Shown piece after piece: positions 1-64,000 of a stretch of DNA of 64,000 nt (the stretch's first letter is position 1; the number at the start of each line of letters is the position of its first letter). Made by a program: the position numbers and the translations under genes. Below the pieces are notes generated by a model. It was not told where the DNA came from, ran no database searches, and saw nothing but the letters and a program-made list of their open reading frames with translations. The stretch is from Blasia pusilla (lineage: Eukaryota), in assembly GCA_050084515.1 (NCBI GenBank), contig CM114271.1, forward strand, positions 28,892,001-28,956,000, in the 5' to 3' direction.

Positions 1-323
1 AAGACTGGAGTCTACCGGTACTGTGGAGACGGAGGAGGAGGAGGAGGAGAAGAGGAATACGACGACGACTGCTGGTGCTGCTGTGTTTCTCTCGGTGGAA
101 ACAGAGTAGGCGTATGTCCGTCCCTCGCGATTGCTGCTGCTGCTGCTGGCGCTGCAGTGGAGTGGAGGAGATTGTCCATGAGTGTTAGCGCATCTGGCGA
201 GGAAGGCGACTAGATCTGTGAAGCTGGCTGGCGTGGCGATCCACGCGAAGTGACAGACAGAGGGTTTTAGGACTCCGGCTGGTGCCACCGACCAGGGAGT
301 TGCATTAGAGATATTTTATTGCG

Positions 324-373
324 AGAGAGAGAGACAGAGAGAGAGAGAAAGAAAGAAAGAAAGAAAGAAAGAA
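324..373 (+). repeat. (GA)n/(GAAA)n microsatellite in the METTL13 5' leader
   Basis: gagagagagagacagagagagagagaaagaaagaaagaaagaaagaaagaaa directly upstream of ATG 388. Confidence 0.85.
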
Positions 374-387
374 ACGGAGGGGGAGAG

Positions 388-3300
388 ATGGGGAAGATGG
401 GCACGCAAGTGCCGCTGCCCCAGAATCTGAGCGAGTTTCGGGATCCGAAGTACTGGGATGCATTCTTCAAGGCGCGAGGAGGCCGCCCATTCGAGTGGTA
501 TGGGGAGTGGAAGGACATCGCTAATATTTTGATAGCGCAGTGTGCTCTGGTGAAGAATTCGGAGGAGAAGGTTCTGATTCCCGGATGTGGGAATTCAGCT
601 CTCTCAGCCGACATGTACGATGCTGGCTTCACCCACATCACCAATATCGATTTCTCCCGGGTTGTTATAGCTGAAATGCTGCACCAGCATGTCCGATTGC
701 GCCCGCAGATGCGTTGGCTTGTAATGGATATGACTAAAATGCAGGTATTATACTCAAAATTTTAGTATACTTTTTTGTTGTTCCAGCGTTTTTGCTTTCC
801 TGTTTTTGCTCTACAGTTCTGCGTACACCTGAATCATGCAGCTTTAATTGCATCATCTTTTCGGGTGAATTCTTGGAAGAAAGCGGTCGCAAATCTTTTA
901 CTGTCCATCACAACAGGAGCAGATACTGCTGGATATTGAACGCGAATATTTCGTCTCTTTCCTATTTAGCCTTTCACATTGAATCTCTGACTGGAGTGGC
1001 CAACGCTCACTGCGTTATGAAGATGAAGTGGGTCCCCGTTCTCTGCGATGTGAAACCTTGAAAATTTTCCCGTCTCGGGATTCTTAGGCGTACGATTGTA
1101 AGGCCATTATTCAGGACTATAGACTCAGTATCTTGCACCCCGTGCGGAGTAGGTTGGTGAACTCGAATTAGTGATTAAGATAATGGACACCCCAGCTTAA
1201 TATTTCACCACCATCTGTTCACAGATTATTCTAGACTGCGCATCTTCTCGGAATAGACTTTGTATCAGATAATTGAAGGGCAGAGAAAAAAGAAAGGATT
1301 GATCCAGTCGGAATGGTTTGGATGCAGTTCCACCACAATGATTCGCAATGGTCACTGAGAGCTCGTGCGTTGTCTTTCAAATGTGTGCAGTTTTCAGATG
1401 CCTCCTTTGATGTGGTTGTGGACAAGGGAGGATTGGACGCACTTCTCGGGGAACCAGACGAAGATGATTCAGCAGGCGTGTCACTTCTTTCCGAGGTCTG
1501 TGCTAACACTTACCATAAACTGTCGTTCATGGGTTGGTCAGTATCCTCGAAAGACTGGTGATAGTAGAGTCCCTCGCTGCATTGGTGTGGAGGGGCTCCC
1601 GATGACTTGGACTGCCGACTGGATAATTCACCTGCTCGGCCGTTGGACTTGGAAGGTTCATGAGTGGTGATAGTAGAGTCCCTCGCTGCATTGGTGTGGA
1701 GGGGCTCCCGATGACTTGGACTGCCGACTGGATAATTCACCTGCTCGGCCGTTGGACTTGGAAGGTGTAAAGTTGGGGTCCAGTCCCTGTCCTTTGGTGA
1801 TGACAATTATAAGGCAGCATCGTTTGGACTTACGGGAGGGGTGGAAAGGTTTAGGGTGGGTCTGATGTCTCAATACGCAAGGGAATACTCGAACATCACA
1901 TGGTGAATAGCACTCGAAATAACACTAGTCAGAGCCTTCCTAGATGCTTAGGACACTATGAGTGTGGTTTTCCTTCAGAGGTGGAAGGACTTATCGTTTT
2001 GTAAAAATTTGTGCAGGTGAAGCGTGTGCTCAAACCCAATGGTAGATTTGCAGTTATATCTCTAGCTCAACAACACGTAATCGGTAAGTACACATCAACC
2101 ACGTGTGTGCACGATTTTTCATGTTTCTGTGCTTGTTTGTATCTTACAACCAACTTCGCCATCTGGGTTTTTAATGTGTCGGATTATCAGAAACCCAACC
2201 CTAAAACCTCCTGCAAATCATTCACTTGTGGTTCCGCAGAGTTACTATTATCAACATTCAGGGAAGGTTGGCATTTAAGTGTTCACGTATTGCAGTTATC
2301 AAGTGGCTCACCATCAAGTTTGCAACCGTTTATGATAATTGCAAGAAAGGAAAATAGACAGAAGTTACCTCTAGTATCGTTGGACCTTAGTTGGGGTGGT
2401 GCCTCAAATAAATTTCAAGTGAGTCTTCAGTGTACCCTTACCTCCCATGTGTGAGGTAGAACCTTGACATACACTTTTTGTTCATTGATGCTGGTAGAGC
2501 AAAGCCTGAGCCACTAAGTATCTTCCTTTTCTGGCTATATCACACCTTTCTATTGTTGATTTGCAGCTGAGATTGAATCAATAAAATAAGACTTTTTTTC
2601 CAGACATTTTTTGTTCTCTTATGTGTAAGAATTCCGTGCAGATGGAAGATGTCGTTCAAGCTGTGGACAAAGAGAATGTTCTGCGCAGTCAAGGTCCGAC
2701 GGATACTAAGGCTGCTCAAGGTCCTGAGGTCAATCCTCAAGACCTGTATGAAAATCTGCATCCTGGTCGTAGACTTACAACTAAGTTGGGATGTCAAAGA
2801 TCGCAATTCACATACTCGGTTGTAATACTGGATGCTAAAGAAGACATTCAGCCTGAATACAGATGTGCTGTTTTCCTAGTCCCCAAGGTATTTAAGAACC
2901 CTTTAAACTCCCTTGGAAAAAGTCCATATTTAGCAAAATTATTCGAAGGATAAACGTAGTGTTGGGAACTTGCAGTAGTTTGTGAGGGCAAGGATATCAG
3001 TGTCTTACTTGGTTAGGGTTTGGTAGTTGGATTCCTTTTGCTAAAGTACATACAAACAGATTGATGAAAGCCCAATTTAAAGCACTAATGAGAGTTCAAA
3101 CCATAGTGAGCCAAAGGAAAGTAATCCCCACTGTCGTAGCTTTTTAGTGTTGGCAACTGTTCATCCCAATCAAAGCAGACATGATTTGGGGTGTGATGCA
3201 GGGCAGAGCACATGAGTGGCTGTTCTCTTCTACAGAGGGGCAATGGCAGGTAGCGGAGAGTACCAAAGCAGGTCGGCTCATCCTGGTAGATCTGCACTAC

Positions 3301-6300
3301 CGTTTTTCAGGTTCTTTGACTGGCTTGCTGATGTATTTCAAAGGTTAACATCAATGACGCTGCTAGACTGACAATTTCATTTTTATTTTGCAGGTAACCT
3401 TGGATCGAAATCAATATGTTGACAATATTTTAAACGTGAAGGTATGGTTCTGTTAAATTCATTACACCAATACTCATCTTTGTGTGATGACCTGTGTATG
3501 AAGATGCCAACCTGATAATTGAGTTCAGGTGCTCTACAAGACACATGCATAGTGGATAGCATGTATTCTAGTGGTGCTTTCACTATGAGACACCACTCAG
3601 TGTTGTCTTTTTCCTATTGATAGCAATTTTGGAGATAGCTCTCTCATAAAGATATCAAAATGTGTTATTTTCAGGACGACTTGTCCCCACTGGTCAAGTG
3701 TTTGCTACCGCTGGACTGCAGAGATAGTGACAATGTACCGTAAGTTCATTCTCATTTTTGGCCAGATTTTTTACCAAAATTCCAGACACCTTCATTAGAC
3801 AGAAGCTAAAGATGTGGGGAAGCGCTGCAACCACTATGTAATTCAGATGCAATTTCTCTATTCAGTTTTGGAGCAGAATTGTCTAGTTGCGGTCTAGAAT
3901 ATGAGATTGTCATGTACCTTATATTGAGTTCACGAAATAGATTCTGATCATGTGAAATTCACAGAAACAGTCTTTGAGGAGGATGTGTCAAAATTTTCTT
4001 AGTATATTCTGTTGAAATCAGAATTCTACTTCATCTCAGATCTACTTTTAAAACTTTTAAAAGGATAGAAAGATAGTAGATCCCGACAGGATCTTCAACT
4101 GAACCATGTACATGAGGGTAATCACTTACAAACCTGAAAAGAGCAAATCTGAAATGGATTGCATGTAGAACTGATTTACAACTTCTTTTGAGAACTGGGT
4201 GCTTGAATACACAAGTCCTGAAGAGAGGTGGTTGAAACCAAGATGCAGGAGTTTGTGCTAGATTGGTTCTTGGAGCATTCTCCACACCAATGCACATTCC
4301 TTCTTAGTTGATCAAGGCACCAGCAGAGGTTCAGGTATGTAGGAGCTAATCTCAAAACCCACAGCCTTAGAGGGCAGGAGTAGAAGTGAATCAAAGAAGA
4401 AGGGAAGAGAGGGGGAGTTAAATAGTTTCCTACAAGAGACCAGCAGAAGGGACCACTGCATGGTAAGGCAAGGTGGAAGGGCCAGCACAACAGGAGCAGG
4501 CCAGCACACCAGGAATAGGCCAGCACATTATGAGCAGGACAACACAACAGGGGGAGGACAGCACAACAGGCCAGCACAGCAGGGATAGGCCAGCACACCA
4601 TGTGCACAATTAAAAATAACCAAAACTCACAAGAGTAGTTAAAGAGGTAACTAGTAAACTATCTGAGACTTGTAACTATGATAAACTTCCAACCATAGTT
4701 TGCAGAACTAACCATAGTTAAAAAAACTGGAAGAAAACAGCAGACAATTTTATGTGAAATCCTAACATATTCCACAGTAAGGTGGCAGCAGGTGCTGTCA
4801 TATGAAGAGTTCAAAGACTCTGACATTAATGCTCGGAAATAAGCCTGACAGATATGAAACATATTAATTTCCAAATATGTGAGGTCGAGGCAATGAAGGG
4901 TATGCGACAACTGAATGTCAGGAAGGGGTCTGTCCACCTAAAAGAGAATGTGGTTGACTGTTAAATGGGACGGTTGATGTGTCTGCTAGCCACTTCAGAT
5001 CAGACTCAACACAAGCAAGGCAAACTTTCAGCTAAGCTAGTTTTGGCTGCAGGTACATGACACAAGGTGATGGAATTGCAAGCAGGAATATATTGGATGA
5101 AGTAAGTCAACATAACAGTTTGTAGATTGGCCAGTATCAGTGATGTAGCCATGAACAGGTGGTGTTGTTCGTGCCGTTTCCTTATGGGAAGCCTCCCCTT
5201 AGCTAGATCTAAAGGGCCCGATAAGGAGGCAGCCTCAAGACCCTATGGTGATATATCAGTTCCAGGTGTTACTAATTACTGTGGATGTGGTAGTGCCATT
5301 CCTGTTAGCTTGTATCTAAGAGTATTTCCCTTTCTCTTTCTATGATCATGCAGTCTAGAAATTATTTTCACCTTGATGGGTTGATCCTGCTTTGTGTCTT
5401 TTATCAGTGATATGGGTTTTGCTGTGTCTGACTGTGACAAGTGTGGCAGGTTGAGTCACCTTTGACAGGAGCCATGCTGGTAGAGGACGTGGTTTTGTCA
5501 CAAGAAAAGAGTGGCAGCAGTAATTCAGCTGCAGAATGCTTTCGCCGCTTGGTGTTCAGAAGAAATCCAAACCTGATACAGTCAGAGGCTCTTCTGGTTA
5601 GAGTAAAAGTCCCGATTTCCAGTAAAGACAAATTGAAAGCTGCTGGGGAAACTGGTCGCAAGCATGGTACAAGTAAGAAGAGGAATAAGTCTACCAAGGA
5701 AGCCAATTCTACAGGTAGGTGTAGCCACAGAATATGGTACTTAATACAAGTTGTGCTAGTGCATGTCATGTTGATGTACATTAATATGAACATGACTTCA
5801 TTTACTCAAAGGTCCAGTTATCACTTTGCTAGTAGTAGTTGGTTACCTGTTGTACATCAAATCAGCTATGGCATCCACCTTGCAAATTCTTTTATCACAA
5901 AAGCCGGGAACACAGTTGAGTGAACAGAAAAAAATGTTGATTTGATACAGTTGAGGAGCTGAGAGTGGACCACAGCTACTTGGCAAGTCCATATCATGGA
6001 GGAATGACTGCGGCACTCATTTTGATCGCTAATGATCTGGAGCAGTGGTTGGCTTCAAAGCAACAAGTACATGAATTAATCAATCTTTTTATTTACTTCC
6101 GATGTGCTATCTGAAGTTGTGAAGAAGCTAGCCAGTATGTCCACACAAAACAAATATATAATTTACTATAGAGGGACTTTCTGCAGGGCCCATCCAGAGT
6201 GAGCAAGTCTTGCTTTCTGTGATATTTCTCCATAGACATGGCACGTCAGCTATGGACGTGTGTACTCAAGAATTGTAATCTCTAGGGATTGATATGAGCG

Positions 6301-8255
6301 ATGTACTAAATGGTACCTCTGTTTTCTTGTCCTGGGCTGGTTTTGCAACAGACGAGGTGCATGATTGTAGGGCTTGGTGCAGGATTACTTCCTATGTTTG
6401 TCCACAATCATCTCCCTTTTGATGATATCAAGGTGCTTCTCAAGAAAACCTATCATATTTAAGTGGTGATGTGCATGCCTTTTAATTGGAGGGTTTGAAT
6501 GTGGATGTTTACGGAGTTTTGGCTTCTTGTGTTCCAGATTGTAGAGTTAGACCCTGTAGTTGGTGATGTGGCAAAGCGGCACTTTGGATTCATCGAGGAT
6601 GATCGAATGAAGGTTTGTCAACTCTGACATCTATCCACTTGTGCTTCTCAGTCTGTCCGACTCTGAGAAGGCTTCTTAGATTTGTTCCAGAAATTTAAGG
6701 GGATTGAGGACTTCTGAAAAAAATGCTTTTCACCTGTCAAGTTTGGTCACTGTGCCTGTTTAAATCATTGTTTAGAGATACGCAACTACCCGGTTTGTCT
6801 ACCATCTACTAGATAATATGTGATCTATAGCGGGTGCTTGTAGGTAGTGACATGAGTTTTTTTTTTCCAGATGAATGTAGGAATCAATAATGGGTTTGCA
6901 TTTAATTTCTGAAAATGCAGCTTCAAATTGGAGATGGAATTGTTGCTGTGCAAGCAATTGCCACTGCTGTACGAGAGCGGGAGGGAGCTGCATTGGAAGG
7001 GCATGTTGATACGTCACACAGTGTCCAAGCTCTCGAGGATGCCGCAGGTCAAAAGCAAGAAATGGTCTCTAGATCTTCTCTATCTCTGCCATCATTAAGC
7101 ACCCTACAACTGGATGAGGACAAAACAATTCATCAGAGCGAGGGAGCTCCCACTTCAGACTCAAGACTTCATGTTCTCATAATCGATGCAGACTCCGAAG
7201 ATCCAAGGTAGACCAGTGAGGAATCATGTCCAAATGTAATCTTCTTGTGACAGTTTGGTCTAGAGTAGGTTCCTTGGGTCCTTTCTTTTTTGTTTTTTCA
7301 GAGTGTCTTTTTAAGCCCCAAGGATTATCAACAAGTTGGCACTCCAGATGTGGCAGAGCTTTATGCTGGACTATATGCTTAAGCGTTTTGTTCATATGAT
7401 CATTTTGAAGCCAAAAATCATTCTATTACCCATGGACTTATACACTGGGCTGGTCGGAAACTACAACGTATGAGAAACGTCTTAGGAATTGTCATTGGCT
7501 TGACTTCACTCTTGTGGTTGCAGCTCAGGATTGAGTTGTCCACCTCCAGAATTTTTGGAAGATTCGTTTCTCCTAGCTGCGAAAGACTCCCTGATGGAAG
7601 GTGGCGTACTGATCATAAATGTGGTATCAAGGGCAACCTCACATCATGTAACATACGTGGCTCAATTAAAGAAGGTACAGAAGAGTGAGAGATCAAGAAA
7701 ACTGAGAATTGCAGAGAGGCAGTAAATTTTTCTTGATTAAAGTATTTAGGCCTCAGGGTAGTGTATAGTTAGGTATTAGGTGTAGTGACGTTAATGGACT
7801 CACTAGGGACCTCCTATCTGAATCTTTGTTGAGTAGCACGTGAATCTGCTTCCACGGTTCTGTGCATGTTATCAGTTTGCAGGTGATTTCATATCCACAC
7901 TTCTTGTTGGATATGGGATAAGATTTCCTGTTGCTTTTCCTCAGTCCATCACGTCTGGTTTTAAGTTGGTAATAAAGTGCTGAACTTCAATTGCAAAAAT
8001 ACAAAATTGGTAGCTGCATTAACTATCTTACCACACTACGGTTGCGTGCAGATTTTCAGTGAAGTCTACGACATCGAGGTGAATGAAGATGTGAATAGGG
8101 TACTCATTGCATTGCCCCAGCCAAAGAAAAGGGGTAAATCAGGTGATATTTTGGAAGACCTTTCGAAGTTAGAGAAAATAGTGACACAATTTGGTCCATG
8201 GGGAAGTGGACCAAACTTGAAAGATATTGTAAAGGATCTGAAACGAATAAAGTAG
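388..8255 (+). CDS. METTL13: eEF1A lysine and N-terminal methyltransferase (METTL13/eEF1A-KNMT homolog), 16 exons, ~792 aa. Exons: 388-744, 1391-1495, 2017-2083, 2240-2418, 2642-2887, 3202-3285, 3394-3441, 3675-3739, 5053-5101, 5450-5714, 5951-6066, 6352-6432, 6538-6612, 6921-7207, 7524-7674, 8052-8255
   Basis: Exons spliced by hand with GT-AG borders and consistent phases give one 2379-nt frame. N-terminal class I MTase motifs: YWDAFF, PFEWYG, VLIPGCGNS, ITNIDFS, MDMTKM, FDVVVDKGGLDAL. Linker GRAHEWLFSSTEGQWQ. Second, spermidine-synthase-like MTase domain: VDHSYLASPYH, IVGLGAGLLPMF, IVELDPVV, IGDG, LIIDADSEDP, SCPPPEFL. This two-domain layout is characteristic of METTL13. Confidence 0.95.
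1556..1766. repeat. Tandem duplication of 102 bp in METTL13 intron 2
   Basis: 1556-1657 and 1665-1766 read as the same sequence (tggtgatagtagagtccctc...ggacttggaaggt), separated by 7 bp (tcatgag). Confidence 0.95.
4478..4600. repeat. Degenerate minisatellite (core GGCCAGCACA) in METTL13 intron 8
   Basis: About 6-7 imperfect ~19-bp units such as aggccagcacaccaggaat / aggccagcacattatgagc. Confidence 0.7.
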
Positions 8256-11200
8256 TTAGTTACCAAATCCCAGAAATTATACAAAACATGTCTTCTCAAT
8301 TTAAAACGAGGGATCTGTCAGAAGAGAAGTTTCTTGCCAGCAGTAGTCAACCCTTGGCCATCCCACAACACATTCGATCTACAAGACTTCCAAATAGTGA
8401 GAGCGGACTGGAAAATATTCGCACTCCCTTTCTCTTCCTGTTTTGTTGTTTCATGTGCATACGGGAGTTACTGACTGGCATATCATGAGTTCTTTCAAAC
8501 AAGGAGTCAGTGTTATTACCGTAACTATTCAGATGTTTCGCTGTTCCGCCCCAGTGGCCTGTGTGTTCAATCCTATCATGCCTACCAATGAGAGAAACTT
8601 GTATCTTGAATCATGTTCTTGAATAAAAAGGTCTGATCCAGTCGAGTGTCGAAGATAAACGAGCTTATGAGGAACATTTCTCAGTGTATCGCGAGACCCC
8701 CTATTACCTTCTACACCACCTCCCCATAATTAGAGTAACGTCTGAGAATAGTGTTTCTTGTACATGGGACCTTTGTGGATGTCTGTCTACCTTTTGTATA
8801 CAGTTTTCGATAGAATCCCGTGCGGTTCACCTGCGCATACTCAACTATTGAGAAGTGCTTAGTATGATCTGTCAATACCTCATGTGATTTCCACAACCAA
8901 ATCACTTTCTGTTAGAATAAATGGCCCACACGAGATAAGTTGTGCTACAAGTGGGTGGTGTCCACGCCATAAAATGCCTAACATCAACCCAAAGCAGAGA
9001 TAATCGCAATCAGGTCTGCAACACGTAAGTTTGTCACCGTCTGGAAAATGTTCGTCTTTGCATGTCCAATTCGCCTTTTATCACTTCTTAGGTCCACCGT
9101 GACTCAGGTCGTAAGGTGACGTTCGGCGTCCATGGAAAACATGAAACATCGACCAATGTCGGTGTAGTGTTTTCGCAGTGAAAACAATCTATGCACCCAA
9201 TGATGCGGTAGGACAGTATATTAGGTCTAGATACCACGGTACCTAAACTTTAGAGAGTGAAACATGAATAAAAGAACCGCTTAAAAGAGGGGGGACCTTA
9301 GAGAATATTGAGGCCACGCCCGACGCGACGATATATATATGACATGGAGCTTTCAATTTCGGAAGGTATCAAAATTTGGTGCACCTAGTCGAGCTCTAAA
9401 AGTAAAATTCTGAACTTTCACTCTGAAGAAAGAACTCAATTATGTGAAGAGGGTGAGCAGGCATCACTCCACATGCTACAGCATAGATCCGCAGAGAATC
9501 GGGGACCGAGTTGGCTTGTTGAGATTCCCATTTCTTTTAGCTGATTACCTGCAACGACCGGGTCGAAAAGACGTGTTGTCTCTGTATTTGTATTTTGGAT
9601 CCACCCGCCAGAATCGGAGGAACAAACTTCGAAAATTACCGTCTACGATATATGAAAATACTGGTTCAAAAATAAACAAAAATTAAAATTAGAAAAATTC
9701 CTACCCAGACTTGGCTCATACAAATCCCACCAGCATCACATGAGTGGATCGACCCTCCCTGCAGGTAGTGAGGTGTCATGCATGGAGTTTCCGGGGAGGC
9801 TTCCGGAAGGCCCGATAGCTTGCCGGTGTTTGACAATCGGCAACAGTTAATAAACAGATATATCCTATACAAAGAAGCTTCTCAAGTCCAATCGATTTTC
9901 CGCAGACAATTTGAAAATAAAAACGGAAAATACTGATTTTAACCGATCAGGTTTACTCGTAACCCCATATCTCCCCTATCATTGGTGTCATGCACTGGTA
10001 TTTAATGGCTCAAAATAATGAGTGGTTCAAATCAAATACGAATTAAAATAAATTTTGAAACTCTATTTTATTTCCCACCTTGATCGAAGCTCAAGAATTA
10101 CAAACCAAAACTCGACCACGTGTTGGAAAATCCACAACTCAATCATACGATTGCCGCATAAGAATAAAATGCTCATTTGATTCTTATCCCTAAGAAAGAA
10201 CGGCACTTTTCCGCGCTCCGTAATTAATTCCACTACTCGGTGTTAGAATACGCCATCGACGGTCGCCGGTGGAGTGTGCCATCGACGGTGGAAAATAGGC
10301 AACGTGTAGAGGAGGCGCTGAGCGACGCGCAAGATTCTCGCCACGTGGAGAGTTTTAAGTGCAACGAATGGTTCGGGATCCCATCCTGTGACATCCTTTT
10401 GGTTGACGTGGAGCTTTCCTAGGGCATCGTACTCCCTGGCCTTGTATTTTTCCCTGGCCATTCACAAACGAGTGACACCTGGAACGCCTGCGCCTTCTCG
10501 GGGAGAACGAATTCAGTCAACTTTAACGAACGAACGAATCATCTGTATTCGCGAATCGCGATTCTCTGGCGGCTGATTTCGAAATCCGACCTTTTTCCAC
10601 AGCCTCCCTTTCCAGCCTTCCGATCGTGTGTCCGATGGTTTCCATCGACGGCCCTAACGCAAGTGGGTTACGCTAATACGACAGCCGAGAAACCGTCAAT
10701 GCTGCTGAAGTATGGTCGTGAACCCCCCGCATGTGGAAGTATAGTTAACACTGGTAAAATTAGTAAGTCCATGCCCATGGAGTCCTATTTTTCATTAATA
10801 ATTATTTTCTGAAATATTCTTATTTCAAAAAAAATTATCCTTTAAAAAAGTTAATGTGCCATCACTCATAAACATTTTCTCCTTAACTATAAATTTTGAT
10901 AAAAGATAAATTTGAGCAACATTCCCACCTTTACACAAAAATTATGTAAATATGAATGTCATCTATATTACTAAAATAGGAGCTTCCTTCCTCGGAAAGT
11001 AAGTGGGCGCTTCCTTAAGGACAAACCGTTCTTCATTTTGAGAATAATTCTAATCTCTAAAAGAAAATTAAATCCATTTTATTATGAGTGATGGCACATT
11101 CATTTTTCTACTTGTAACTTACTAAAAAATTTTAATTAATTTTTATTCGTCTCATCGCACATAAATTTTACTTATATGTAATACATAAATTATATATATG

Positions 11201-13474
11201 AATATATATATTTATATATTTATATATTTACATATTCTTTCTTTCACCAAAATCTTTCAACGGGGGTTACAAAACTTTTAATTCAAATTGATTAATTTAT
11301 TGCCAATGTTTTGAAGTGCCCAACTAAAAAGGAAATACACACGAACAAACAATATATCCCACGGACAACTATTCTAGAGATTAAGAGCTTTTATCTACAT
11401 GAATCTTCTTATATAAAGATACATTTCTTTGGGCTTGAAATCTTTGCAATTAAATTAGAATTTTACAGTAAAATCCATACTTGATTTTCTAACATTTCCT
11501 ATTTATTTATTTTATGTATTTAAAAATATATTTAAAATAAAATTTATTTTCTCAATATGCCTACGGATGTGCGCGAGGCAAGAACCATGAGTCCCCTCCA
11601 CTATCATACTTCATAGAATAGGGCGAATTAAATCTTTTTGAGATTTGGCCCAATTAAACCTCGACACAGAAAGTTAGAACGCGTGTATCGTCATGTATGG
11701 CTAGAAGGTCCTCAAGGCGTATATGGGGAGATCTAACTAACTCGGCCTCTAAATATAGGACGGAGAGAGATAAGATCGTTAAGAGATGCCCGAGGACAAC
11801 AAGGGGTAAGTCACACATAGAGACAAGAAGTAAACAACAAAATTTAATAAATAAATACATCTCTAGGGTAAGGTTTAACATGACCACATATTGATGATTT
11901 CATAGTACATTCCGTTGCTTGGGATAGGACATATTTTCCCCCCTTCATAACTTGGGACCCAGAGAGGTGAAATGACAAACGAAGTTCGAATGACGAGAGG
12001 AATGTGTCGCATAAGACCCAAATTCCAAGATGGATTGTACAAAAGAGGGGGGAAAGGCCCATCGTCTTGGGAGTAGCGTTTTGAAATGGTTGGTTGCGTA
12101 TGCTTGATTGTAGGGATGCTTTCTTTTCTTTGATCTTTCGTTCTATCTCGCGAGCCCCTCCTCCAATCAGAGATGAAAAGACGCTCATGGAAAGTTTAAT
12201 CAAGTCCCCAAAGGGGGTCACCAACCGCATAAGACACTCTGGTTATGGCTGGTCCCCAAAGGATATCCTTAGAATGCTCATCATGTCCTAAGCGTAGTGA
12301 AGATGTGAGTCTTCCATGCATCACTAGGGACTTTCAGCAATTTTTGGCGGCTATGATCTTTGGGTAGAAGAGAAGAAGCCCTATGCATCCATAAGGTGTG
12401 GTTGAATTAGTTTGGGCTCAACTTTTGTGGAGTTGGTGGGCCTGAGTATGATTTCCGATTCCCTCCAAGTCAAGGCTCGGCTAGTGCCGGCATTCTTTGT
12501 AAAGTCTTCCGACATAATTTTAGAATTTCTAAAAGGATTTAAACTTGACCGGAAGAAAACCGATGAGAAAAATCCAATGATCGGAAACGAGCTGCTCAGT
12601 TAGAAAATTGACGGCAATTTTGAGGAAAATTTTCAGGAGAGTCCGGTAATCTTTATGAATTAAATTTTCAGACCTCTTATATTTTCCGGGTAAGAATGAA
12701 TTTTCCAGGTAGCGCCATATGTGTTTCCATGGGACTAGGGTTGGTACTAGGGCAATAGGTACGTTAAGGTACCTTAACTAGCATTAAAAGCTTATCTAAA
12801 CCGGGCACCCGACTAAATTCTTGTTGGAGACTTCCGGGGGAGAAGGGAAACTTGCCGAGCAATCCTGTACGTATCGGCTATAACTGGAACATGAGAAAAT
12901 TTGACGGGAACAACTGAGTAAACTAGTGAAAAGTCGGGGGAGAACCGACTGCTTTTAGAGAATACCTAGAGGGTTACCCATGTGCCGGAAAAAAACTGGA
13001 TAGGTGAAAAATACTACTGCTTCCTCCAGCTTTGTCTTTAGCCTCATACATGATGCTTTGATTGTGAACCAAGTTGCTCCATAGATTCAAGGTTCAAGGC
13101 CTAAGATATATGAGGGTAGGCCTAAGATATATGAGGGGAGAATGTGGTGCTTGAAATAGCGATCAAGGCACTAGAAGGTATCTTCTAAGACTTGTTTGGT
13201 CAAAGTACTAGTACCATGCCTCCCATCTCAGAGGAGAAATTGGTTGAATTCCTTAGTGTGTGTTCTACCTAGCCCTCCCTCTTCTATGTTTTCTTCCTCA
13301 TCTCTACATCGACTCCTCGTTAGTAGTTTTCTCTCAAGTGGCATCTACATTCCTAAATCAAAATTAATCTCTCTACTACATGAAAATATTTCCCTCGCTT
13401 GGATTGAAATCTTATATAATCAAATAAAACTTATATATCTTCACATCTTGAGACTCTACGTTAATATGTTAAAA

Positions 13475-14888
13475 CTAGTAAGGTGCTAATGCCATGCACG
13501 ATAAATTCAAAACCCAATTCAAATTGGAGAAACATTACAAAGCACACTTTTGGAATCCTCTTTTGGTGTGACGCTTATTGTGCTCGTTGAAATAAATACA
13601 TGCAATAATGAAAATTTTCTGTGTTTTTTAAAATACAAAGTCCATCACTATTTTTCTATCTTTATCCCTAGCCTCTCATGAGAACATGAGATTAAGAATA
13701 AAGGAGGGGAGGAGGCGATGGAAAAAAAGAGTGTAGGGATTAGTCCTCTCTATTTGTCAAAGGAATACATACACAAAAATAATAAAGACTAGTTGATAAT
13801 GCGTTTGGTAGTTGGATACTATGGGAAAATTAGGAAGATAGAAGGATCCTTTGATTCAAGAGTGGTGGTATGAAATCAATGGATTTTCTCTCTTCATAAG
13901 CCTAGGAGGGAAGAAGATAGATCCTCTCTAAGGAGCTTAAGCGAATCCAATTGGCCTAATACATTGTATGGATAGAATATTAATAGTTTATGTTCTTTTC
14001 GTAAAAGGTGCCCCTCCGTGCTAATCGGCTCATTGTGTGAAATATGTTGTATCATGAGGCCAATAACTTCAAAATAAATCCTCACGAATAGAGTTAAAGC
14101 ATCTCTGTTTTTATGGGCAAGTATACATATAACTAGGTGACATGTAGTTTACAAGGAGGAGATGTAAGAAATGAATAAAGTAGAGGATAAATCTTTTCCT
14201 CTTAAAAAATAGGAAGATGGGGGATTGGAGAAAGATGAAGTAGGGATATTTCATTTAAATTATTCTTCCAAAAGTAAATAAGTGAGAGGGATTGGACAAG
14301 GATTTTTTAATTTAAGTGAGACAAGATTTACACATTAGTGGTGAAGAAGCGGATTAAGGAGGGTGATGAAATTAATTTTCCAAAATAAGGAATTTGAATG
14401 TCTTGGGAAGTTTTTTCATTAAGAGAATTATTTTTCAATATAAGTCCTGATAGAAGAGAGAAGTGGAATGGGAGGGGAGGATGTTCCCAACAAAACAGAA
14501 AGGAAAGGCACACACAACATGGGGATGAGAGGATTTTAAAATTAAGAGGAGGAATACAAGAAAGATGAGAAGGGGAATTGATGTTTTTCATAACTAACTT
14601 GTTTAATTTTAGAAAAGTGCATACAAACTTATAAGAAAAAAGAATTAAATTACGTAATGATTTTACATATTTGAGTAATGAGGTATTGGAGGGGTTTAAA
14701 AAAATTAAATGACGAGGTGGGGAGGAGATCCTTAAATGAAGAGGTGGAAAACGATGACTTTAAAGGAGAATGTAATTTAAAGAAATAAACTTAAGATGCT
14801 TTGCACACACTCCATGGATACACGACTACTACTTTTAAAGGATAGATGATCTTTGGGCATCAAGAAATAAAATTTCTATAGGTAGAGA
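13475..14888 (-). mobile_element. Non-autonomous Helitron nested in opposite orientation
   Basis: Minus strand starts A|TCTCTACCTATAGAAATTTTATTTCTTGATGC (14888) and ends cgtgcatggcattagcaccttaCTAG|T (13475). The 5' end resembles the element at 24506 and the 3' end resembles the one at 20106. Confidence 0.7.
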
Positions 14889-16224
14889 TTTATCACAATA
14901 TGAAACTATGCACTAACATCTTATTACGGAAGAACTCCTTTCTTAAGTTTTCCATCTCTTTCGACACTTGACAAATGATATTTAAGAAACAAGACAAGGA
15001 CTTAAAGGACACATAGTCCTTCGAAAATAAAACTTCATTTTTATAAGCAAAAGCATGATATAAGATGGAATTATAATGTCCCATGCATGACACATATAAT
15101 ATACTAGTAGAATAAGTTATATATGTTGTGCCCAATACCATTGCATAGTAATGTGAGTGGACTAAGTCTTGTCCAGTCTAATCATAATTACTCACAATTG
15201 GCTTTCTTTTTAGCATGACCTCGAGCGTGACAAGTTACAAATCTATAGGTTTAAGAAATAGTATCGTCTTAATTTGCAAATCCTTCCTTGCTTAGCACAT
15301 AGTAGTGGGGCAACAAGAAAATATTCTTGTAGCACGTGCAATAATATTCTTTTGAATCTTTTGGTGCATGATTATTAGTCATATGTAGAGTAGTGGACGT
15401 AAACTATTAGTCTAAAGATATCCATTAGACAACTTAGATCATGTCTAGAGACAATGACCAACATGCCCTGATTTGTAAAGCAAATATGCCCAAGGAAATA
15501 TAACAAGAATTATGCAAATGATAATGATTCACATAAGTATCCATATTATTGCATTAACTTGACTTGTGCAATAGGAACAAAATAGTGACCTAATAAGAAG
15601 AAAATAGTAACATAATACTATTTTGTCCCTCCACCGCTTGTTAACTAACTAAGGTTTGAGAATATTATTATGTGCAAAATTTTGGGGGGTGAGAATAATA
15701 TTCTCATTCCTAGGAGAGGGGAAATGTTTCATTAATGATTGGAGTTTTATTTCGGGGAGGATTGGGTTGTTTATTAATGATCTCAACTTCACCTTTAAGC
15801 TCTAGATGTTATAATTATAATTTAGGAGCAAGGAATGGGAGTGGAGGTGTGAAGTGATTAATTGGCTTGGAAATTATTTTGACATGACAACACACTATTT
15901 AGTCAACAAGTCTTAACCATAAGTGACTAGCATTGCAACATTGCATCTATACTTAGGCATTCATATAATCATGCATTCTCCATTGCATATGGGACTCCTT
16001 AAATAAGTCAAATTAGTTTGTTGTTGCAGAGTGAACAAAGGAGATTATGAATCAATCATATATATACATACTTCATAATATAGTCAACTTTAATAATTGA
16101 AGAAAAATGCCCCACTTTTGGTAAGGACATAAAATCAGATATCACTCATAACTTATTTGAAATTTTTCAGGTAAAGCTTCATTCTAATTTTTGATATTAA
16201 AGCTTCATCATGTCTTTATAGGAG

Positions 16225-17990
16225 TTTTTTTTTTACGGTTTTTGTGGAATAGAGAAAACATTCATGTACAATCTCCTTCTAACAAGTATGTAATGTCAAG
16301 GAGGTATCGTATTTGTTGTTGCCTCATCAAGAAAAATAACTTTGTTGTTGAAAGGAGGTCGTACAAGTCATTCTCGCTTTAAGATTTTTGTTAACATGGA
16401 TAAAAGTTCTACTTGCAAGTTAGAACCAAAGCCATCTTGTGAGGTTGCAAATATAAGATTCATTACTTTGTTGGATTTCTTTCTAGATTATAATTAACTT
16501 CATTACATCTTGTATGATATCAGTTGATAGTGATGAGGCACATATCATCCAAAATGCAAAGCTTATTACATAGGATGACGCACCTATGATTCATTGTCAA
16601 GTCATTAAGACTGTCAATCGTACATTACAAGATATATTGGAGTTGGTATCTAATGATTTTAGAGAGTTATCATTAGGCGGAAAGCTTATCTCTTTTGGCG
16701 GAGAATTTCATCAAATTCTTCATGTTGTTCGTTGTGGAGATTATTTGTAAATTTTGAAAGTCATAAATGAGAAGTATTATAAATTGTGGAAGCCATAGAA
16801 GTCCTTTATGTTGTTCGTTGTGGAGATCGTTTGTAAATTTAACTGATTCCCTTTATAGTCCCATGTGAGGATGATGAAACTTACAATGAATATGAGAGTC
16901 CAAATTTGGAAGGAAAAATATTTATTTGCTTTGTAAGTATTCATTAAAGTTTGTATAGTAGCAATTTTTTTTCCATATCCAATTAAGGTTGTTGGTTCTT
17001 TGCAAGTCCTACAAATGAATCTAATAGATTTTGCAAATTAGTTGTTAGAGGTTGGAGAGGGTTTTCTTCCTTTCCATTTGGATTTGGGGGATGATATGAT
17101 TCATTTCCAGATAATATGATATCTAAAACTATCAATATCAACAATTTCATTATTATCTTCTATGAGATTGATTTTGAATAGTTTCAAGACATTAATTTTT
17201 AGAAGGATACAGCAAATTTAACACCTAGAAATAAAGATGTGGATAATTTAAATATAGAAGTTATGTTTGGATTTTATGGAAAAGTTAATATTAAAAAAAT
17301 CATTAATTCTTGGATTATTGCAACCCCAAATATAGCAAGATTTTTTAAATAGTAGTTTGTAGTTGTGCCACAACATCCCTTTCATCAGACTATGCTCTCA
17401 CATCCAGCGCTACAATTGGTTTTAAAAATATAACTTTTTCTAATTTTAGAAATTTATGAATAATTTTAGAAATACAATATGCATTTTGGTAAGTGGGAGA
17501 TGCCTTATTGAGAGGGGGTGAGGAAATGGGGAAAGAGCCGCACATTAGTTTATGAAAATGATGCATATGCCTTCAAGATACTTACATGCATTCAGATGGT
17601 ATCTATAGGAGTATATTTATATATGTGCGGATTCAAATTTATATGAGGGGATGTCTCATATTTATCCAATAGAGTTCTCAATACGTGCTTATCTTCAAGA
17701 CTATCATAATTTTTGTTTTTCTCAAATATTGGGCCATCAATCATATTATCGAAAGTATGAATGGAGCAAAAGGACAAGCTAATGGGACACGACTAGTGAT
17801 TGACACATTTGTGTCACATGTGATAGATGTTGAGATCATTATAGGGAGAAATATTGAGTTTTCATCCTAATCATTCTTTTGAATGCATCTTATTCATGCT
17901 TATCTTTTGATCTTCATAACTCTCAATTTGCTATCCGTCGTACTATTGCTACGATTATTCACAAGTCTCGCCATCAAAGTTTTAAATTGG
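16225..17990 (+). pseudogene. Helitron PIF1-family helicase, heavily decayed
   Basis: Manual translation gives PIF1 motifs in order: FYGFCGIEKTFMY (Walker A GxGGTGKT-like), VVASSRKITLLLKGGRTSHSRFKI, KLIT*DDAPM (DEAPM), LGGKLISFGGEFHQILHVV (GDFRQILPVV), FAN*LLEVGEG, NLTPRNKDVDNLN, NGTRLVI, QFAIRRTIATIIHKSRHQS (QFP..FAMTINKSQGQS). Many stops and frameshifts. Confidence 0.88.
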
Positions 17991-18833
17991 GCACCCACAA
18001 TTATCCCAAGGGGGCTTTCGCGGGCTCTTTATGAGAAATAGGTAGCCCTTTACCTTCCCACTATGGTACTCCCCACGGGCTCCAAATTCCTCGCTCCTCT
18101 CTCTTCCCACTCATTTCTGGTGATATGTAGGAGAGTTTGGACCCCTCAATGCATCTTAGTGTAAAATTTGCTGGTCCTCTTCTTCCATAAACACTTCTAT
18201 CCATTGTTTTTCTCCACACTTCCCGAAGAATTCCCGGTAGGCATTCCCGTCAGCCTCATTTCTCCCTCCAGTTGATGCGCGCGTTTAGCCGGAGTCTAGC
18301 TAGTCAAATTAGAGACAGTTGATGTTAGCGGACGTTGTGGGGAACCAACGCCGACAAACCTCGGGGCATCCTCGGACCGATGGGGATCGAATAGTGACAG
18401 AGCGGTAAGTTCGGAGGGTGGTGAAAACAGATGACTGGTCGGTAATTACGGGGTGTGGTGAATCATCCGCAGCGCCGCTCGGGAATATGCTTCCTGTGCA
18501 ATATCTTTGTCTTCAGCGGTTGTCACTCGCCATTTGTCAGGAAGGAAAAGCGGAAGGAAGCGCAGTTAAAGTCCACGGCTTCCGTGCGATCTCGTTAGGC
18601 GAGTCCAACCTTTCTCCTCCACAAGGGTCAGAAGGGTCTATCTGCGCACTGCGATACAGATCTATTACGTCTGTGTGTGTGTGTTTCGTTTTCCGATTTG
18701 TGTTGGCTTTGGGTCGAGGAGGACGACGTTCAGGGTGTCGAGGCTTTCTCATTGCCTAGATCGCTTGTTGTGTCTGTTGTTGTGGTCGCGACGGAGACGG
18801 AGGAGGACACGGGATTTATGAGAAGAAGGAGCC

Positions 18834-21800
18834 ATGAAGTTTCTCGAATACACCCCGCTTGCACGGTACTGAGGACGGATCCTGGTTCTCCTTGTCTTGT
18901 TGCTTGAGAGTTCAATTCCGGTCGCGGAAAGGCGTGCGAGGTGTTTGGGAACCTGTAGAAACAAATTGTGGTGAGCTTGCTCGACGTGGACAATGTACGA
19001 GGTCACGATGGTTGTTGCCACGTCGTGAAATTTGGTGCAGCGAGTTCACTTTGATTATTTGTGTGGATGCTTATCGAGTGAGACCTTCATTTGTTCCGAC
19101 ATTTTCTCCTGTCAATGAAGAGTTTCATTGACATAGCTCTCTGCGTCTCTTCCCTGGTGTAATTGTGCAGAATAAACGCTTTCTTGTCCCATGTCAATCT
19201 TGGCGACTGCCTCATACAAGGAGCTCTGGAGGCTTACTCCTGTAAGTTTGCAATCGCTGGATACCGTTGAGGTCGCGAATTTGTACTTCTGTCAAGGTTC
19301 TTCAATACTTTTTTCCTCTGTCGACAGTTCGATAAATGCTCCCAATCTTCACGGCAGCATCACATGGCGTGTGATTGGCTTGACGTGCGGGCCATGCTAC
19401 AATAGTACTGAACATTGTCCTGGGGACTTCCGTTTCCGTCGTGAAACCTCGATCTATTAGTTACGCCTGCGGAAGATATTTTTCCCAGTAACACTGACGA
19501 ACATTTAGTGTGGTGTACGAATTGCCTTCCGCGACGTGTCTTGGAAGTGATTGTTTTACCCGGCGGAACCGTAAAAGTTTCCCCAACTTTTGAGATGCCA
19601 GTATGAAAGCTCCAGTTAGAGCTTCCACGAGGATGCGACCTTTACCCTCCCATGTACTCTTTGTTCAGTCCCGTCTTCTTTCTTCTCGCTGATTATCTTT
19701 CTGAACTGGCCGGGAATAGTTGTCCCGTGAGCCTGCTGCTTCTGATCGTGATTCGTCAAGCTTACTATACCCCAAAAACTGTGACGCTTAATGGCCCGGC
19801 TCCTTAAGGCGGGCAGAGTTTGGAGCGTAGAGATCGTGCGGCCACGCTATTCGGTTATTTTTAGGAAAGGTACTGAATGTATGTGGGTTTGGGAAATGTT
19901 TCATAAACAACCTCTATTATCATGGAGTGCCTTCTTGATTTGCAAACACCTCTCTTTCGACACATAGCAACTCGGCAGAAAAAAATGTCTCACACGCTAC
20001 GGGCAACAAGAAAAAAATTTGAATCCCTTCCTTTCACGGGCTGTACACTAATGAAAACTCTCTAAACATTTCATTATTCCTATGCATCGCACGGGCACCG
20101 TACTAGTATTAGAAGATGGTACTGCGATCCAAACGTTGGACGATGTCCTAAAAATCCTGAGAATGCAGCCGTTGTGTCGTAAATTGGTCCCTGGTTGGTC
20201 TCCAAGTACCGATTATTGTTTTCGGTTTACCGAGCTTTGGTAAATGAAATCACGGGTTGACGGTGGAAATACTTGACCTATGTAGGCAAACTGGCAGGCA
20301 TGGACAAAAAGCTGTCCCGGAGTTTAGAGCAAGAGGTCAGTAAACTTCTTCCTCCCTATCACCATTTTAGCTGGAATTCTCTTCTCTCTCAACATTCTAG
20401 GAATAAGAGTCCATGTATCTGGCGTTAAGATTGGCAATGTTTTCTTCCATTGATAAGGCCATCCTAGCTTACGCAAGAGGTATTGCTCTAAAAGTCTCTC
20501 CTATGCTTAACACGCACCTTGTCCCACTTAGTGCGATTTTGGCTTCTTTCTATCATAATCCGTAAGGCATATGTGGACGTCGTCATGGCCAAGGACCATG
20601 CTTTGGTCGGTTTTTTTAAGCCTTTTGGCCAAGACTAATTTGCTTTATGAGGTTTGCTCGTCACAGGTTCTGGATTCGCTTTCATTTCTACCATCGAGTC
20701 TCTCGACATCTCCTGTTGGACCTCTTTCTAGCTCAGCAAGGTGCACCTTTCTGTCCGAAAATTACAATTGACCTCTTCTTAGAACTTACAACCATGCTTA
20801 TCACAAACTTGATTTGTACGTATGATGTGTAGAGGTTTGCTTCACCATGTTTGGAGTTGTAGACTTACCTTAAAATTTGATGCTTTACCAATATAGAATA
20901 ATCACAAGTTGGTTTGTGTTTGTGTTTTGCAGCCGGAAGACATTGATATACCTCATCCTTACTTTGAACCACATGTATCCAGACTACGACTTTAGGTTTG
21001 GACAGCTACTCCTGTTACTTCGTCTGACGGCATGCATTTCCTTCGAGATTATGTGGGTATGAAAGAAGTCGGGTTTGAATCTTCTTTTTGGACTCCTTCA
21101 GACAGGGCTAGGGTTTTCTCCGGGTAATGCTTTGCAAGCTTGAACAGCTGCTTAGCAACCTGACGTTTTGAGGGATGGAAATAGGAATTGTTGTCAAGGG
21201 TTGACAGGCGGTGAAAAACCGTTGCTCCTATTTGGAGCTGAGAGTTCAAATCTCTCCATTTCCTATTTTTCTCAGTGAGTTCGTGAAGCAGAGTTTACTG
21301 AGAATTTTTACAGATACAGGGAGCTCTAGTGCAGAGGGATATCATACCGCCAGAGATTTGAGGTGAGGACTATCAGCTGTGGAGCTCAACATAAATTCTG
21401 CTAAGGAATGTGGGAGAGTTCATTCCACGCCTGACACTTTATCATCTACCCTTCTTGTGCTTCACTTCATAAGACAACTCTTGTCCAACAAAAGTATGTC
21501 ATGAGCTCTGCTGTTGCTGTAAAAAATCCTCACCTTGTAAGACAATACTGCTCTTCTGAGTTAGTAAATGCCTTCCTCCCTCCTTTGTAACTTAAGTGTT
21601 GCGAAGGTTTTAGGCGGAGCATCTTGGTCCCCTGGCAACTCCCTCTCTCAAGAGGACTTTGGTACAACTTTTGTCCACCAAACTTTACTATGGCATCATG
21701 CCTCTCAGTGATGGGCTTCAAGTGTATTCTTCCTGTCTCATCCTCAGCAAAGATTTTCTTGCATGAAAGGAAATTGAAGCAGTATAGCCAAGCTGATAGG

Positions 21801-23606
21801 CTGACAAAAACGCAAGTCAAAGTTCAATTTCATTAGTGGTATTTCTGTTGTGCGTACAGGTTATAGAGAGCGGGCGAGGTTCTGCATATGCGTATTTTGG
21901 GTCTCCTAGACTTGTATGTTCTGTGGAAGTGATTCGGTTGTAGTATATCATGTGGATGTGAACCCCTCGTCTATGCCTTGGAGTGTGATGAGTCTCACCC
22001 CAGTTTTAGCTGGGGGTGCTCGTCCCCTTTTGGATTTTAGTGTCTAGGGCTTGTCTGGACAAGCTCGGTCATAGCAACTTATGTATCCCGGAGGTGCATA
22101 TCTTTCTACAGGTTGTTTGTCTTGCAATTACACCCTTAATACAAAAGCACTTATTGTGGAACTGACACATAGAATTAATTCTCTGCAGGAGCCAATGATT
22201 ATTATACATATCATGTCTGTCTAAAGTGTACAGACTTCATTATACATTACCAAATGAACGTAACCTCCTCAAGTTTTGGCAATTGGCTTGTATACATGTG
22301 ATAGATGGTGAACACTAGATTGAATTTAGTCTGTCCTGATGGTAACTTTAGTCTCACATCCATCCCTCATGTTGCCCTTGGGTTTGCTATTTGTAAACAG
22401 CATGTTGCGGGCTCATCATTTTTCTAAAGAGCATGGGCTGTGTGCTGCAAAGCAGAAAATAGAGCATCTAATGCTCGAAGCTTCCAAGGTAGTATAGTCC
22501 TTTCATTCTGAACAAGTAAGCTGTATATTTGTAAGCTTGATGCTTAGAGCTGCTTGTAAAAGTAGCTAGTACTGAATTTTCTTCTCCTTATTACATCTAC
22601 TGCTAAATAGGTAATGTTGAATGCGATACACATATTCTCAGTGACGAAAACCTGGGGAAAGATCTTTCGTGATAAGGCTTCAAAAGTAAAGATGGATCTG
22701 GTCTATTACTTTTGTTTGCCACCTCTAGGACTACACTTTCACTATCCTTCGTTTTGAAATGCTCTAGTGATTGAGGTTTCCAGAACACTTTCAATTTTGT
22801 TGTGGTCATTGGTGAAAGAGTTACCTAAGTGCTATCAGTCTTCATTCTTATAAGATTTGCATGAGGCACAGATTTGGGCGACAGAGGTGGGAGAAGAAAC
22901 GCCCCTCATGGATTGTCTATGGACAGCCATTGATGAGGTATTTTCTGTGTGAATACCAATGGTCACATTTCATTTGTTCAAAACTGCCCGCAGAGTATCT
23001 AACGAAGTGTGATAGGTTTGAAGTTTCTGCTCATAGTCTACATATTTGGTTTCAGGTAATGGAGCTTGGAGACTGTGATGTGTATTGCTGTGTACCTGAC
23101 TTCGAGGGAGATCCATTTGCTGACAGGGGAAGCATGTAAGTTTAGTGATCTGCCTCTTACTGATGTGAAGGATCCTGAATCTGTCCCTGTGTTCCTTTGC
23201 TAGCTTCATTAGTGTGGAATTAGCACTAAGCTATCACCATATCAGTGGATCTTCTGCTCTCTTGATGCACTTTGGGTCAGCTTCATTTCATCAGTCTCTG
23301 GAGGTTTTTTGATGTGCACAGATGGTCATTCAATTACTTCTTCTACAGCAAGAAGTTGAAGCGTATCTTATGCTTCAGCTGTCGATGCCTGAGGTACATT
23401 TGTGAATTCTGTGTTTGGTATAAACTTTACTAAGATTCCTGGGATTATGGTGACAGCCTGTTCTAAGTTTCAATTCTTGAGAAGTAGTCGGAATATGAAC
23501 TTGTTTGGTTGTTTACAGTAAAACGGCAGTGGACGACTACCCTATTGATGATGATTTGAGCGAAGAAGAATTCGAGTTTGTACAGGGCATGGATTTGGAG
23601 GATTAA
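18834..23606 (+). CDS. MAF1: Repressor of RNA polymerase III transcription MAF1, 10 exons, ~227 aa. Exons: 18834-18865, 19171-19241, 20286-20335, 20667-20740, 20933-20995, 22401-22488, 22872-22937, 23056-23135, 23322-23393, 23519-23606
   Basis: GT-AG spliced 684-nt frame: MKFLEYTPLARINAFLSHVNLGDCLIQGALEAYSCKLAGMDKKLSRSLEQE...SPVGPLSSSASRKTLIYLILTLNHMYPDYDFS...LWTAIDEVMELGDCDVY...DPF..GSIWSFNYFFYSKKLKRIL plus an acidic tail. These are the Maf1 boxes (PDYDFS, WSFNYFFYxKKLKR). Confidence 0.96.
19761..20106 (+). mobile_element. Short non-autonomous Helitron in MAF1 intron 2
   Basis: Clear 3' end cctatgcatcgcacgggcaccgtaCTAG|T (hairpin plus CTAG, 20079-20107). The 5' end (cttactatacccc, ~19761) is approximate. 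Confidence 0.6.
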
Positions 23607-23763
23607 GATGTTGAGATTGCACCTCCTTTGTACAGAAAATAGATCTTGTATATTGAAGTTCATTGTGTACCACAAGGATGGGAAATAGTCATGAAAGATT
23701 GTGACATAGTATCCAACCCAAATTTTCCTGCATACTGGATGCGGTTGGTGTGTTATCTGAAAT

Positions 23764-23865
23764 CATAGGTAGACAGGATAGCAAGGATCTGTTTGGGAAG
23801 TATATCCAAAGCGCCATAGGTAGACAGGAGAACGAAGATCTTTTGGGGATGCATATCCAAACCTC
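23764..23865. repeat. Diverged 51-bp tandem duplication downstream of the MAF1 stop
   Basis: cataggtagacaggatagcaaggatctgtttgggaagtatatccaaagcgc versus cataggtagacaggagaacgaagatcttttggggatgcatatccaaacctc. Confidence 0.85.
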
Positions 23866-24505
23866 CATGTTCTTGGACATGCGGTTCGGTCGTGAGGGGT
23901 GTATGGGTCAATGCATGAAGGAGTCACACTTAACAGGGAACGACTTGTTCTCTTTAACTGCCTTCTGCATTTTTTCCTGGAAACAGCCAGCAAATGATTA
24001 ATTGTATATGGCGTTAAAGATGTGCTTTGGGTATTCTCTGGCATCTTTGTAATCTGGTGTATTGATGGGAGTATGAAAAAACGAATGAATGGGTCCATTT
24101 GACCCAGTCAAAACGATGTGAAATCAGCCACTGGGCACGGTTTTGATGGTATTCTTGTACTTCGCTGCGGAAACCAGCACCAGTTTATTGTGGAAACTTG
24201 CGCATCTGTTTGATAGTACATAGCCAATGACGTATGCGACCAAACTCTCCGACAGCAGCTTTCAAAATTACGAGCGATCAAAGTCTCTTGCCTTGGCTGT
24301 GCACGAGAACAGCATGAGACACTTAAAACGGCCGAAACGGTCGACTCCTTATGGTCCTTTTCTTCTCCACGCATGCGGCTATTTGGGATTTAGAGAATCA
24401 GGAGAAGCTCCTACGCGAGGCTGGTGATATTCTTCGAGCTTTCGAGTGTTACAATCTTTATAACTTACCTCCAAAGGCAACCAAAAAGTATTTCAGCAAC
24501 TTGAA

Positions 24506-26342
24506 TCATACTACTTATACTAAAATTTATTTGTTGATGCGCCCATAGTAGGGCACGATGTGATAGAAATTCTGACCTTATGGAGAACAGCTATGAAATT
24601 CTTAATTCATAACTGTAAGTAATTCATCCTCATTAACGACTTTCTAATCTTTCACCCCTTATAACAGGAAAACAAGTTTCCACCCTTTCACTTCTTTATT
24701 CATCTTAAGCAAATCCTTCCAACTTAAACAAAGTAATACGTTTTGTTCTTTAAATTAAAAAAAAAACTAAAATAGAAATTTAACCCTCCTTCCATGGTCC
24801 TCATTTTAAATGTTCACCATAACCTATTTTGTATGGGGTCATAGGGGAGAGGTTTTATTTGGTCATCGTCTCCAATTGAAAAATGAGTTGTCTTTTTTTA
24901 TTACATTAAAATTTTTTTTTACTGAAGACAACGAATCATTATAGTTTGGCATTGAGGCCAAACAAATGGGATTTTGAGGCGACGTGGGATAGTTAGAGAC
25001 CATCTTAGTGGTAGTCATGTTTCTCTTGGCCCGATGACTGATTTTGTCTTTGCTATTGGTGAGTTTAAGCCTTGTTATTCTTGGGACGGATGCGACTTTC
25101 ACGTACTCAACTCTTTGAGTCCCCTAGTATGCATACTTTCTCTTTCCTTAATCTAGTCATTTTCCATGACCTAAATGGATTCCCTTACAAAAACCCCCTA
25201 TAATTTTTTCCTAATGCAATTCCATGAGTGAGATGATTGGAAATGAAAAGACTCAATTACAGAAGTTGATAACATGAATTTAGTATACACATTATGAGTT
25301 TCTAAAATTTAATATTTAAAAATTTGACAAAAAATAGTAAAGATAGATTTCTTTATTATTGCATTTAACTTGGCTTGTGAAAACAACTTCATATATTTTC
25401 CTTTATTAATTCGAGAAAAAAAAGTCATTCCTTTTTCAATCCCCATATTTCAATTAATGAAAGAAAATTATTCATTTCGATCAATTTTTTGGGACAAAAT
25501 ACAGATTAAATTTTTCTCCCAATTAAGCTTTGAAAATTGAAAATAATATACCATTAAAATTTATTTCATGATTTTGAAGAATAATTCTTGTCCAAGTTCA
25601 TTTTTATTATCCTTTTTCATTTTTTTCCCAAAATAGGAATTAAGTTCACCTCCAAACAAAACTTGAAAATTATTTTTTGTATGAATGATTTTGGCACCGG
25701 CCTTCCAAAACTAATTTTAAAATTTCAAAGGACAAAAGATAATGAACAGGTAGGAGGCTTTCGAAGATTTCATTAGGAATTTTAATAATTATATAAAATT
25801 TTTAATTAAATTTTAAATAATAAAATTAGATAATTATTAAAATATTAATAAAAAAATTTAAACCTCTATGAAAAAATTTCGCATATGATACTCTTTCATT
25901 AGTTCTCAAAATGAGTTTACTAACGGCCCTAATATCATGATGTCATTAGTTTAAATTATTTTCAAAATCCTGTTCTAATTTCCATATTTTTTAGTTTGCA
26001 TGAATTTTCCTATTGAATTAAAAAAAACTTTTGTGTGAAAGTTGAGGTTTAAATGAAATGAGTTCATTTCCTCATTTGACATTCTCCAAGGGGTGTTGCA
26101 TATCACAACTCTATTTCCGTTTGTCCACAACATGAAAAGAATGGTGCACTAGTATTGCCCACCTCTATATTATTATGGGAGAGTGCACTTGTACGAGGTG
26201 CCTTCCCTTCCGATGACACTTTTTTTTTGGCCTCTAATTGACTGACATGTGTTGTTCTCCCCACTCACCTCTTTTGAAACTCGAGCCTTTGTCTTCTTGA
26301 GCTAATTTTCATTCACCCCGTGGGAACAAGGGCACAAGCTAG
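24506..26342 (+). mobile_element. Non-autonomous AT-rich Helitron
   Basis: 5' A|TCATACTACTTATACTAAAATTTATTTGTTGATGC, similar to the 5' end at 14888(-). 3' ccccgtgggaacaagggcacaagCTAG|T at 26316-26343. Confidence 0.7.
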
Positions 26343-27547
26343 TAGTGGTGGTGACTACCCCTTCCCTTTTAATTTTTTTAAAACCGGCTACAACCGTCCG
26401 CTAGGTTCCCACTACTAACAGAATGGGAAATGCTAAATTTCAATATAAATGCTTGATGGACAACCCATCATAGATACAAAAGAGCGGGGCAAGAGAAAAA
26501 CCCAGAGGCCAAAACCGGCCCTGAAAATAAAGAAAGGGGTTTTACCCTACCGACCAAACTACAAAGACAATTTTAGCAACACTTAGAATCCGGTACGTGA
26601 AGACCGGAAAGAGGACATTCCTTACGGTTACACAACAATTAGAAACAACTATCAATAAATAACCCTCTAGCACCCATGTCTTTCACACCCGAAACAAAAC
26701 GGTTCCCTAAAGACTAACTAGACCTATCAACCTACACCCCATAAACCCATACATGAAATCCAGTGAAATGGACTTCTTTCACCTCGGGCAGAAGAGCCTC
26801 CCGGGTACGGGGTAGGACTCATCACTTTTGTTCCACGCAGGAGAGTAATGCGAGTGCTATGGATGGAGTCGGAGCGGCGCCGTGTCGGAGGTCAGCTTCT
26901 TTAGATTACTTCCGATGCAATCTGAACGACGTAGGTCGTCACCTGACAATGCCCTCCACTTCCTTTGACAGAGTTCGAAAATAATCACTAGTGCAAGTCT
27001 GATGAGAGTGCGTAGGGATGGTCTTGTGTGGACTGAAAGTAGTGCTTGCCTGGCCCTCCTTACTCTCTTCGTAATTCTCTAGGCTTCGGCACTTGTCGGG
27101 TCGAACGCTAAGTATCCCCTGTACCTCTTTCTCGAGATTTCTGAAAAGTGTCGTTCTTCCGTGAAAGGAACCAACGTTCATTTCGGATTTGCACAGCGTC
27201 GAGTTCAAATTTGCTTAGTTTATGGATTTGGTCACCCTTTGAAGATCGGTGAGGTGTGCGGTAGACCAAGATATCACTGAGTTTTCGAGCTGTGCAGTTC
27301 TGAATCTTGGTTGATCGGGAAAATTGGTGTTCTCTGCTTTTTCTAGTCTTCTGTCTTTTGTATCTTCGATGTGTTCATGAACACAGCCAATGCTGTGTGT
27401 TGGAGACTAAAAGTAGTCAGAAATTGAAGTGGAAGTCCTCACGAAGGTCTGCGGGGTCAGTAGGAAAGCTACAATTGTGGAATTCTGGATATAAGAATGC
27501 TTAGAGAGAAAGTTATATGAGAAAGTTAGATAGTTGGATAGGTGGCG

Positions 27548-27964
27548 ATGACGAAGAAGCACTGGATTCAGCTTGGGAAAGCCATGTTGAGCACTTATGC
27601 CATTATTGGGGCGGCATGGTGGTGGGATGAGGCATCTCCGTTGGGATGGTGGACCTTGAAGCCTCGAACCAAGGAAGAGAGGGAGATGGCAAACCGTTAT
27701 CAGCGTCGCGATTTTCCGTATCCTGGGGATGAGGAAGCCGTGAAGGAATTCGTTGCAAAAGGGGGTACATACGGAACAACAATCGGGACTCAAGCGGCGA
27801 TGAAAATTGCCGGAGATGATCTAATATCAGATCTGCAGCGCGAGAAATTCGAGCGAGAGTCCCAGAAGTTGTGGCTCCGAATGAGGCATGAAGTTCTCAG
27901 GGAATACGAGGAACAAGGATATGACATGTTGAGTGAGAACGAGAGTGAGAGCTTGTCGCATTAA
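27548..27964 (+). CDS. Plant protein of unknown function, ~138 aa, single N-terminal hydrophobic segment, intronless CDS
   Basis: Clean ORF from ATG 27548 (the track starts at GTG 27542): hydrophobic AMLSTYAIIGAAWWW, then SPLGWWTLKPR..EE, R.FPYPGDEEAV.EFVAKGG..GTTIG, KFERESQKLWLRMRHEV. I recall these blocks as a conserved uncharacterised plant family; no gene symbol recognised. Confidence 0.8.
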   Translation: MTKKHWIQLGKAMLSTYAIIGAAWWWDEASPLGWWTLKPRTKEEREMANRYQRRDFPYPGDEEAVKEFVAKGGTYGTTIGTQAAMKIAGDDLISDLQREKFERESQKLWLRMRHEVLREYEEQGYDMLSENESESLSH

Positions 27965-30329
27965 CAGTATAGAGTCTACCTCCGAAAAACAGATATCGTC
28001 CCCTTATAGCAGGAGGGCTTGAAGCTAAAAGCTAAAGCCTCCAAGTTGCTGGCTGAATTCAGGCAATCCATGTCAGATTGCCATGGCAGAGTAGAGAAGG
28101 CTTGCAAGAGAATTGAGTGAGGAGGACGAAGGGTGAATGGTAATGGAGTTCGAGAGCATTGAAAGTGGTTTTGAAGAAGGGCAAACTCAAATCAGGGAAA
28201 TCGCCTCCGAGTTTCATCTTAGCATGGTCATAGACATGTTTATGAATATGTAATTTCTCGCTCCTCTGCATTCGTTCATGCCTCCTCAAAGGGTTCATCT
28301 GTTGGGGTTTGCATTCAGGGTGTGATTTTCGTTCTGCGCTTGTATATCAGGTCTGGCTGGCGCACATGTCTTATTCGCAAGAGCCACCTTCACGAACACT
28401 ACTTGCGTGTTCTGGAGGTCCATCCAGGCAAGTCAACAACAGCCAGTGTTCCACGTGTTATTGTACGACAGGTTTCTCACAGTTCTGACATCCTCACTAT
28501 CACTATCTCTAGCTTCACTCACGCAACTGTCATGGGCGGTGAATATGGTTCTAACAGGTTGCCGCAGCAGCGTTGGGTGGAGAATGTGGGCTACTGGACA
28601 TGAAGATCAACTCTTAATTCTTAAGCCTACCAACTCCTGAGTGTAGTGTTGCTCTTTTTGATGTCACTCTCTTGTGAGTGAGCTTCTATTGAATTGTATC
28701 CTGACCCACATACTCACACATTTTCTGCATCCTGATATGTTGTACTGGTCCTCGAAGTTCAGGAGATGGATTGTGTGGATAAGTGGGTTGATCCGGATAG
28801 TTGTGTGTTCAACACATTCCTCGTGCCTGAGCGGATGCACATGGGCCAATTGGATGAATTTAGGGCCTCTACTGAGAATGATTTTATCACATTCAGGTTA
28901 GCAGCAGTAGACATCTCAATAGCAACCCTGCAGGCTGCTCGGAATCACTTAGTTGACCATTTGTAGAGAACCTTTCTGTAATACTGAGATACACGCAACA
29001 GACTAGAACGACCGGCTTTGCAAATTGAAGTGAATCTCTAGAATGAAACGGAAACATCCCCGGCCATAATTGATCCCTTGTCCCTAGCCAACATATGGTC
29101 TGGAACAGACTCGTCGTACAGAATCCCACTCAAAAGATTGGACAGACTGTACTCATTAAGTAGTGCCTGTCGTAGCCTTGCGACCATAGACCCCGCGCCC
29201 TGGTTCAACGGTGTTTCAGACTGGGATGGGTGTAAAAAGATTGGACAGAAAGAGAGAGAGCAACAATACGGGCTTTAATTTATATTCGTATATTTAAATA
29301 AATACTTGGTGACCGAGTGCCTATATCATCCACCGCAGTGGAAGACTGAGGTGTGTTTATAGGTTAAGACCCAGTAAGACGAAAACAGACAGTTTTCCTC
29401 TGCACTGGTTCATCATCAGCTTGACTGAGCTGTGAGGTTGGAAATCCACCCATCAGATGTGGCACTCCTTAATCTGGTTTCGTAGGAATTTTTGCCCTCT
29501 CATTGAATCTCACTACCACAAGGTTATGTGAGGGAGGAGTCCCATGTCCAAAATGTTTTAGATGAAAGGCTGTATAGGTCTGATCTTTTAGCACCTGCGC
29601 ACATATGTGTGCAGGTGCTGCAAGATTCTCGGCCATAGCAAGTGTATTTCCACCGTATGGATATGATTCGCCAGGGAATATGGAGACTCACTACTAATTT
29701 CAGTTCTTGTAAACATTACTGCTCCTCTTCCTGTGTTCTCATGATATGATAAGGTTCTCCCCACAACACGACACATCTCAGTCTGCAGCTTGTTCAGACT
29801 TGATATTGAGCTTGGTCCATTTTGAGTAAAGCCACCGCAGATAATGTGTTAGTTCTCACATAGTTATCCAGCTATGGGGCCGTGAGTAGAATAGATGGCT
29901 CCGCTCAGATTGCTTGTGGGAAGAGTAAACAAAAGCTGACATCTGCAGAGTCGGATGTGTGCATCCACTTACGTTCTCACCTGCTGCTAGTTAGCATACA
30001 GATAGAGACAACCAGTATCCTACTTCAGATTGACAGCAGAAACAGGCTGAACATAAGGAAAATCCTTCATCACCTGATAGAATATTGATATACTTAGCCA
30101 AGCTGAGAACAGTACACTTCAAGAGCTACAGCAAGAGTTAATATTATCAGAGTGTCCTTGTCGTCCCTCCTTCTTTTGCCCTGGATGTTCATGTGTTTGC
30201 AAAAGTCTGTCCCTCACAGGAAAATAATAGCGCATTGGATAGCTCGTCACTTTGGCTTCTTTGCTTATAAAAGCGCACAATGCAGTGCAATCCAAGGATG
30301 ATGTTAGTAGGAGCCAAGCGTCCTCCCAG

Positions 30330-33020
30330 TGACCTAAAGAATTGGATTGCAAAAGTACCATCTTGAAACGTCACATGTTCAAATAAGAATATTGATCAAG
30401 TGGGAAAGGGTCATTCTAGCAGTAGCAGTCAGCGCCCAATTGAGAGGCCCAATTGAGGCTCCACACGTGTTCTCGATAACGAGCAAGGTACCTAATCACT
30501 CGAGCATCTCAAGATTCCTCAAACCCAGTTTTATGAATGTAGATACCATAAGGTTTGATGAAAAGAGTTGAGTCACATGACCACTCAGAAGCTCAACTCA
30601 GCAACAAGAGGGATATGAGGTACACCTCGAGGAACATGATTGCCACTAAGAGGGCCTTTAGTGGTGGTGTTTTCGATAGCCTGAGCCTGCCTTAGCTAAG
30701 CGTGTTACAAAGTTATGGAGACATGTTGCGACGCTGTTAGCCAAACGTGTGGCAATACGGAACATTAGAATTCTATTGGGCTCAGACTAGGATTCAAGTG
30801 CGTTGGAGTCTCTAGAATAAGACACGAGTTGTAAGCAAGATGCAAGGTTTGTCAGGCGTCTCAAGTAATGATTGTCATGACCTAGTAGAACTAGACCAAA
30901 TGCCAAGCTAGACCAAGTCCCACAAGAGTTGGGCACGAAGGCAGTTGGAACCTGACTAAGTATTTAGGGGTTCTCCGCGTTTGAGGTCATAACGACTAGA
31001 TCTAAGATGCGTTTGAGATGAAAATGTGGAGAAACCATTTAAAGTATGAGAATTATAGTTGGGTTGAGGGGCATAACAAGCAGCCTAAGAGGACTTTGCC
31101 AAAGACGGGGGGGTGAAGATTTCTAGAAGTATATGTAAGGGGAGGGTCTCCAAGGGAGTTTGGGACCCAAACCTCACCTTGGAAAACAGTGGGGGTGAGC
31201 CAAGAGTACAGAATGGATCGAGAGGTTGGATTCGAGAGGCGGACACCAAGCCAAGTCTACGGAAATTAATTACAGAAATCAACTTAGCTTGGGCCTTGAC
31301 CCTCGAGTCAGATATTGGGCTTGGGTAGAGACTCGTTCGAGGTTTATTGGGTTGTTGGGACCATCAAGCGTGCTAACAATGTTTTACGTTCTTGGACTAT
31401 GAATGAAGTTTGTGTTGAGTCTTCAAGTCTTCAACTATGACGGGCTCTGGTGGCGTCCGAAGGTACCTGGGCCCACTCGCACTTGTCCGTCCTAGGGACG
31501 GACATAAGTGCGCGGATATGAACATGTCCATGTGCAATCTTGAACATTAATGGTGTATGAAGTGCCTCCCAAAACGTAAAAGACCATGGAACCCTCGCCT
31601 GTCGTCCATTGATCCCCTGCTTTGGGTCTATCTCAACCTCATTTCTCAATGGCTTGGTCACTCTCATAGCACCCGGAGTCACCACAGCAACAATCTTCAC
31701 CTGAGCCACAATACATATTAATCTCAGACCAACGTAATCCTCCCATGTATCTTGATACAACATAGAGGTTGGAGCCAAAGTAGCTATTCATACATGCAAT
31801 CTGTTCACTAGACCCACTCTCCAATGATGACGATTCAACCACGAATGGAAGTTGGGATGGTTCTTCACTCAAAATCGCTCGATACCTTATGTCACTCAAC
31901 GTAATACCACGACCACCGCTCAAACTACCCTATTCTTCCAAACCTTGGAAGAACATTGTGATGAAAACCCTGCCTCACACACTCATACGCTCAGACTCAC
32001 TAAGACTTTCTCACACTCCTCACTATCTCACCCACCTTAATGCTAACCTTGTAATGACACATTAGGCCTTACGCTCACTCAATCGCTCGAGCTCACCTTA
32101 AGCCTCATATACTAGCTCATCTAAGCTATTGAAAACCTCGGGTTGTACACAAGACCCCTACTCGGGCAGCCATCCTATATCCACAAACACACTACACGCG
32201 CAAGAAGTCTATAATTGACATCATTGCTACATCCATCTAGCACAAGATTTATACGATATCCGACACCCTTAATGACATGAGACAAGTGTGGGAAAAGGGA
32301 CTCGCATGGACAACCTAAACACGCACATCATCACTCTATAGCATAATAGCACAATCAACATTGTCTGCTCTATGTGGTACGGCTACCTTCACGAGATGAT
32401 TATCTCCTTGACCAACACGTCGAATCTCTTGTCAACAGATGGGGACTATTCGCCAACATCCTCCTGAGTGCCTCCACCTCTAGCACTTCATCGCAAGTTT
32501 TCAATGTGGATCATCCATCTCAACATTGGTCGACACAATACTAGTGAGTCAAAAACTATGCCAATGACTCACGGTAGACCAGGAGTCTCGCTGAAAATGA
32601 CAAACCCCACTCCACTACACCAAGTTGTGAAGCAACTAGTGAAATTTCTCCAACCAACCTCCAAGAAAACCATGGCTTAACTACGTCATGCCACTCAACC
32701 TTGTAGCCCAGATACCATGGTCAACTTGCTCACCACGTCCGACATCCCAACCATGTAGCCCAGCCAACCGTGCAGAAACTCTAGTTGGGCGGCCAGTTGC
32801 AAACCCGTCACTACCCCGTGCATGGTCTAGCCTCAGGCCTGAATTCTGTCCAAGCCCATTATTGTACAATACCCTATGCAAGAGGTCCGTCATAACTCTA
32901 GTTGCTTTGTCCAAGAGTGATAGCCTTTGTTTGAGTTACTTTCATTTAATGCATTGTCATCCCAGTGCTCAAACCTCCATCCTTGACGCCAAGGGATAGA
33001 AAACACAACCTCAACATTTA
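30330..33020. mobile_element. Mosaic of decayed LTR retrotransposon fragments, including an LTR piece (~30870-31430, +) related to the chromovirus LTR at 56446-57431
   Basis: 31128-31167 aagtatatgtaaggggagggtctccaagggagtttgggacc aligns by eye with the reverse complement of ~56900-56945 aagtacgagtaagggggaaggtctccaagagtgcttgggac, and flanks stay colinear. The rest is non-coding or broken. Boundaries are approximate. Confidence 0.55.
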
Positions 33021-33625
33021 ATGTTCAACACGTATTACTATGGGCCTTTGGCACCCGTGCTAGTGGTTAGGAAACCCGTGATTTGCATTGTGGGAGAAAA
33101 ATATCCACGGAGATTTTTTACTGGTAGTGGAAACATTCAAGGCCAACGGTTGCGGCATCGCGGCATCATGGTGTACCATGGTACACCTATTGCCATGCAC
33201 GATCAGCATGACCATGTGCATATTGATACATTCCCATGGTAATGCATGATGGGCATGGCCATTTCTTGCATGGCATGAATGTATGAATGAATGGTGATAT
33301 GGCCATCAGTGATGGCAGCTATGGCGTCCACGCACGCATATCCATTCCATGTAGCATTTACGCTCTTTGCTTCTCCAGTGCGCCTTTGCTTCCCCGCTGG
33401 GCCTTTGCTTCCCCGCGGGGCCTTTGCTTCTGAATTGCTTGCTATTCTTCAATTTTGATCGGATGTTTGATTGTTCATTTCATTTTTTTTCGTGTTTATG
33501 TCGCTTGATGCGATGTAGGTAGAGTCGATGGCGATGTAGTCGTAACACGTATTGTCATGCGGAAACACTTAATGATTGTCATACGATTTTGAATTGAAGC
33601 TTCGGGTGCCAAGTATCAAGGTTTT

Positions 33626-33812
33626 GGGATTCGTGAAGGTCTTTGGCGCACGGGGGAGTCACCAGTGGATGCCAGCAGCCGAGGTGCCGATTTATGGGAT
33701 TCGGGAAGGTCTTTGGAGGATGCGGGCGAGCCATCGATGCATGCCAGCAACCGAGGGGCCGATACTTGTTATTCAGGAAGGTCTTTGGAGTGTGCGGGGG
33801 AGCCATTGATGG
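33626..33812. repeat. About 3 copies of a ~70-bp tandem repeat
   Basis: Repeated core attcgggaaggtctttgg...gcgggggagcca...atgccagcaaccgagg.gccgat. Confidence 0.85.
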
Positions 33813-34332
33813 ACAATGCATCCAATTTAGGCGAAGAGGAAGCTCCATCAACCTACTTTCTGTGAGTGGATTAGGGCGTCCCCTACCTTTTATCTGTTGC
33901 TTGAACTTATTGCCTTTCATGCAAGAGAATCACTAGATTTACCACAGGACTTCTTACTTATACCATTCATTCCAGCGCATGTGTATGCATTACACCACCT
34001 CACCATGAACATGTAAGTGCACAAATGTGCAAAGGCTGTGGATCAGAACACATGAGCAGGGAGGGTGTAGAGTGCTCTATCAGGCACGTTTAAATTTGAA
34101 AGCCCTTGAATTCTCCTTTGCTGTTTCGTGCATTATCTTCACCTATATTCTTGTTGTACCGTACGTTTCAAAACTCATTTTTTTGCTCCTTATAATGGGA
34201 AAAAATCTGGAAGGGAAGCACCAGGATATGTTGGAATTCTGCTCGAATTTCCACTGTCAGATCAGGGTTTCCACATGGGGTGTACAGGAAATTCCTTGAT
34301 TCATCGCCGAGAGAAATTTTGTAGTCCGCATA

Positions 34333-34928
34333 TGTTATAGTGCTCTCATATCTTATTTTGACGTAGGTAGAGTTCTATTGTATCGACGGCATAGAGAGTC
34401 AGCGGGGTGTTCGGGTGTAACTTAGTCCCGAGATGTTAGATGAGGTTGGCAACAGGTCTCTTGTGCCGGGACGTCGTTTATGGTGATTTCCCTATTTTGG
34501 TTTTAGCCCGTCAGGTGGCCCGTTGGTAGAGCTATTTTTGAAAGAAGAGCTTTTGGCTTTTCCCAAGGGTATAAGAGTGAGGAAGATGGCTTTCCCAAGC
34601 CATCTTTCTCATGTTGAGCCTTAGGAGCGCCTCTCTTGCATAGACGTGTGTGTGTGTGTGTAGAAGTCACGGTGCTAGCGTCCAGATTCCCTCATATCAG
34701 AGGGTGGATGTGGTTTGATATGCCGATGTAGATTCATGAGTGGAGTTTTAGGCCGGGTGAGCCATTTTTACTACTCAGATTTTTTTGTGGGGTCCCTTTG
34801 CTTATGTGTTAGTAGTTTTTTTTATCCCTTTATCTTCCCCTACCCGTATGTTGGGGAAGATCGGTGTTGTGTGGTATGTAGATGTGACATGCAATGTGGA
34901 TTGTGTAGCGATGTGTATGCGCACAACA
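34333..34928 (+). mobile_element. Solo LTR related to the LTR of the PHD/DNMT retroelement (55054-55699)
   Basis: Ends tgtgtagcgatgtgtatgcgcacaaCA, like the minus-strand LTR end tgtgtagcgatgtgtatgtgcacgaCA at 55054. Internal blocks (catctttctcatgttgagcc; ctcatatcagagggtggatgtggtttga) are also similar. Start is approximate and no TSD was seen. Confidence 0.55.
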
Positions 34929-35104
34929 GTGCACATGAGAGTAGATGGGTAGATCTGCCGCGCCTTGGCCAAATCAGTTCGAGCAATCTTTGTCACATTT
35001 TTTCTTGAGGATAATTTCTTGTTACATTTTCAGCAAGGAACATCAAATTAGGGTTTGGCTGCCCCACTACGACAGTAAGAAGGACACTTAGAAGGACAAA
35101 CATG

Positions 35105-37805
35105 TAAACCATCCATGACAGAATTGGATGGTCTTCAATACCTAGAATCCATCCATGACAAAATTGGATGGTCTTCAATCCGGCCTTCCGAAATTTCGAG
35201 CAATGAAATTAATCAACCATGCAATGAATTTTGGCAGTTAGGAATAGAGGTTCAATCCATGCCAACCTATCTCCTAGATTAATGCCATGCTTATATGCAT
35301 TGGGTGAAACCTACATTAATGTCACTAAAGAATTGTACATCACTTCCCTTTGCTATTTATGTTGTGCAAAGATTTAGGGTGGAATTTCTGCCATTGGGAT
35401 TTATTTTGGTTTTGGCTAGCCTTGTAGGGTAGTAGAAGATATAATGGGCAATAAAGACAAGAAACCCTGGATTGAGATATTTGGATTATGAATGGAGATT
35501 GAATCCATGACAGAATTACAGAATTTTTTGGTGGAATTTTTGCCACTATGATCAAATTTATGGTGGAATTTATGGCATTGGTATGAATTTTGCTTTTGGC
35601 TGGCCAAGGAGGGCAGTAGAAGATACAATGGGTAATAAAATGAAGAAACCCTAGATTCAAGGGATTCCATGAAGAAGGGTGGTGGGTGAGGGTTTAGCTA
35701 TTAGTTCACATGGCAATTTACTGTACACGTTTAATAAACTAGACACCACTTATGATATATGAAATTCAAGGTTCTAAAATTGTGTGATGTTTTGGGCAGA
35801 ATGCAAACTCGACAAGATTACAATATTAAGATGGATGACAATGAAGTAATGATGAGAATACTTGGACTAGGAATGAAAGTTACACCCATTATGCCTTGTC
35901 CTCACCCTTGAATGTGTAGGGTTTAGGGTGGCATCAATCCGTATCCTATATACATGCTTGGTATTATTTTGTTGCACAATTTCCTGCTGGAATTCTCTAT
36001 ATGGGGATCAAGAGCTGACCATGTAGAACTGTACATCACTTCCCTTTGCAATTTGTGGTGTGCATAAATTTATGGTGGAATTTCTGCCATTGGGATCAAT
36101 TTTGGTTTTGGCTGGCCAGGTAGGTAGTAGAAGATACACTGAGCAATAAAATCAAGAAACCCTGGATTGAGATATTTGGATTATGAATTGAGGTTGAATC
36201 CATGACAGAATTATAGATATTTCTGGTGGAATATCTGCCACTGGGATCAAATTTAGGGTGGAATTTATGGTTGAATCCTTGGGATTGGGATCAATTTTGG
36301 TTTTGGCTGGCTAGGTAGGGTAGTAGAAGATTTAGTGGGTAATAAAATGAAGAAACCCTAGCATGAAATATCTGGATTATGAATGGAGGTTCCATCCACG
36401 ACAAAATTACCATTACCCTGACCTAATACCATGCTTATATCCATGACAGAATTACCATCTCCCTAAACTAATACCTTATTTATATCCATTACAGAATTAC
36501 CAACTTAAAGACACAAGGATAGATTTAGGGTTAAGTCATGGGGATAAATTTAGCATAAGTCATGGGGATAAATTTAGGATTAAGAAGAACATACAATGTG
36601 GATCAGAAATTCAAGGTTTCAATGGTCTTAGATTCCCAAGCCATAATCCAATGTACAGTATACGATTAGTACAACACTTAGATATGGGGATAAATTCAGC
36701 ATTAAGAATAACATACAGTGTCACATAGTAATTAATGGTTTCAAATATCTTAGATTCAATGACCACAATCTGGTTTACAGTACATTGGTTAATATAGAAT
36801 TCAGACATGGGGATTTCAAAGCCTGCAATTACATTACCTTTATGGTCATACATGACATAATTAATACCATCTCCCTAACTAATACCCTGCTTACATTTGT
36901 AACAGAATTACCATCTCCCTAAACTAATACCATGCTTATATCTATGACAGAATTACCATTACCCTAAACTAGTACTCTACTTTTATCAAAGGGAACCCAT
37001 GGGGATCAATGGTTGGCCACGTACAACAATACAAGATGTAGTTGGGATCAAGAATGTAGGTTCCATCCCTGACAGTGTACAAAGCAATACCCTGCTCATA
37101 TGCAACTCTTGAAACCTACTTAAAGGAGGCTACTTATGACAATCAGAAATCCAAGGATTCAAATACCTTAGATTCATTGGGCAGAATACAATTTAGAGTA
37201 GAGGGTTAGTATAGTACTTAGACACGAGGATAAATTTAGCATTAACATGAACATATAAATTGGATCAGAAATTCAAGGTTTCAATTGTCTTCGAACCCCA
37301 AGCCATAATCCAATGTACAGTATAGGGTTAGTACAACACTTAGACATGGGGATAAATGCAGCATTAAGAATAAGATACAATGTCATAGAGTAGTTAATGG
37401 TTTCAAATACGTTAGATTCAGTGTCTAGATTCCAGTTTACAGTACACTGGTTGATATAGAATTCAAACATGGGGATATCAAAGCGTGCAATTACATTGCC
37501 TTTATGGTCATACATGATAGAATAACCATCTCCCTAAACTAATACCCTCCTTATATCTATGAGAGAATTACCATTACCCTAAGCTAACACTCTGCTTTTA
37601 TCAAAGGGAATCCATGGGGATCAATGGTTGGCCAGGTACAACAGTATACGATATAGTTGGGATCGAGAATATTGGATCAGAAATTCAAGGTTTTAATTGT
37701 CTTAGATTCCCAAACCATAATCCAATATACAATACAGGGTTAGTACAACACTTAGACATGGGGATAAATTTAGCATCAAGAATAACATACAGTGTCACAG
37801 AAACA
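35105..37805. repeat. Complex higher-order tandem repeat array
   Basis: 35330-35660 repeated at 36025-36400; 36590-37050 repeated at 37250-37680 plus a third partial copy; ~45-bp subunits atccatgacagaattaccatctccctaaactaataccatgcttat. Confidence 0.9.
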
Positions 37806-37855
37806 CAGTTGCAAGGAGTCATAGCAAGGAGAATGGTAAAATGAAGAATGGTAAA

Positions 37856-38843
37856 TCAAAGACACATGGTTATGGAACGCATCATTGCCATCAGTTGAGC
37901 CGTATAACTGGCCGTATAATTGCCACTCAGATTTAAGATGGCCAAAATACCACTTACAAAATGTTGTTGGGCTACCCCCCTCACTAGCGTGTTAGCTGCT
38001 GCTATAACATTAGTGCATAAATCTATTCCCGAGCCTGCTCTATATGGCAAGGGCTCACCAACCACGGGTGTACACCTTTGAATCAACTGACTAGGAATCT
38101 CAACATTGTTAAATTCAACAGCAGCAAGCAAGTGATGCATAAGTATTGCATCACAGAGACCATTGAGATACTCCATGTAGGATTATTCGTACATGCACTA
38201 TCAGACCCAATAACACCCGCTAATGAGGATTCAACATGAGCCTTCATGTGTACGTCATGCCGAAATTTTATCCTAGTAAACTGGGTTTGGATGGCCATTG
38301 TCCTGCTAGTATCTGAGAATGTGGGAGGGGCATTCACTCAGTTGGGCATACCATAATCCACACTACCAGGAGATCTAATTGGTGCATTACACTGGTCTAG
38401 TATCCCATCTATACTGTAGGAGGCTAGTATGCAACCAGTGCCTACTGCCAATCTCTTCGACGCAAAATGATACTCTACATGCCTTGTAGAGGTTCCAAAA
38501 CCATGAATTGATCCTGCAATGTGAGACGGTGGAACACTTCAGCTTCCATCTTCAACAAATCTTCCGCACATTGAAACATTGTGCACTGAATATTGCATCC
38601 ATCTACCTCCGCAATAGCTCTCATCTTGTAGGCTAATGAACACAGGGGCTTCTCCCGCCCGTACCAATAGCAGAATGTCTCGTTCCAATACCTATTGCAC
38701 TTTTGGCCCCTGGCTATTGTGGTGTTGCACGCCATGTAAACCACGCTCATAGCATCAAAGGTGAGTGATGCTTTCGTCAGAATGTCTCTCCCATCGGGGT
38801 GTGCTTTTATATCCCCTATACTCAGAAGTGTAGAATTTGACAT
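37856..38843 (-). pseudogene. RPA1 (RPA70) C-terminal OB-fold/zinc-ribbon-like gene, frameshifted, with an unrecognised C-terminal extension
   Basis: TKASLTFDAMSVVYMACNTTIARGQKCNRYWNETFCYWYGREKPLCSLAYKMRAIAEVDGCNIQCTMFQCAEDLLKMEAEVF follows the RPA70 DBD-C pattern (KA.I....YxAC....CNKK....CxxC.....C..RY.L........T.FQ.AE.I....A..L); one Cys is now Tyr. It continues in shifted frames (VEYHFASKRL...; ORFs 38083-38337 and 37856-38176). Recognised by eye only. Confidence 0.55.
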
Positions 38844-39721
38844 GGGTCCTCGTAATGTAATTTTGTAGCGGGAGCTGGGCTATCGACAAACACAATGAGT
38901 AAAGAAGTAATGGACAAAAGAAACGCATGACTATCCACGGAGATCACTCAAGAAAGAAGCTACTGTAGAAGTCTAGAATGGGAGCCCGGAGCAGGGTTCG
39001 GGAGGTTTTTTTAGCAGGACGCGGTCCATCGTCGGGAATGTCCAATCGGAAACGGTAATTCCGGATTTTAAACCGGTTTTGAGATACGAAATACAAAGGA
39101 CCTGCTCGAATTCCAGCCGGTTTTCGTAGGCGACTTTTTAAACGATCAAAATTCTCAAATTTAACCGGCTAGCAATATTCGTAACCCCGGATCTCCCTGA
39201 TCATTGGCCTGGAGCTCGGACGCTCCTAAATGGTGCTCGGCCTCGGCCACATCCTTGGTGTTTGCAGATATGGCTCAGCACCAAGCGTATGCTACATTAG
39301 CACAAATGGACCATACAGACTACAAGACACAACACGCGGCAAGGAAGCCAATGGGAATGGATAGAATAAACGGCTCGAGGCACCAAGGCATGTGAAACCA
39401 AAATACCCAACGCCCAAGCTTGGCTTGGCGGTGCCGGCCGTATGAAATACAGTTCTTTAAAAATACACCTAAGCGCTCGGTTTTGTAAATTGGAATTCCA
39501 GACAAGCCTGAGAAACGTCGAGAGACATCCCCAATTTTGACTATCACAATTCAACAGGGTTAGTTTCCAGTAACGCAGGCCATTCACTTTCCGGAGCTTG
39601 AATGTCCCGGGTAGAAATCCGATTAGTATTGAGAGCTGCGATTGGACGCGTCATCCATTTCAGGCTCCATTGCACACCAGGCTGTCGTAATTAAACCAAC
39701 ATACGAAGCTTATTCGAAAAC

Positions 39722-40014
39722 TGTTAGAAGATAATCACCAGAATTCCCATCGCCATGTATGTAATGTTGTTGAATTCTGGTGCTCCGGGTTGAGAAGGCC
39801 GCAGTTAGTCAATTGTGCAGGGCGTTGTGCTGTAGCTGGGGTGTAGGTGAGGCGTTTGGGGAAAAACGGAGGAGTGAGCTTAGTTCGCAGACTTGTTAGA
39901 AGACAATCACGAGAATTCCCATCGCCATGTATGTAATGTTGTTGAATTCTGGTGCTCATGGTTGAGAAGGCGGCGGTTAGTCAATTGTGCAGGAGCGAGC
40001 TTAGTTCACAGATT
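39722..40014. repeat. 172-bp-period tandem duplication upstream of the C2H2-like ORF
   Basis: tgttagaaga.aatcac.agaattcccatcgccatgtatgtaatgttgttgaattctggtgctc at 39722 and 39894; the second copy has an internal deletion. Confidence 0.9.
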
Positions 40015-40082
40015 GCTGTTGGATCTCGGGCGGGGTGGGGAGTGCAGAGAGGGATCTTGGCTGGAAAGGTAGGCAAAGCAGC

Positions 40083-42125
40083 ATGGCTACTGCAATGGAG
40101 AATGAGAACATTCATTGTCAGGGAGGGGGAATTGGCAGTGATTCTGAATGGAAGTATTCTTCTAGCGACGACTGAGTTGGATCCATGATTTGCAATGGGA
40201 GCTTCTTGGCAAGAGGAGGGCGCAAATGTGCAAGAATTCTGCTCTCCCGCAAGAATCCGGGAGCCGCAAGTAAAATAATTGTAGGGGGGAGGATGTATGT
40301 GCATAAACTAGCGTTCTCACAAGACAAGCAACCGAACGATCGGCGGCTCGCAATCCATCTCCAGATCCTGAGAACGTCGGGAACTTTCCATCGTTTGGCA
40401 AGCATAATGTCAAAGAAACAAATGCACAAGCAGATCTAACCAAGTCCGCAGACACGCAACCCAATAGCATCAATTGCAATGGTGGCCCCACCCTTTGCGT
40501 CTCCGGTAACACTTCTGAATGGCATGGTTTGAACGTGGTATATGCTTGCAATGTTGCCACAAAGAATTGGGAATATCTGCGATGCAAGCGGTATGCGCGT
40601 TGCTCCCCTAGCAAGCAAAGAAAGGTTTAACGTTCACCTGAGGGCTGCACACAAGCTTGCAAATGATTTCCTCGTTCCTAAGCAAAAGCTTGAGAGGAAG
40701 CCATCTGTTCCTGATCGGCGTCCCAAGATACAGCTGGATAACAACCTGAAAGCAAGAGAAGTAGAACAAAGGGTTGGAGATCCTATGCGTAGGATCGCCA
40801 AAAACCGGGCAGAATTCCTCAAGAGACAACGCATTCATTTTACCCAAAAATATGACGAGCACGAGTTCCTTGCAGTCGTAGGTAGGCCATCCTCCACCTC
40901 TCATACAAGCAATGGATTCCAACATGCAGGAATTCATGGGAATCTCATGTTGGAAGGATCTTCTAGACCTCTCCTTCACTGTGAACTTACAAATCGGCTC
41001 AAGGCTAGTGTTAATGACACGGAACTGGTGTGCAACATATGCATCCTACAAACGGAAGTTGAACAGAAGTAAGATGACCCTATCAGCAAGCTTCTGACTC
41101 CATGGACAGTTCACATTAATGATGAAGATGAGTGGGTGACATCAGGTATAGCATAGTGGAACCCGCACGCAATCCTTTCCAGAGGTGCCCCTTATGAACA
41201 CTGTACCAGACACTATTGCATTTGCTAGCGGGAAGGAGATGGGTGGAATCCCTGGGAAACCCGCATGTGCTAGCGGCAGGTGGGTGTAATGGAAGGTAAA
41301 TCAACACCACAAAATAATTCATACGAGGAAATACTTAAGGATGATGAAGCAAGGTCCGAGTGGGCAAAGCATGAAATTGTAGAGGAGTTCAAATCTCCCA
41401 GTTCCCCTGCTACAGCCGACCAAGTACAATGGGATGATGGGGATGGAGAAATAGGTGATCTAGTGCAAGATTCACACGTTGGGCATACAACAGTTGGCAC
41501 CCCCATGTCTGATGGATAGTTGGGGCAGTCACCAACATGGTCTCTTGACCATGCTCAACCCACAAGAGTTATGAATCGTGGTGGCATACTCCACCAAGAG
41601 TCTGTTCCTTGCATAGAAAATGCAAGGAAGCTAGCAGAAGATGAAGGAGCAGAGGACATAGGAAATATGGAATTAGATTCAGATGCTCATATGGACATCG
41701 TCTCAGTTGAAGATTCTGTTGTGGTGGCTAAGAAAATCGATAACTTGGTCCCTAAAACCCCTACCCCAAAGAGCAGATGCAAACAGGCCGCGAACTCAAT
41801 TGATGTTGGTAGAGTTGTAATGAATCATAGTGACTCTCAATGCCATGCTCTGAACGTGCTTGCTGCCCTTTACAGCGATTCAAAGTCTGATGTGCATAAG
41901 AAACCTGTTAACCTTGTGAATTTCAGCGGTAGTGAAGTGGATAGTTCGCCCATGGCACGTTGCCACAATAATGGTGACAATTCACCAAATGAGTCCTCAG
42001 AAGGGAACTTGTTGTCCGCTAAACGGCACCGCTTCATCCCAAAGAGGAGGAAGCCAAACGTAAAAGCTAAACGGGTGAAATCAACCGACGGGAATGGCTC
42101 TACTTCAAAACATGTGCACATATGA
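40083..42125 (+). pseudogene. Decayed TE-associated gene with a putative C2H2 zinc finger and long low-complexity tail
   Basis: Chain of + strand ORFs (40542-41072, 41280-41519, 41520-42125). Across one frameshift near 40610 the sequence reads YLRCKRYARCSP/LASKERFNVHLRAAH (C-x5-C...F..HL...H). Basic NLS-like KRHRFIPKRRKP near the end. Confidence 0.45.
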
Positions 42126-42719
42126 AGGGTTCCACCATGTCACAAAGAGGCATCGCTGAAGAAGGGCATCATTGGCAGCAGAAAGGGCAGAGCCGATACT
42201 TTGACAATTCACATATTGTGAACCGTCAATCTAGCTACATCCAATACTCAGAAGGGCTGAGTATGCAAACCCATTTTCATTTGTTGCAAGGGTGGACTGC
42301 CCACGTGATGTTCTGTACAGTACTCGGGGTATTTTGCAGAGGGTGGAAGCGTGCCTACCTAGAATTACCTAGCAGTAGTCATGGTTATGTTTGCAACAAG
42401 GAAGGGCAGAAATTTAGCCAATGAGTGGGTGTGGTAGGGAACTAAGTAGAATGAGTTCTACAATCTGAGCATCCGTTCAGATGTGCCCACGTAATCCATT
42501 CCAGCATTGCAACATTTTTGTATGTTGGAACATTTTTGTTTGTTGAAGTGCTGGAAAGCCTACCAGAAAGTTTTGATAGTAAACGGAGTATTTTGCATAA
42601 TATGCAACGAGTGCTTCGGTTTAGACGTCCGTGAGAAGTGAATTTGCAATGCAATTCTAACACAATGTACATGAGCTTTCCCACAAAATTGGTGGTTGTG
42701 TGAGGATTTTTCACAGTAT

Positions 42720-43800
42720 TGATTGTTGCAGCAAGGATTGGACAATCAAAATGAGTGGGTGGGCAATTCTTCCAAGTGGAATTGCTACTACATTCTTAGT
42801 ACTTGTAGTACTCAGATGTTGGATGTCTTATTTGGGCTTTTTCTCTGTATTCATATATGTAACAAGGACAGGGATGTCTATAAATGGGTGGGTGGGCAAT
42901 TCTACTAGGTAGAATTGCTACTACAATCCGAGTATTTGTGGTACTCATACGTTGGATGTTCCAATCGGGCATTTGTCCAAGAATTTTGTATGAGGGCTGT
43001 ATTTTGCAGCAATGTCCGAGAGTAATGAACCGTCTCACTATTCATGTTGATAGTTGCAGCAATGAAATCACGCATTGTTCTCACTTTTTTTAAAGTAATT
43101 AGGGCTGTATATTGTAGCAGTGTCCCAGAGTAATGAGTCAATGCACTATTCCAGTTGATAGTTGTCACTTTTGAATTCTGGTGCTTTTCTGTTTGTTGTC
43201 ATATTTTTTCCATGTTGGAGTGGTGAAGTGCACATGTGAATTAAGGGTTGTATTCTGGAGCAAGGTCCTAGAGTAAGTAGTGTCCCAACACTTTTCTATA
43301 TGTTGTCACATTTTGTCCATGTTGGAGTGATGGAGTGCCAACCTGAACTTATGTACATGAAACCGAGTTGCACATGGTTGCATATGCAACTCGGTTTCAT
43401 GCACATAAGTTCAGGTTGGCACTCCATCACTCCAACATGGACAAAATGTGACAACATATATGAGTTGCATATGCAACCATGTGCAACTCAAGCCTGAGTT
43501 TATTTGTCCCTGAGATATGAATCTGCAATGGAATTCTGACATAATGTACTTTCACTTTCCCACCCTGGAATGGTGGGAAAGGATGCTCTTACCTACTTGC
43601 AGCAAGGAAGGATAAATTTTGAAAATGGGGGGACTGTTGCGAGAAGTCATAGCATCTGATTACTACAAGTACTCAGATGCTATTCCACATTTCCACTACA
43701 ACAATTGGTTTTACCCATTGCTCCGTCACAAAGCAGCAAGGAGGGGGAAATTCTGATAATGGGGGGACTGTTGCAAGGAGTCATAGCATGTCAGTAAGAG
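42720..43800. repeat. Degenerate tandem repeats between the C2H2-like ORF and the transposase
   Basis: gggtgggcaattct...gaattgctacta x2; agggctgtattttgcagcaatgtcc.agagtaa x3; gcagcaagga...aatggggggactgttgc.ag.agtcatagcat x2. Confidence 0.75.
43297..43460. repeat. Near-perfect inverted repeat (76-bp arms, 12-nt loop)
   Basis: 43297-43372 is the reverse complement of 43385-43460 with one mismatch. Confidence 0.95.
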
Positions 43801-44232
43801 TATTACTCAAATGAAAGGCCACTCCAACTTTGCAACATTTGACTATGAAGCAAGAAGATAGAATTGGGCAATGGTGGAGTGTCGTAACCAACTTTTGCAC
43901 CATATGCCACTACGGCCTCATGCAACTTTGATACTGTGATGTAAGTACTGCAATGCAATTTTGACACCATCTACAGTCCCGCTAGTCCACCATGTAATGG
44001 TTGTGTATATTTTTTTTTCATAGTATTCGTGGTTTATTGTCAATGTCAACAGTACACGTTCTTTCCCGCGTAATGCTTAGTTGACTTAAGGTAAGAGATC
44101 TTTCATTGCTTTGCTCCCATGTTTCTTCATTTTCCGCTGTTTCATGGGCTCTCCTTGCTGTTAATCATGCCTCTGCGGCCTACTGAAACGTCACTTTTTG
44201 AATTGTATCTTAGAGATGAATAAGGCACAAGC

Positions 44233-46945
44233 TTGCTGTTGAGCAGACCGCGCCACCATATCAAGGCTAGAGGGAAGAGTCTCAAAAGGGGATGTTTGTG
44301 CCACTTCTCAATCATGGAGATCTTGGTTCCACATTGCGCAAAGATAACATACATTCAACGCAGACATGTGGATAAGTGCGGTGAGCCTTGTCATGGATTT
44401 GACGACATCTTCAGTAAGGGTGGCACATGTAGCCATGCTTCACGCCTATCAAGTGGTAGAAAGTTGTTGATAATGGACATGATACGCGATGAGAAGACAA
44501 ACATGGCAATAGTTAGGGGGTTGGGGGAAGAAGTGCAGCAGCGTTGGAAGACCGACCCATTGACAAACTTCCGTCGAGACAATTTTGTGCATCTCCAAGA
44601 TATTCCAAACCTTAAACCGGACATTGCAATGGAATCTTGGCTTCGACATTCAAATGAAAATAAAAGCATAGCAAATTATGTCACATTATACCCAGAGGAA
44701 GTGTTCTTTTACTAGGCTTACTAGAGCAAGGAGTATCCATTCATATTAGGATTCTGGTCTGATTGGATGTGCATGATTTTAGTTGAGCATAGAAATGGGA
44801 ACATAATTTGTATGGACTTGACATTTGGGATGCACAAAAACAAGGTAAATTGTGTGGCACCTCTCTATGGATCATTGGAGGGAGGGAATGGAGGGTCCAT
44901 TGAACTGTGAATTTTGTTGAGAATGATTTCATTCTGTTCTGAAAATGACAATGGCTAACGTTGCAATTTTATTGTTTGTTAAGTTTCCATTATACATCGT
45001 CATGATATATGATAAGTTCCACAACGGGATCCCAGTAGCTTGGGTTTTGACCAACTCTTGCAAAGAGGTGGACATCGCCAAGTGGTTACATGCAATGAAG
45101 AAGGTTGCAATTTTTTGGCATAGAAAATTATGCAATGAACGCAGCATGGACTTAGATGTCCTATGGGCATCGAGTTGCATAATGACACATTGCTCAATAG
45201 CAGAAATAAATGCACTCAAGTGAGTAAGCTCCGCATCAATCTCCTGTTTATGAGTATAGACATGTAACTTTGTGCATGGTTTTCAATGTACATTGTGGCG
45301 TGAGCAGGCAAGTATTCCACTATATACCAATCATCCAGTGCTTGTGGCATGTCCAATACGATTGGCACAAGTATTTAAGAACAAAGGCCTCAGATTGGGC
45401 TTTACGATGTGAGATTAACACAAGGTTGGGAAACATCATGTACACGAAGGAAAAGTCAGATGAAGTATTTGCTCATGACGGAGATGTGGGCACGACCATA
45501 TTGGCTTTAGAATTGAAAGCTCTCCAAGCACTATATGTAGACTTCTCATCGGAGAAAAAATTTGTGCATTACATAAAGACAACTTGGCAACATAATGCAA
45601 GTATGGGGCATGCACTTTCCAAAATTTCCCTTCAATATATTTTACACTGAACTTCATTTGCATGGGGCATTACATACAATCGTTTAACTATGCATTTGGT
45701 TGTGGCTTGGCAAGCATGTGGGTGAAAGGAGTGAGAACATTCAACCATTCCAACATGGATACCAATGCCTCGATAGAAGCCTACCATGGAAATATGAAAA
45801 TGGTTCTAAGAGAAACAAATAGTTAGTTGGTATCTTGATGTTGTGATTCGTTGGTGCAAGAGTTTATGCAAAAAGTGGAGGCATTTTACCACCACATACA
45901 CTTGTGTAAAACTGTAGGTTTTTACGACAAAAAACATGAGGAGAGAGTGGTTTGTGCATCAGTGTTGAAAGGACGATGCATTCTAGATAGCAATTGCAAT
46001 ATTACATCATCGACAATGGCATCAGTGAAAAGTGAGACAATGGCGGGAATTGTATATGACATCTACAATTACCAATCACAATACTATACATGTGATTGCC
46101 TGTGGGGTTTGAAGGGAACCATATGTAAATATCAGGTCAAATGTTTACTAATGTGTGGATACCGTGCAGAAGATATTGTGAGGGTACTAGGCACAAAAAA
46201 AGGAATAACGCAGGGTGGGATGCGTGATTTATTTATGGAGAAATTGAATCGTGATGTAGTGCATATGGAGAGTGGATCAATTTTGGAGACAGATGGCAGA
46301 GATACATTCACTGACAAAGACATTGAAGGCAAATGTGGACCAGTTGGAGAAGATAGCAAGGAAAACACATGGTATCAAGTAGACCCTGAAAATTCCAATA
46401 ATGGTGAGACCGAGCATGAAACAGTCATTGACAATGGAGGTACCGGTCTTGCAAATGCACAAATGTCCAAATTTTTGTCTAAGGTTAGAAGCACATGTGG
46501 TGATGATGATGAGCTACTATTGCTTGGTGGGAATTCGATGCGTGAGTGTGTTGGTCTTCTAGCATGCGCTTAGAAAAACAAGCAAAGGGGGTTGCCCTTG
46601 GCTGAAAAAGCGCCATTCCAAGTGTATAGTTAGGGGTTAGTAGGCTCAAGAAATTCCATAATAAGAACAAAATCTCTGGTTGAGCGGTTGAAAATGAGAG
46701 CAAAGAAAAATGCAACAAATCAATATGATATTTCACCTGCCGTAGTACCCCAATTTCCAATGTCCCCAAAACTCCACCGGGTTACTTTTCAAGCACAGTT
46801 GGAGCGAGAAGCATGTGGATATTTCAGCAGAGCTAATTCTACTGATAGAATTACTGATCCAAAAAATCCAATACTGCAACGGCACAAAAAACAGAAATAT
46901 GACAAGAAGCACCTAGAATTCCATGTAGACATTCAGAATGAATGA
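44233..46945 (+). pseudogene. MULE transposase with SWIM zinc finger, intron-containing, decayed
   Basis: KRGCLCHF, HVDKCGEPCHG, RRDNF, VFFY, PFILG, MDLTFGMHKNK/FPLY (first catalytic Asp region), GIPVAW, CLWHV..DWHK, TNASIEAYHGNMK (catalytic Glu region), SWIM YTCDCLWGLKGTICKY (His now Tyr). The motifs resemble the Arabidopsis SWIM-domain MULE-derived proteins At1g60560/At4g13970 as I recall them. Several stops. Confidence 0.85.
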
Positions 46946-48874
46946 TTTTAAGGCAATGTTTTGAATATGAAGTTAAAATTTTGCATTTTTCCAAGTATTT
47001 GTAAAAAGACATGACCGCCTGCTTCCAAGTCCGTCTCCTAATGTGGCATGTAGCTATCCTTACGATGAGAAATATGTTTCTTTGTCTTCTGGCTTGGTGC
47101 TTTGCTATTTGGATACAAGTTTGATATTGCTTGCATGTAAGCCAAGAACAGATCCTGTCTCTGCCCAAGAACTGAGCCGCCTCTTATGAGTGAAATGTTG
47201 ACATGAAAAAGACTACCCTCAAATTGTTTGCATTTCTCAAAAAATTGGATAATGAAGTCAGAATATAGTCTGAATCATCCTACGATGTATTAAAGGATTC
47301 ATTTCTCACTCACCATTTTCTCTTCTCACATGGCATGCAATGACAGAATTTTTGGAGCCTAATGATGAATGTTTGTGTTTTTGTCTGTCTTAATCACAGG
47401 TCTTCCAAGACCCAGGGGGAAATTACATTATGGTAAAGAAGATGGGGAGTTGTTGTTTGGCGCTTTGGCGGTGTTTGGCTCATTTTTCAACCTAACAGTG
47501 TTGCGTCAATAAGAGCCCGACTTCATTATGATATGATATACACATTATTTGGCGATAAACTCGCCTTATTGCAGGCATTTAGTAGAGGCCTCTTGATTTT
47601 CACCATAGTATGCTATGAACAGTGTTAAAATGCAATAAAGTAAGTGAACATTTTTTGGACTTGTGTTGGCTTTCATGTGTGAATTCCCTAATTAGCTTCG
47701 TGTATAGCCTCTTTGGTTTATTTTTTATTTTTGAATGTTCCCCATGGCTTCGGAAATATAGGTTGGGGTGTCAATAATAGGCATTGCTAGCATGTGAATA
47801 TTTACCAGTCATGGACTGCATCCTTTCAACTTTGACGGTGTCTTTGAAGGCTTAGGCAATATACCACTGTCGTTGGGCATTGCTCGAATTCATTGATTTG
47901 TGTTTAATGTTACCAATGGACTGCATCGTATCATTTTCACTTCATTGCTTTCTGTTCAATGTTAACAATGAAGATTGCATCATTCCTCGAATAATTAAGC
48001 CAGTATAACTCGTGAATGTAACAGAAGTTGGCGCAAAATTCTAGGTGTGCTTGTGGGAAACATTATCTATCATAAAACCAAACTAGAAAATGGTGGTGTG
48101 AGAATTATCAGAGGCCATGGCACCGCAGTGACCATTTGGCTGGAAAATTGTATATTGATATATGTAGCCCATACATTGGTTGTATCTAGTTATACAAGGC
48201 AGATGCTATAACATAATACAAGCTCCTCTTAGAATTCCTCTGACAAAGTGCAATAGTCCCCACTGGCGCCAGCATCATAGCACTCCATGTCGGTATAATT
48301 GGAGCTTCCACTCTGCACATTATTGTCAAAATTGTTGGATTCTCAACATCCACTTCTTTGAGCACCATTAATCTGATCGGCCTCCTTATATGAGGAGAAG
48401 CCTAGATTGATGGTTCCGACTTAGTCATAGAAATATGACGTAGGTGGTTTATGGAGTAGCGTTAATAGGATTATCTAACCCTATATTGCATCAAGGTGAG
48501 GGGCATCCTCATGCGTTGCGGGGGTCCGGGGCACAGCCCCTAATATGCCAAGACAACGCGGGGTTTTTTTTTACCTATTTTTCTTTGTTTTATCAATAGA
48601 AACGAAGAAAAATAGGTTAAAAGCCTTAGTTTCCCGAGAAGTGAAATAATCCCCAGCGGTAGCGCATTCTCGTATGTTGAGTTATCTCCTTGTACAGGTT
48701 CCATCGAAGCTCTTCTATGAGCGCATGGACGGACGAGGCAACTTAGTATCTCCAAGTTTTGTAATAGATTTCAATGATTTTGTCACTTTCTGTTTTCTCA
48801 CATGGTATTAGAGTAGTAGGTTTTCCAGTATTTTTTATCTGGTGATCTAGTGTGTCTGTCCAAAATCTTGAGGG

Positions 48875-51800
48875 ATGGCTACTTGTTTGTCAGTTCGTGC
48901 TCTCCCTCCTCGCCTGGGTGAAGAGAAGTTAGATGGATCTAGCTATACATTGTTGCAGTGTAAAACTCATGGAAAAAGGTACTCTTTCAATCGCAAAGTA
49001 TTAAGTTCATTCCCAAGAGATCACTTTTTCCTGAGTAAAGAGAGGTTTTATAAGAAAAATCAAGAATAACTCCTTCACTAAGCACTTCACTAATTACAAT
49101 AACTAAGTCTTCACTAGTACAAAAGACTCTTCTTCCCTCTTGGAAAAGACTCTCCTCAAGCAGATAAAGACTCTTTAGAATCTTGAATAACAAAGTTTCA
49201 ACGAAGACCTCAAAGAGATCTCAAGAAGGAGCGGCTCATCCTACTTTCAGAATTGAATTTGTCATGGCAGGTTACTCACTGTCTAATAGCTTTCCTACGC
49301 TCTTCTGAATTATCTTGTGGAATTCTGAAATCACAATACTCAACTCTCATCCCTACTACAACCCAATAAGGTTTTACACTCAACTCCGCACATTAGAAAA
49401 CATGAGAGAAGACACTTCAACTTCATCAAAGAGTGGAAAGAACCAAAAATTATTACAAGCTTCTGAGGGTACAAGACTCTTCGGCTTGGATCATCCCCAA
49501 AGAACTCCTTACACAACCCACCAAGATGCAAGGGAATGACCCCTTCTTCTTCTTCTCTATTCTTTAAATAGTTTCTTGCAATTCATGACTCTTCCTATTC
49601 TACTCTAAATTTCTAACTACTAATCCGGCCCTCCTTGGTTTAGATCCTCCAACCCTCCATCTTCCTAAGGCGGTTGGTTGCTCTGGCGTTTCATTTTTGC
49701 TTCCTTCTCAACCACTGCGCCTCTTCATTTCCGACTTCCAAAACCGCCCTAGAGTTTCATTATTTACAGTCTTCGCGGTCCTCGTAATCCTATCTTCCGC
49801 CGCGAAGAGTGCTCCTTTGACTTTTCTTTCTTTTTTCTTTCTTCCAAAACATTATTTTTCTTTCTATTCCTATTCTTCATACACCTTTCCGCTTTGTGAA
49901 GACTCTTTGATTTCCTCTTTTTCTTCCTCTTTCTTCTTAGAGTTCTTAGTCTTTGCTCTTGGATCTTTGGTCTTTAGTCTTTGTTCACAGTCTTTGCACG
50001 AAGACTCCCTTGGATCATCTACTGTAAAGAAGAAGTCTTTTTTAGTCTTCCTTGACAGTCTTGACCAACATTCATACTGCGATCTTCCTTGAGAAGTACT
50101 CGCGCTTCTTGCTCTACTTCTTTCCCATTCTTTTCCTACTTTTACCCAATTCTCACGCTTCCAAGACAATCCTTAATCTCTTACTATCTCTTGTCCTTTC
50201 ATCAGAGTTTTGTCATTCCATGTTTTCACATGATTTGTGTAAAGTATACGTCTTTACTTCCGGTATTGAGTCTTTAGTCTTCACTCAAGGAAGACTTCAC
50301 TACAACTTTGTACAAAAAATGATCTTTCTACCAAAATTTCAAAAATATGGGCATTACAATTGTGGAAGCGCAAAATGAGAACTGTTCAAATTGGGAGACG
50401 GCCATAGAGGTCGATTCAAATCCACAAGCTACTTTGAGTTTAGCATGTTCATTTTCATCTGGTGATATCGATCCTGTTGTATTGCTGGCATCGAAACGCA
50501 AACATGCTGAAGCTCTATATGCGATTATCACGAATGTAAGTGATTCTGTCATGACTCTCATTCAATATACGACCATTGTTGTTGAGGCGTGGGACATTTT
50601 GAAGAATCAGTATGAAACGAAGAATAAGACTCGGATTCAAAATTTGGAGAATCAGCTAACATCCGAGAAATTTTCAGAAGGAGAAAGCATGGAGCAATTT
50701 TTGACAAGGATTGAGAATCTTCAAGATTAGATGGCGTATGTAGGAAATTCAAAGTCTAGCAAAGATTTGGCACGTCGGTGCATAAGGATTTTGCCTTCGA
50801 GGTATGATAGTTTGGTCACTGCATGGAATACTCAAGCAAGACCCACGCCGCTTACTTTGAACAATTTAGTGCAATGTTGGTAGAAGAGGAAATGCGCTTC
50901 AAAGCAAGAGAGGGAAGTGATGCAACATTTATTGCCAACGTACAGAGAGGTAGAAATCAGGATTATAGTTCAAATGTCAAGAAGAAATTTCCAAGGAAAG
51001 CCTTCAAATGATTTTATTGTGGTAAGCTAGGTCATCTTATCAAAGATTGTAGAAATAGGAGTCAGGATGAGAAGAACGATTGTTTAAGATCTAAGAAAGA
51101 GTCTGGAAATTCTGTAGAATTAGGAGAATATGAGGTAGATGCTTGGGTAGCAATCCAAGAGTTTTGCACACAGGCAGAACATTCCACTAAGTCAAAGAGT
51201 GAAGATGCAAAGGTGCTTGATAGTGGATCATCTAGGCATATGATCAATCATAAGGATTGGTATAGCTCCTTATAGCCTCTACAGGAGCCCATCGTTGTTA
51301 CTGTTGGAAATAATGCAAAGTGCCTTATAGAAGGGAAAGGCATAATTTTCTTTAGTCTCACAAAAAGGAGATGAAACTAAGTTAAGTGATGTAATGTATG
51401 TACCAGAGTTGAAGCGTAAATTGCTTTCAATATCAATATTATGTGATGGTAACTTAGAAGTTCATTTCAAGAAATGGATACCAATGGGAAAGTAGTGGAT
51501 GAAGGTATATGACGTGGAAATATCTACAAGTTGTATGCTTTCACGACAAGTGTAGTAGAAATCTTAGTAGCAGTAAGTTGTGGCATGAAAGATTTGGTCG
51601 CCTAAGCTTTCTCTTACTAAGTCAGATGTAGAAATATGGAATGGTTTCTGATCTACCAATAATTTTTGGAGTGTCGGATATATGTGAAGCTTGTATGATG
51701 GGCAAGCAACAACGACAACCATTTCCACAAGAGAGTAGCAATAGAGCAAAGGCTTCTCTAGAGCTGATACATGTTGACCTATGTGGTAAAATGAAAACAA

Positions 51801-54290
51801 TGGCATTAGGTGGTTCTTCCTACTACTTTTTAGTTGTCGACGATTATAGTATGAAGATGTGGGTGTATTTCCTTTGTGATAAGGCAAGTGCTTTTGGAAA
51901 ATTTAAAGTATGGCACAAGATGGTTGAGAATGAGACGGGAAAGAAGGTACAAAAGCTTCGCACCAATCGAGGAGGAGAATTCTTATCAATAGAATTCAAC
52001 AAATATTTGGGGGAGCATGGAATCAAGCGACCGTTAACCACGGCATATACACCACAAAAAAATGTAGTTGTTAAGCGTCGAAACCGTATACTGGTAGAGA
52101 TGGCAAGATATATGATGAAAGCAAAAGCTTTGACAGAAGGATTTTGGGCTGAAGCTGTTAATACTACCGTTTACATTCTAAATAGAAGTGCTACCAAGTT
52201 AGTGTAAGACATGACTCCTCATCAATCATACTCAGGTAAGGTACCATCAGTCCAACATTTTAGGACTTTTGGTAGTGAGTGCTTTGTATATATTCTTGAA
52301 GCATCCAGGACCAAGCTGGAGTCCAAGAGCAAGAAGTACATCTTTATGGGATACAGTGATGAGTCTAAAGCTTATCGCTTATGGTGTCCTGAGGTAAAGA
52401 GGAGACTTGTAAGTCATGATGTGGTGTTTCAAGAACAACCTCATCAAGTGGCGGATGTCAGTGGTCCGTCCATATTATCATCAATCGAAGAGATAATCCA
52501 CTAGAGCACACCATCAATGTTTACACTAGATCATCAAGAAGAAGAATTTGGTGATGATTACAAAGAGCAGTCTGCTCTTCCACTACGGTCGTCATACCCT
52601 AAGTGGATAAAGCAACTCTTGGATGGTAAGGATCCACTAGCAATTGATGAAATTGTTACACATCCGAGGAGATCCAAGAGACTAGAGGAGCATAATAGAG
52701 CTTTCGCACATCTCATCAACATGGCCTTGATGACATAAGTCTTGAAGGTGGAAGAGCCATCATGCTTGGATGAGGCCCTTGCTCATCCTCTCTGGAGAGA
52801 GGCCATGCAAATGGAGATGGATGCTATTTAAAGAAATGAAACTTGGACTTTGGTTGAGAAGCCAAAGGACAAGAAGATAATACGCACCAAGTGGATGTAC
52901 AAGACCAAGCACAAGTCAAACAGTACATTAGATAAATTCAAAGCGAGGTTGGTTGCACAAGGATGTTCACAAATCAAAGTTTTTTTATTACCATGAGACT
53001 TTTGCTCCTACTGCAAGGATGACAACCATTCAAATTGTTTTAGAAAACCAGGAACAAGGCGTTGGCTTGTATACCAATACGATGTGAAGTCTGCCTTTCT
53101 GAACAGGAGTCTCAAGGAGGAGGTGTATATATCTCAACCACCAGGTTTTGAGACACTCGGATTAGAAGAGAAAGTGTGTTTGCTTCATTGAGCATTGTAT
53201 GGGTTGAAGCAAGCCCCAAGGGTATGGTATCAACGAATAGATACATTCTTCCGAGAGAAGGGTCTCATCAAGAGTTCGTGAGAAGGAAATTTGTATGTGT
53301 TTTGCGAAGATGGGATGTATACGTTGATAGTCCTGTATGTGGATGAATTGATCATCACACTAGACCACGATAAGAAAATAGAGGAAATGAAGGAAGTGTT
53401 GAAATCTGAGTTTGAAATGTTAGATTTAGTTCTTTTGCATTACTTTATAAGGCTAGAGATTTGGCAATAGTAAGATTCTATTTTTCTCTCTCAACAAAAA
53501 TATGCTAGAGAAATCTTAAAGCCATTCAAGATGACCGAGTGTAAGGCAGTGATCTTGCCAATGGAGATAGAGTTGAAACTCTCAATGGAGGATGTTTCAC
53601 CATTGGTAGATGAAAAGTTATACAAAAAGCTTGTTGGGAGTTGGATATTTTTGTGCAACACTAGACCAGACATTAGCTTTGCCATGGGAGTATTGAGTAG
53701 GTTCTCAACTAAGCCTCGTGAGAACCATTGGAAGGCAAGGATGCGTATGTTGAAGTACGTCAAAGGCACTATCGAGTACGACATCACCTATGGGGTAGGG
53801 ACGAAAATGATAGCCTTTTGTAACTCGGATTGGGCAAGAGATTCAGATTCTTGCAGAGCAGTTCCGAGTTATTGCTTCTTGGTAGAATGAGGTATGGAGT
53901 CATGGATCAGCAAGAAGAAACCTACATTGGCTCTTTCTTCTACTGAGGCACAGTACAAGGCGGCTTGTTTTGCCTCTTGTGAAGCAGTATGGTTGAGATG
54001 GATATTGGAGGACACATGAGAAGCACTAGAAAGTGCTACTGTAATGTGGTGTGATAATTAGAGTTGCATTGCCATAGCACATAATCTTGTGTTTCACGCT
54101 CGTACGAAGCACATAGAGATCCAGTATCATTTTTTTGGTGAGTTGATTGAGAGAGAGGTTTTGAAGTAAGTCTATTGTCCAACAGAGGATAACCGTGCAG
54201 ACATCTTCACGAAAGCTTTGAGCGGAGATAAGCCTCACCGACATCTGAAGGATCTTGGCATCGGTCCAAGAAATTATTCCACATGAGAGT
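48875..54290 (+). pseudogene. Copia gag-pol polyprotein remnant (gag, zinc knuckle, protease, integrase, RT, RNase H)
   Basis: [135 protein letters not shown]. Order PR-INT-RT-RH indicates copia. Many stops. Confidence 0.95.
48954..50358 (-). mobile_element. Solo LTR (1405 bp, Athila-like family) inserted in copia gag
   Basis: TG...CA ends (TGCAGTG / CATTACA) with a perfect 5-bp TSD ATTGT (48949-48953, 50359-50363). Removing it restores YTLWKRKM. The block cctactttcagaattgaatttgtcatggcaggttactcactgtc matches ~61216-61258. Confidence 0.9.
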
Positions 54291-55053
54291 GGATATTGAG
54301 GGGGAGGGGGGTGTTGTTGGATTCTCAACGATCACTTCTCTCAGCACCATTAATTTGATCGATCCCATTGTATGAGGAGAAGCCTAGGTTGATGGTTCTA
54401 ACTTAGACATCGAAGGAGTCATAGTAATATGACGTAGGTGGTTTATGGAGTAGCGTTACTAGGATTATCTAACCCTATATTCAAAATTTTCTATTAATAT
54501 ACACGAAGAAAAGTAGGTAAAAAAAACCCTAATTTCCCGAATAGTGAAATAGTCAGAAGCCGCAGCGGTAGCGCATTCTTGTATGTCGAGTTATCTCCAT
54601 GTTCAGGTTCTATCGAAGCTCTTTTGTGAGTGCACAGATGGACTAGGCCACTTTGTATTCCAAGTTTTTTAATAGATTTAAGTGATTTCATCATTTTCTG
54701 TTATCTCACAGAAACCGGTTTCCACAACTTTGAAGTCTTTTTAGTAGAAAATACCAGATGTGGAACTCGTTGTGGCAGTATTTTGAAGGATAAAGTAACA
54801 TCTGAGCCGTCTGTCATGAGTCCTCCTAAGTTCTTCTAAAATCTTGGACACATCGACGAGCTGAGATATAGGTTCTTTATCTAGAATGGAAGAAATATCG
54901 TCTCCTTTGGAAGCTATGACATCAAATGAGGCTAGATCTTGAATGACACGGACTGTAGATAAAGTGGTGTTATAAAGATTAGAGATACAAAAATTTCTAT
55001 CATCATTCTATACTCTCCATGCCAACAAACGATCACCTTCCCATAGATCAGGA

Positions 55054-55699
55054 TGTCGTGCACATACACATCGCTACACAACATACATCATTGTCACCGA
55101 ACACACACACAAACACGTACGATCCCATGCTAACTCATGGCATCCAAACAACGAGACAAGAAGTACCAAAATATCTCCAATTAAAATAAGATCCAATCTC
55201 TCTCACAACACCATAGTTCTCACATGTGGGCACTCTCACATGTCTCTCTTAATGTCAAACCAAACCCACTCTCCTAATGAGAGGCTTGGGTTACACACAT
55301 AAAGCAAGCAAGACCATAGCTCCGCCGCCTCATACCAAGAGGTTCAACAAAGAGAGAATGAGCTCTAAAGCTCTCTCTCCTTGAGTTATATCCCTCCACT
55401 CTCCCAAGCTCTCTCCATGGTAACCTATGCTCCTAGGTCACCTCCTTAGCTCTTGACCTGATGTAGGAGGTCAAGGGCCACTTACCAAAAATAAAAAATT
55501 GATCATATACTCAAAATGGTACTTATCTAAAATAGTAAGTTCTTCAATATGGCTCCAAATGAGCCGAAACAAAAGGGAAACCTCCTCTTTCAGGTTTCTC
55601 AGGGCCTCAGCAGGTCATCCTCGACCTACTGAGCCTGTCCTCCACTACTCACGAAGGCGCTCTACTAGATCTCACCGATCTATCCTAAAAGATGTGACA
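55054..55699 (-). mobile_element. LTR (646 bp, TGTCACATC...GCACGACA), probable 3' LTR of the PHD-bearing retroelement
   Basis: TG..CA on the minus strand, downstream of the PHD ORF and of the purine tract ctaggggggcga (55829-55840). Confidence 0.7.
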
Positions 55700-56009
55700 G
55701 TTGTCGTGCGTATACACATCGCTACAGAACATACATCGTTATCACCAAACACACACATAAACACACACGATCCAATGCTAACTCATGGCATCCAAACAAC
55801 AAGACAAGAAGTACCAAAATATCTCCAATCGCCCCCCTAGCTGGTGGTTAGGTCCCTCTAACTCCAGATAGCCATCTATCCCTACCGACCATGACATAGA
55901 TCTCTCGGACGCTAAGAGCAAGAAGGTCGGGTGCTCATGTGGCCCCATCGTTAGTCGCCTTCTTTTCATCCATGCCACAGACACAAGTCAAAATGTAGAA
56001 CTACCTACT

Positions 56010-56445
56010 CTATGTACATCTGGGACACATTCATCGTCCTTAAGGAACCCTAGTGAGAGGTGGCGTCAAGCATGCCATATGCCATCCTCTCAAACATCCA
56101 TCACATACTAGCATAGTGGCTGCACCACGGGCAAAACCACATAACATACATCGCAAGCTTGAAGGAACTACTGCTAAGCTCAGATCAACTGTATTGTCAA
56201 TGTTCGGAAGGTGACACGGCGCACAATTACGCACACGGTCCTTCCAAACTATACCATCGCGTCCCTCCAACAAGAGAACACTTGATGGCAAAACCTCACG
56301 CACTCTCAAGATGGTGCGCCCTACAGTCGCATCCAAGGTCGTGGGTGCCGTTTGTTGCAAGATGACAAATTCTCCTTGATGAAACCTCCGGATAATAGGT
56401 TGATAACCACTTCCCCGAATAGTTGCATACCTCAATGTATCCCGA
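56010..56445 (-). pseudogene. Retroelement integrase C-terminal region ending in a PHD finger
   Basis: DRDTLRYATIRG..YQP..RRFHQGEFVIL resembles the gypsy integrase C-terminal F..GD.V segment. It is followed by CMLC-x11-CDGC-x4-H-x2-C-LTPPLTRVP*GR*MCPRC, a complete C4HC3 PHD signature with two late stops. Confidence 0.85.
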
Positions 56446-59075
56446 TCATCCTGCGTCTACTCTCCTTGAACGTCAATCTTAGTGTTGCGGAAGCGTACGT
56501 TCATTAGGACACGCTTTCATTGCCAACATGCACCCAAATGCACTCACATTAGTCTGGCTTTGGGTCAAGCGGCCTTCCAACCCATCGAGTCTTCAACTCG
56601 GCGTCTCATCAAGCTCAAACTTCCCTCAATCCTAGGTTCCCAACGCGGGCAAGCCTTCCGAGACTTGGGACAGACTTTCTGGTTAGTCTAGGCACCTGAA
56701 ACAGCGTTTGCGCACCCAACTATCCAAGGGACCTTGCATGAGCCCCTAACCAAGACTCAAAAAGATGAGTCGCAAGTTGGAATCCAATAGGGACTTCCGA
56801 AATCCCTCTATTGAACTTGGTTTGGGTTTTGAAGCCCAACACCAAACTCATAATCCGTTCTGTGCCCTTGGGTCGCCTTGTGGTGCCCAAAGTGGGGTTC
56901 AAGTCCCAAGCACTCTTGGAGACCTTCCCCCTTACTCGTACTTATGGAAAACTCAAGGGTCCCCCTACCTTTGGGAAAGACCACCCGGGCCTCAATTTTT
57001 GGCCCTCAACTCGACTCCTCTTATAGTCGATTTTGGCCCATATCTCAACCTCTATACAAGAGTTTGCAAAGATCTTTAATGCATTGGAACCGGCTTGACA
57101 TAAGTTCTTCAACGCTATCTTATCCCAAACGCTTCTTGAGACTCAAAGTTATGGTCAAAAGTACAGTCAGAAACTCCCAAACGCTGCCCGCGTCTCAAGT
57201 CTGGTTTTCACCCCTTGGCCGCGTCTCGTCCAAGACTTGACTTCTCTCAAGTCTGAGTACTGCGTTTGGTTCCGGTTTCCTGGTCACGACAAATGAAACA
57301 CTCGAACACTCGCCTCACTCGCGTCTTGCCCTTGTGTTTCCTTAACTCCCAAAGCGCAAACCATCCTACCGTGAGCTCGCTAGAGTTTGGATGTTCCGCT
57401 TGGCGCTTGTTTGGTTATGAGGGTCACGACACTCACCCCTCTTTAGAGTTGATGCCCTCATCAACGCAAACCTTTTTAATTTCAAGTCATCGTGGGAAGC
57501 CAACCCCTTGACATCGAATCGCGTTCTGGTAGCTAACCCGCAATTCCTCTTCTGGCTTAAGTTTTATGTTGTCACTTGCAACACTTAGCATCATTTAGCG
57601 TCTCCTCTTCAATGAGCCTGGACCAATTCTCAACCGATCTAACCTATCAAATAAGCTAACTAAGGTTGCTACCTAAAACTACTTGTGCTCACAACTTGTA
57701 AACATCTCACCTGTTTACACGGTCCACAATTTGTACTACTCTTGGGTCGTTCTCGTATTTGACTTAACCGCGTCATTAAGTTCACTCATACACTCACGAG
57801 TGAGATCACCCCAAGCCCCAAGACAGAGTGATCTGCCCCGGCGACGCTAGGGCGAGCCCAAGTGCTAGTTGCCCAACACTTAGTCCTGTTCTAGGTACTT
57901 ATTCAAATACTAGCTCTTGCCTCAAATACTCCTTGTTTATCCTCTTGACTTACATCCTAAGCATATGAAGAACTATTCGTTGCCATGCCCTACCAAAGAC
58001 AAATTGCAAATAACACACGCATCAAATCTCCAAATTCATGCATTCCTTTATTGCAACACTAGCGTGCTCTAGTTACAATGGCCTTTGGCCCAAGCTTCCT
58101 ATGGCACTAGTCATGTCTCTAGCTTCTCCATGTACTAACGCATGTGCTTCCCTTGCAACCGTTTGAAGTCTTGCAACACCTCTTGCGCGTGTTCTAGATC
58201 TGCCTCCGCAATCCAAGTCGCCTCTTTCACATGGTAGCCTTTCCACTTGACCAAGTACTCGTACTTGTTGGCCCTACGCCTCGCACGCAAGATGGTCTCC
58301 ACCTCAAACTCCGGTTCTTTGCTTACGATTACCGGTTGTGGTCTCAACGCCTGTCTTCACTCGGGACGCTCATTATCCTAAAGATACTTCTTCAATAATG
58401 ACACATGGAAATTGGGATGTATCTTGAACTCTTCTGGCAGCTCCAATGTATACACATCCTCAAACGAGTTTTCCTTAATCACATACGGTCCAACATACTT
58501 GGTAGATAGCTTCACGGACAACTCCTTCAGAAGAGTGAGATTCTTCACACTCAACCACACTTGTTCTCCAACTTGGAATTTCACTTGGCGTCCGCTTTTG
58601 TTAGCATGCTTCACGTACCTCACTTGAGCCTTTTCAAGGTTTCTCCTTGCTCGCTCCTCTCGCTCTCGCATTTCCGCTAACAAACCTTCTACCGTCGCTT
58701 GTCGGGTCGGTGCTGATGTAGTACCCTTCGAAAGGGCTAGGTCAAGAGGCCCTTCTTGCTCACGTCCATAAGCCAGGAGAAACGGAGATTCTCCAGTTGT
58801 AGAATGTTTGGTGGAGTTGTGGCAGAACTCCGCCATACTCAACCACTTCACCCAATCTCGCTGGTCCGCGCTCACGTAATTCCTTAAGTATTGGTTCACG
58901 AGGGAGTTTACCTTTTCCGTTTGCCCATCCGTCTGCAGATGGAAGGCCATGTTGAAACTCAACTTGGTCTTGAACCTCATGAACAAGTGTTTCCAAAAGG
59001 CACGAGTAAACTTTGGATCCCGATCTGAAACAATACTCCTTGGCAATCCGTGTGCGCGCCACCAACTATCCAAGA
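56446..59075 (-). mobile_element. 3' part of a Ty3/gypsy chromovirus (integrase, chromodomain, PPT, 3' LTR from 57431 downward)
   Basis: HGLPRSIVSDRDPKFT..FW, AFHLQTDGQTEKVN, KYVGPY (GPY/F motif), IHPNFHVSLLKKY; chromodomain FEVETIL...YEYLVKWKGYHVKEATWIAEADL (58135-58347); PPT aagaggggtgag then TGTCGTGACC at 57431. Confidence 0.92.
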
Positions 59076-62000
59076 AGAGTCGACATCGCCGCGCTTCGCA
59101 GAATGGGTGTGGCGTCTTCGCGAGGCATGTTGCTAGGTCGATCTCGATGGACACCGCGCTTTGGCCTGCTACGCAACTTCGTGGTGATTCCGTCCATGAA
59201 AATACCCGCTTGGGTACGCCAGACTGCTCTTATAGTCCGCTCCCCCCCCTGTCCGTTCTTGGTCGTGACGCCGGGGCTGTAACAAGAAAGTGGGCGCTTC
59301 GCGGCTTTGCCACGCTTCCCCTTCCTATCTTCCTGCGCTTCGCCGCATGGGCTGTAAGGGTCGATCGGAACCTCGGTGCTTTGCTACTTCGCGAAGCACG
59401 GTCTATCTTGAACTTCGGTGCTTCGTGACTTCGCGAAGCACGGGGCGTTCGCCTACCCCCTTCCTCATGTTTCAGTCATCCTCAGGTTCGGGCTCATAAT
59501 ACCGGCGCACATGCATTCCATTGACTCACGTGGGCAGGGATTCTCCATGTAAGGTTTCTAATTGGAGGGATCCATTATCATAGATGGCCAATACCCGGTA
59601 GGGTCCCATCCAATTTAATTTTAATTTTCCGGGGAACTTTAGTCGCGGTTATCATCTGAAGAGCACTAAGTCGCCAACATTGATAGATTGTGGCGGAGAT
59701 GTCGATCGTAACGTTTCTTACGTTCTTTTGCACTTGGGCTGTCGTCGTAACGCCGAGCATGCGTGCTTCTTCCAACTCCACTAGAGTCTCATTCCTGTGT
59801 TCGATAACTTCGTCCGCAGCTTCCGTTCTTGTGCCCTCCAATACCCGATAAGTGGGCAACGCCCATTGAATAGGTGTTAAGGGATGTACGCCATAAGTCA
59901 GGAAGAACGGGGTGTAGTTTGTCGTCACCTTCTCAGCTATTCAGTACGCCCATAATGCTGGGGCAATTTTTGTGTCCCAATCATAGGAATAGGTTACCGT
60001 TAATCGATTCAATATTCGGCAAATGAGGCCGTTCGATTTTTCCGTCAACCCATTGGCTTTTGCGACATGGGTGAATTCAAGAATAAAGTTATCCACATCG
60101 TCTCGTCGGCCTCCAGCAAAGGTGGGGTACCTTAGCAGAGTTTTACTAGTGTTGGCCATGGACACTGCTCTCCTGCTGGCTCCCAGGCTTGATGCTCGAG
60201 AAGGAGGAGGTAAAGGTGCCGCCCGAGGTGCTCTGATCGGCTCCTCGCTCCCTGACTCTCCAAAGGGGTCCCAGGACGACTCTTTGTCCGACTGCGAACT
60301 GGCAGGGGACGTAGTGGGAAATTTGTCCCTTTCTTTCTTCTTGGTCTTCGTCTTTGGACGAGGACGAAGACTCGGAGACAAACCAGGGGTCCCAAGCCGT
60401 TCTTGTTCTCTCGCCGCCATCTGCGCCCGATCGGGCTCATTGCTCGCGAAGAGGGCTGAGAGCCTTCCATAAGTCTCTTGGGGGATTTGGCAACTCGCAA
60501 TCATCCCCCCGGTGGCGATAGGGTAAGGGTCCATGGATGGAGGTTAACTACTGATTCTTTTTACATCTACAGGAGGGTGCCTGGTGCTCCTATGCTTCCT
60601 GCCAGGTTTTCCTCCCATAGACAGAAGTACCGGTTTTCACCAAGCACCACTATCGTCCATGGGCGAAGCACCGTTCGGCGACCGGTTCTTTGTCCATTCT
60701 ATTTAGTTGGCCTATCTTCTTTAGCACCAATGCAGCAATTGTATTGTTATCTTCAAGCATACATTGTCTTACAGGGATCGCTAGAGCTAGCCGATGGTCT
60801 TTAGTAAGAATTAGAATGTGGGTTGTTTAGGAGCGAAGCTTCTTTCTCCGTTCCTTGCTTCCCAATGGGTCTTTTTCTCCCTTCCCAGCCAAGGATATGA
60901 TCCCCGGCAGCGGCGCCAAAAAGTCTTCGACTATATGTAATGTCTAAGTGTTTCTTATTTACAGTCAATTGTAGAGTTCGATCCCCAAGAGGATCATTGT
61001 TGGATGAAAAGAGAGTATAAGGTGATGATTTTGTTGTAAAAGTGTTATTGATTATGTAATTCAATTGTAGTATTCCAGTATTAGCTTCCGATCCTTCTTA
61101 GTACCTATGTTTTCTTCTTCAATTCTCTCGAGTGGAGTTTAAAGGACACTCAGGAAATTTGTTCTCTCATCATCTCGGAACCTCACAGAGACCTCAAGAA
61201 TAAAGCTGGCTTCTCCTACTTTCGGAACTCAATCCGTCGGGGTAGGTTACTCTCTGTCAAACAGATTTCATACAACTTTATATTGATTATTCCATTGATG
61301 AGAAAGGTTCGCCTGATTCACTCTTCACTCGATAGACCCAAAAATAATGTTCAGACATAAGCATCGCACATCAGAATGAATGAATGAATGCTTTACTACT
61401 CCATCAAGAATTGGAAGACTTCAAAGTATCTACAAGCTCGAGAAGGTACATCTCTCTTGCTCGGACCATTCCTACAGCATAAGGACTTCATGAGCGAATG
61501 ATGATAATAGCTTCTGTCCGGTTTCTTAAATATTCTCGAGAGTAAGATCGTTTCTATGATCCGAAGCGTTCTTGATGAAGGGTGTGTCTTTTCAATATCT
61601 GTAACTACCTAGATCTATGGTTCTCTTAGCTTTTCCTACGATCCCTATGAATCCGCGGTACAAAACTGTCCTAACTACCAATTTGATACAAAGGGTCGCG
61701 CCCTTTCCTAGTCTAATTGTTCTAACTATGTGTCGTTTCGAATCTCAATTCTGCTGAGCTTCGTTGCGCTAAATTTCCGGAGGACGAAGTTCTTCTTTCT
61801 TCTTCGTGCTTCGTGCTTCGCTCTTCGTGCTTCGCTCAAGAGCGAGGTACTTCGTATATAGAGCTTCGTTAAGCTTCGCTGAGCTTCGCGTTGAGCTTTT
61901 ATACTTCTTTACAGATTTTGACTCTCCTCTAAGGCAAATCCTTGATCTTCATCTCTCTGCCTTGTCTTGGGAGCTTGGTGATTCACTTATTCTTCTTCAT

Positions 62001-62104
62001 AATAATAGATAATCATAATCAAAATCATAATATACAAGAGTATTCGTTGAATAAAAAGATATATTCTTCAAGATTACAAAATTGTGGGTATCACAAGATC
62101 AACG
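59076..62104 (-). mobile_element. Athila-like Ty3/gypsy deletion derivative (LTR ~60923-62104, PBS, gag-integrase fusion)
   Basis: PBS TGGCGCCGCTGCCGGGGA (60901-60918, minus); gag N-terminus YPTFAGGRRDDVDNFILEF; integrase C-half ANGLTEKSNGLI..DWDTKIAPALWAY*...TNYTPFFLTYG. The LTR is related to the solo LTR at 48954. Confidence 0.75.
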
Positions 62105-62388
62105 TGTCACTCGACAACTCAATGCGGATCCCTAGACCCTTCAGCGTACCCAAATTGTGCATTCTAAATGAAAAAAAACTCTTACAACTCCTAAGGAACT
62201 TGTGTATCCGGCGCGGATGTCGGTGGTTGCTCTGGTGCAACCCCGTCTCAGAAAATAGAACTCTCATCTCCACGTGCAGTACCCGGAACCACGCTCGATG
62301 TTGTGGCTATCCTCTCCTGGCGTACCTGCAAAACATCCCAAGAAGTCCAAGGGTGTCTCTCCCGATCACCCTTGGTGTGTTGATCTCC

Positions 62389-63964
62389 TCAGATCTTGCC
62401 CCCAACCACTGCCTCAACCATCTCGGTAGGCATGGGGCTCACCAACGCAATATTTGTGATCTGTCGCATCCTCAAACGACGTTGCTCAGCTACTCCTAAG
62501 GTAAAAATCCATGTCAAGGAGTTCAAGTCTATCTCCTGACCCAAGACATGACGTCGTGATGCCTTTGATAGTGATGGTACTATCGTCACTCCTGTGGGAA
62601 ATCCCACTGCTTGCTCTCGCTCATTGGCGTTGGGCTCCACCAACATCTGTACTTGGTCATCCCAAACCAAGCCAGGTCCGGCCTCCTTGAATGCATAGGA
62701 AGCAGGAAAACTCACCAATGTGAGAAAGGTTGCCCGTGGCCTGCCAATCCTGTTGACCACAGTCAATGGCGATCGATCATCTAGCCTCATTGCCTATGAT
62801 CGACGGCCCGGATCCAATATAGAATCCACCAACAAATCGGAGGGGCGCTCCACTCTCACATATGCCCTCCGCAACACCTCATATGGTACCAAGTTGGTCC
62901 ACCAAAGTGTGAGAAAACAGAAAGTGAGGAAATCACTAAAATCTTTACAAAACTTAGAGATACAAAGTGGCCTAGTCCGTCTGTGCGCTCATAGAAGAGC
63001 TTCGATGGAACCTGAACATAGAGATAACCCGATATACGAGAATGCACTACCGCTGCGGCTCCCGACTATTTCACTACTCGGGAAACTAGGGTTTTTATCT
63101 ATTTTTCTTTGTTTCTATTAATAGAAAAATTTTGCCAGGGGCTGCGCCCCCGAACCCTTGCCCTGCACCTTATATTGCATCAGGATGCCCCGCACCTTGA
63201 TGCAACATAGGGTAAGATAATCCTAGTAACGCTACTCCGTAGACCACCTATGTCATATTACTATGACTCCTTCGACGTCTAAGTCGGAACCATCAATCTA
63301 GGCTTCTCCTCATACAAAGGGGGTTGATCTGATTAATGGTGCTCAGAGAAGTGGATGTTGAGAATCCAACACAAAGACACGGGCGATGTGCTCGTGAACC
63401 CACATTCGCCGCATCCAACAAAACTATTGTGCCAATCCATGCGCGCATTTGATGTGCACTTGTCACCACATGGGACCTCGAATTGTCCAAAATCGGTACA
63501 TTCTCCAGAATGTATGCTCGAGGACGAGATTGTTTCTCCTGCAAGTGTCACAAGATTCGCATCATCTCCCAAAACAACCTGGACCGAGAGTTAACTAATC
63601 CGCTACCTTGTCCGACACTCGACTAGCCCTGACATAGCCAACCAGCAATTACCAAGTCTATGGTCCCTACCCACTCCAAGTCCTACGCCCCCAACAATGA
63701 AATGTCCCTCGGTAGGGAACTCTGATAACCCTGAATGGCGGACGCAGACAACAAGTCGGGAAAACGGAGGCGTAATTGCGCCACATGGTGAAGTGAAGCG
63801 CGCCTCACAACATCATCAATCTCCACATATAGCTACTGCTACATGGGCACTCCAAAGTGCAAAATAGCAGCTAACCCAGTGTTGATCCCTCCAAAGAGAT
63901 CCAACACCCGAATACCCTTCTCTCGGATGCACCACCCAATCGGGGTGGTGTCCAAAGGGGTCAT
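62389..63964 (-). pseudogene. DNMT3-like cytosine-5 DNA methyltransferase domain in a retroelement polyprotein, interrupted by a solo LTR
   Basis: One frame after removing the solo LTR: motif I GIRVLDLFGGINTG, II LYVEID, IV IDLVIAGWLCQG, VI YILENV, VIII VGSRAHRPCLWWTNL, IX EREQAVGFPTGVT, X RRHVLGQEIDL. Spacing and the short target-recognition region match DNMT3-type enzymes (IRVLSLFDGIATG, SAAHRARYFWGNL, EMERVFGFP..YT, RQRLLG). Six in-frame stops; no introns. Confidence 0.9.
62908..63371 (-). mobile_element. Solo LTR of the copia family at 48333-54710
   Basis: Reverse complement begins tgttggattctcaacatccacttct and ends ttttctcaca, like LTR 48333-48802. Perfect 5-bp TSD CAAAG (62903-62907, 63372-63376). 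Confidence 0.97.
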
Positions 63965-64000
63965 AGCAGCACTCCTGCCTACTTGGGGTTCCTATGACCT

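Follow-up and report, generated by a model that had tools for sequence, protein, structure and literature searches.

Decayed DNMT3-like and PHD-finger remnants in Blasia pusilla, most likely of one retrotransposon copy of the Gypsy-DNMT3 lineage

Results

We analysed a window of 64,000 nucleotides of Blasia pusilla, in which the region of interest extends from position 55054 to the end. Read along the minus strand, a DNMT3-like domain comes first and is followed by the opening codons of a reverse transcriptase (RT). Debris of foreign LTR elements then takes up 5.6 kb, after which come the C-terminal end of an integrase together with its PHD finger, a polypurine tract and the 3' repeats. All parts named in the original prediction were found on this strand, with Pfam and tblastn scores far above chance. 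For comparison, related metagenome loci as well as public whole-genome shotgun (WGS) and RNA reads of the same species were used. Tblastn detected no other fragments of the family in the 55 kb outside this region.

The DNMT domain covers 62332-63982 on the minus strand, is interrupted by a 464-bp insertion and matches the Pfam family DNA_methylase (PF00145, E 2.2e-08); in tblastn it aligns at 63982-63383 and 62907-62332. Its N-terminal part (63372-63982), a DNMT3-like C5-methyltransferase segment with motifs I to VIII, aligns with residues 862-1057 of the Marchantia protein P0007 (59%), and its C-terminal part (62332-62907), comprising motifs IX and X and a linker, with residues 1060-1243 (54%). 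Its closest matches are proteins of liverworts and mosses (E 3e-71, 58-62% identity), the nearest solved structures are DNMT3A/B/C (E 6e-11), and motif X carries the family-specific signature LGQxxDLN (LGQxMDLN) in the motif alignment. No Pfam match to an ADD or PWWP domain was obtained in the window region. Fourteen homologues were aligned, and in 12 of the 13 that cover these motifs the catalytic Cys of motif IV, the Glu of ENV and RxR are retained; P0165 is degenerate at the motifs and the partial P0012 ends before RxR. Many algal members have ECQ rather than PCQ as motif IV. The window DNMT has LCQ in place of PCQ and 6 stops, five of them within the first 232 codons.

The DNMT domain is followed on the same strand by the first ~55 codons of the RT region (62085-62249, ending in GIRIELSSDTLIL), which align with residues 710-752 of P0013 and 20-72 of P0040 before the homology ends. 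A DNMT3-related domain thus lies inside the polyprotein frame, as the window DNMT adjoins the RT start and the order PR-DNMT-RT recurs in the context of P0007, P0013 and P0176 and in the related loci. The stop at 62248-62250 falls within ~10 codons of the ORF1 end in relatives; as part of a decayed copy, and in a segment rich in indels, it has no diagnostic value. Protease and gag of the window copy would sit beyond 64000. The splitting of the DNMT by the 464-bp element and the RT start behind it were both absent from the earlier note.

The insertion in the DNMT domain (62908-63371, plus strand) is a nested, solo-LTR-like TG..CA element that is foreign to the DNMT element. It is bounded by a 5-bp target duplication, CAAAG, at 62903-62907 and 63372-63376, further copies lie in the window at 48333-48802 and 54315-54710, and 271 WGS reads skip 62903-63371.

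In place of ~813 RT-RNase H-integrase codons, the minus strand carries a foreign mosaic from 56457 to 62084, recognised by Pfam and WGS reads. Debris of other LTR elements has taken the place of the RT/RNase H/integrase core, and by tblastn all that survives of Pol in the window copy is the beginning of RT and the C-terminal part of the integrase. The mosaic comprises unknown repeat DNA (about 60550-62080), a gag-like and integrase-like ORF pair (59578-60543) and a chromovirus integrase/SH3/chromodomain fragment on the minus strand (58135-59229; Pfam SH3_Tf2-1 and Chromo), and the part from 56457 to about 58130 is probably a chromovirus 3' LTR. The Chromo match itself (58135-58356) belongs to this separate nested element and not to the DNMT/PHD family. 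The ORFs at 59578-60543 and 60801-61097, labelled Athila-like in the original prediction, gave no match to Pfam families, and no internal LTR pair was found within the 5.6-kb foreign stretch. In other copies, 798 WGS reads that match from 56457 run on as ...GACA AG TGGTATCAGAGC, which we take to be an LTR end followed by a tRNA-Met-type primer site. Regarding the boundaries of the foreign DNA, the one proposed at 56446 is exact: reads of the same species diverge precisely there and continue with the family integrase codons FENLAIAQ(H). The other one had been set at 62104 and lies at about 62085 by tblastn.

The integrase C-terminal module (56151-56446, minus strand; RDTLRYA...LEGRDG...CAPCHLP), whose homology start was taken from loose ends of reads, is located upstream of the PHD in all relatives. 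It is followed by a C4HC3 PHD finger at 56016-56150 on the same strand (PF00628, E 1.7e-06 / 4.4e-06), which ends the polyprotein. Relatives of the combined stretch reach E 2e-65 and 77-78% identity. The tblastn match spans 56513-56013, and 56447-56513 was considered as additional family integrase; this weak similarity is contradicted by the reads diverging at 56446. The stretch contains three stops, two of them in the last 10 codons of the PHD. The PHD is a simple 45-residue finger that forms the final 45 residues in the family, and the Asp of CDxC is invariant (11/11 aligned PHDs). The nearest solved PHDs are those of CHD4, PHF21A, PHF12, KDM5A/B PHD1, ATXR5, BAZ2A/B, UHRF1 and AIRE, among which the fingers of CHD4, PHF21A, KDM5A/B PHD1, BAZ2A/B, UHRF1 and AIRE (E 4e-14 to 6e-07) are readers of the unmodified H3 tail. 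Pfam found no Chromo domain on the family integrase end; the PHD stands there instead.

Beyond the coding part lies a 3' untranslated stretch (55830-56015, minus strand) that is 68-71% conserved in at least 38 related loci. At its end, preceding the terminal repeats, the predicted polypurine tract was confirmed as AGGGGGG (55832-55838). The repeats had been proposed as a plain LTR at 55054-55699. This description has to be replaced, since the sequence is part of a split repeat of the A-coding-B-A-B type, present here as Y1-X2-Y2. On the minus strand, Y1 (55702-55829) is the first short direct repeat, corresponding to B1, with the same layout in loci L064 and L046. The long repeat X2 (55182-55699), delimited by reads and relatives, begins with TGTCA and is also the 5' terminus of full-length relatives. 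Y2 (55054-55181, ending in GCACGACA) is the second short repeat and the 3' terminus of the element; Y1 and Y2 are 128-bp direct repeats with 91% identity. The flank beyond Y2 on the minus strand reads TCCT, the predicted 4-bp target duplication. At 55699, 1122 WGS reads depart into heterogeneous DNA (agreement 0.33), as expected of element 5' ends.

Full-length relatives have the termini TGTCA...GACA and the organization X - coding - Y X Y, and all three complete relatives are flanked by 4-bp target duplications (CATA, AAGG and TTTG). The A-coding-B-A-B layout is complete in L064 and L046, and L024 has the X pair with matching ends. The window holds the B-A-B block only, with A1 beyond 64000. 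Two other readings of the repeats were rejected. A TRIM with two 128-bp LTRs around 520 bp (55054-55829) is incompatible with the same Y-X-Y block terminating full-length 9-kb relatives. A canonical LTR composed of X and Y would place Y after the 5' X, and the 195 bases past X1 in L064 resemble Y2 only at chance level (score 24). Homology between copies begins exactly at X1.

With the integrase-C/PHD alignment, 80 metagenome loci were retrieved, of which 39 were informative (at least 4500 bp upstream). In line with the proposal that one family encodes both a DNMT and a PHD, in 29 of the 39 informative loci the DNMT precedes the PHD on one and the same strand, with RT between them in 27 and gag also present in 14; the remaining 10 loci are truncated or deleted copies. 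Among the 39 there were no full-length PHD elements lacking a DNMT and no gag-PR-RT elements without one. DNMT-bearing elements did not use a different LTR or integrase end, as the relatives have a homologous integrase end and terminal repeats. A single local alignment covers DNMT to PHD in 72 of 108 algal and metagenomic proteins. The Pfam families RVT_1, RT_RNaseH, Integrase_H2C2 and rve were found across P0013, P0040, P0065, P0073 and P0176, and Pol domains also occur in 27 loci.

The lineage is widespread in green algae, and its bryophyte proteins come from Marchantia, Calypogeia and Sphagnum. The bryophyte gene order, derived from decayed copies and gene models, is gag (CCHC)-aspartic protease-DNMT-in-frame stop-RT-RNase H-DDE integrase-PHD; an intact full-length polyprotein ORF was absent from each of the 20 loci, out of 80, that were inspected for one. 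The stop after the DNMT is present in 7/7 family-1 loci, six of them independent (L024 and L078 are one locus), and Marchantia P0007 (gag-PR-DNMT) terminates at the homologous place. Another Marchantia protein, P0013, has the order PR-DNMT-RT-RH. Green-algal members (P0065, P0073, P0078, P0086 and P0165) encode RT-RH-DNMT-INT-PHD in a single ORF. In bryophytes the in-frame stop splits gag-PR-DNMT from RT-RH-INT-PHD, and the suggested single polyprotein therefore requires readthrough. Writer and reader would reside on different proteins once the protease has processed them. DNMT and PHD thus belong to one element, though in bryophytes probably not to a single mature protein.

The family is highly repeated in the species from which the window comes. 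DNA read depth amounts to 3350-4050 over X and Y, about 2290-2890 over the PHD and 3' UTR and 790-1760 over the DNMT, and to 110-600 over the foreign part, compared to 800-4000 in its flanks. Only 371 of 75208 reads placed on the region are at least 99% alike. RNA depth with the first mate on the plus strand is 140-330 over PHD/X and 10-48 over the DNMT, and 0.2-15 with the first mate on the minus strand. Provided that these are ordinary stranded libraries, the family is transcribed in sense in Blasia pusilla. Most RNA reads are less than 95% alike to the window and thus derive from copies other than the one described here.

Discussion

In this study, we interpret the region as a dead remnant, most likely of one copy, of a Ty3/gypsy-type retrotransposon of the Gypsy-DNMT3 lineage first described in Klebsormidium, and assign this reading a probability of roughly 0.7. 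The copy is inactive, as indicated by stops in both coding pieces, the change of PCQ to LCQ and the nested insertion in the DNMT, and as a decayed relic it is without functional interest in itself.

The original prediction regarded the DNMT and the PHD as two halves of one element. For the family this is the case. For the window a single insertion is likely, with the join gone and the 5' end beyond 64000, and we hold with reasonable but limited confidence that both pieces descend from it. They lie on a common strand in the correct order, complement each other without overlap and are both closest to the same subfamily of loci (Spearman 0.72, n=27). Alternatively, two insertions of the same family might lie side by side, one 3'-truncated (DNMT, RT start) and one 5'-truncated (integrase-C, PHD, 3' repeats), with other transposon debris between them. 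The family is abundant enough for this (depth 800-4000, compared to few-fold for near-identical reads), and in 6 of the 80 loci (L017, L040, L052, L064, L067 and L073) another fragment of the family lies in the retrieved sequence. Moreover, the 5.6 kb contain no paired LTRs, and neither break shows the clean borders and paired target duplication of an insertion. Against two insertions speak the shared strand, the right order, the exact complementarity and the common subfamily of the pieces, as well as the lack of an additional family fragment across the other 55 kb. The junction at 56446/56457, where nearly all reads diverge, is a one-off and likewise favours a single copy. Two insertions also require more events than a single copy that received nested insertions and then underwent one deletion, and both kinds of event are seen in relatives, namely nested inserts of 2-3.4 kb (L047, L053 and L065) and internal deletions (L001, L006, L048 and L051). 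We therefore regard two insertions as unlikely; under such a history the DNMT and PHD of the window were never one molecule, yet the family has both.

Since host DNMT3A/B/C are the nearest solved structures, the DNMT stretch might also be considered a decayed host DNMT3 gene or retrocopy beside transposon debris. This is hardly credible, however, as the DNMT continues straight into the RT start of the same family (62249-62085), contains the family-specific motif X (LGQxMDLN), lacks ADD and PWWP, and has its closest relatives between protease and RT (Marchantia and K. nitens proteins, 27 metagenome loci). That the juxtaposition is a repeat-driven assembly chimera is likewise very improbable. 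Every part is repeated in the genome and none of the listed run X1 contigs spans the stretch, but reads cover all 30 bins, 371 of them are at least 99% alike, and a regular 5-bp duplication flanks the solo-LTR insertion.

Returning to a single copy of the Gypsy-DNMT3 lineage, its closest described counterpart is KnitGypsy-Dnmt3 of Klebsormidium nitens. According to that report, this is a gypsy Pol with a DNMT3-related domain and DIRS-like A-coding-B-A-B repeats (de Mendoza 2018, PMC5890265). Based on sequence comparison, the present family is a homologue of it. The K. nitens protein P0176 (PR-DNMT-RT-RH-INT) is colinear with the bryophyte proteins; it shares 45% identity with P0040 along 929 aa (40-43% within the DNMT) and reaches 39-41% with the DNMT pieces of the window and 49% with its integrase-C over 51 aa. 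In contrast to the K. nitens element, the family described here has a land-plant (liverwort-like) host, a high copy number, sense transcripts and an in-frame stop after the DNMT. Its integrase ends in a PHD, whereas the partial P0176 stops about 45 residues short of the PHD position; the word PHD has 0 occurrences in the article's text (PMC5890265).

Chromoviruses, too, carry a small histone-tail reader as the last part of their integrase, and by analogy the PHD probably acts like a chromodomain as an integration tether. The family differs from chromoviruses by having a PHD and not a chromodomain, and in addition a DNMT and split repeats. Methyltransferase and histone reader are likewise combined in one LTR element in the EpiLTRs/DAM-LTRs. 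The 2026 preprint describes these as LTR retrotransposons with DNA methyltransferase(s) and a histone reader, namely a Dam-like adenine methylase, a chromodomain and, at the pol 3' end, a DNMT that is sister to DNMT4 (bioRxiv 10.64898/2026.05.21.726589). Compared with that description, our family has a DNMT3-like domain before RT (in algae between RH and INT), a PHD and no Dam; no Pfam match to a Dam-like adenine methyltransferase was obtained in 16 family proteins and the three minus-strand frames of the region. The A-coding-B-A-B repeats are shared with SymbioDIRS-Dnmt3 and PAT/Ngaro-type DIRS elements, and SymbioDIRS also has a DNMT3 in Pol. Those elements use a tyrosine recombinase, whereas here the integrase is of the DDE type with zinc-binding and rve domains, the ends are of the TG..CA type and the target duplications measure 4 bp; family proteins matched rve and Integrase_H2C2 and not Phage_integrase in Pfam.

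Host DNMT3A/3B/3L combine the methyltransferase with ADD, a PHD-like domain that reads H3K4me0. The resemblance noted in the original prediction extends to the DNMT3-type catalytic domain and to a PHD similar to readers of the unmodified H3 tail. Unlike in the host proteins, these domains lie at opposite ends of the polyprotein, in bryophytes with the stop, RT, RNase H and integrase between them, and the reader is a simple 45-residue PHD and no ADD.

Gypsy elements with DNMT3 and the same repeat layout (Klebsormidium, PMC5890265) and writer-plus-reader LTR elements (EpiLTRs) are already known. In the literature outside subscription journals and supplements (including those of PMC5890265), no PHD-bearing DNMT gypsy element and no DNMT gypsy in bryophytes was found. 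What appears to be new is that a land plant carries the family in many copies and with sense transcripts, and that the PHD is its constant partner. The streptophyte case had so far consisted of one alga with few copies, and the lineage is now seen to thrive in bryophytes.

It is tempting to consider what the two domains might do in live members. Judging from its sequence, the integrase-borne PHD would tether the intasome to chromatin without H3K4 methylation and thereby away from active promoters, following the same logic as the chromoviral chromodomain. The DNMT, made together with Gag as the tail of ORF1, might be packed into particles in Gag-like amounts. Its predicted activity would methylate the new cDNA or the new insertion. 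A wider and tentative scenario, which we consider doubtful at present, is an ancient green-plant gypsy lineage in which a DNMT3-type writer and a PHD that reads the unmodified H3 tail have been passed on together from before the chlorophyte/streptophyte split. Within the polyprotein the DNMT would have changed place, giving RH-DNMT-INT in the chlorophytes and PR-DNMT-RT in the streptophytes, and the lineage would still be transcribed, with hundreds of copies in a land plant. Gag-PR-DNMT would be the major translation product there, the particle methyltransferase would pre-methylate the cDNA, and the integrase-PHD would steer it to H3K4-unmethylated chromatin. If this were true, the lineage would follow a self-silencing, 'stealth' integration strategy and might have acted as donor or recipient as plant DNMT3 genes evolved. 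Retrotransposons with their own methyltransferase invert the usual view of methylation as host defence. Because Marchantia is a genetic model, the system is experimentally tractable, and it could be used to ask how writing 5mC benefits a transposon and whether the chromodomain can be replaced by a PHD as integration tether. Across the lineage, the pairing of PHD and integrase is constant in the present data.

A family with DNMT and PHD in one element

The DNMT and PHD pieces of the window were originally predicted to be two halves of one polyprotein. This is supported at the level of the family, and for the copy in the window a join is likely, if unproven. The observation itself is confirmed with corrections, and the kind of element is already known as Gypsy-DNMT3.

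Eighty metagenome loci were collected with the alignment of the integrase C-terminus (INTc) and PHD alone, which gives an unbiased count, and seven domain queries were mapped onto them. Only loci in which 4500 bp or more precede the PHD entered the DNMT count, and there are 39 of them. A DNMT lies upstream of the PHD on the same strand in 29 of these, with reverse transcriptase (RT) between them in 27 and gag also present in 14. The 10 loci lacking DNMT are 5'-truncated or internally deleted, and gag-protease (PR)-RT without DNMT was found in none of the 39. The DNMT-bearing loci share integrase end, 3' UTR and terminal-repeat start with the window at 67-71% nucleotide identity. Therefore, neither pattern named beforehand as contrary to the prediction, full-length PHD elements without DNMT or DNMT elements with another LTR or integrase end, occurs in the 39 loci.

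At the protein level, the DNMT piece matches liverwort and moss proteins (Marchantia, Calypogeia, Sphagnum; E down to 3e-71). Domain order is gag(CCHC)-protease-DNMT in Marchantia P0007 and protease-DNMT-RT-RNase H (RH) in Marchantia P0013. The INTc/PHD piece matches proteins at 77-78% identity, as well as RT-RH-integrase (INT)-PHD proteins of ~1040 residues, and cross-comparison revealed DNMT in several PHD-matching proteins too. Single ORFs encode RT-RH-DNMT-INT-PHD in P0065 (1916 residues) and P0073 (1774 residues). When the DNMT-to-PHD part of P0065 served as query, 108 proteins matched, the named ones being from Haematococcus, Pleodorina and Klebsormidium; 72 cover at least 91% of it in one alignment. 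Locus counts, single-ORF proteins and spanning alignments thus bear out a family with both domains in one element.

Internal-deletion derivatives show that the element ends plus the PHD side often survive: gag-PR-DNMT is joined to INTc and PHD in L001 and L006 (two of the 29 loci), and gag to INTc and PHD in L048 and L051. The family also nests in its own copies: L040, L052 and L073 have inverted pieces of a second copy, with minus-strand RT and DNMT, within or beside the first.

Element ends and split repeats

Six copies of ~90% identity define the exact element ends. Repeat X stands first and Y-X-Y last, with no Y behind the 5' X, and the termini read TGTCA...(T/C)GACA. Gypsy-type elements with a DDE integrase and these split repeats lie in loci L064 (1972-11177), L024 (1679-10805) and L046 (2846-11151). 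Perfect 4-bp target duplications flank each of the three elements that retain both ends (CATA, AAGG, TTTG). The split-repeat ends replace two equal LTRs.

In the window, the 3' block on the minus strand consists of Y1 (55829-55702), X2 (55699-55182) and Y2 (55181-55054; 91% identical to Y1). The sequence at 55054-55699, initially described as an LTR, is indeed a terminal repeat, not a plain LTR but X2 plus Y2. At 55699, the match of 1122 WGS reads to the window breaks off and the reads run on into heterogeneous DNA, which is the pattern to expect where elements elsewhere begin with X.

The copy in the window

On the minus strand, 63982 to 62332 encode the C5 cytosine methyltransferase domain (Pfam DNA_methylase E 2.2e-08) with motifs DLFGG (I), AGWLCQG (IV), ENV (VI), RAHR (VIII) and, C-terminally, NEREQAVGFP...LGQEIDLN (IX-X); motif IV has LCQ, the normal form being PCQ. 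A nested 464-bp TG..CA element (62908-63371), flanked by the 5-bp target duplication CAAAG, splits the DNMT between motifs VIII and IX, and 271 reads of the same-species WGS run skip exactly this insert. It is a solo LTR or small non-autonomous element with further copies at 48333-48802 and 54315-54710 (three in the window, 77-89% identity). Some copy is transcribed, since 79 RNA reads of run X18 cross from its end into other DNA. Next come ~55 codons (62249-62085, minus strand) that match relatives right where their RT region begins. The 18 bases at 62250-62267, at the ORF1-end region, are absent from 141 WGS reads of other copies and are an insertion private to this copy.

Family homology ends after the RT start and 5.6 kb of other material follows on the minus strand, comprising unknown repeat DNA, a gag-like and integrase-like ORF pair without Pfam match (59578-60543), initially labelled Athila-like, and the integrase of a chromovirus carrying SH3 and chromodomain (58135-59229; Pfam). 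The segment up to 56457 is probably the 3' LTR of that chromovirus. Reads of other copies matching to 56457 continue as LTR end plus TGGTATCAGAGC, which we take to be a tRNA-Met-type primer site. The predicted boundary at 56446 is correct to the base: family homology restarts there, and reads of other copies run on from this point into the family integrase codons FENLAIAQ(H). INTc and the PHD that ends the polyprotein occupy 56446 to 56016 (minus strand; Pfam PHD E 1.7e-06), followed by a 3' untranslated stretch and, at 55832-55838 on the minus strand, the polypurine tract AGGGGGG. The two coding pieces are similarly decayed, with stops numbering 5 among 232 codons and 1 among 192 in the DNMT and 3 among 166 in INTc/PHD.

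We consider that the DNMT and PHD pieces represent one insertion, with a probability of about two in three (0.65-0.7). Two separate family copies lying side by side would also account for them; no join is seen, the breaks lack matching duplications, and 6 of the 80 loci have a second family fragment nearby. However, both pieces lie on one strand in the correct order without overlap and have their closest relatives in one and the same subfamily (rho 0.72, n=27 loci). No third family fragment occurs in the remaining 55 kb of the window, and relatives commonly show nested insertions and internal deletions.

The first 55 kb contain only three ORFs of at least 180 aa. On the plus strand, 51632-52207 holds a further integrase-core ORF (Pfam rve E 8e-11); on the minus strand, 31491-31811 gives a gag-like but weak match with P0007 (34% over 107 aa).

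A stop codon between DNMT and RT

In 7/7 family-1 loci, one shared in-frame stop (...SPKVFA*QPMA...) closes the DNMT frame, with RT continuing in that frame. The stop lies at 7311-7313 in L049, with homologous stops in L064, L024, L012, L033, L078 and L038. Six of these loci are independent; L024 and L078 are one genomic locus from two records (99% identity across 9.9 kb, flanks included) and count once. P0007 terminates at the homologous place. Given the stop in all seven loci, the main product in bryophytes would be Gag-PR-DNMT, and RT-RH-INT-PHD would arise by readthrough. A gag-pol boundary at this position is unusual. In the window copy a stop occurs no more than about 10 codons away from it, which proves little in a decayed, indel-rich stretch.

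Copy number and transcription in Blasia pusilla

For comparison within the species, one WGS run, two RNA runs and a contig set were aligned to the window at no less than 85% likeness. DNA depth (both directions summed) was 3350-4050 over the X/Y repeats, 2290-2890 over PHD and 3' UTR, 790-1760 over DNMT and 110-600 over the foreign part. Only 371 of 75208 reads are at least 99% alike to the window, which puts the family at roughly hundreds of copies. RNA reads fall strongly on one side, first mates on the plus strand reaching a depth of 140-330 over PHD/X and 10-48 over DNMT, and those on the minus strand 0.2-15. In libraries of the common stranded type, these would be sense transcripts. Most reads are less than 95% alike to the window and thus come from other copies.

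Relationships of DNMT and PHD

Among solved structures, the family DNMT is nearest to DNMT3A/B/C (E 6e-11). Fourteen homologues from algae and bryophytes were aligned, 13 of which cover the motifs with catalytic Cys, ENV Glu and RxR; 12 of these 13 retain all three. P0165 is degenerate at the catalytic motifs, and P0012, a partial sequence, stops short of RxR. In motif IV, ECQ stands in place of PCQ in many algal forms. Among P0065, P0073, P0077-P0079, P0098 and P0093, many have ECQ and also ENT instead of ENV, Cys and Glu being kept. In green-algal members, the DNMT lies between RNase H and integrase, not before RT.

The PHD is nearest to those of CHD4, PHF21A, PHF12, KDM5A/B PHD1, ATXR5, BAZ2A/B, UHRF1 and AIRE. 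Because these fingers read the unmodified H3 tail, not H3K4me3, the proposed parallel with the ADD domain of host DNMT3 is a reasonable analogy, limited in that the polyprotein has the writer towards one end and the reader at the other.

The text of the searched literature yielded no record of members in bryophytes, of how abundant and expressed they are, of a PHD as constant partner or of the stop that closes ORF1, all of which appear to be new. According to the legend of Fig. 4c in de Mendoza et al. (2018; PMC5890265), KnitGypsy-Dnmt3 has, like the family, an A-coding-B-A-B layout with a DDE integrase; the text of that paper makes no mention of a PHD. P0176, a partial protein from K. nitens, stops some 45 residues short of the PHD position. 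It is colinear with the bryophyte proteins (PR-DNMT-RT-RH-INT; 45% over 929 residues, 40-43% in DNMT) and has the odd motif X LGQxMDLN in common with them.

What the first reader, a model, noticed from the sequence alone, without database searches (positions are those of the whole stretch)
62389..64000. DNMT3-like cytosine methyltransferase carried by a retroelement
Seen: an intronless C5-MTase domain with motifs I, II, IV, VI, VIII, IX and X in one frame once the copia solo LTR (TSD CAAAG) is removed. It is surrounded by retroelement sequence, and its frame runs on past motif X rather than ending like a host gene. Established: cytosine methyltransferases inside retrotransposons were reported in dinoflagellates and charophyte algae (de Mendoza et al. 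2018, Nat Commun). Inference: this is a land-plant retrotransposon family with its own de novo methylase, possibly methylating its cDNA to evade or manipulate host silencing. This copy is inactive (six stops; catalytic PC reads LC).
Basis: partly seen in the sequence, partly recalled or inferred. Interest (0 to 1): 0.92.

Follow-up and report, generated by a model that had tools for sequence, protein, structure and literature searches.

The report
Dead retrotransposon copy carrying DNMT3 methylase
This is a broken, truncated copy of a jumping gene that carries its own DNA-methylating enzyme; the family is very abundant and transcribed in this plant genome and has close relatives in liverworts and mosses, whereas elements of this kind have so far been described in algae.

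Summary
On the minus strand, 63991-62392 encodes a DNMT3-like C5 cytosine methyltransferase domain (Pfam PF00145, E 9e-10; best solved relatives DNMT3A/B/C). A 464-bp Ty1/copia solo LTR with target duplication CAAAG splits it. The copy has six internal stops, and the catalytic Pro-Cys reads Leu-Cys.

The reading frame continues past motif X. The first ~70 codons of a Ty3/gypsy reverse transcriptase follow at 62306-62095, in another frame. The copy then breaks off at 62095, and gag-protease lies beyond the window end.

Relatives show the full order gag(CCHC)-protease-DNMT-RT-RNaseH-integrase(-PHD), some between paired LTRs. They come from Marchantia, Riccia, Calypogeia, Sphagnum and Closterium and from 80 metagenome loci. 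DNMT dN/dS in these relatives is 0.13-0.15.

In a genomic run labelled as the same species:
- DNMT depth is at least ~300 times what one copy could give.
- 305 reads skip the LTR.
- 1007 reads run on into reverse transcriptase.

RNA runs show strand-biased transcripts of other copies.

This is a new member of a known kind (Gypsy-Dnmt3 of Klebsormidium). Enzyme activity and cDNA methylation remain inferred. I found no land-plant report in six literature searches.

The parts
63377..63991 (-). DNMT3-like C5 methyltransferase domain, N-terminal half (AdoMet-binding motif through the QxRxR-type motif). It has five in-frame stops, and the catalytic Pro-Cys reads Leu-Cys.
   Evidence: Pfam PF00145 E 9.1e-10. 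PDB phmmer best hit DNMT3A at 2.8e-8. tblastn of P0008 residues 862-1057 at 59% identity. Stops listed.
63372..63376 (.). Target-site duplication CAAAG (second copy).
   Evidence: Read directly. The 469-base skip in 305 DNA reads has a 5-letter ambiguity at the joint.
62908..63371 (-). Solo LTR of a Ty1/copia family, inserted into the DNMT domain. It has TG..CA ends and the same orientation as the DNMT element.
   Evidence: blastn finds 77% identity to 48333-48802 and 86-89% to 54315-54710, both in reverse orientation. That element has rve then RVT_2 on the + strand.
62903..62907 (.). Target-site duplication CAAAG (first copy).
   Evidence: Read directly.
62392..62907 (-). DNMT domain, C-terminal half (target-recognition region and the last two conserved motifs), with one in-frame stop at 62796.
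   Evidence: tblastn of P0008 residues 1060-1243 matches 62907-62332 at 54% identity, E 2.2e-56. Alignment to P0016. No Pfam hit on its own.
62215..62391 (-). Linker or tail after the DNMT domain, in the same frame and homologous to the tail of relatives (HPWxxWD). It has stops at 62391 and 62250.
   Evidence: Alignment to P0016 and P0023. The same tail appears in metagenome loci.
62095..62306 (-). First ~70 codons of the Ty3/gypsy reverse-transcriptase region, in another frame than the DNMT. It is cut off at 62095.
   Evidence: tblastn of P0023 residues 1167-1216 and P0015 residues 710-752 matches 62213-62067/62085. Alignment. No Pfam hit for this short piece. Loose ends before 62095 appear in 1007 DNA reads.
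62094..62095 (.). Breakpoint. Homology to the family ends here. Unrelated repeated non-coding sequence lies at lower coordinates.
   Evidence: Loose-end table. No RT/RNase H of the family elsewhere in the window at E<=1e-5.
48333..54710 (+). Full-length Ty1/copia element whose LTRs are the relatives of the solo LTR (context, not part of the DNMT element).
   Evidence: rve E 8.4e-11; RVT_2 E 6.3e-56.

Best explanation
The stretch is a dead, truncated copy of a Ty3/gypsy-type LTR retrotransposon whose polyprotein carries a DNMT3-like C5 cytosine methyltransferase between protease and reverse transcriptase (gag-PR-DNMT-RT-RH-INT-PHD in intact relatives).

In this copy:
- gag-PR lies beyond the window end.
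- The DNMT domain is split by a copia solo LTR and carries six stops and a changed catalytic loop.
- Only the first ~70 codons of the RT region remain before a breakpoint at 62095.

The family as a whole is highly repeated and transcribed in the source species, and its DNMT domain is kept under purifying selection in relatives.

Inferred mechanism (not shown). In relatives the DNMT is translated as part of a Gag-PR-DNMT product, which lies upstream of a conserved in-frame stop that limits RT-RH-INT to readthrough. The enzyme would therefore be made in Gag-like amounts, be carried in the virus-like particle, and methylate the newly made cDNA or the new insertion de novo.
For: Shown in the window:
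- PF00145 hit.
- DNMT3A/B/C are the best solved relatives: 2.8e-8 for the window piece and 5.8e-28 for the family profile, against 7.6e-11 for DRM and 8e-8 for M.HhaI.
- The two halves abut exactly across the LTR.
- The RT start follows the DNMT tail.

Shown in relatives:
- 27 of 27 hits belong to this family (16 Marchantia polymorpha, 2 Calypogeia, 1 Sphagnum, 8 unnamed).
- P0008 has two CCHC knuckles, a protease DSG motif, then DNMT. Pfam gives Retrotrans_gag in P0011 and Asp_protease_2 in P0005.
- P0226 and P0100 carry zf-CCHC, Asp_protease_2, DNA_methylase, RVT_1, RT_RNaseH, Integrase_H2C2 and rve in one ORF.
- L023 has ORF1 (protease + DNMT, 1369 aa), one TAG, then ORF2 (RVT_1, RNase H, integrase, PHD; 1047 aa) in the same frame.
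- In 17 of 22 loci that hold both, DNMT and RT share a frame.
- LTR pairs flank the coding region in L026 (92% identical, TG..CA) and L004 (94%).
- dN/dS of the DNMT segment is 0.13 (L023/L022) and 0.15 (L023/L025), against gag-PR 0.19 and RT-RH 0.04-0.31.
- The catalytic Cys-Gln and the Glu of the ENV motif are invariant in 25 diverse members.

Shown in the source species:
- DNA depth of about 2300-2550 over the domain.
- 305 DNA reads lack the LTR.
- 1007 DNA reads continue into RT.
- RNA depth is 40-90 with the first mate on +, against 1-15 with it on -.
- RNA reads also skip the LTR (3/4/7 reads) and continue into RT (56/32/58 reads).
Against: - gag-PR, most of RT, RH, INT and both LTRs of this copy are not in the window. 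Membership of this particular copy therefore rests on DNMT plus ~70 RT codons and on the reads.
- The RT piece is in another frame than the DNMT here.
- The C-half and the RT piece give no Pfam hit alone. P0017 and P0023 gave no Pfam family at the thresholds used, although they align.
- 5 of 22 related loci have RT in another frame. 9 of 26 do not show the conserved stop because of frameshifts, insertions, a deletion or the locus end. No target duplication was found for L026.
- No named host DNMT3, DRM, CMT or MET1 and no Klebsormidium sequence could be put in a tree, so placement inside the DNMT3 clade rests on PDB ranking only.
- The deepest split in the tree is weakly supported (13).
- The table of variant letters was cut before the DNMT region, so I did not see whether other copies in this species are intact.
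- The sense of the RNA relies on the usual convention of stranded libraries.
- No activity data exist for this family.
Confidence: 0.88

Rival explanations
1. A processed pseudogene or fragment of a host DNMT3 gene that happens to lie among retroelements.
For: The domain is intronless and decayed, it sits in nested TE debris, and the window shows no gag-PR or full RT of its own.
Against: - The RT start follows the domain directly.
- The family is repeated hundreds of times or more, and other copies run on into RT.
- All close relatives are gag-PR-DNMT(-RT-RH-INT).
Confidence: 0.02
2. The family is real, but its DNMT-like domain no longer methylates DNA. It could serve a structural or binding role, or methylate RNA.
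For: No activity assay exists for this family. de Mendoza et al. 2018 (PMC5890265, discussion passage read) report that one retrotransposon DNMT (SymbioLINE-Dnmt) failed to methylate DNA in yeast.
Against: The catalytic Cys-Gln, the ENV Glu and other motif residues are invariant or nearly so across 25 members with 24% mean column identity. dN/dS is 0.13-0.15. The profile matches DNMT3A catalytic domains at 5.8e-28.
Confidence: 0.12
3. The DNMT and the RT piece belong to two different elements brought together at this locus by nested insertion or recombination.
For: They are in different frames here, and the locus is heavily rearranged: there is a solo LTR and a breakpoint at 62095.
Against: The same junction sequence (tail, then ETWEPLIG..CFAF..RPYR) is found in one frame in many independent loci, in Marchantia proteins, and in DNA and RNA reads of the species.
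Confidence: 0.01
4. Some copies of the family have been domesticated as host de novo methyltransferases, so the family's conservation reflects host function rather than transposon function.
For: Marchantia gene models for these copies are annotated as genes, some named DNA (cytosine-5-)-methyltransferase by UniRef. The domain is under purifying selection.
Against: Selection was measured between elements that also keep intact RT-RH-INT (L023, L022). High copy number and LTR pairs fit an active transposon lineage. No single-copy, syntenic, intron-bearing derivative was seen, but I could not look for one.
Confidence: 0.07

Closest known systems
KnitGypsy-Dnmt3 of Klebsormidium nitens (de Mendoza et al. 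2018, Nat Commun 9:1341; PMC5890265, section 9 and passages read)
   Same: An intronless, non-rearranged Dnmt3-type domain inside the polyprotein of an LTR Gypsy retrotransposon of a streptophyte. Key catalytic residues are conserved, and Ka/Ks is below 0.2 there against 0.13-0.15 here.
   Different: - Host range: the relatives here are liverworts, mosses and Closterium, and the family is high-copy in the source species, whereas the paper stresses few copies in K. nitens.
- The paper's legend says the K. nitens repeats are arranged as in DIRS. Here L026 and L004 show a simple LTR pair.
- The domain order of KnitGypsy-Dnmt3 is given only in a figure I could not see, and no Klebsormidium sequence appeared in my searches. 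Common descent is therefore untested.
SymbioDIRS-Dnmt3 and SymbioLINE-Dnmt of Symbiodinium (same paper)
   Same: Retrotransposons that carry a C5 methyltransferase. For the DIRS type, de novo CG methylation was shown in yeast, and methylation of cDNA was proposed.
   Different: These are other retrotransposon classes (a DIRS element with tyrosine recombinase, and a LINE) in another eukaryotic supergroup. The authors regard them as independent acquisitions.
Gypsy elements with RT-RH-DNMT-INT-PHD order
   Same: Ty3/gypsy-type RT/RNase H and integrase, a DNMT3-like domain 35-43% identical to the window's, and a PHD finger after the integrase.
   Different: The DNMT sits between RNase H and integrase, not between protease and RT. 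The two orders fall on opposite sides of the midpoint root in the tree, though the deepest branch is weakly supported. I do not know whether this group is described in print. The 2026 preprint 10.64898/2026.05.21.726589 (passages read) describes Cymbomonas elements with a DNMT at the 3' end of pol that are related to DNMT4, and these may be different elements.
Host DNMT3 de novo methyltransferases (animal DNMT3A/B/C; Physcomitrium DNMT3, Yaari et al. 2019, abstract and passages read)
   Same: The catalytic domain is the closest solved relative. The motif order is not permuted, unlike DRM.
   Different: Pfam found no PWWP or ADD domain in the carriers. The domain is intronless, embedded in a retroelement polyprotein, and multi-copy.
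Chromoviruses (Ty3/gypsy elements with a chromodomain after the integrase)
   Same: A chromatin-reader module at the integrase C-terminus. One such remnant lies nearby at 58135-58356 (Chromo, E 1.4e-15).

Membership tests
C5 cytosine DNA methyltransferase (Pfam PF00145) | Significant match to the family profile above the curated cut-off | tested here: met
   38.9 bits against a cut-off of 22, E 9.1e-10, on the N-half. The C-half alone gave no hit.
C5 cytosine DNA methylase, active enzyme | Catalytic Pro-Cys in motif IV and an open reading frame | tested here: not met
   This copy reads Leu-Cys and has six internal stops and an inserted LTR. Relatives keep the Cys-Gln invariant.
DNMT3 type (as against DRM, DNMT1/MET1, CMT, DNMT2, bacterial) | Closest to DNMT3 catalytic domains, with a non-permuted motif order | tested here: met
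   Family profile against PDB: DNMT3A 5.8e-28, DNMT3C 1.8e-23, DNMT3B 6.6e-23, DRM 7.6e-11, HhaI 8e-8, DNMT2 3e-4, and no DNMT1 or CMT at E<=0.001. The alignment to DNMT3A is colinear from the N-terminal motif onward.
DNMT3 type | Placement inside the DNMT3 clade in a phylogeny with named host DNMT3, DRM, CMT and MET1 | not tested
Only retroelement-borne or unnamed sequences are in the trees.
DNMT3 type (animal architecture) | PWWP and ADD reader domains N-terminal to the catalytic domain | tested here: not met
   Pfam found none in P0008, P0009, P0226, P0100 or the L023 ORFs. A PHD finger lies after the integrase instead.
Ty3/gypsy (Metaviridae-type) LTR retrotransposon | Order PR-RT-RH-INT, with RVT_1 and the RT_RNaseH type of RNase H | tested here: met
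   Met in relatives P0226, P0100, L023 and L008. In the window itself only the RT start is present.
Ty3/gypsy LTR retrotransposon | Paired LTRs with TG..CA ends flanking the coding region | tested here: met
   L026: 1679-2017 and 10353-10691, 92% identical, TG..CA. L004: 5997-6303 and 14744-15050, 94% identical. No target duplication was found in L026. This is not testable for the window copy because both ends are missing.
KnitGypsy-Dnmt3 lineage | Common descent of element and DNMT with the Klebsormidium elements; same domain order | not testable with these tools
   No Klebsormidium sequence was retrieved. The domain order appears only in Fig. 4c of PMC5890265, and figures are not held.
Multi-copy retroelement family in the source genome | Many diverged copies, some without the private LTR insertion, continuing into RT | tested here: met
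   37175 reads laid from a 1-in-100 sample. By likeness they split 190 / 2367 / 9662 / 24956 (>=99 / 95-99 / 90-95 / <90%). 305 reads skip the LTR, and 1007 reads continue past 62095.

The most novel reading that the evidence does not exclude
Bryophyte-type land plants harbour an old, still transcribed Ty3/gypsy lineage, shared with Closterium, that makes a DNMT3-type de novo methyltransferase as part of a Gag-PR-DNMT product upstream of a leaky stop codon. It also carries a PHD reader on its integrase. With hundreds to thousands of copies, the element-borne enzyme would methylate its own cDNA or new insertions, and it could contribute measurably to the host's de novo methylation. If so, part of what is counted as 'DNMT3' in liverwort and moss genomes is transposon-encoded.
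Probability: 0.3. Interest if true: 0.8.

Novelty: new member of a known kind. Interest (0 to 1): 0.62.

Why it matters
Cytosine methylation is the main way plants silence transposons, so a transposon family that brings its own de novo methyltransferase turns that relation around. Retrotransposon-borne DNMTs are documented for dinoflagellates and the alga Klebsormidium.

The data here show three things:
- A related Gypsy-DNMT3 lineage with a defined architecture is present in liverworts and mosses.
- It is among the highly repeated families of the source genome.
- It is transcribed.

This makes some open questions testable in tractable bryophyte models such as Marchantia:
- Does the enzyme methylate cDNA before integration?
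- In which sequence context does it act?
- Does this help the element (mimicry of methylated host DNA, self-limitation) or the host?

It also matters for annotation. Several Marchantia and Sphagnum gene models named as DNA methyltransferases or hypothetical proteins are pieces of this element.

Tried and rejected
- Whole genome: none is held for this window. A genome-wide census of copies was therefore replaced by laying reads.
- Earlier notes of the scan: by place and by sequence gave nothing. By words gave one diatom note.
- Programmed frameshift between DNMT and RT: I considered this because the window's RT piece is in another frame and the Marchantia gene models end after the DNMT. I rejected it. 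17 of 22 related loci have both in one frame, and the separator is a conserved in-frame stop.
- Rest of this copy further down the window: the integrase remnants at 58735-60054 match family integrases only weakly (27-33%). One carries a chromodomain rather than a PHD finger. No RT/RNase H of the family is present.
- Naming the unnamed library hits: 10 look-ups gave one organism name, Closterium.
- Klebsormidium or named host DNMT3 sequences: none came back.
- Literature: searches for the Marchantia gene identifiers found 0 papers. Searches for a land-plant report found none. This is not proof of absence, because supplements are closed and many journals are not held.
- Sequencing-run index: no RNA holder listed.
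- Scripts: two motif regexes found nothing and were replaced.
Full report
WHAT IS IN THE SEQUENCE

The finding lies at the 3' edge of the window and reads on the minus strand. With stops read as X, 63991-63377 gives a 205-residue piece that matches Pfam DNA_methylase PF00145 (E 9.1e-10, 38.9 bits, cut-off 22). The piece 62907-62389 gave no Pfam hit alone. It is clearly the rest of the same domain. Marchantia protein P0008 aligns with residues 862-1057 to 63970-63383 and with residues 1060-1243 to 62907-62332, which leaves no gap in the protein across the 469 bases between them.

Those 469 bases are a 464-bp element with TG..CA ends (62908-63371) plus one copy of the duplicated target CAAAG. 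The element is 77% and 86-89% identical, in reverse orientation, to 48333-48802 and 54315-54710. These two stretches flank a 6.4-kb element with an integrase core followed by RVT_2, which is the Ty1/copia order.

The domain has six internal stops (63841, 63835, 63685, 63625, 63550, 62796) and two more in the tail (62391, 62250). It reads Leu-Cys where relatives have the catalytic Pro-Cys.

WHAT KIND OF METHYLTRANSFERASE

Against all solved structures, the window piece is closest to DNMT3A/3B/3C (2.8e-8 to 7e-7), then plant DRM (8.7e-5), then M.HhaI (8e-3). A profile of 25 family members gives DNMT3A 5.8e-28, DNMT3C 1.8e-23, DNMT3B 6.6e-23, DRM 7.6e-11, HhaI 8e-8 and DNMT2 3e-4, with no DNMT1 or chromomethylase at E<=0.001. 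'DNMT3-like' is supported by ranking. A tree with named host enzymes could not be made.

IS IT PART OF A RETROELEMENT

Evidence in the window. After the last conserved motif, the frame continues through a tail shared with relatives (HPWxxWD). At 62306-62095, in another frame, the sequence encodes the stretch that in relatives leads into the Ty3/gypsy reverse transcriptase (..FLRxxxSxFxFxMxxLGxLxGxGIRIELxSDT..). Homology stops at 62095. No further RT or RNase H of the family is in the window. The gag-protease part would lie beyond base 64000.

Evidence in relatives.
- The word-indexed protein search returned 27 hits at 44-62% identity, all of this family: 16 Marchantia polymorpha gene models on several chromosomes and scaffolds, 2 Calypogeia fissa, 1 Sphagnum and 8 unnamed.
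- P0008 (1278 aa) has a gag-like N-terminus with two CCHC knuckles, an aspartic-protease motif, then the DNMT. Pfam supports Retrotrans_gag in P0011 and Asp_protease_2 in P0005.
- P0015 and P0023 run on from the DNMT into RT and RNase H.
- Two unnamed proteins of 2318 and 2188 aa carry zf-CCHC, Asp_protease_2, DNA_methylase, RVT_1, RT_RNaseH, Integrase_H2C2 and rve in that order in one ORF.

Evidence at DNA level. A scan of metagenome contigs gave 80 loci. I examined 31 of the 80 with tblastn.
- 22 of the 31 hold both DNMT and RT. In 17 of those 22 the two share a frame, and in 5 they do not.
- L023 is intact apart from one stop. ORF1 (1369 aa) has protease and DNA_methylase. ORF2 (1047 aa), in the same frame, has RVT_1, RT_RNaseH, Integrase_H2C2, rve and a PHD finger.
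- LTR pairs flank the coding region in L026 (about 340 bp, 92% identical, TG..CA) and L004 (94%, cut by the locus end). I found no target duplication for L026.

THE FAMILY IN THE SOURCE SPECIES

One genomic and three RNA runs with the same species label as the best holders were laid on 60001-64000 at >=80% likeness.

Genomic run (about 1 in 100 of its reads).
- 37175 reads were laid. Only 190 were >=99% alike and 24956 were under 90% alike.
- Depth over the DNMT halves is about 1600-2550 (both orientations summed).
- The 190 near-identical reads could give at most about 7.5-fold depth over 4 kb. The family is therefore present in at least about 300 copy-equivalents. This is a rough lower bound, and it is my inference.
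- 305 reads join 62902 to 63372, so other copies lack the solo LTR.
- 1007 reads leave the window sequence before 62095. Their printed consensus, read on the minus strand, continues ..RRPYRYSDME, the RT motif seen in Marchantia (..FRRPYRYSEMERD).

RNA runs.
- Depth is 40-90 with the first mate on the + strand, against 1-15 with it on the - strand.
- By the usual convention of stranded libraries, this means transcripts in the sense of the DNMT. That is a convention, not something tested here.
- RNA reads also skip the LTR (3, 4 and 7 reads) and continue into RT (56, 32 and 58 reads).
- Few RNA reads are >=99% alike (3, 22 and 6), so it is other copies that are transcribed.
- The table of variant letters was cut off before the DNMT region, so I cannot say whether intact copies exist in this species.

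IS THE DOMAIN KEPT FOR FUNCTION

In an alignment of 25 members with 24% mean column identity, the catalytic Cys-Gln, the Glu of the ENV motif and eleven other positions are invariant. Between related elements with open frames, dN/dS of the DNMT segment is 0.13 (L023/L022, dS 1.34, near saturation) and 0.15 (L023/L025, dS 0.25). For comparison, gag-PR gives 0.19, the linker 0.42-0.60 and RT-RH 0.04-0.31. These loci belong to a more distant branch of the family than the window copy.

RELATIONSHIPS

The exhaustive library search found 1651 proteins at E<=0.001, and the 150 best were returned. I flagged domains with home-made profiles on 179 proteins. The counts were:
- 38 gag-PR-DNMT
- 5 with DNMT before RT
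- 26 RT-RH-DNMT-INT, plus 25 partial forms of that order
- 81 bare DNMT pieces
- 4 others

Pfam confirms the second order in 3 of the 5 proteins scanned (P0036, P0048, P0053). P0079 showed the flanking RT, RNase H, integrase and PHD but no DNA_methylase at E<=0.001, and P0032 showed only DNA_methylase. P0036 and P0079 also carry a PHD finger. Named members of the second order are chlorophytes (Chromochloris, Cymbomonas, Haematococcus).

In a tree of 95 domains, the two orders fall on either side of the midpoint. Rows under 280 residues and one duplicate were left out. The group with DNMT after RNase H has 94% support for 60 of its 62 rows, but the deepest branch is weak (13).

In a second tree of 38 rows, the window copy falls in a clade of 25 rows with 100/98 support. 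This clade holds all named liverwort and moss sequences. The window copy is unresolved at its base. A Closterium clade and metagenome clades lie outside. The nearest named sequence is from Calypogeia (64-65% identity).

One host ORF of the window (27545-27964) has its nearest Atlas clusters in Streptophyta. The organism itself is coded in the tools, so 'land plant' remains an inference.

MECHANISM

Shown: the architecture, conservation, copy number and transcription described in this report.

Inferred: in 17 of the 26 loci whose DNMT end could be read, a single in-frame stop separates the DNMT tail from the RT region.
- 13 of the Marchantia-like type read PKVFA*QPMASS.
- 3 read TD*/MD*Q.
- 1 has a double stop.
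- The other 9 are frameshifted, interrupted, deleted or end too early.
- The codon is TAG or TAA, followed by CAA CCC, CAG TTA or CAA TCA. As I recall, this resembles the UAG-CAR-YYA readthrough context of plant viruses.

This fits the many database proteins of 1230-1440 aa that end after the DNMT. If the stop is leaky, Gag-PR-DNMT is the abundant product and RT-RH-INT the rare one. The methyltransferase would then be in the particle in Gag-like amounts, where cDNA is made.

de Mendoza et al. (PMC5890265; abstract, section 9 and discussion passages read) showed de novo CG methylation by a retrotransposon DNMT in yeast and proposed methylation of cDNA. Nothing of that kind has been tested for this family.

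NOVELTY

What is in print.
- Gypsy elements with Dnmt3 are described for Klebsormidium nitens (PMC5890265).
- Sarre et al. 2025 (PMC12344493, passage read) and a 2026 preprint (10.64898/2026.05.21.726589, passages read) refer to 'streptophytes (Gypsy-DNMT3)' and cite that work.
- Six searches and one for the Marchantia identifiers found no report of such elements in liverworts, mosses or other land plants.

Verdict. I file this as a new member of a known kind. The copy in the window is a relic of no function. The interest lies in the family.

Noticed in passing
L004 11336; L008 11339; L009 1345; L024 11337; L026 6940; L022 4661; L023 5083; L025 2081: A single conserved in-frame stop separates gag-PR-DNMT from RT-RH-INT in related elements. 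The stop is TAG or TAA and is followed by CAA CCC, CAA TCA or CAG TTA. This suggests stop-codon readthrough rather than frameshifting, and it would place the DNMT in the abundant Gag-type product.
   Followed up: partly
L023 8053-8187 (ORF2 residues 990-1034); L012 about 11543-11674: The integrase of the DNMT-bearing elements ends in a PHD finger (Pfam PF00628, E 2.6e-10 and 5.7e-10), where chromoviruses have a chromodomain. The element thus combines a methylation writer with a histone reader.
   Followed up: partly
Proteins P0036, P0048, P0053, P0079 and about 50 more: A second, large group of gypsy elements has the DNMT3-like domain between RNase H and integrase (RT-RH-DNMT-INT-PHD). Its named members come from the chlorophytes Chromochloris, Cymbomonas and Haematococcus, and many more come from metagenomes.
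   Followed up: partly
window 62775 to 63675: A joint that skips 899 bases, with 12 other letters between the two sides, is seen only in RNA runs (1, 4 and 8 reads) and in no read of the genomic sample. It could be a transcribed deleted copy or a processing event.
   Followed up: no
window 48333-54710: A full-length Ty1/copia element on the + strand. Its LTRs are 48333-48802 and 54315-54710, with rve at 51632-52207 and RVT_2 at about 52835-53566. It belongs to the same family as the solo LTR inside the DNMT.
   Followed up: yes
window 58135-60543, minus strand: Remnants of other Ty3/gypsy elements. These include an integrase C-terminus with SH3_Tf2-1 and a chromodomain (58135-59229), a second integrase C-terminal piece (59578-60054), and an ORF (59941-60543) that looks like a gag start fused to an integrase end.
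   Followed up: partly
window 60939-62094: Non-coding sequence next to the breakpoint is itself highly repeated (depth about 270-820 in the genomic sample) and is transcribed at a low level. Its nature is unknown; it may be an LTR of another element.
   Followed up: no
window 31491-31811, minus strand: There is weak similarity (33%, E 5e-9) to the post-knuckle gag region of the Marchantia DNMT elements. This may be a fragment of a related gypsy gag.
   Followed up: no
Tree: Sphagnum and Marchantia polymorpha copies are separated by short branches (about 0.1-0.2) and do not follow the moss/liverwort split cleanly; Calypogeia, Riccia and M. paleacea lie outside them. This could reflect slow evolution, old paralogous lineages or horizontal transfer.
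   Followed up: no
window 271-765 and 27545-27964, plus strand: These are likely host genes: an exon with a weak Methyltransf_25 match (E 2.3e-4), and a 139-aa ORF whose nearest Atlas clusters are streptophyte proteins of unknown function (score 0.98).
   Followed up: partly
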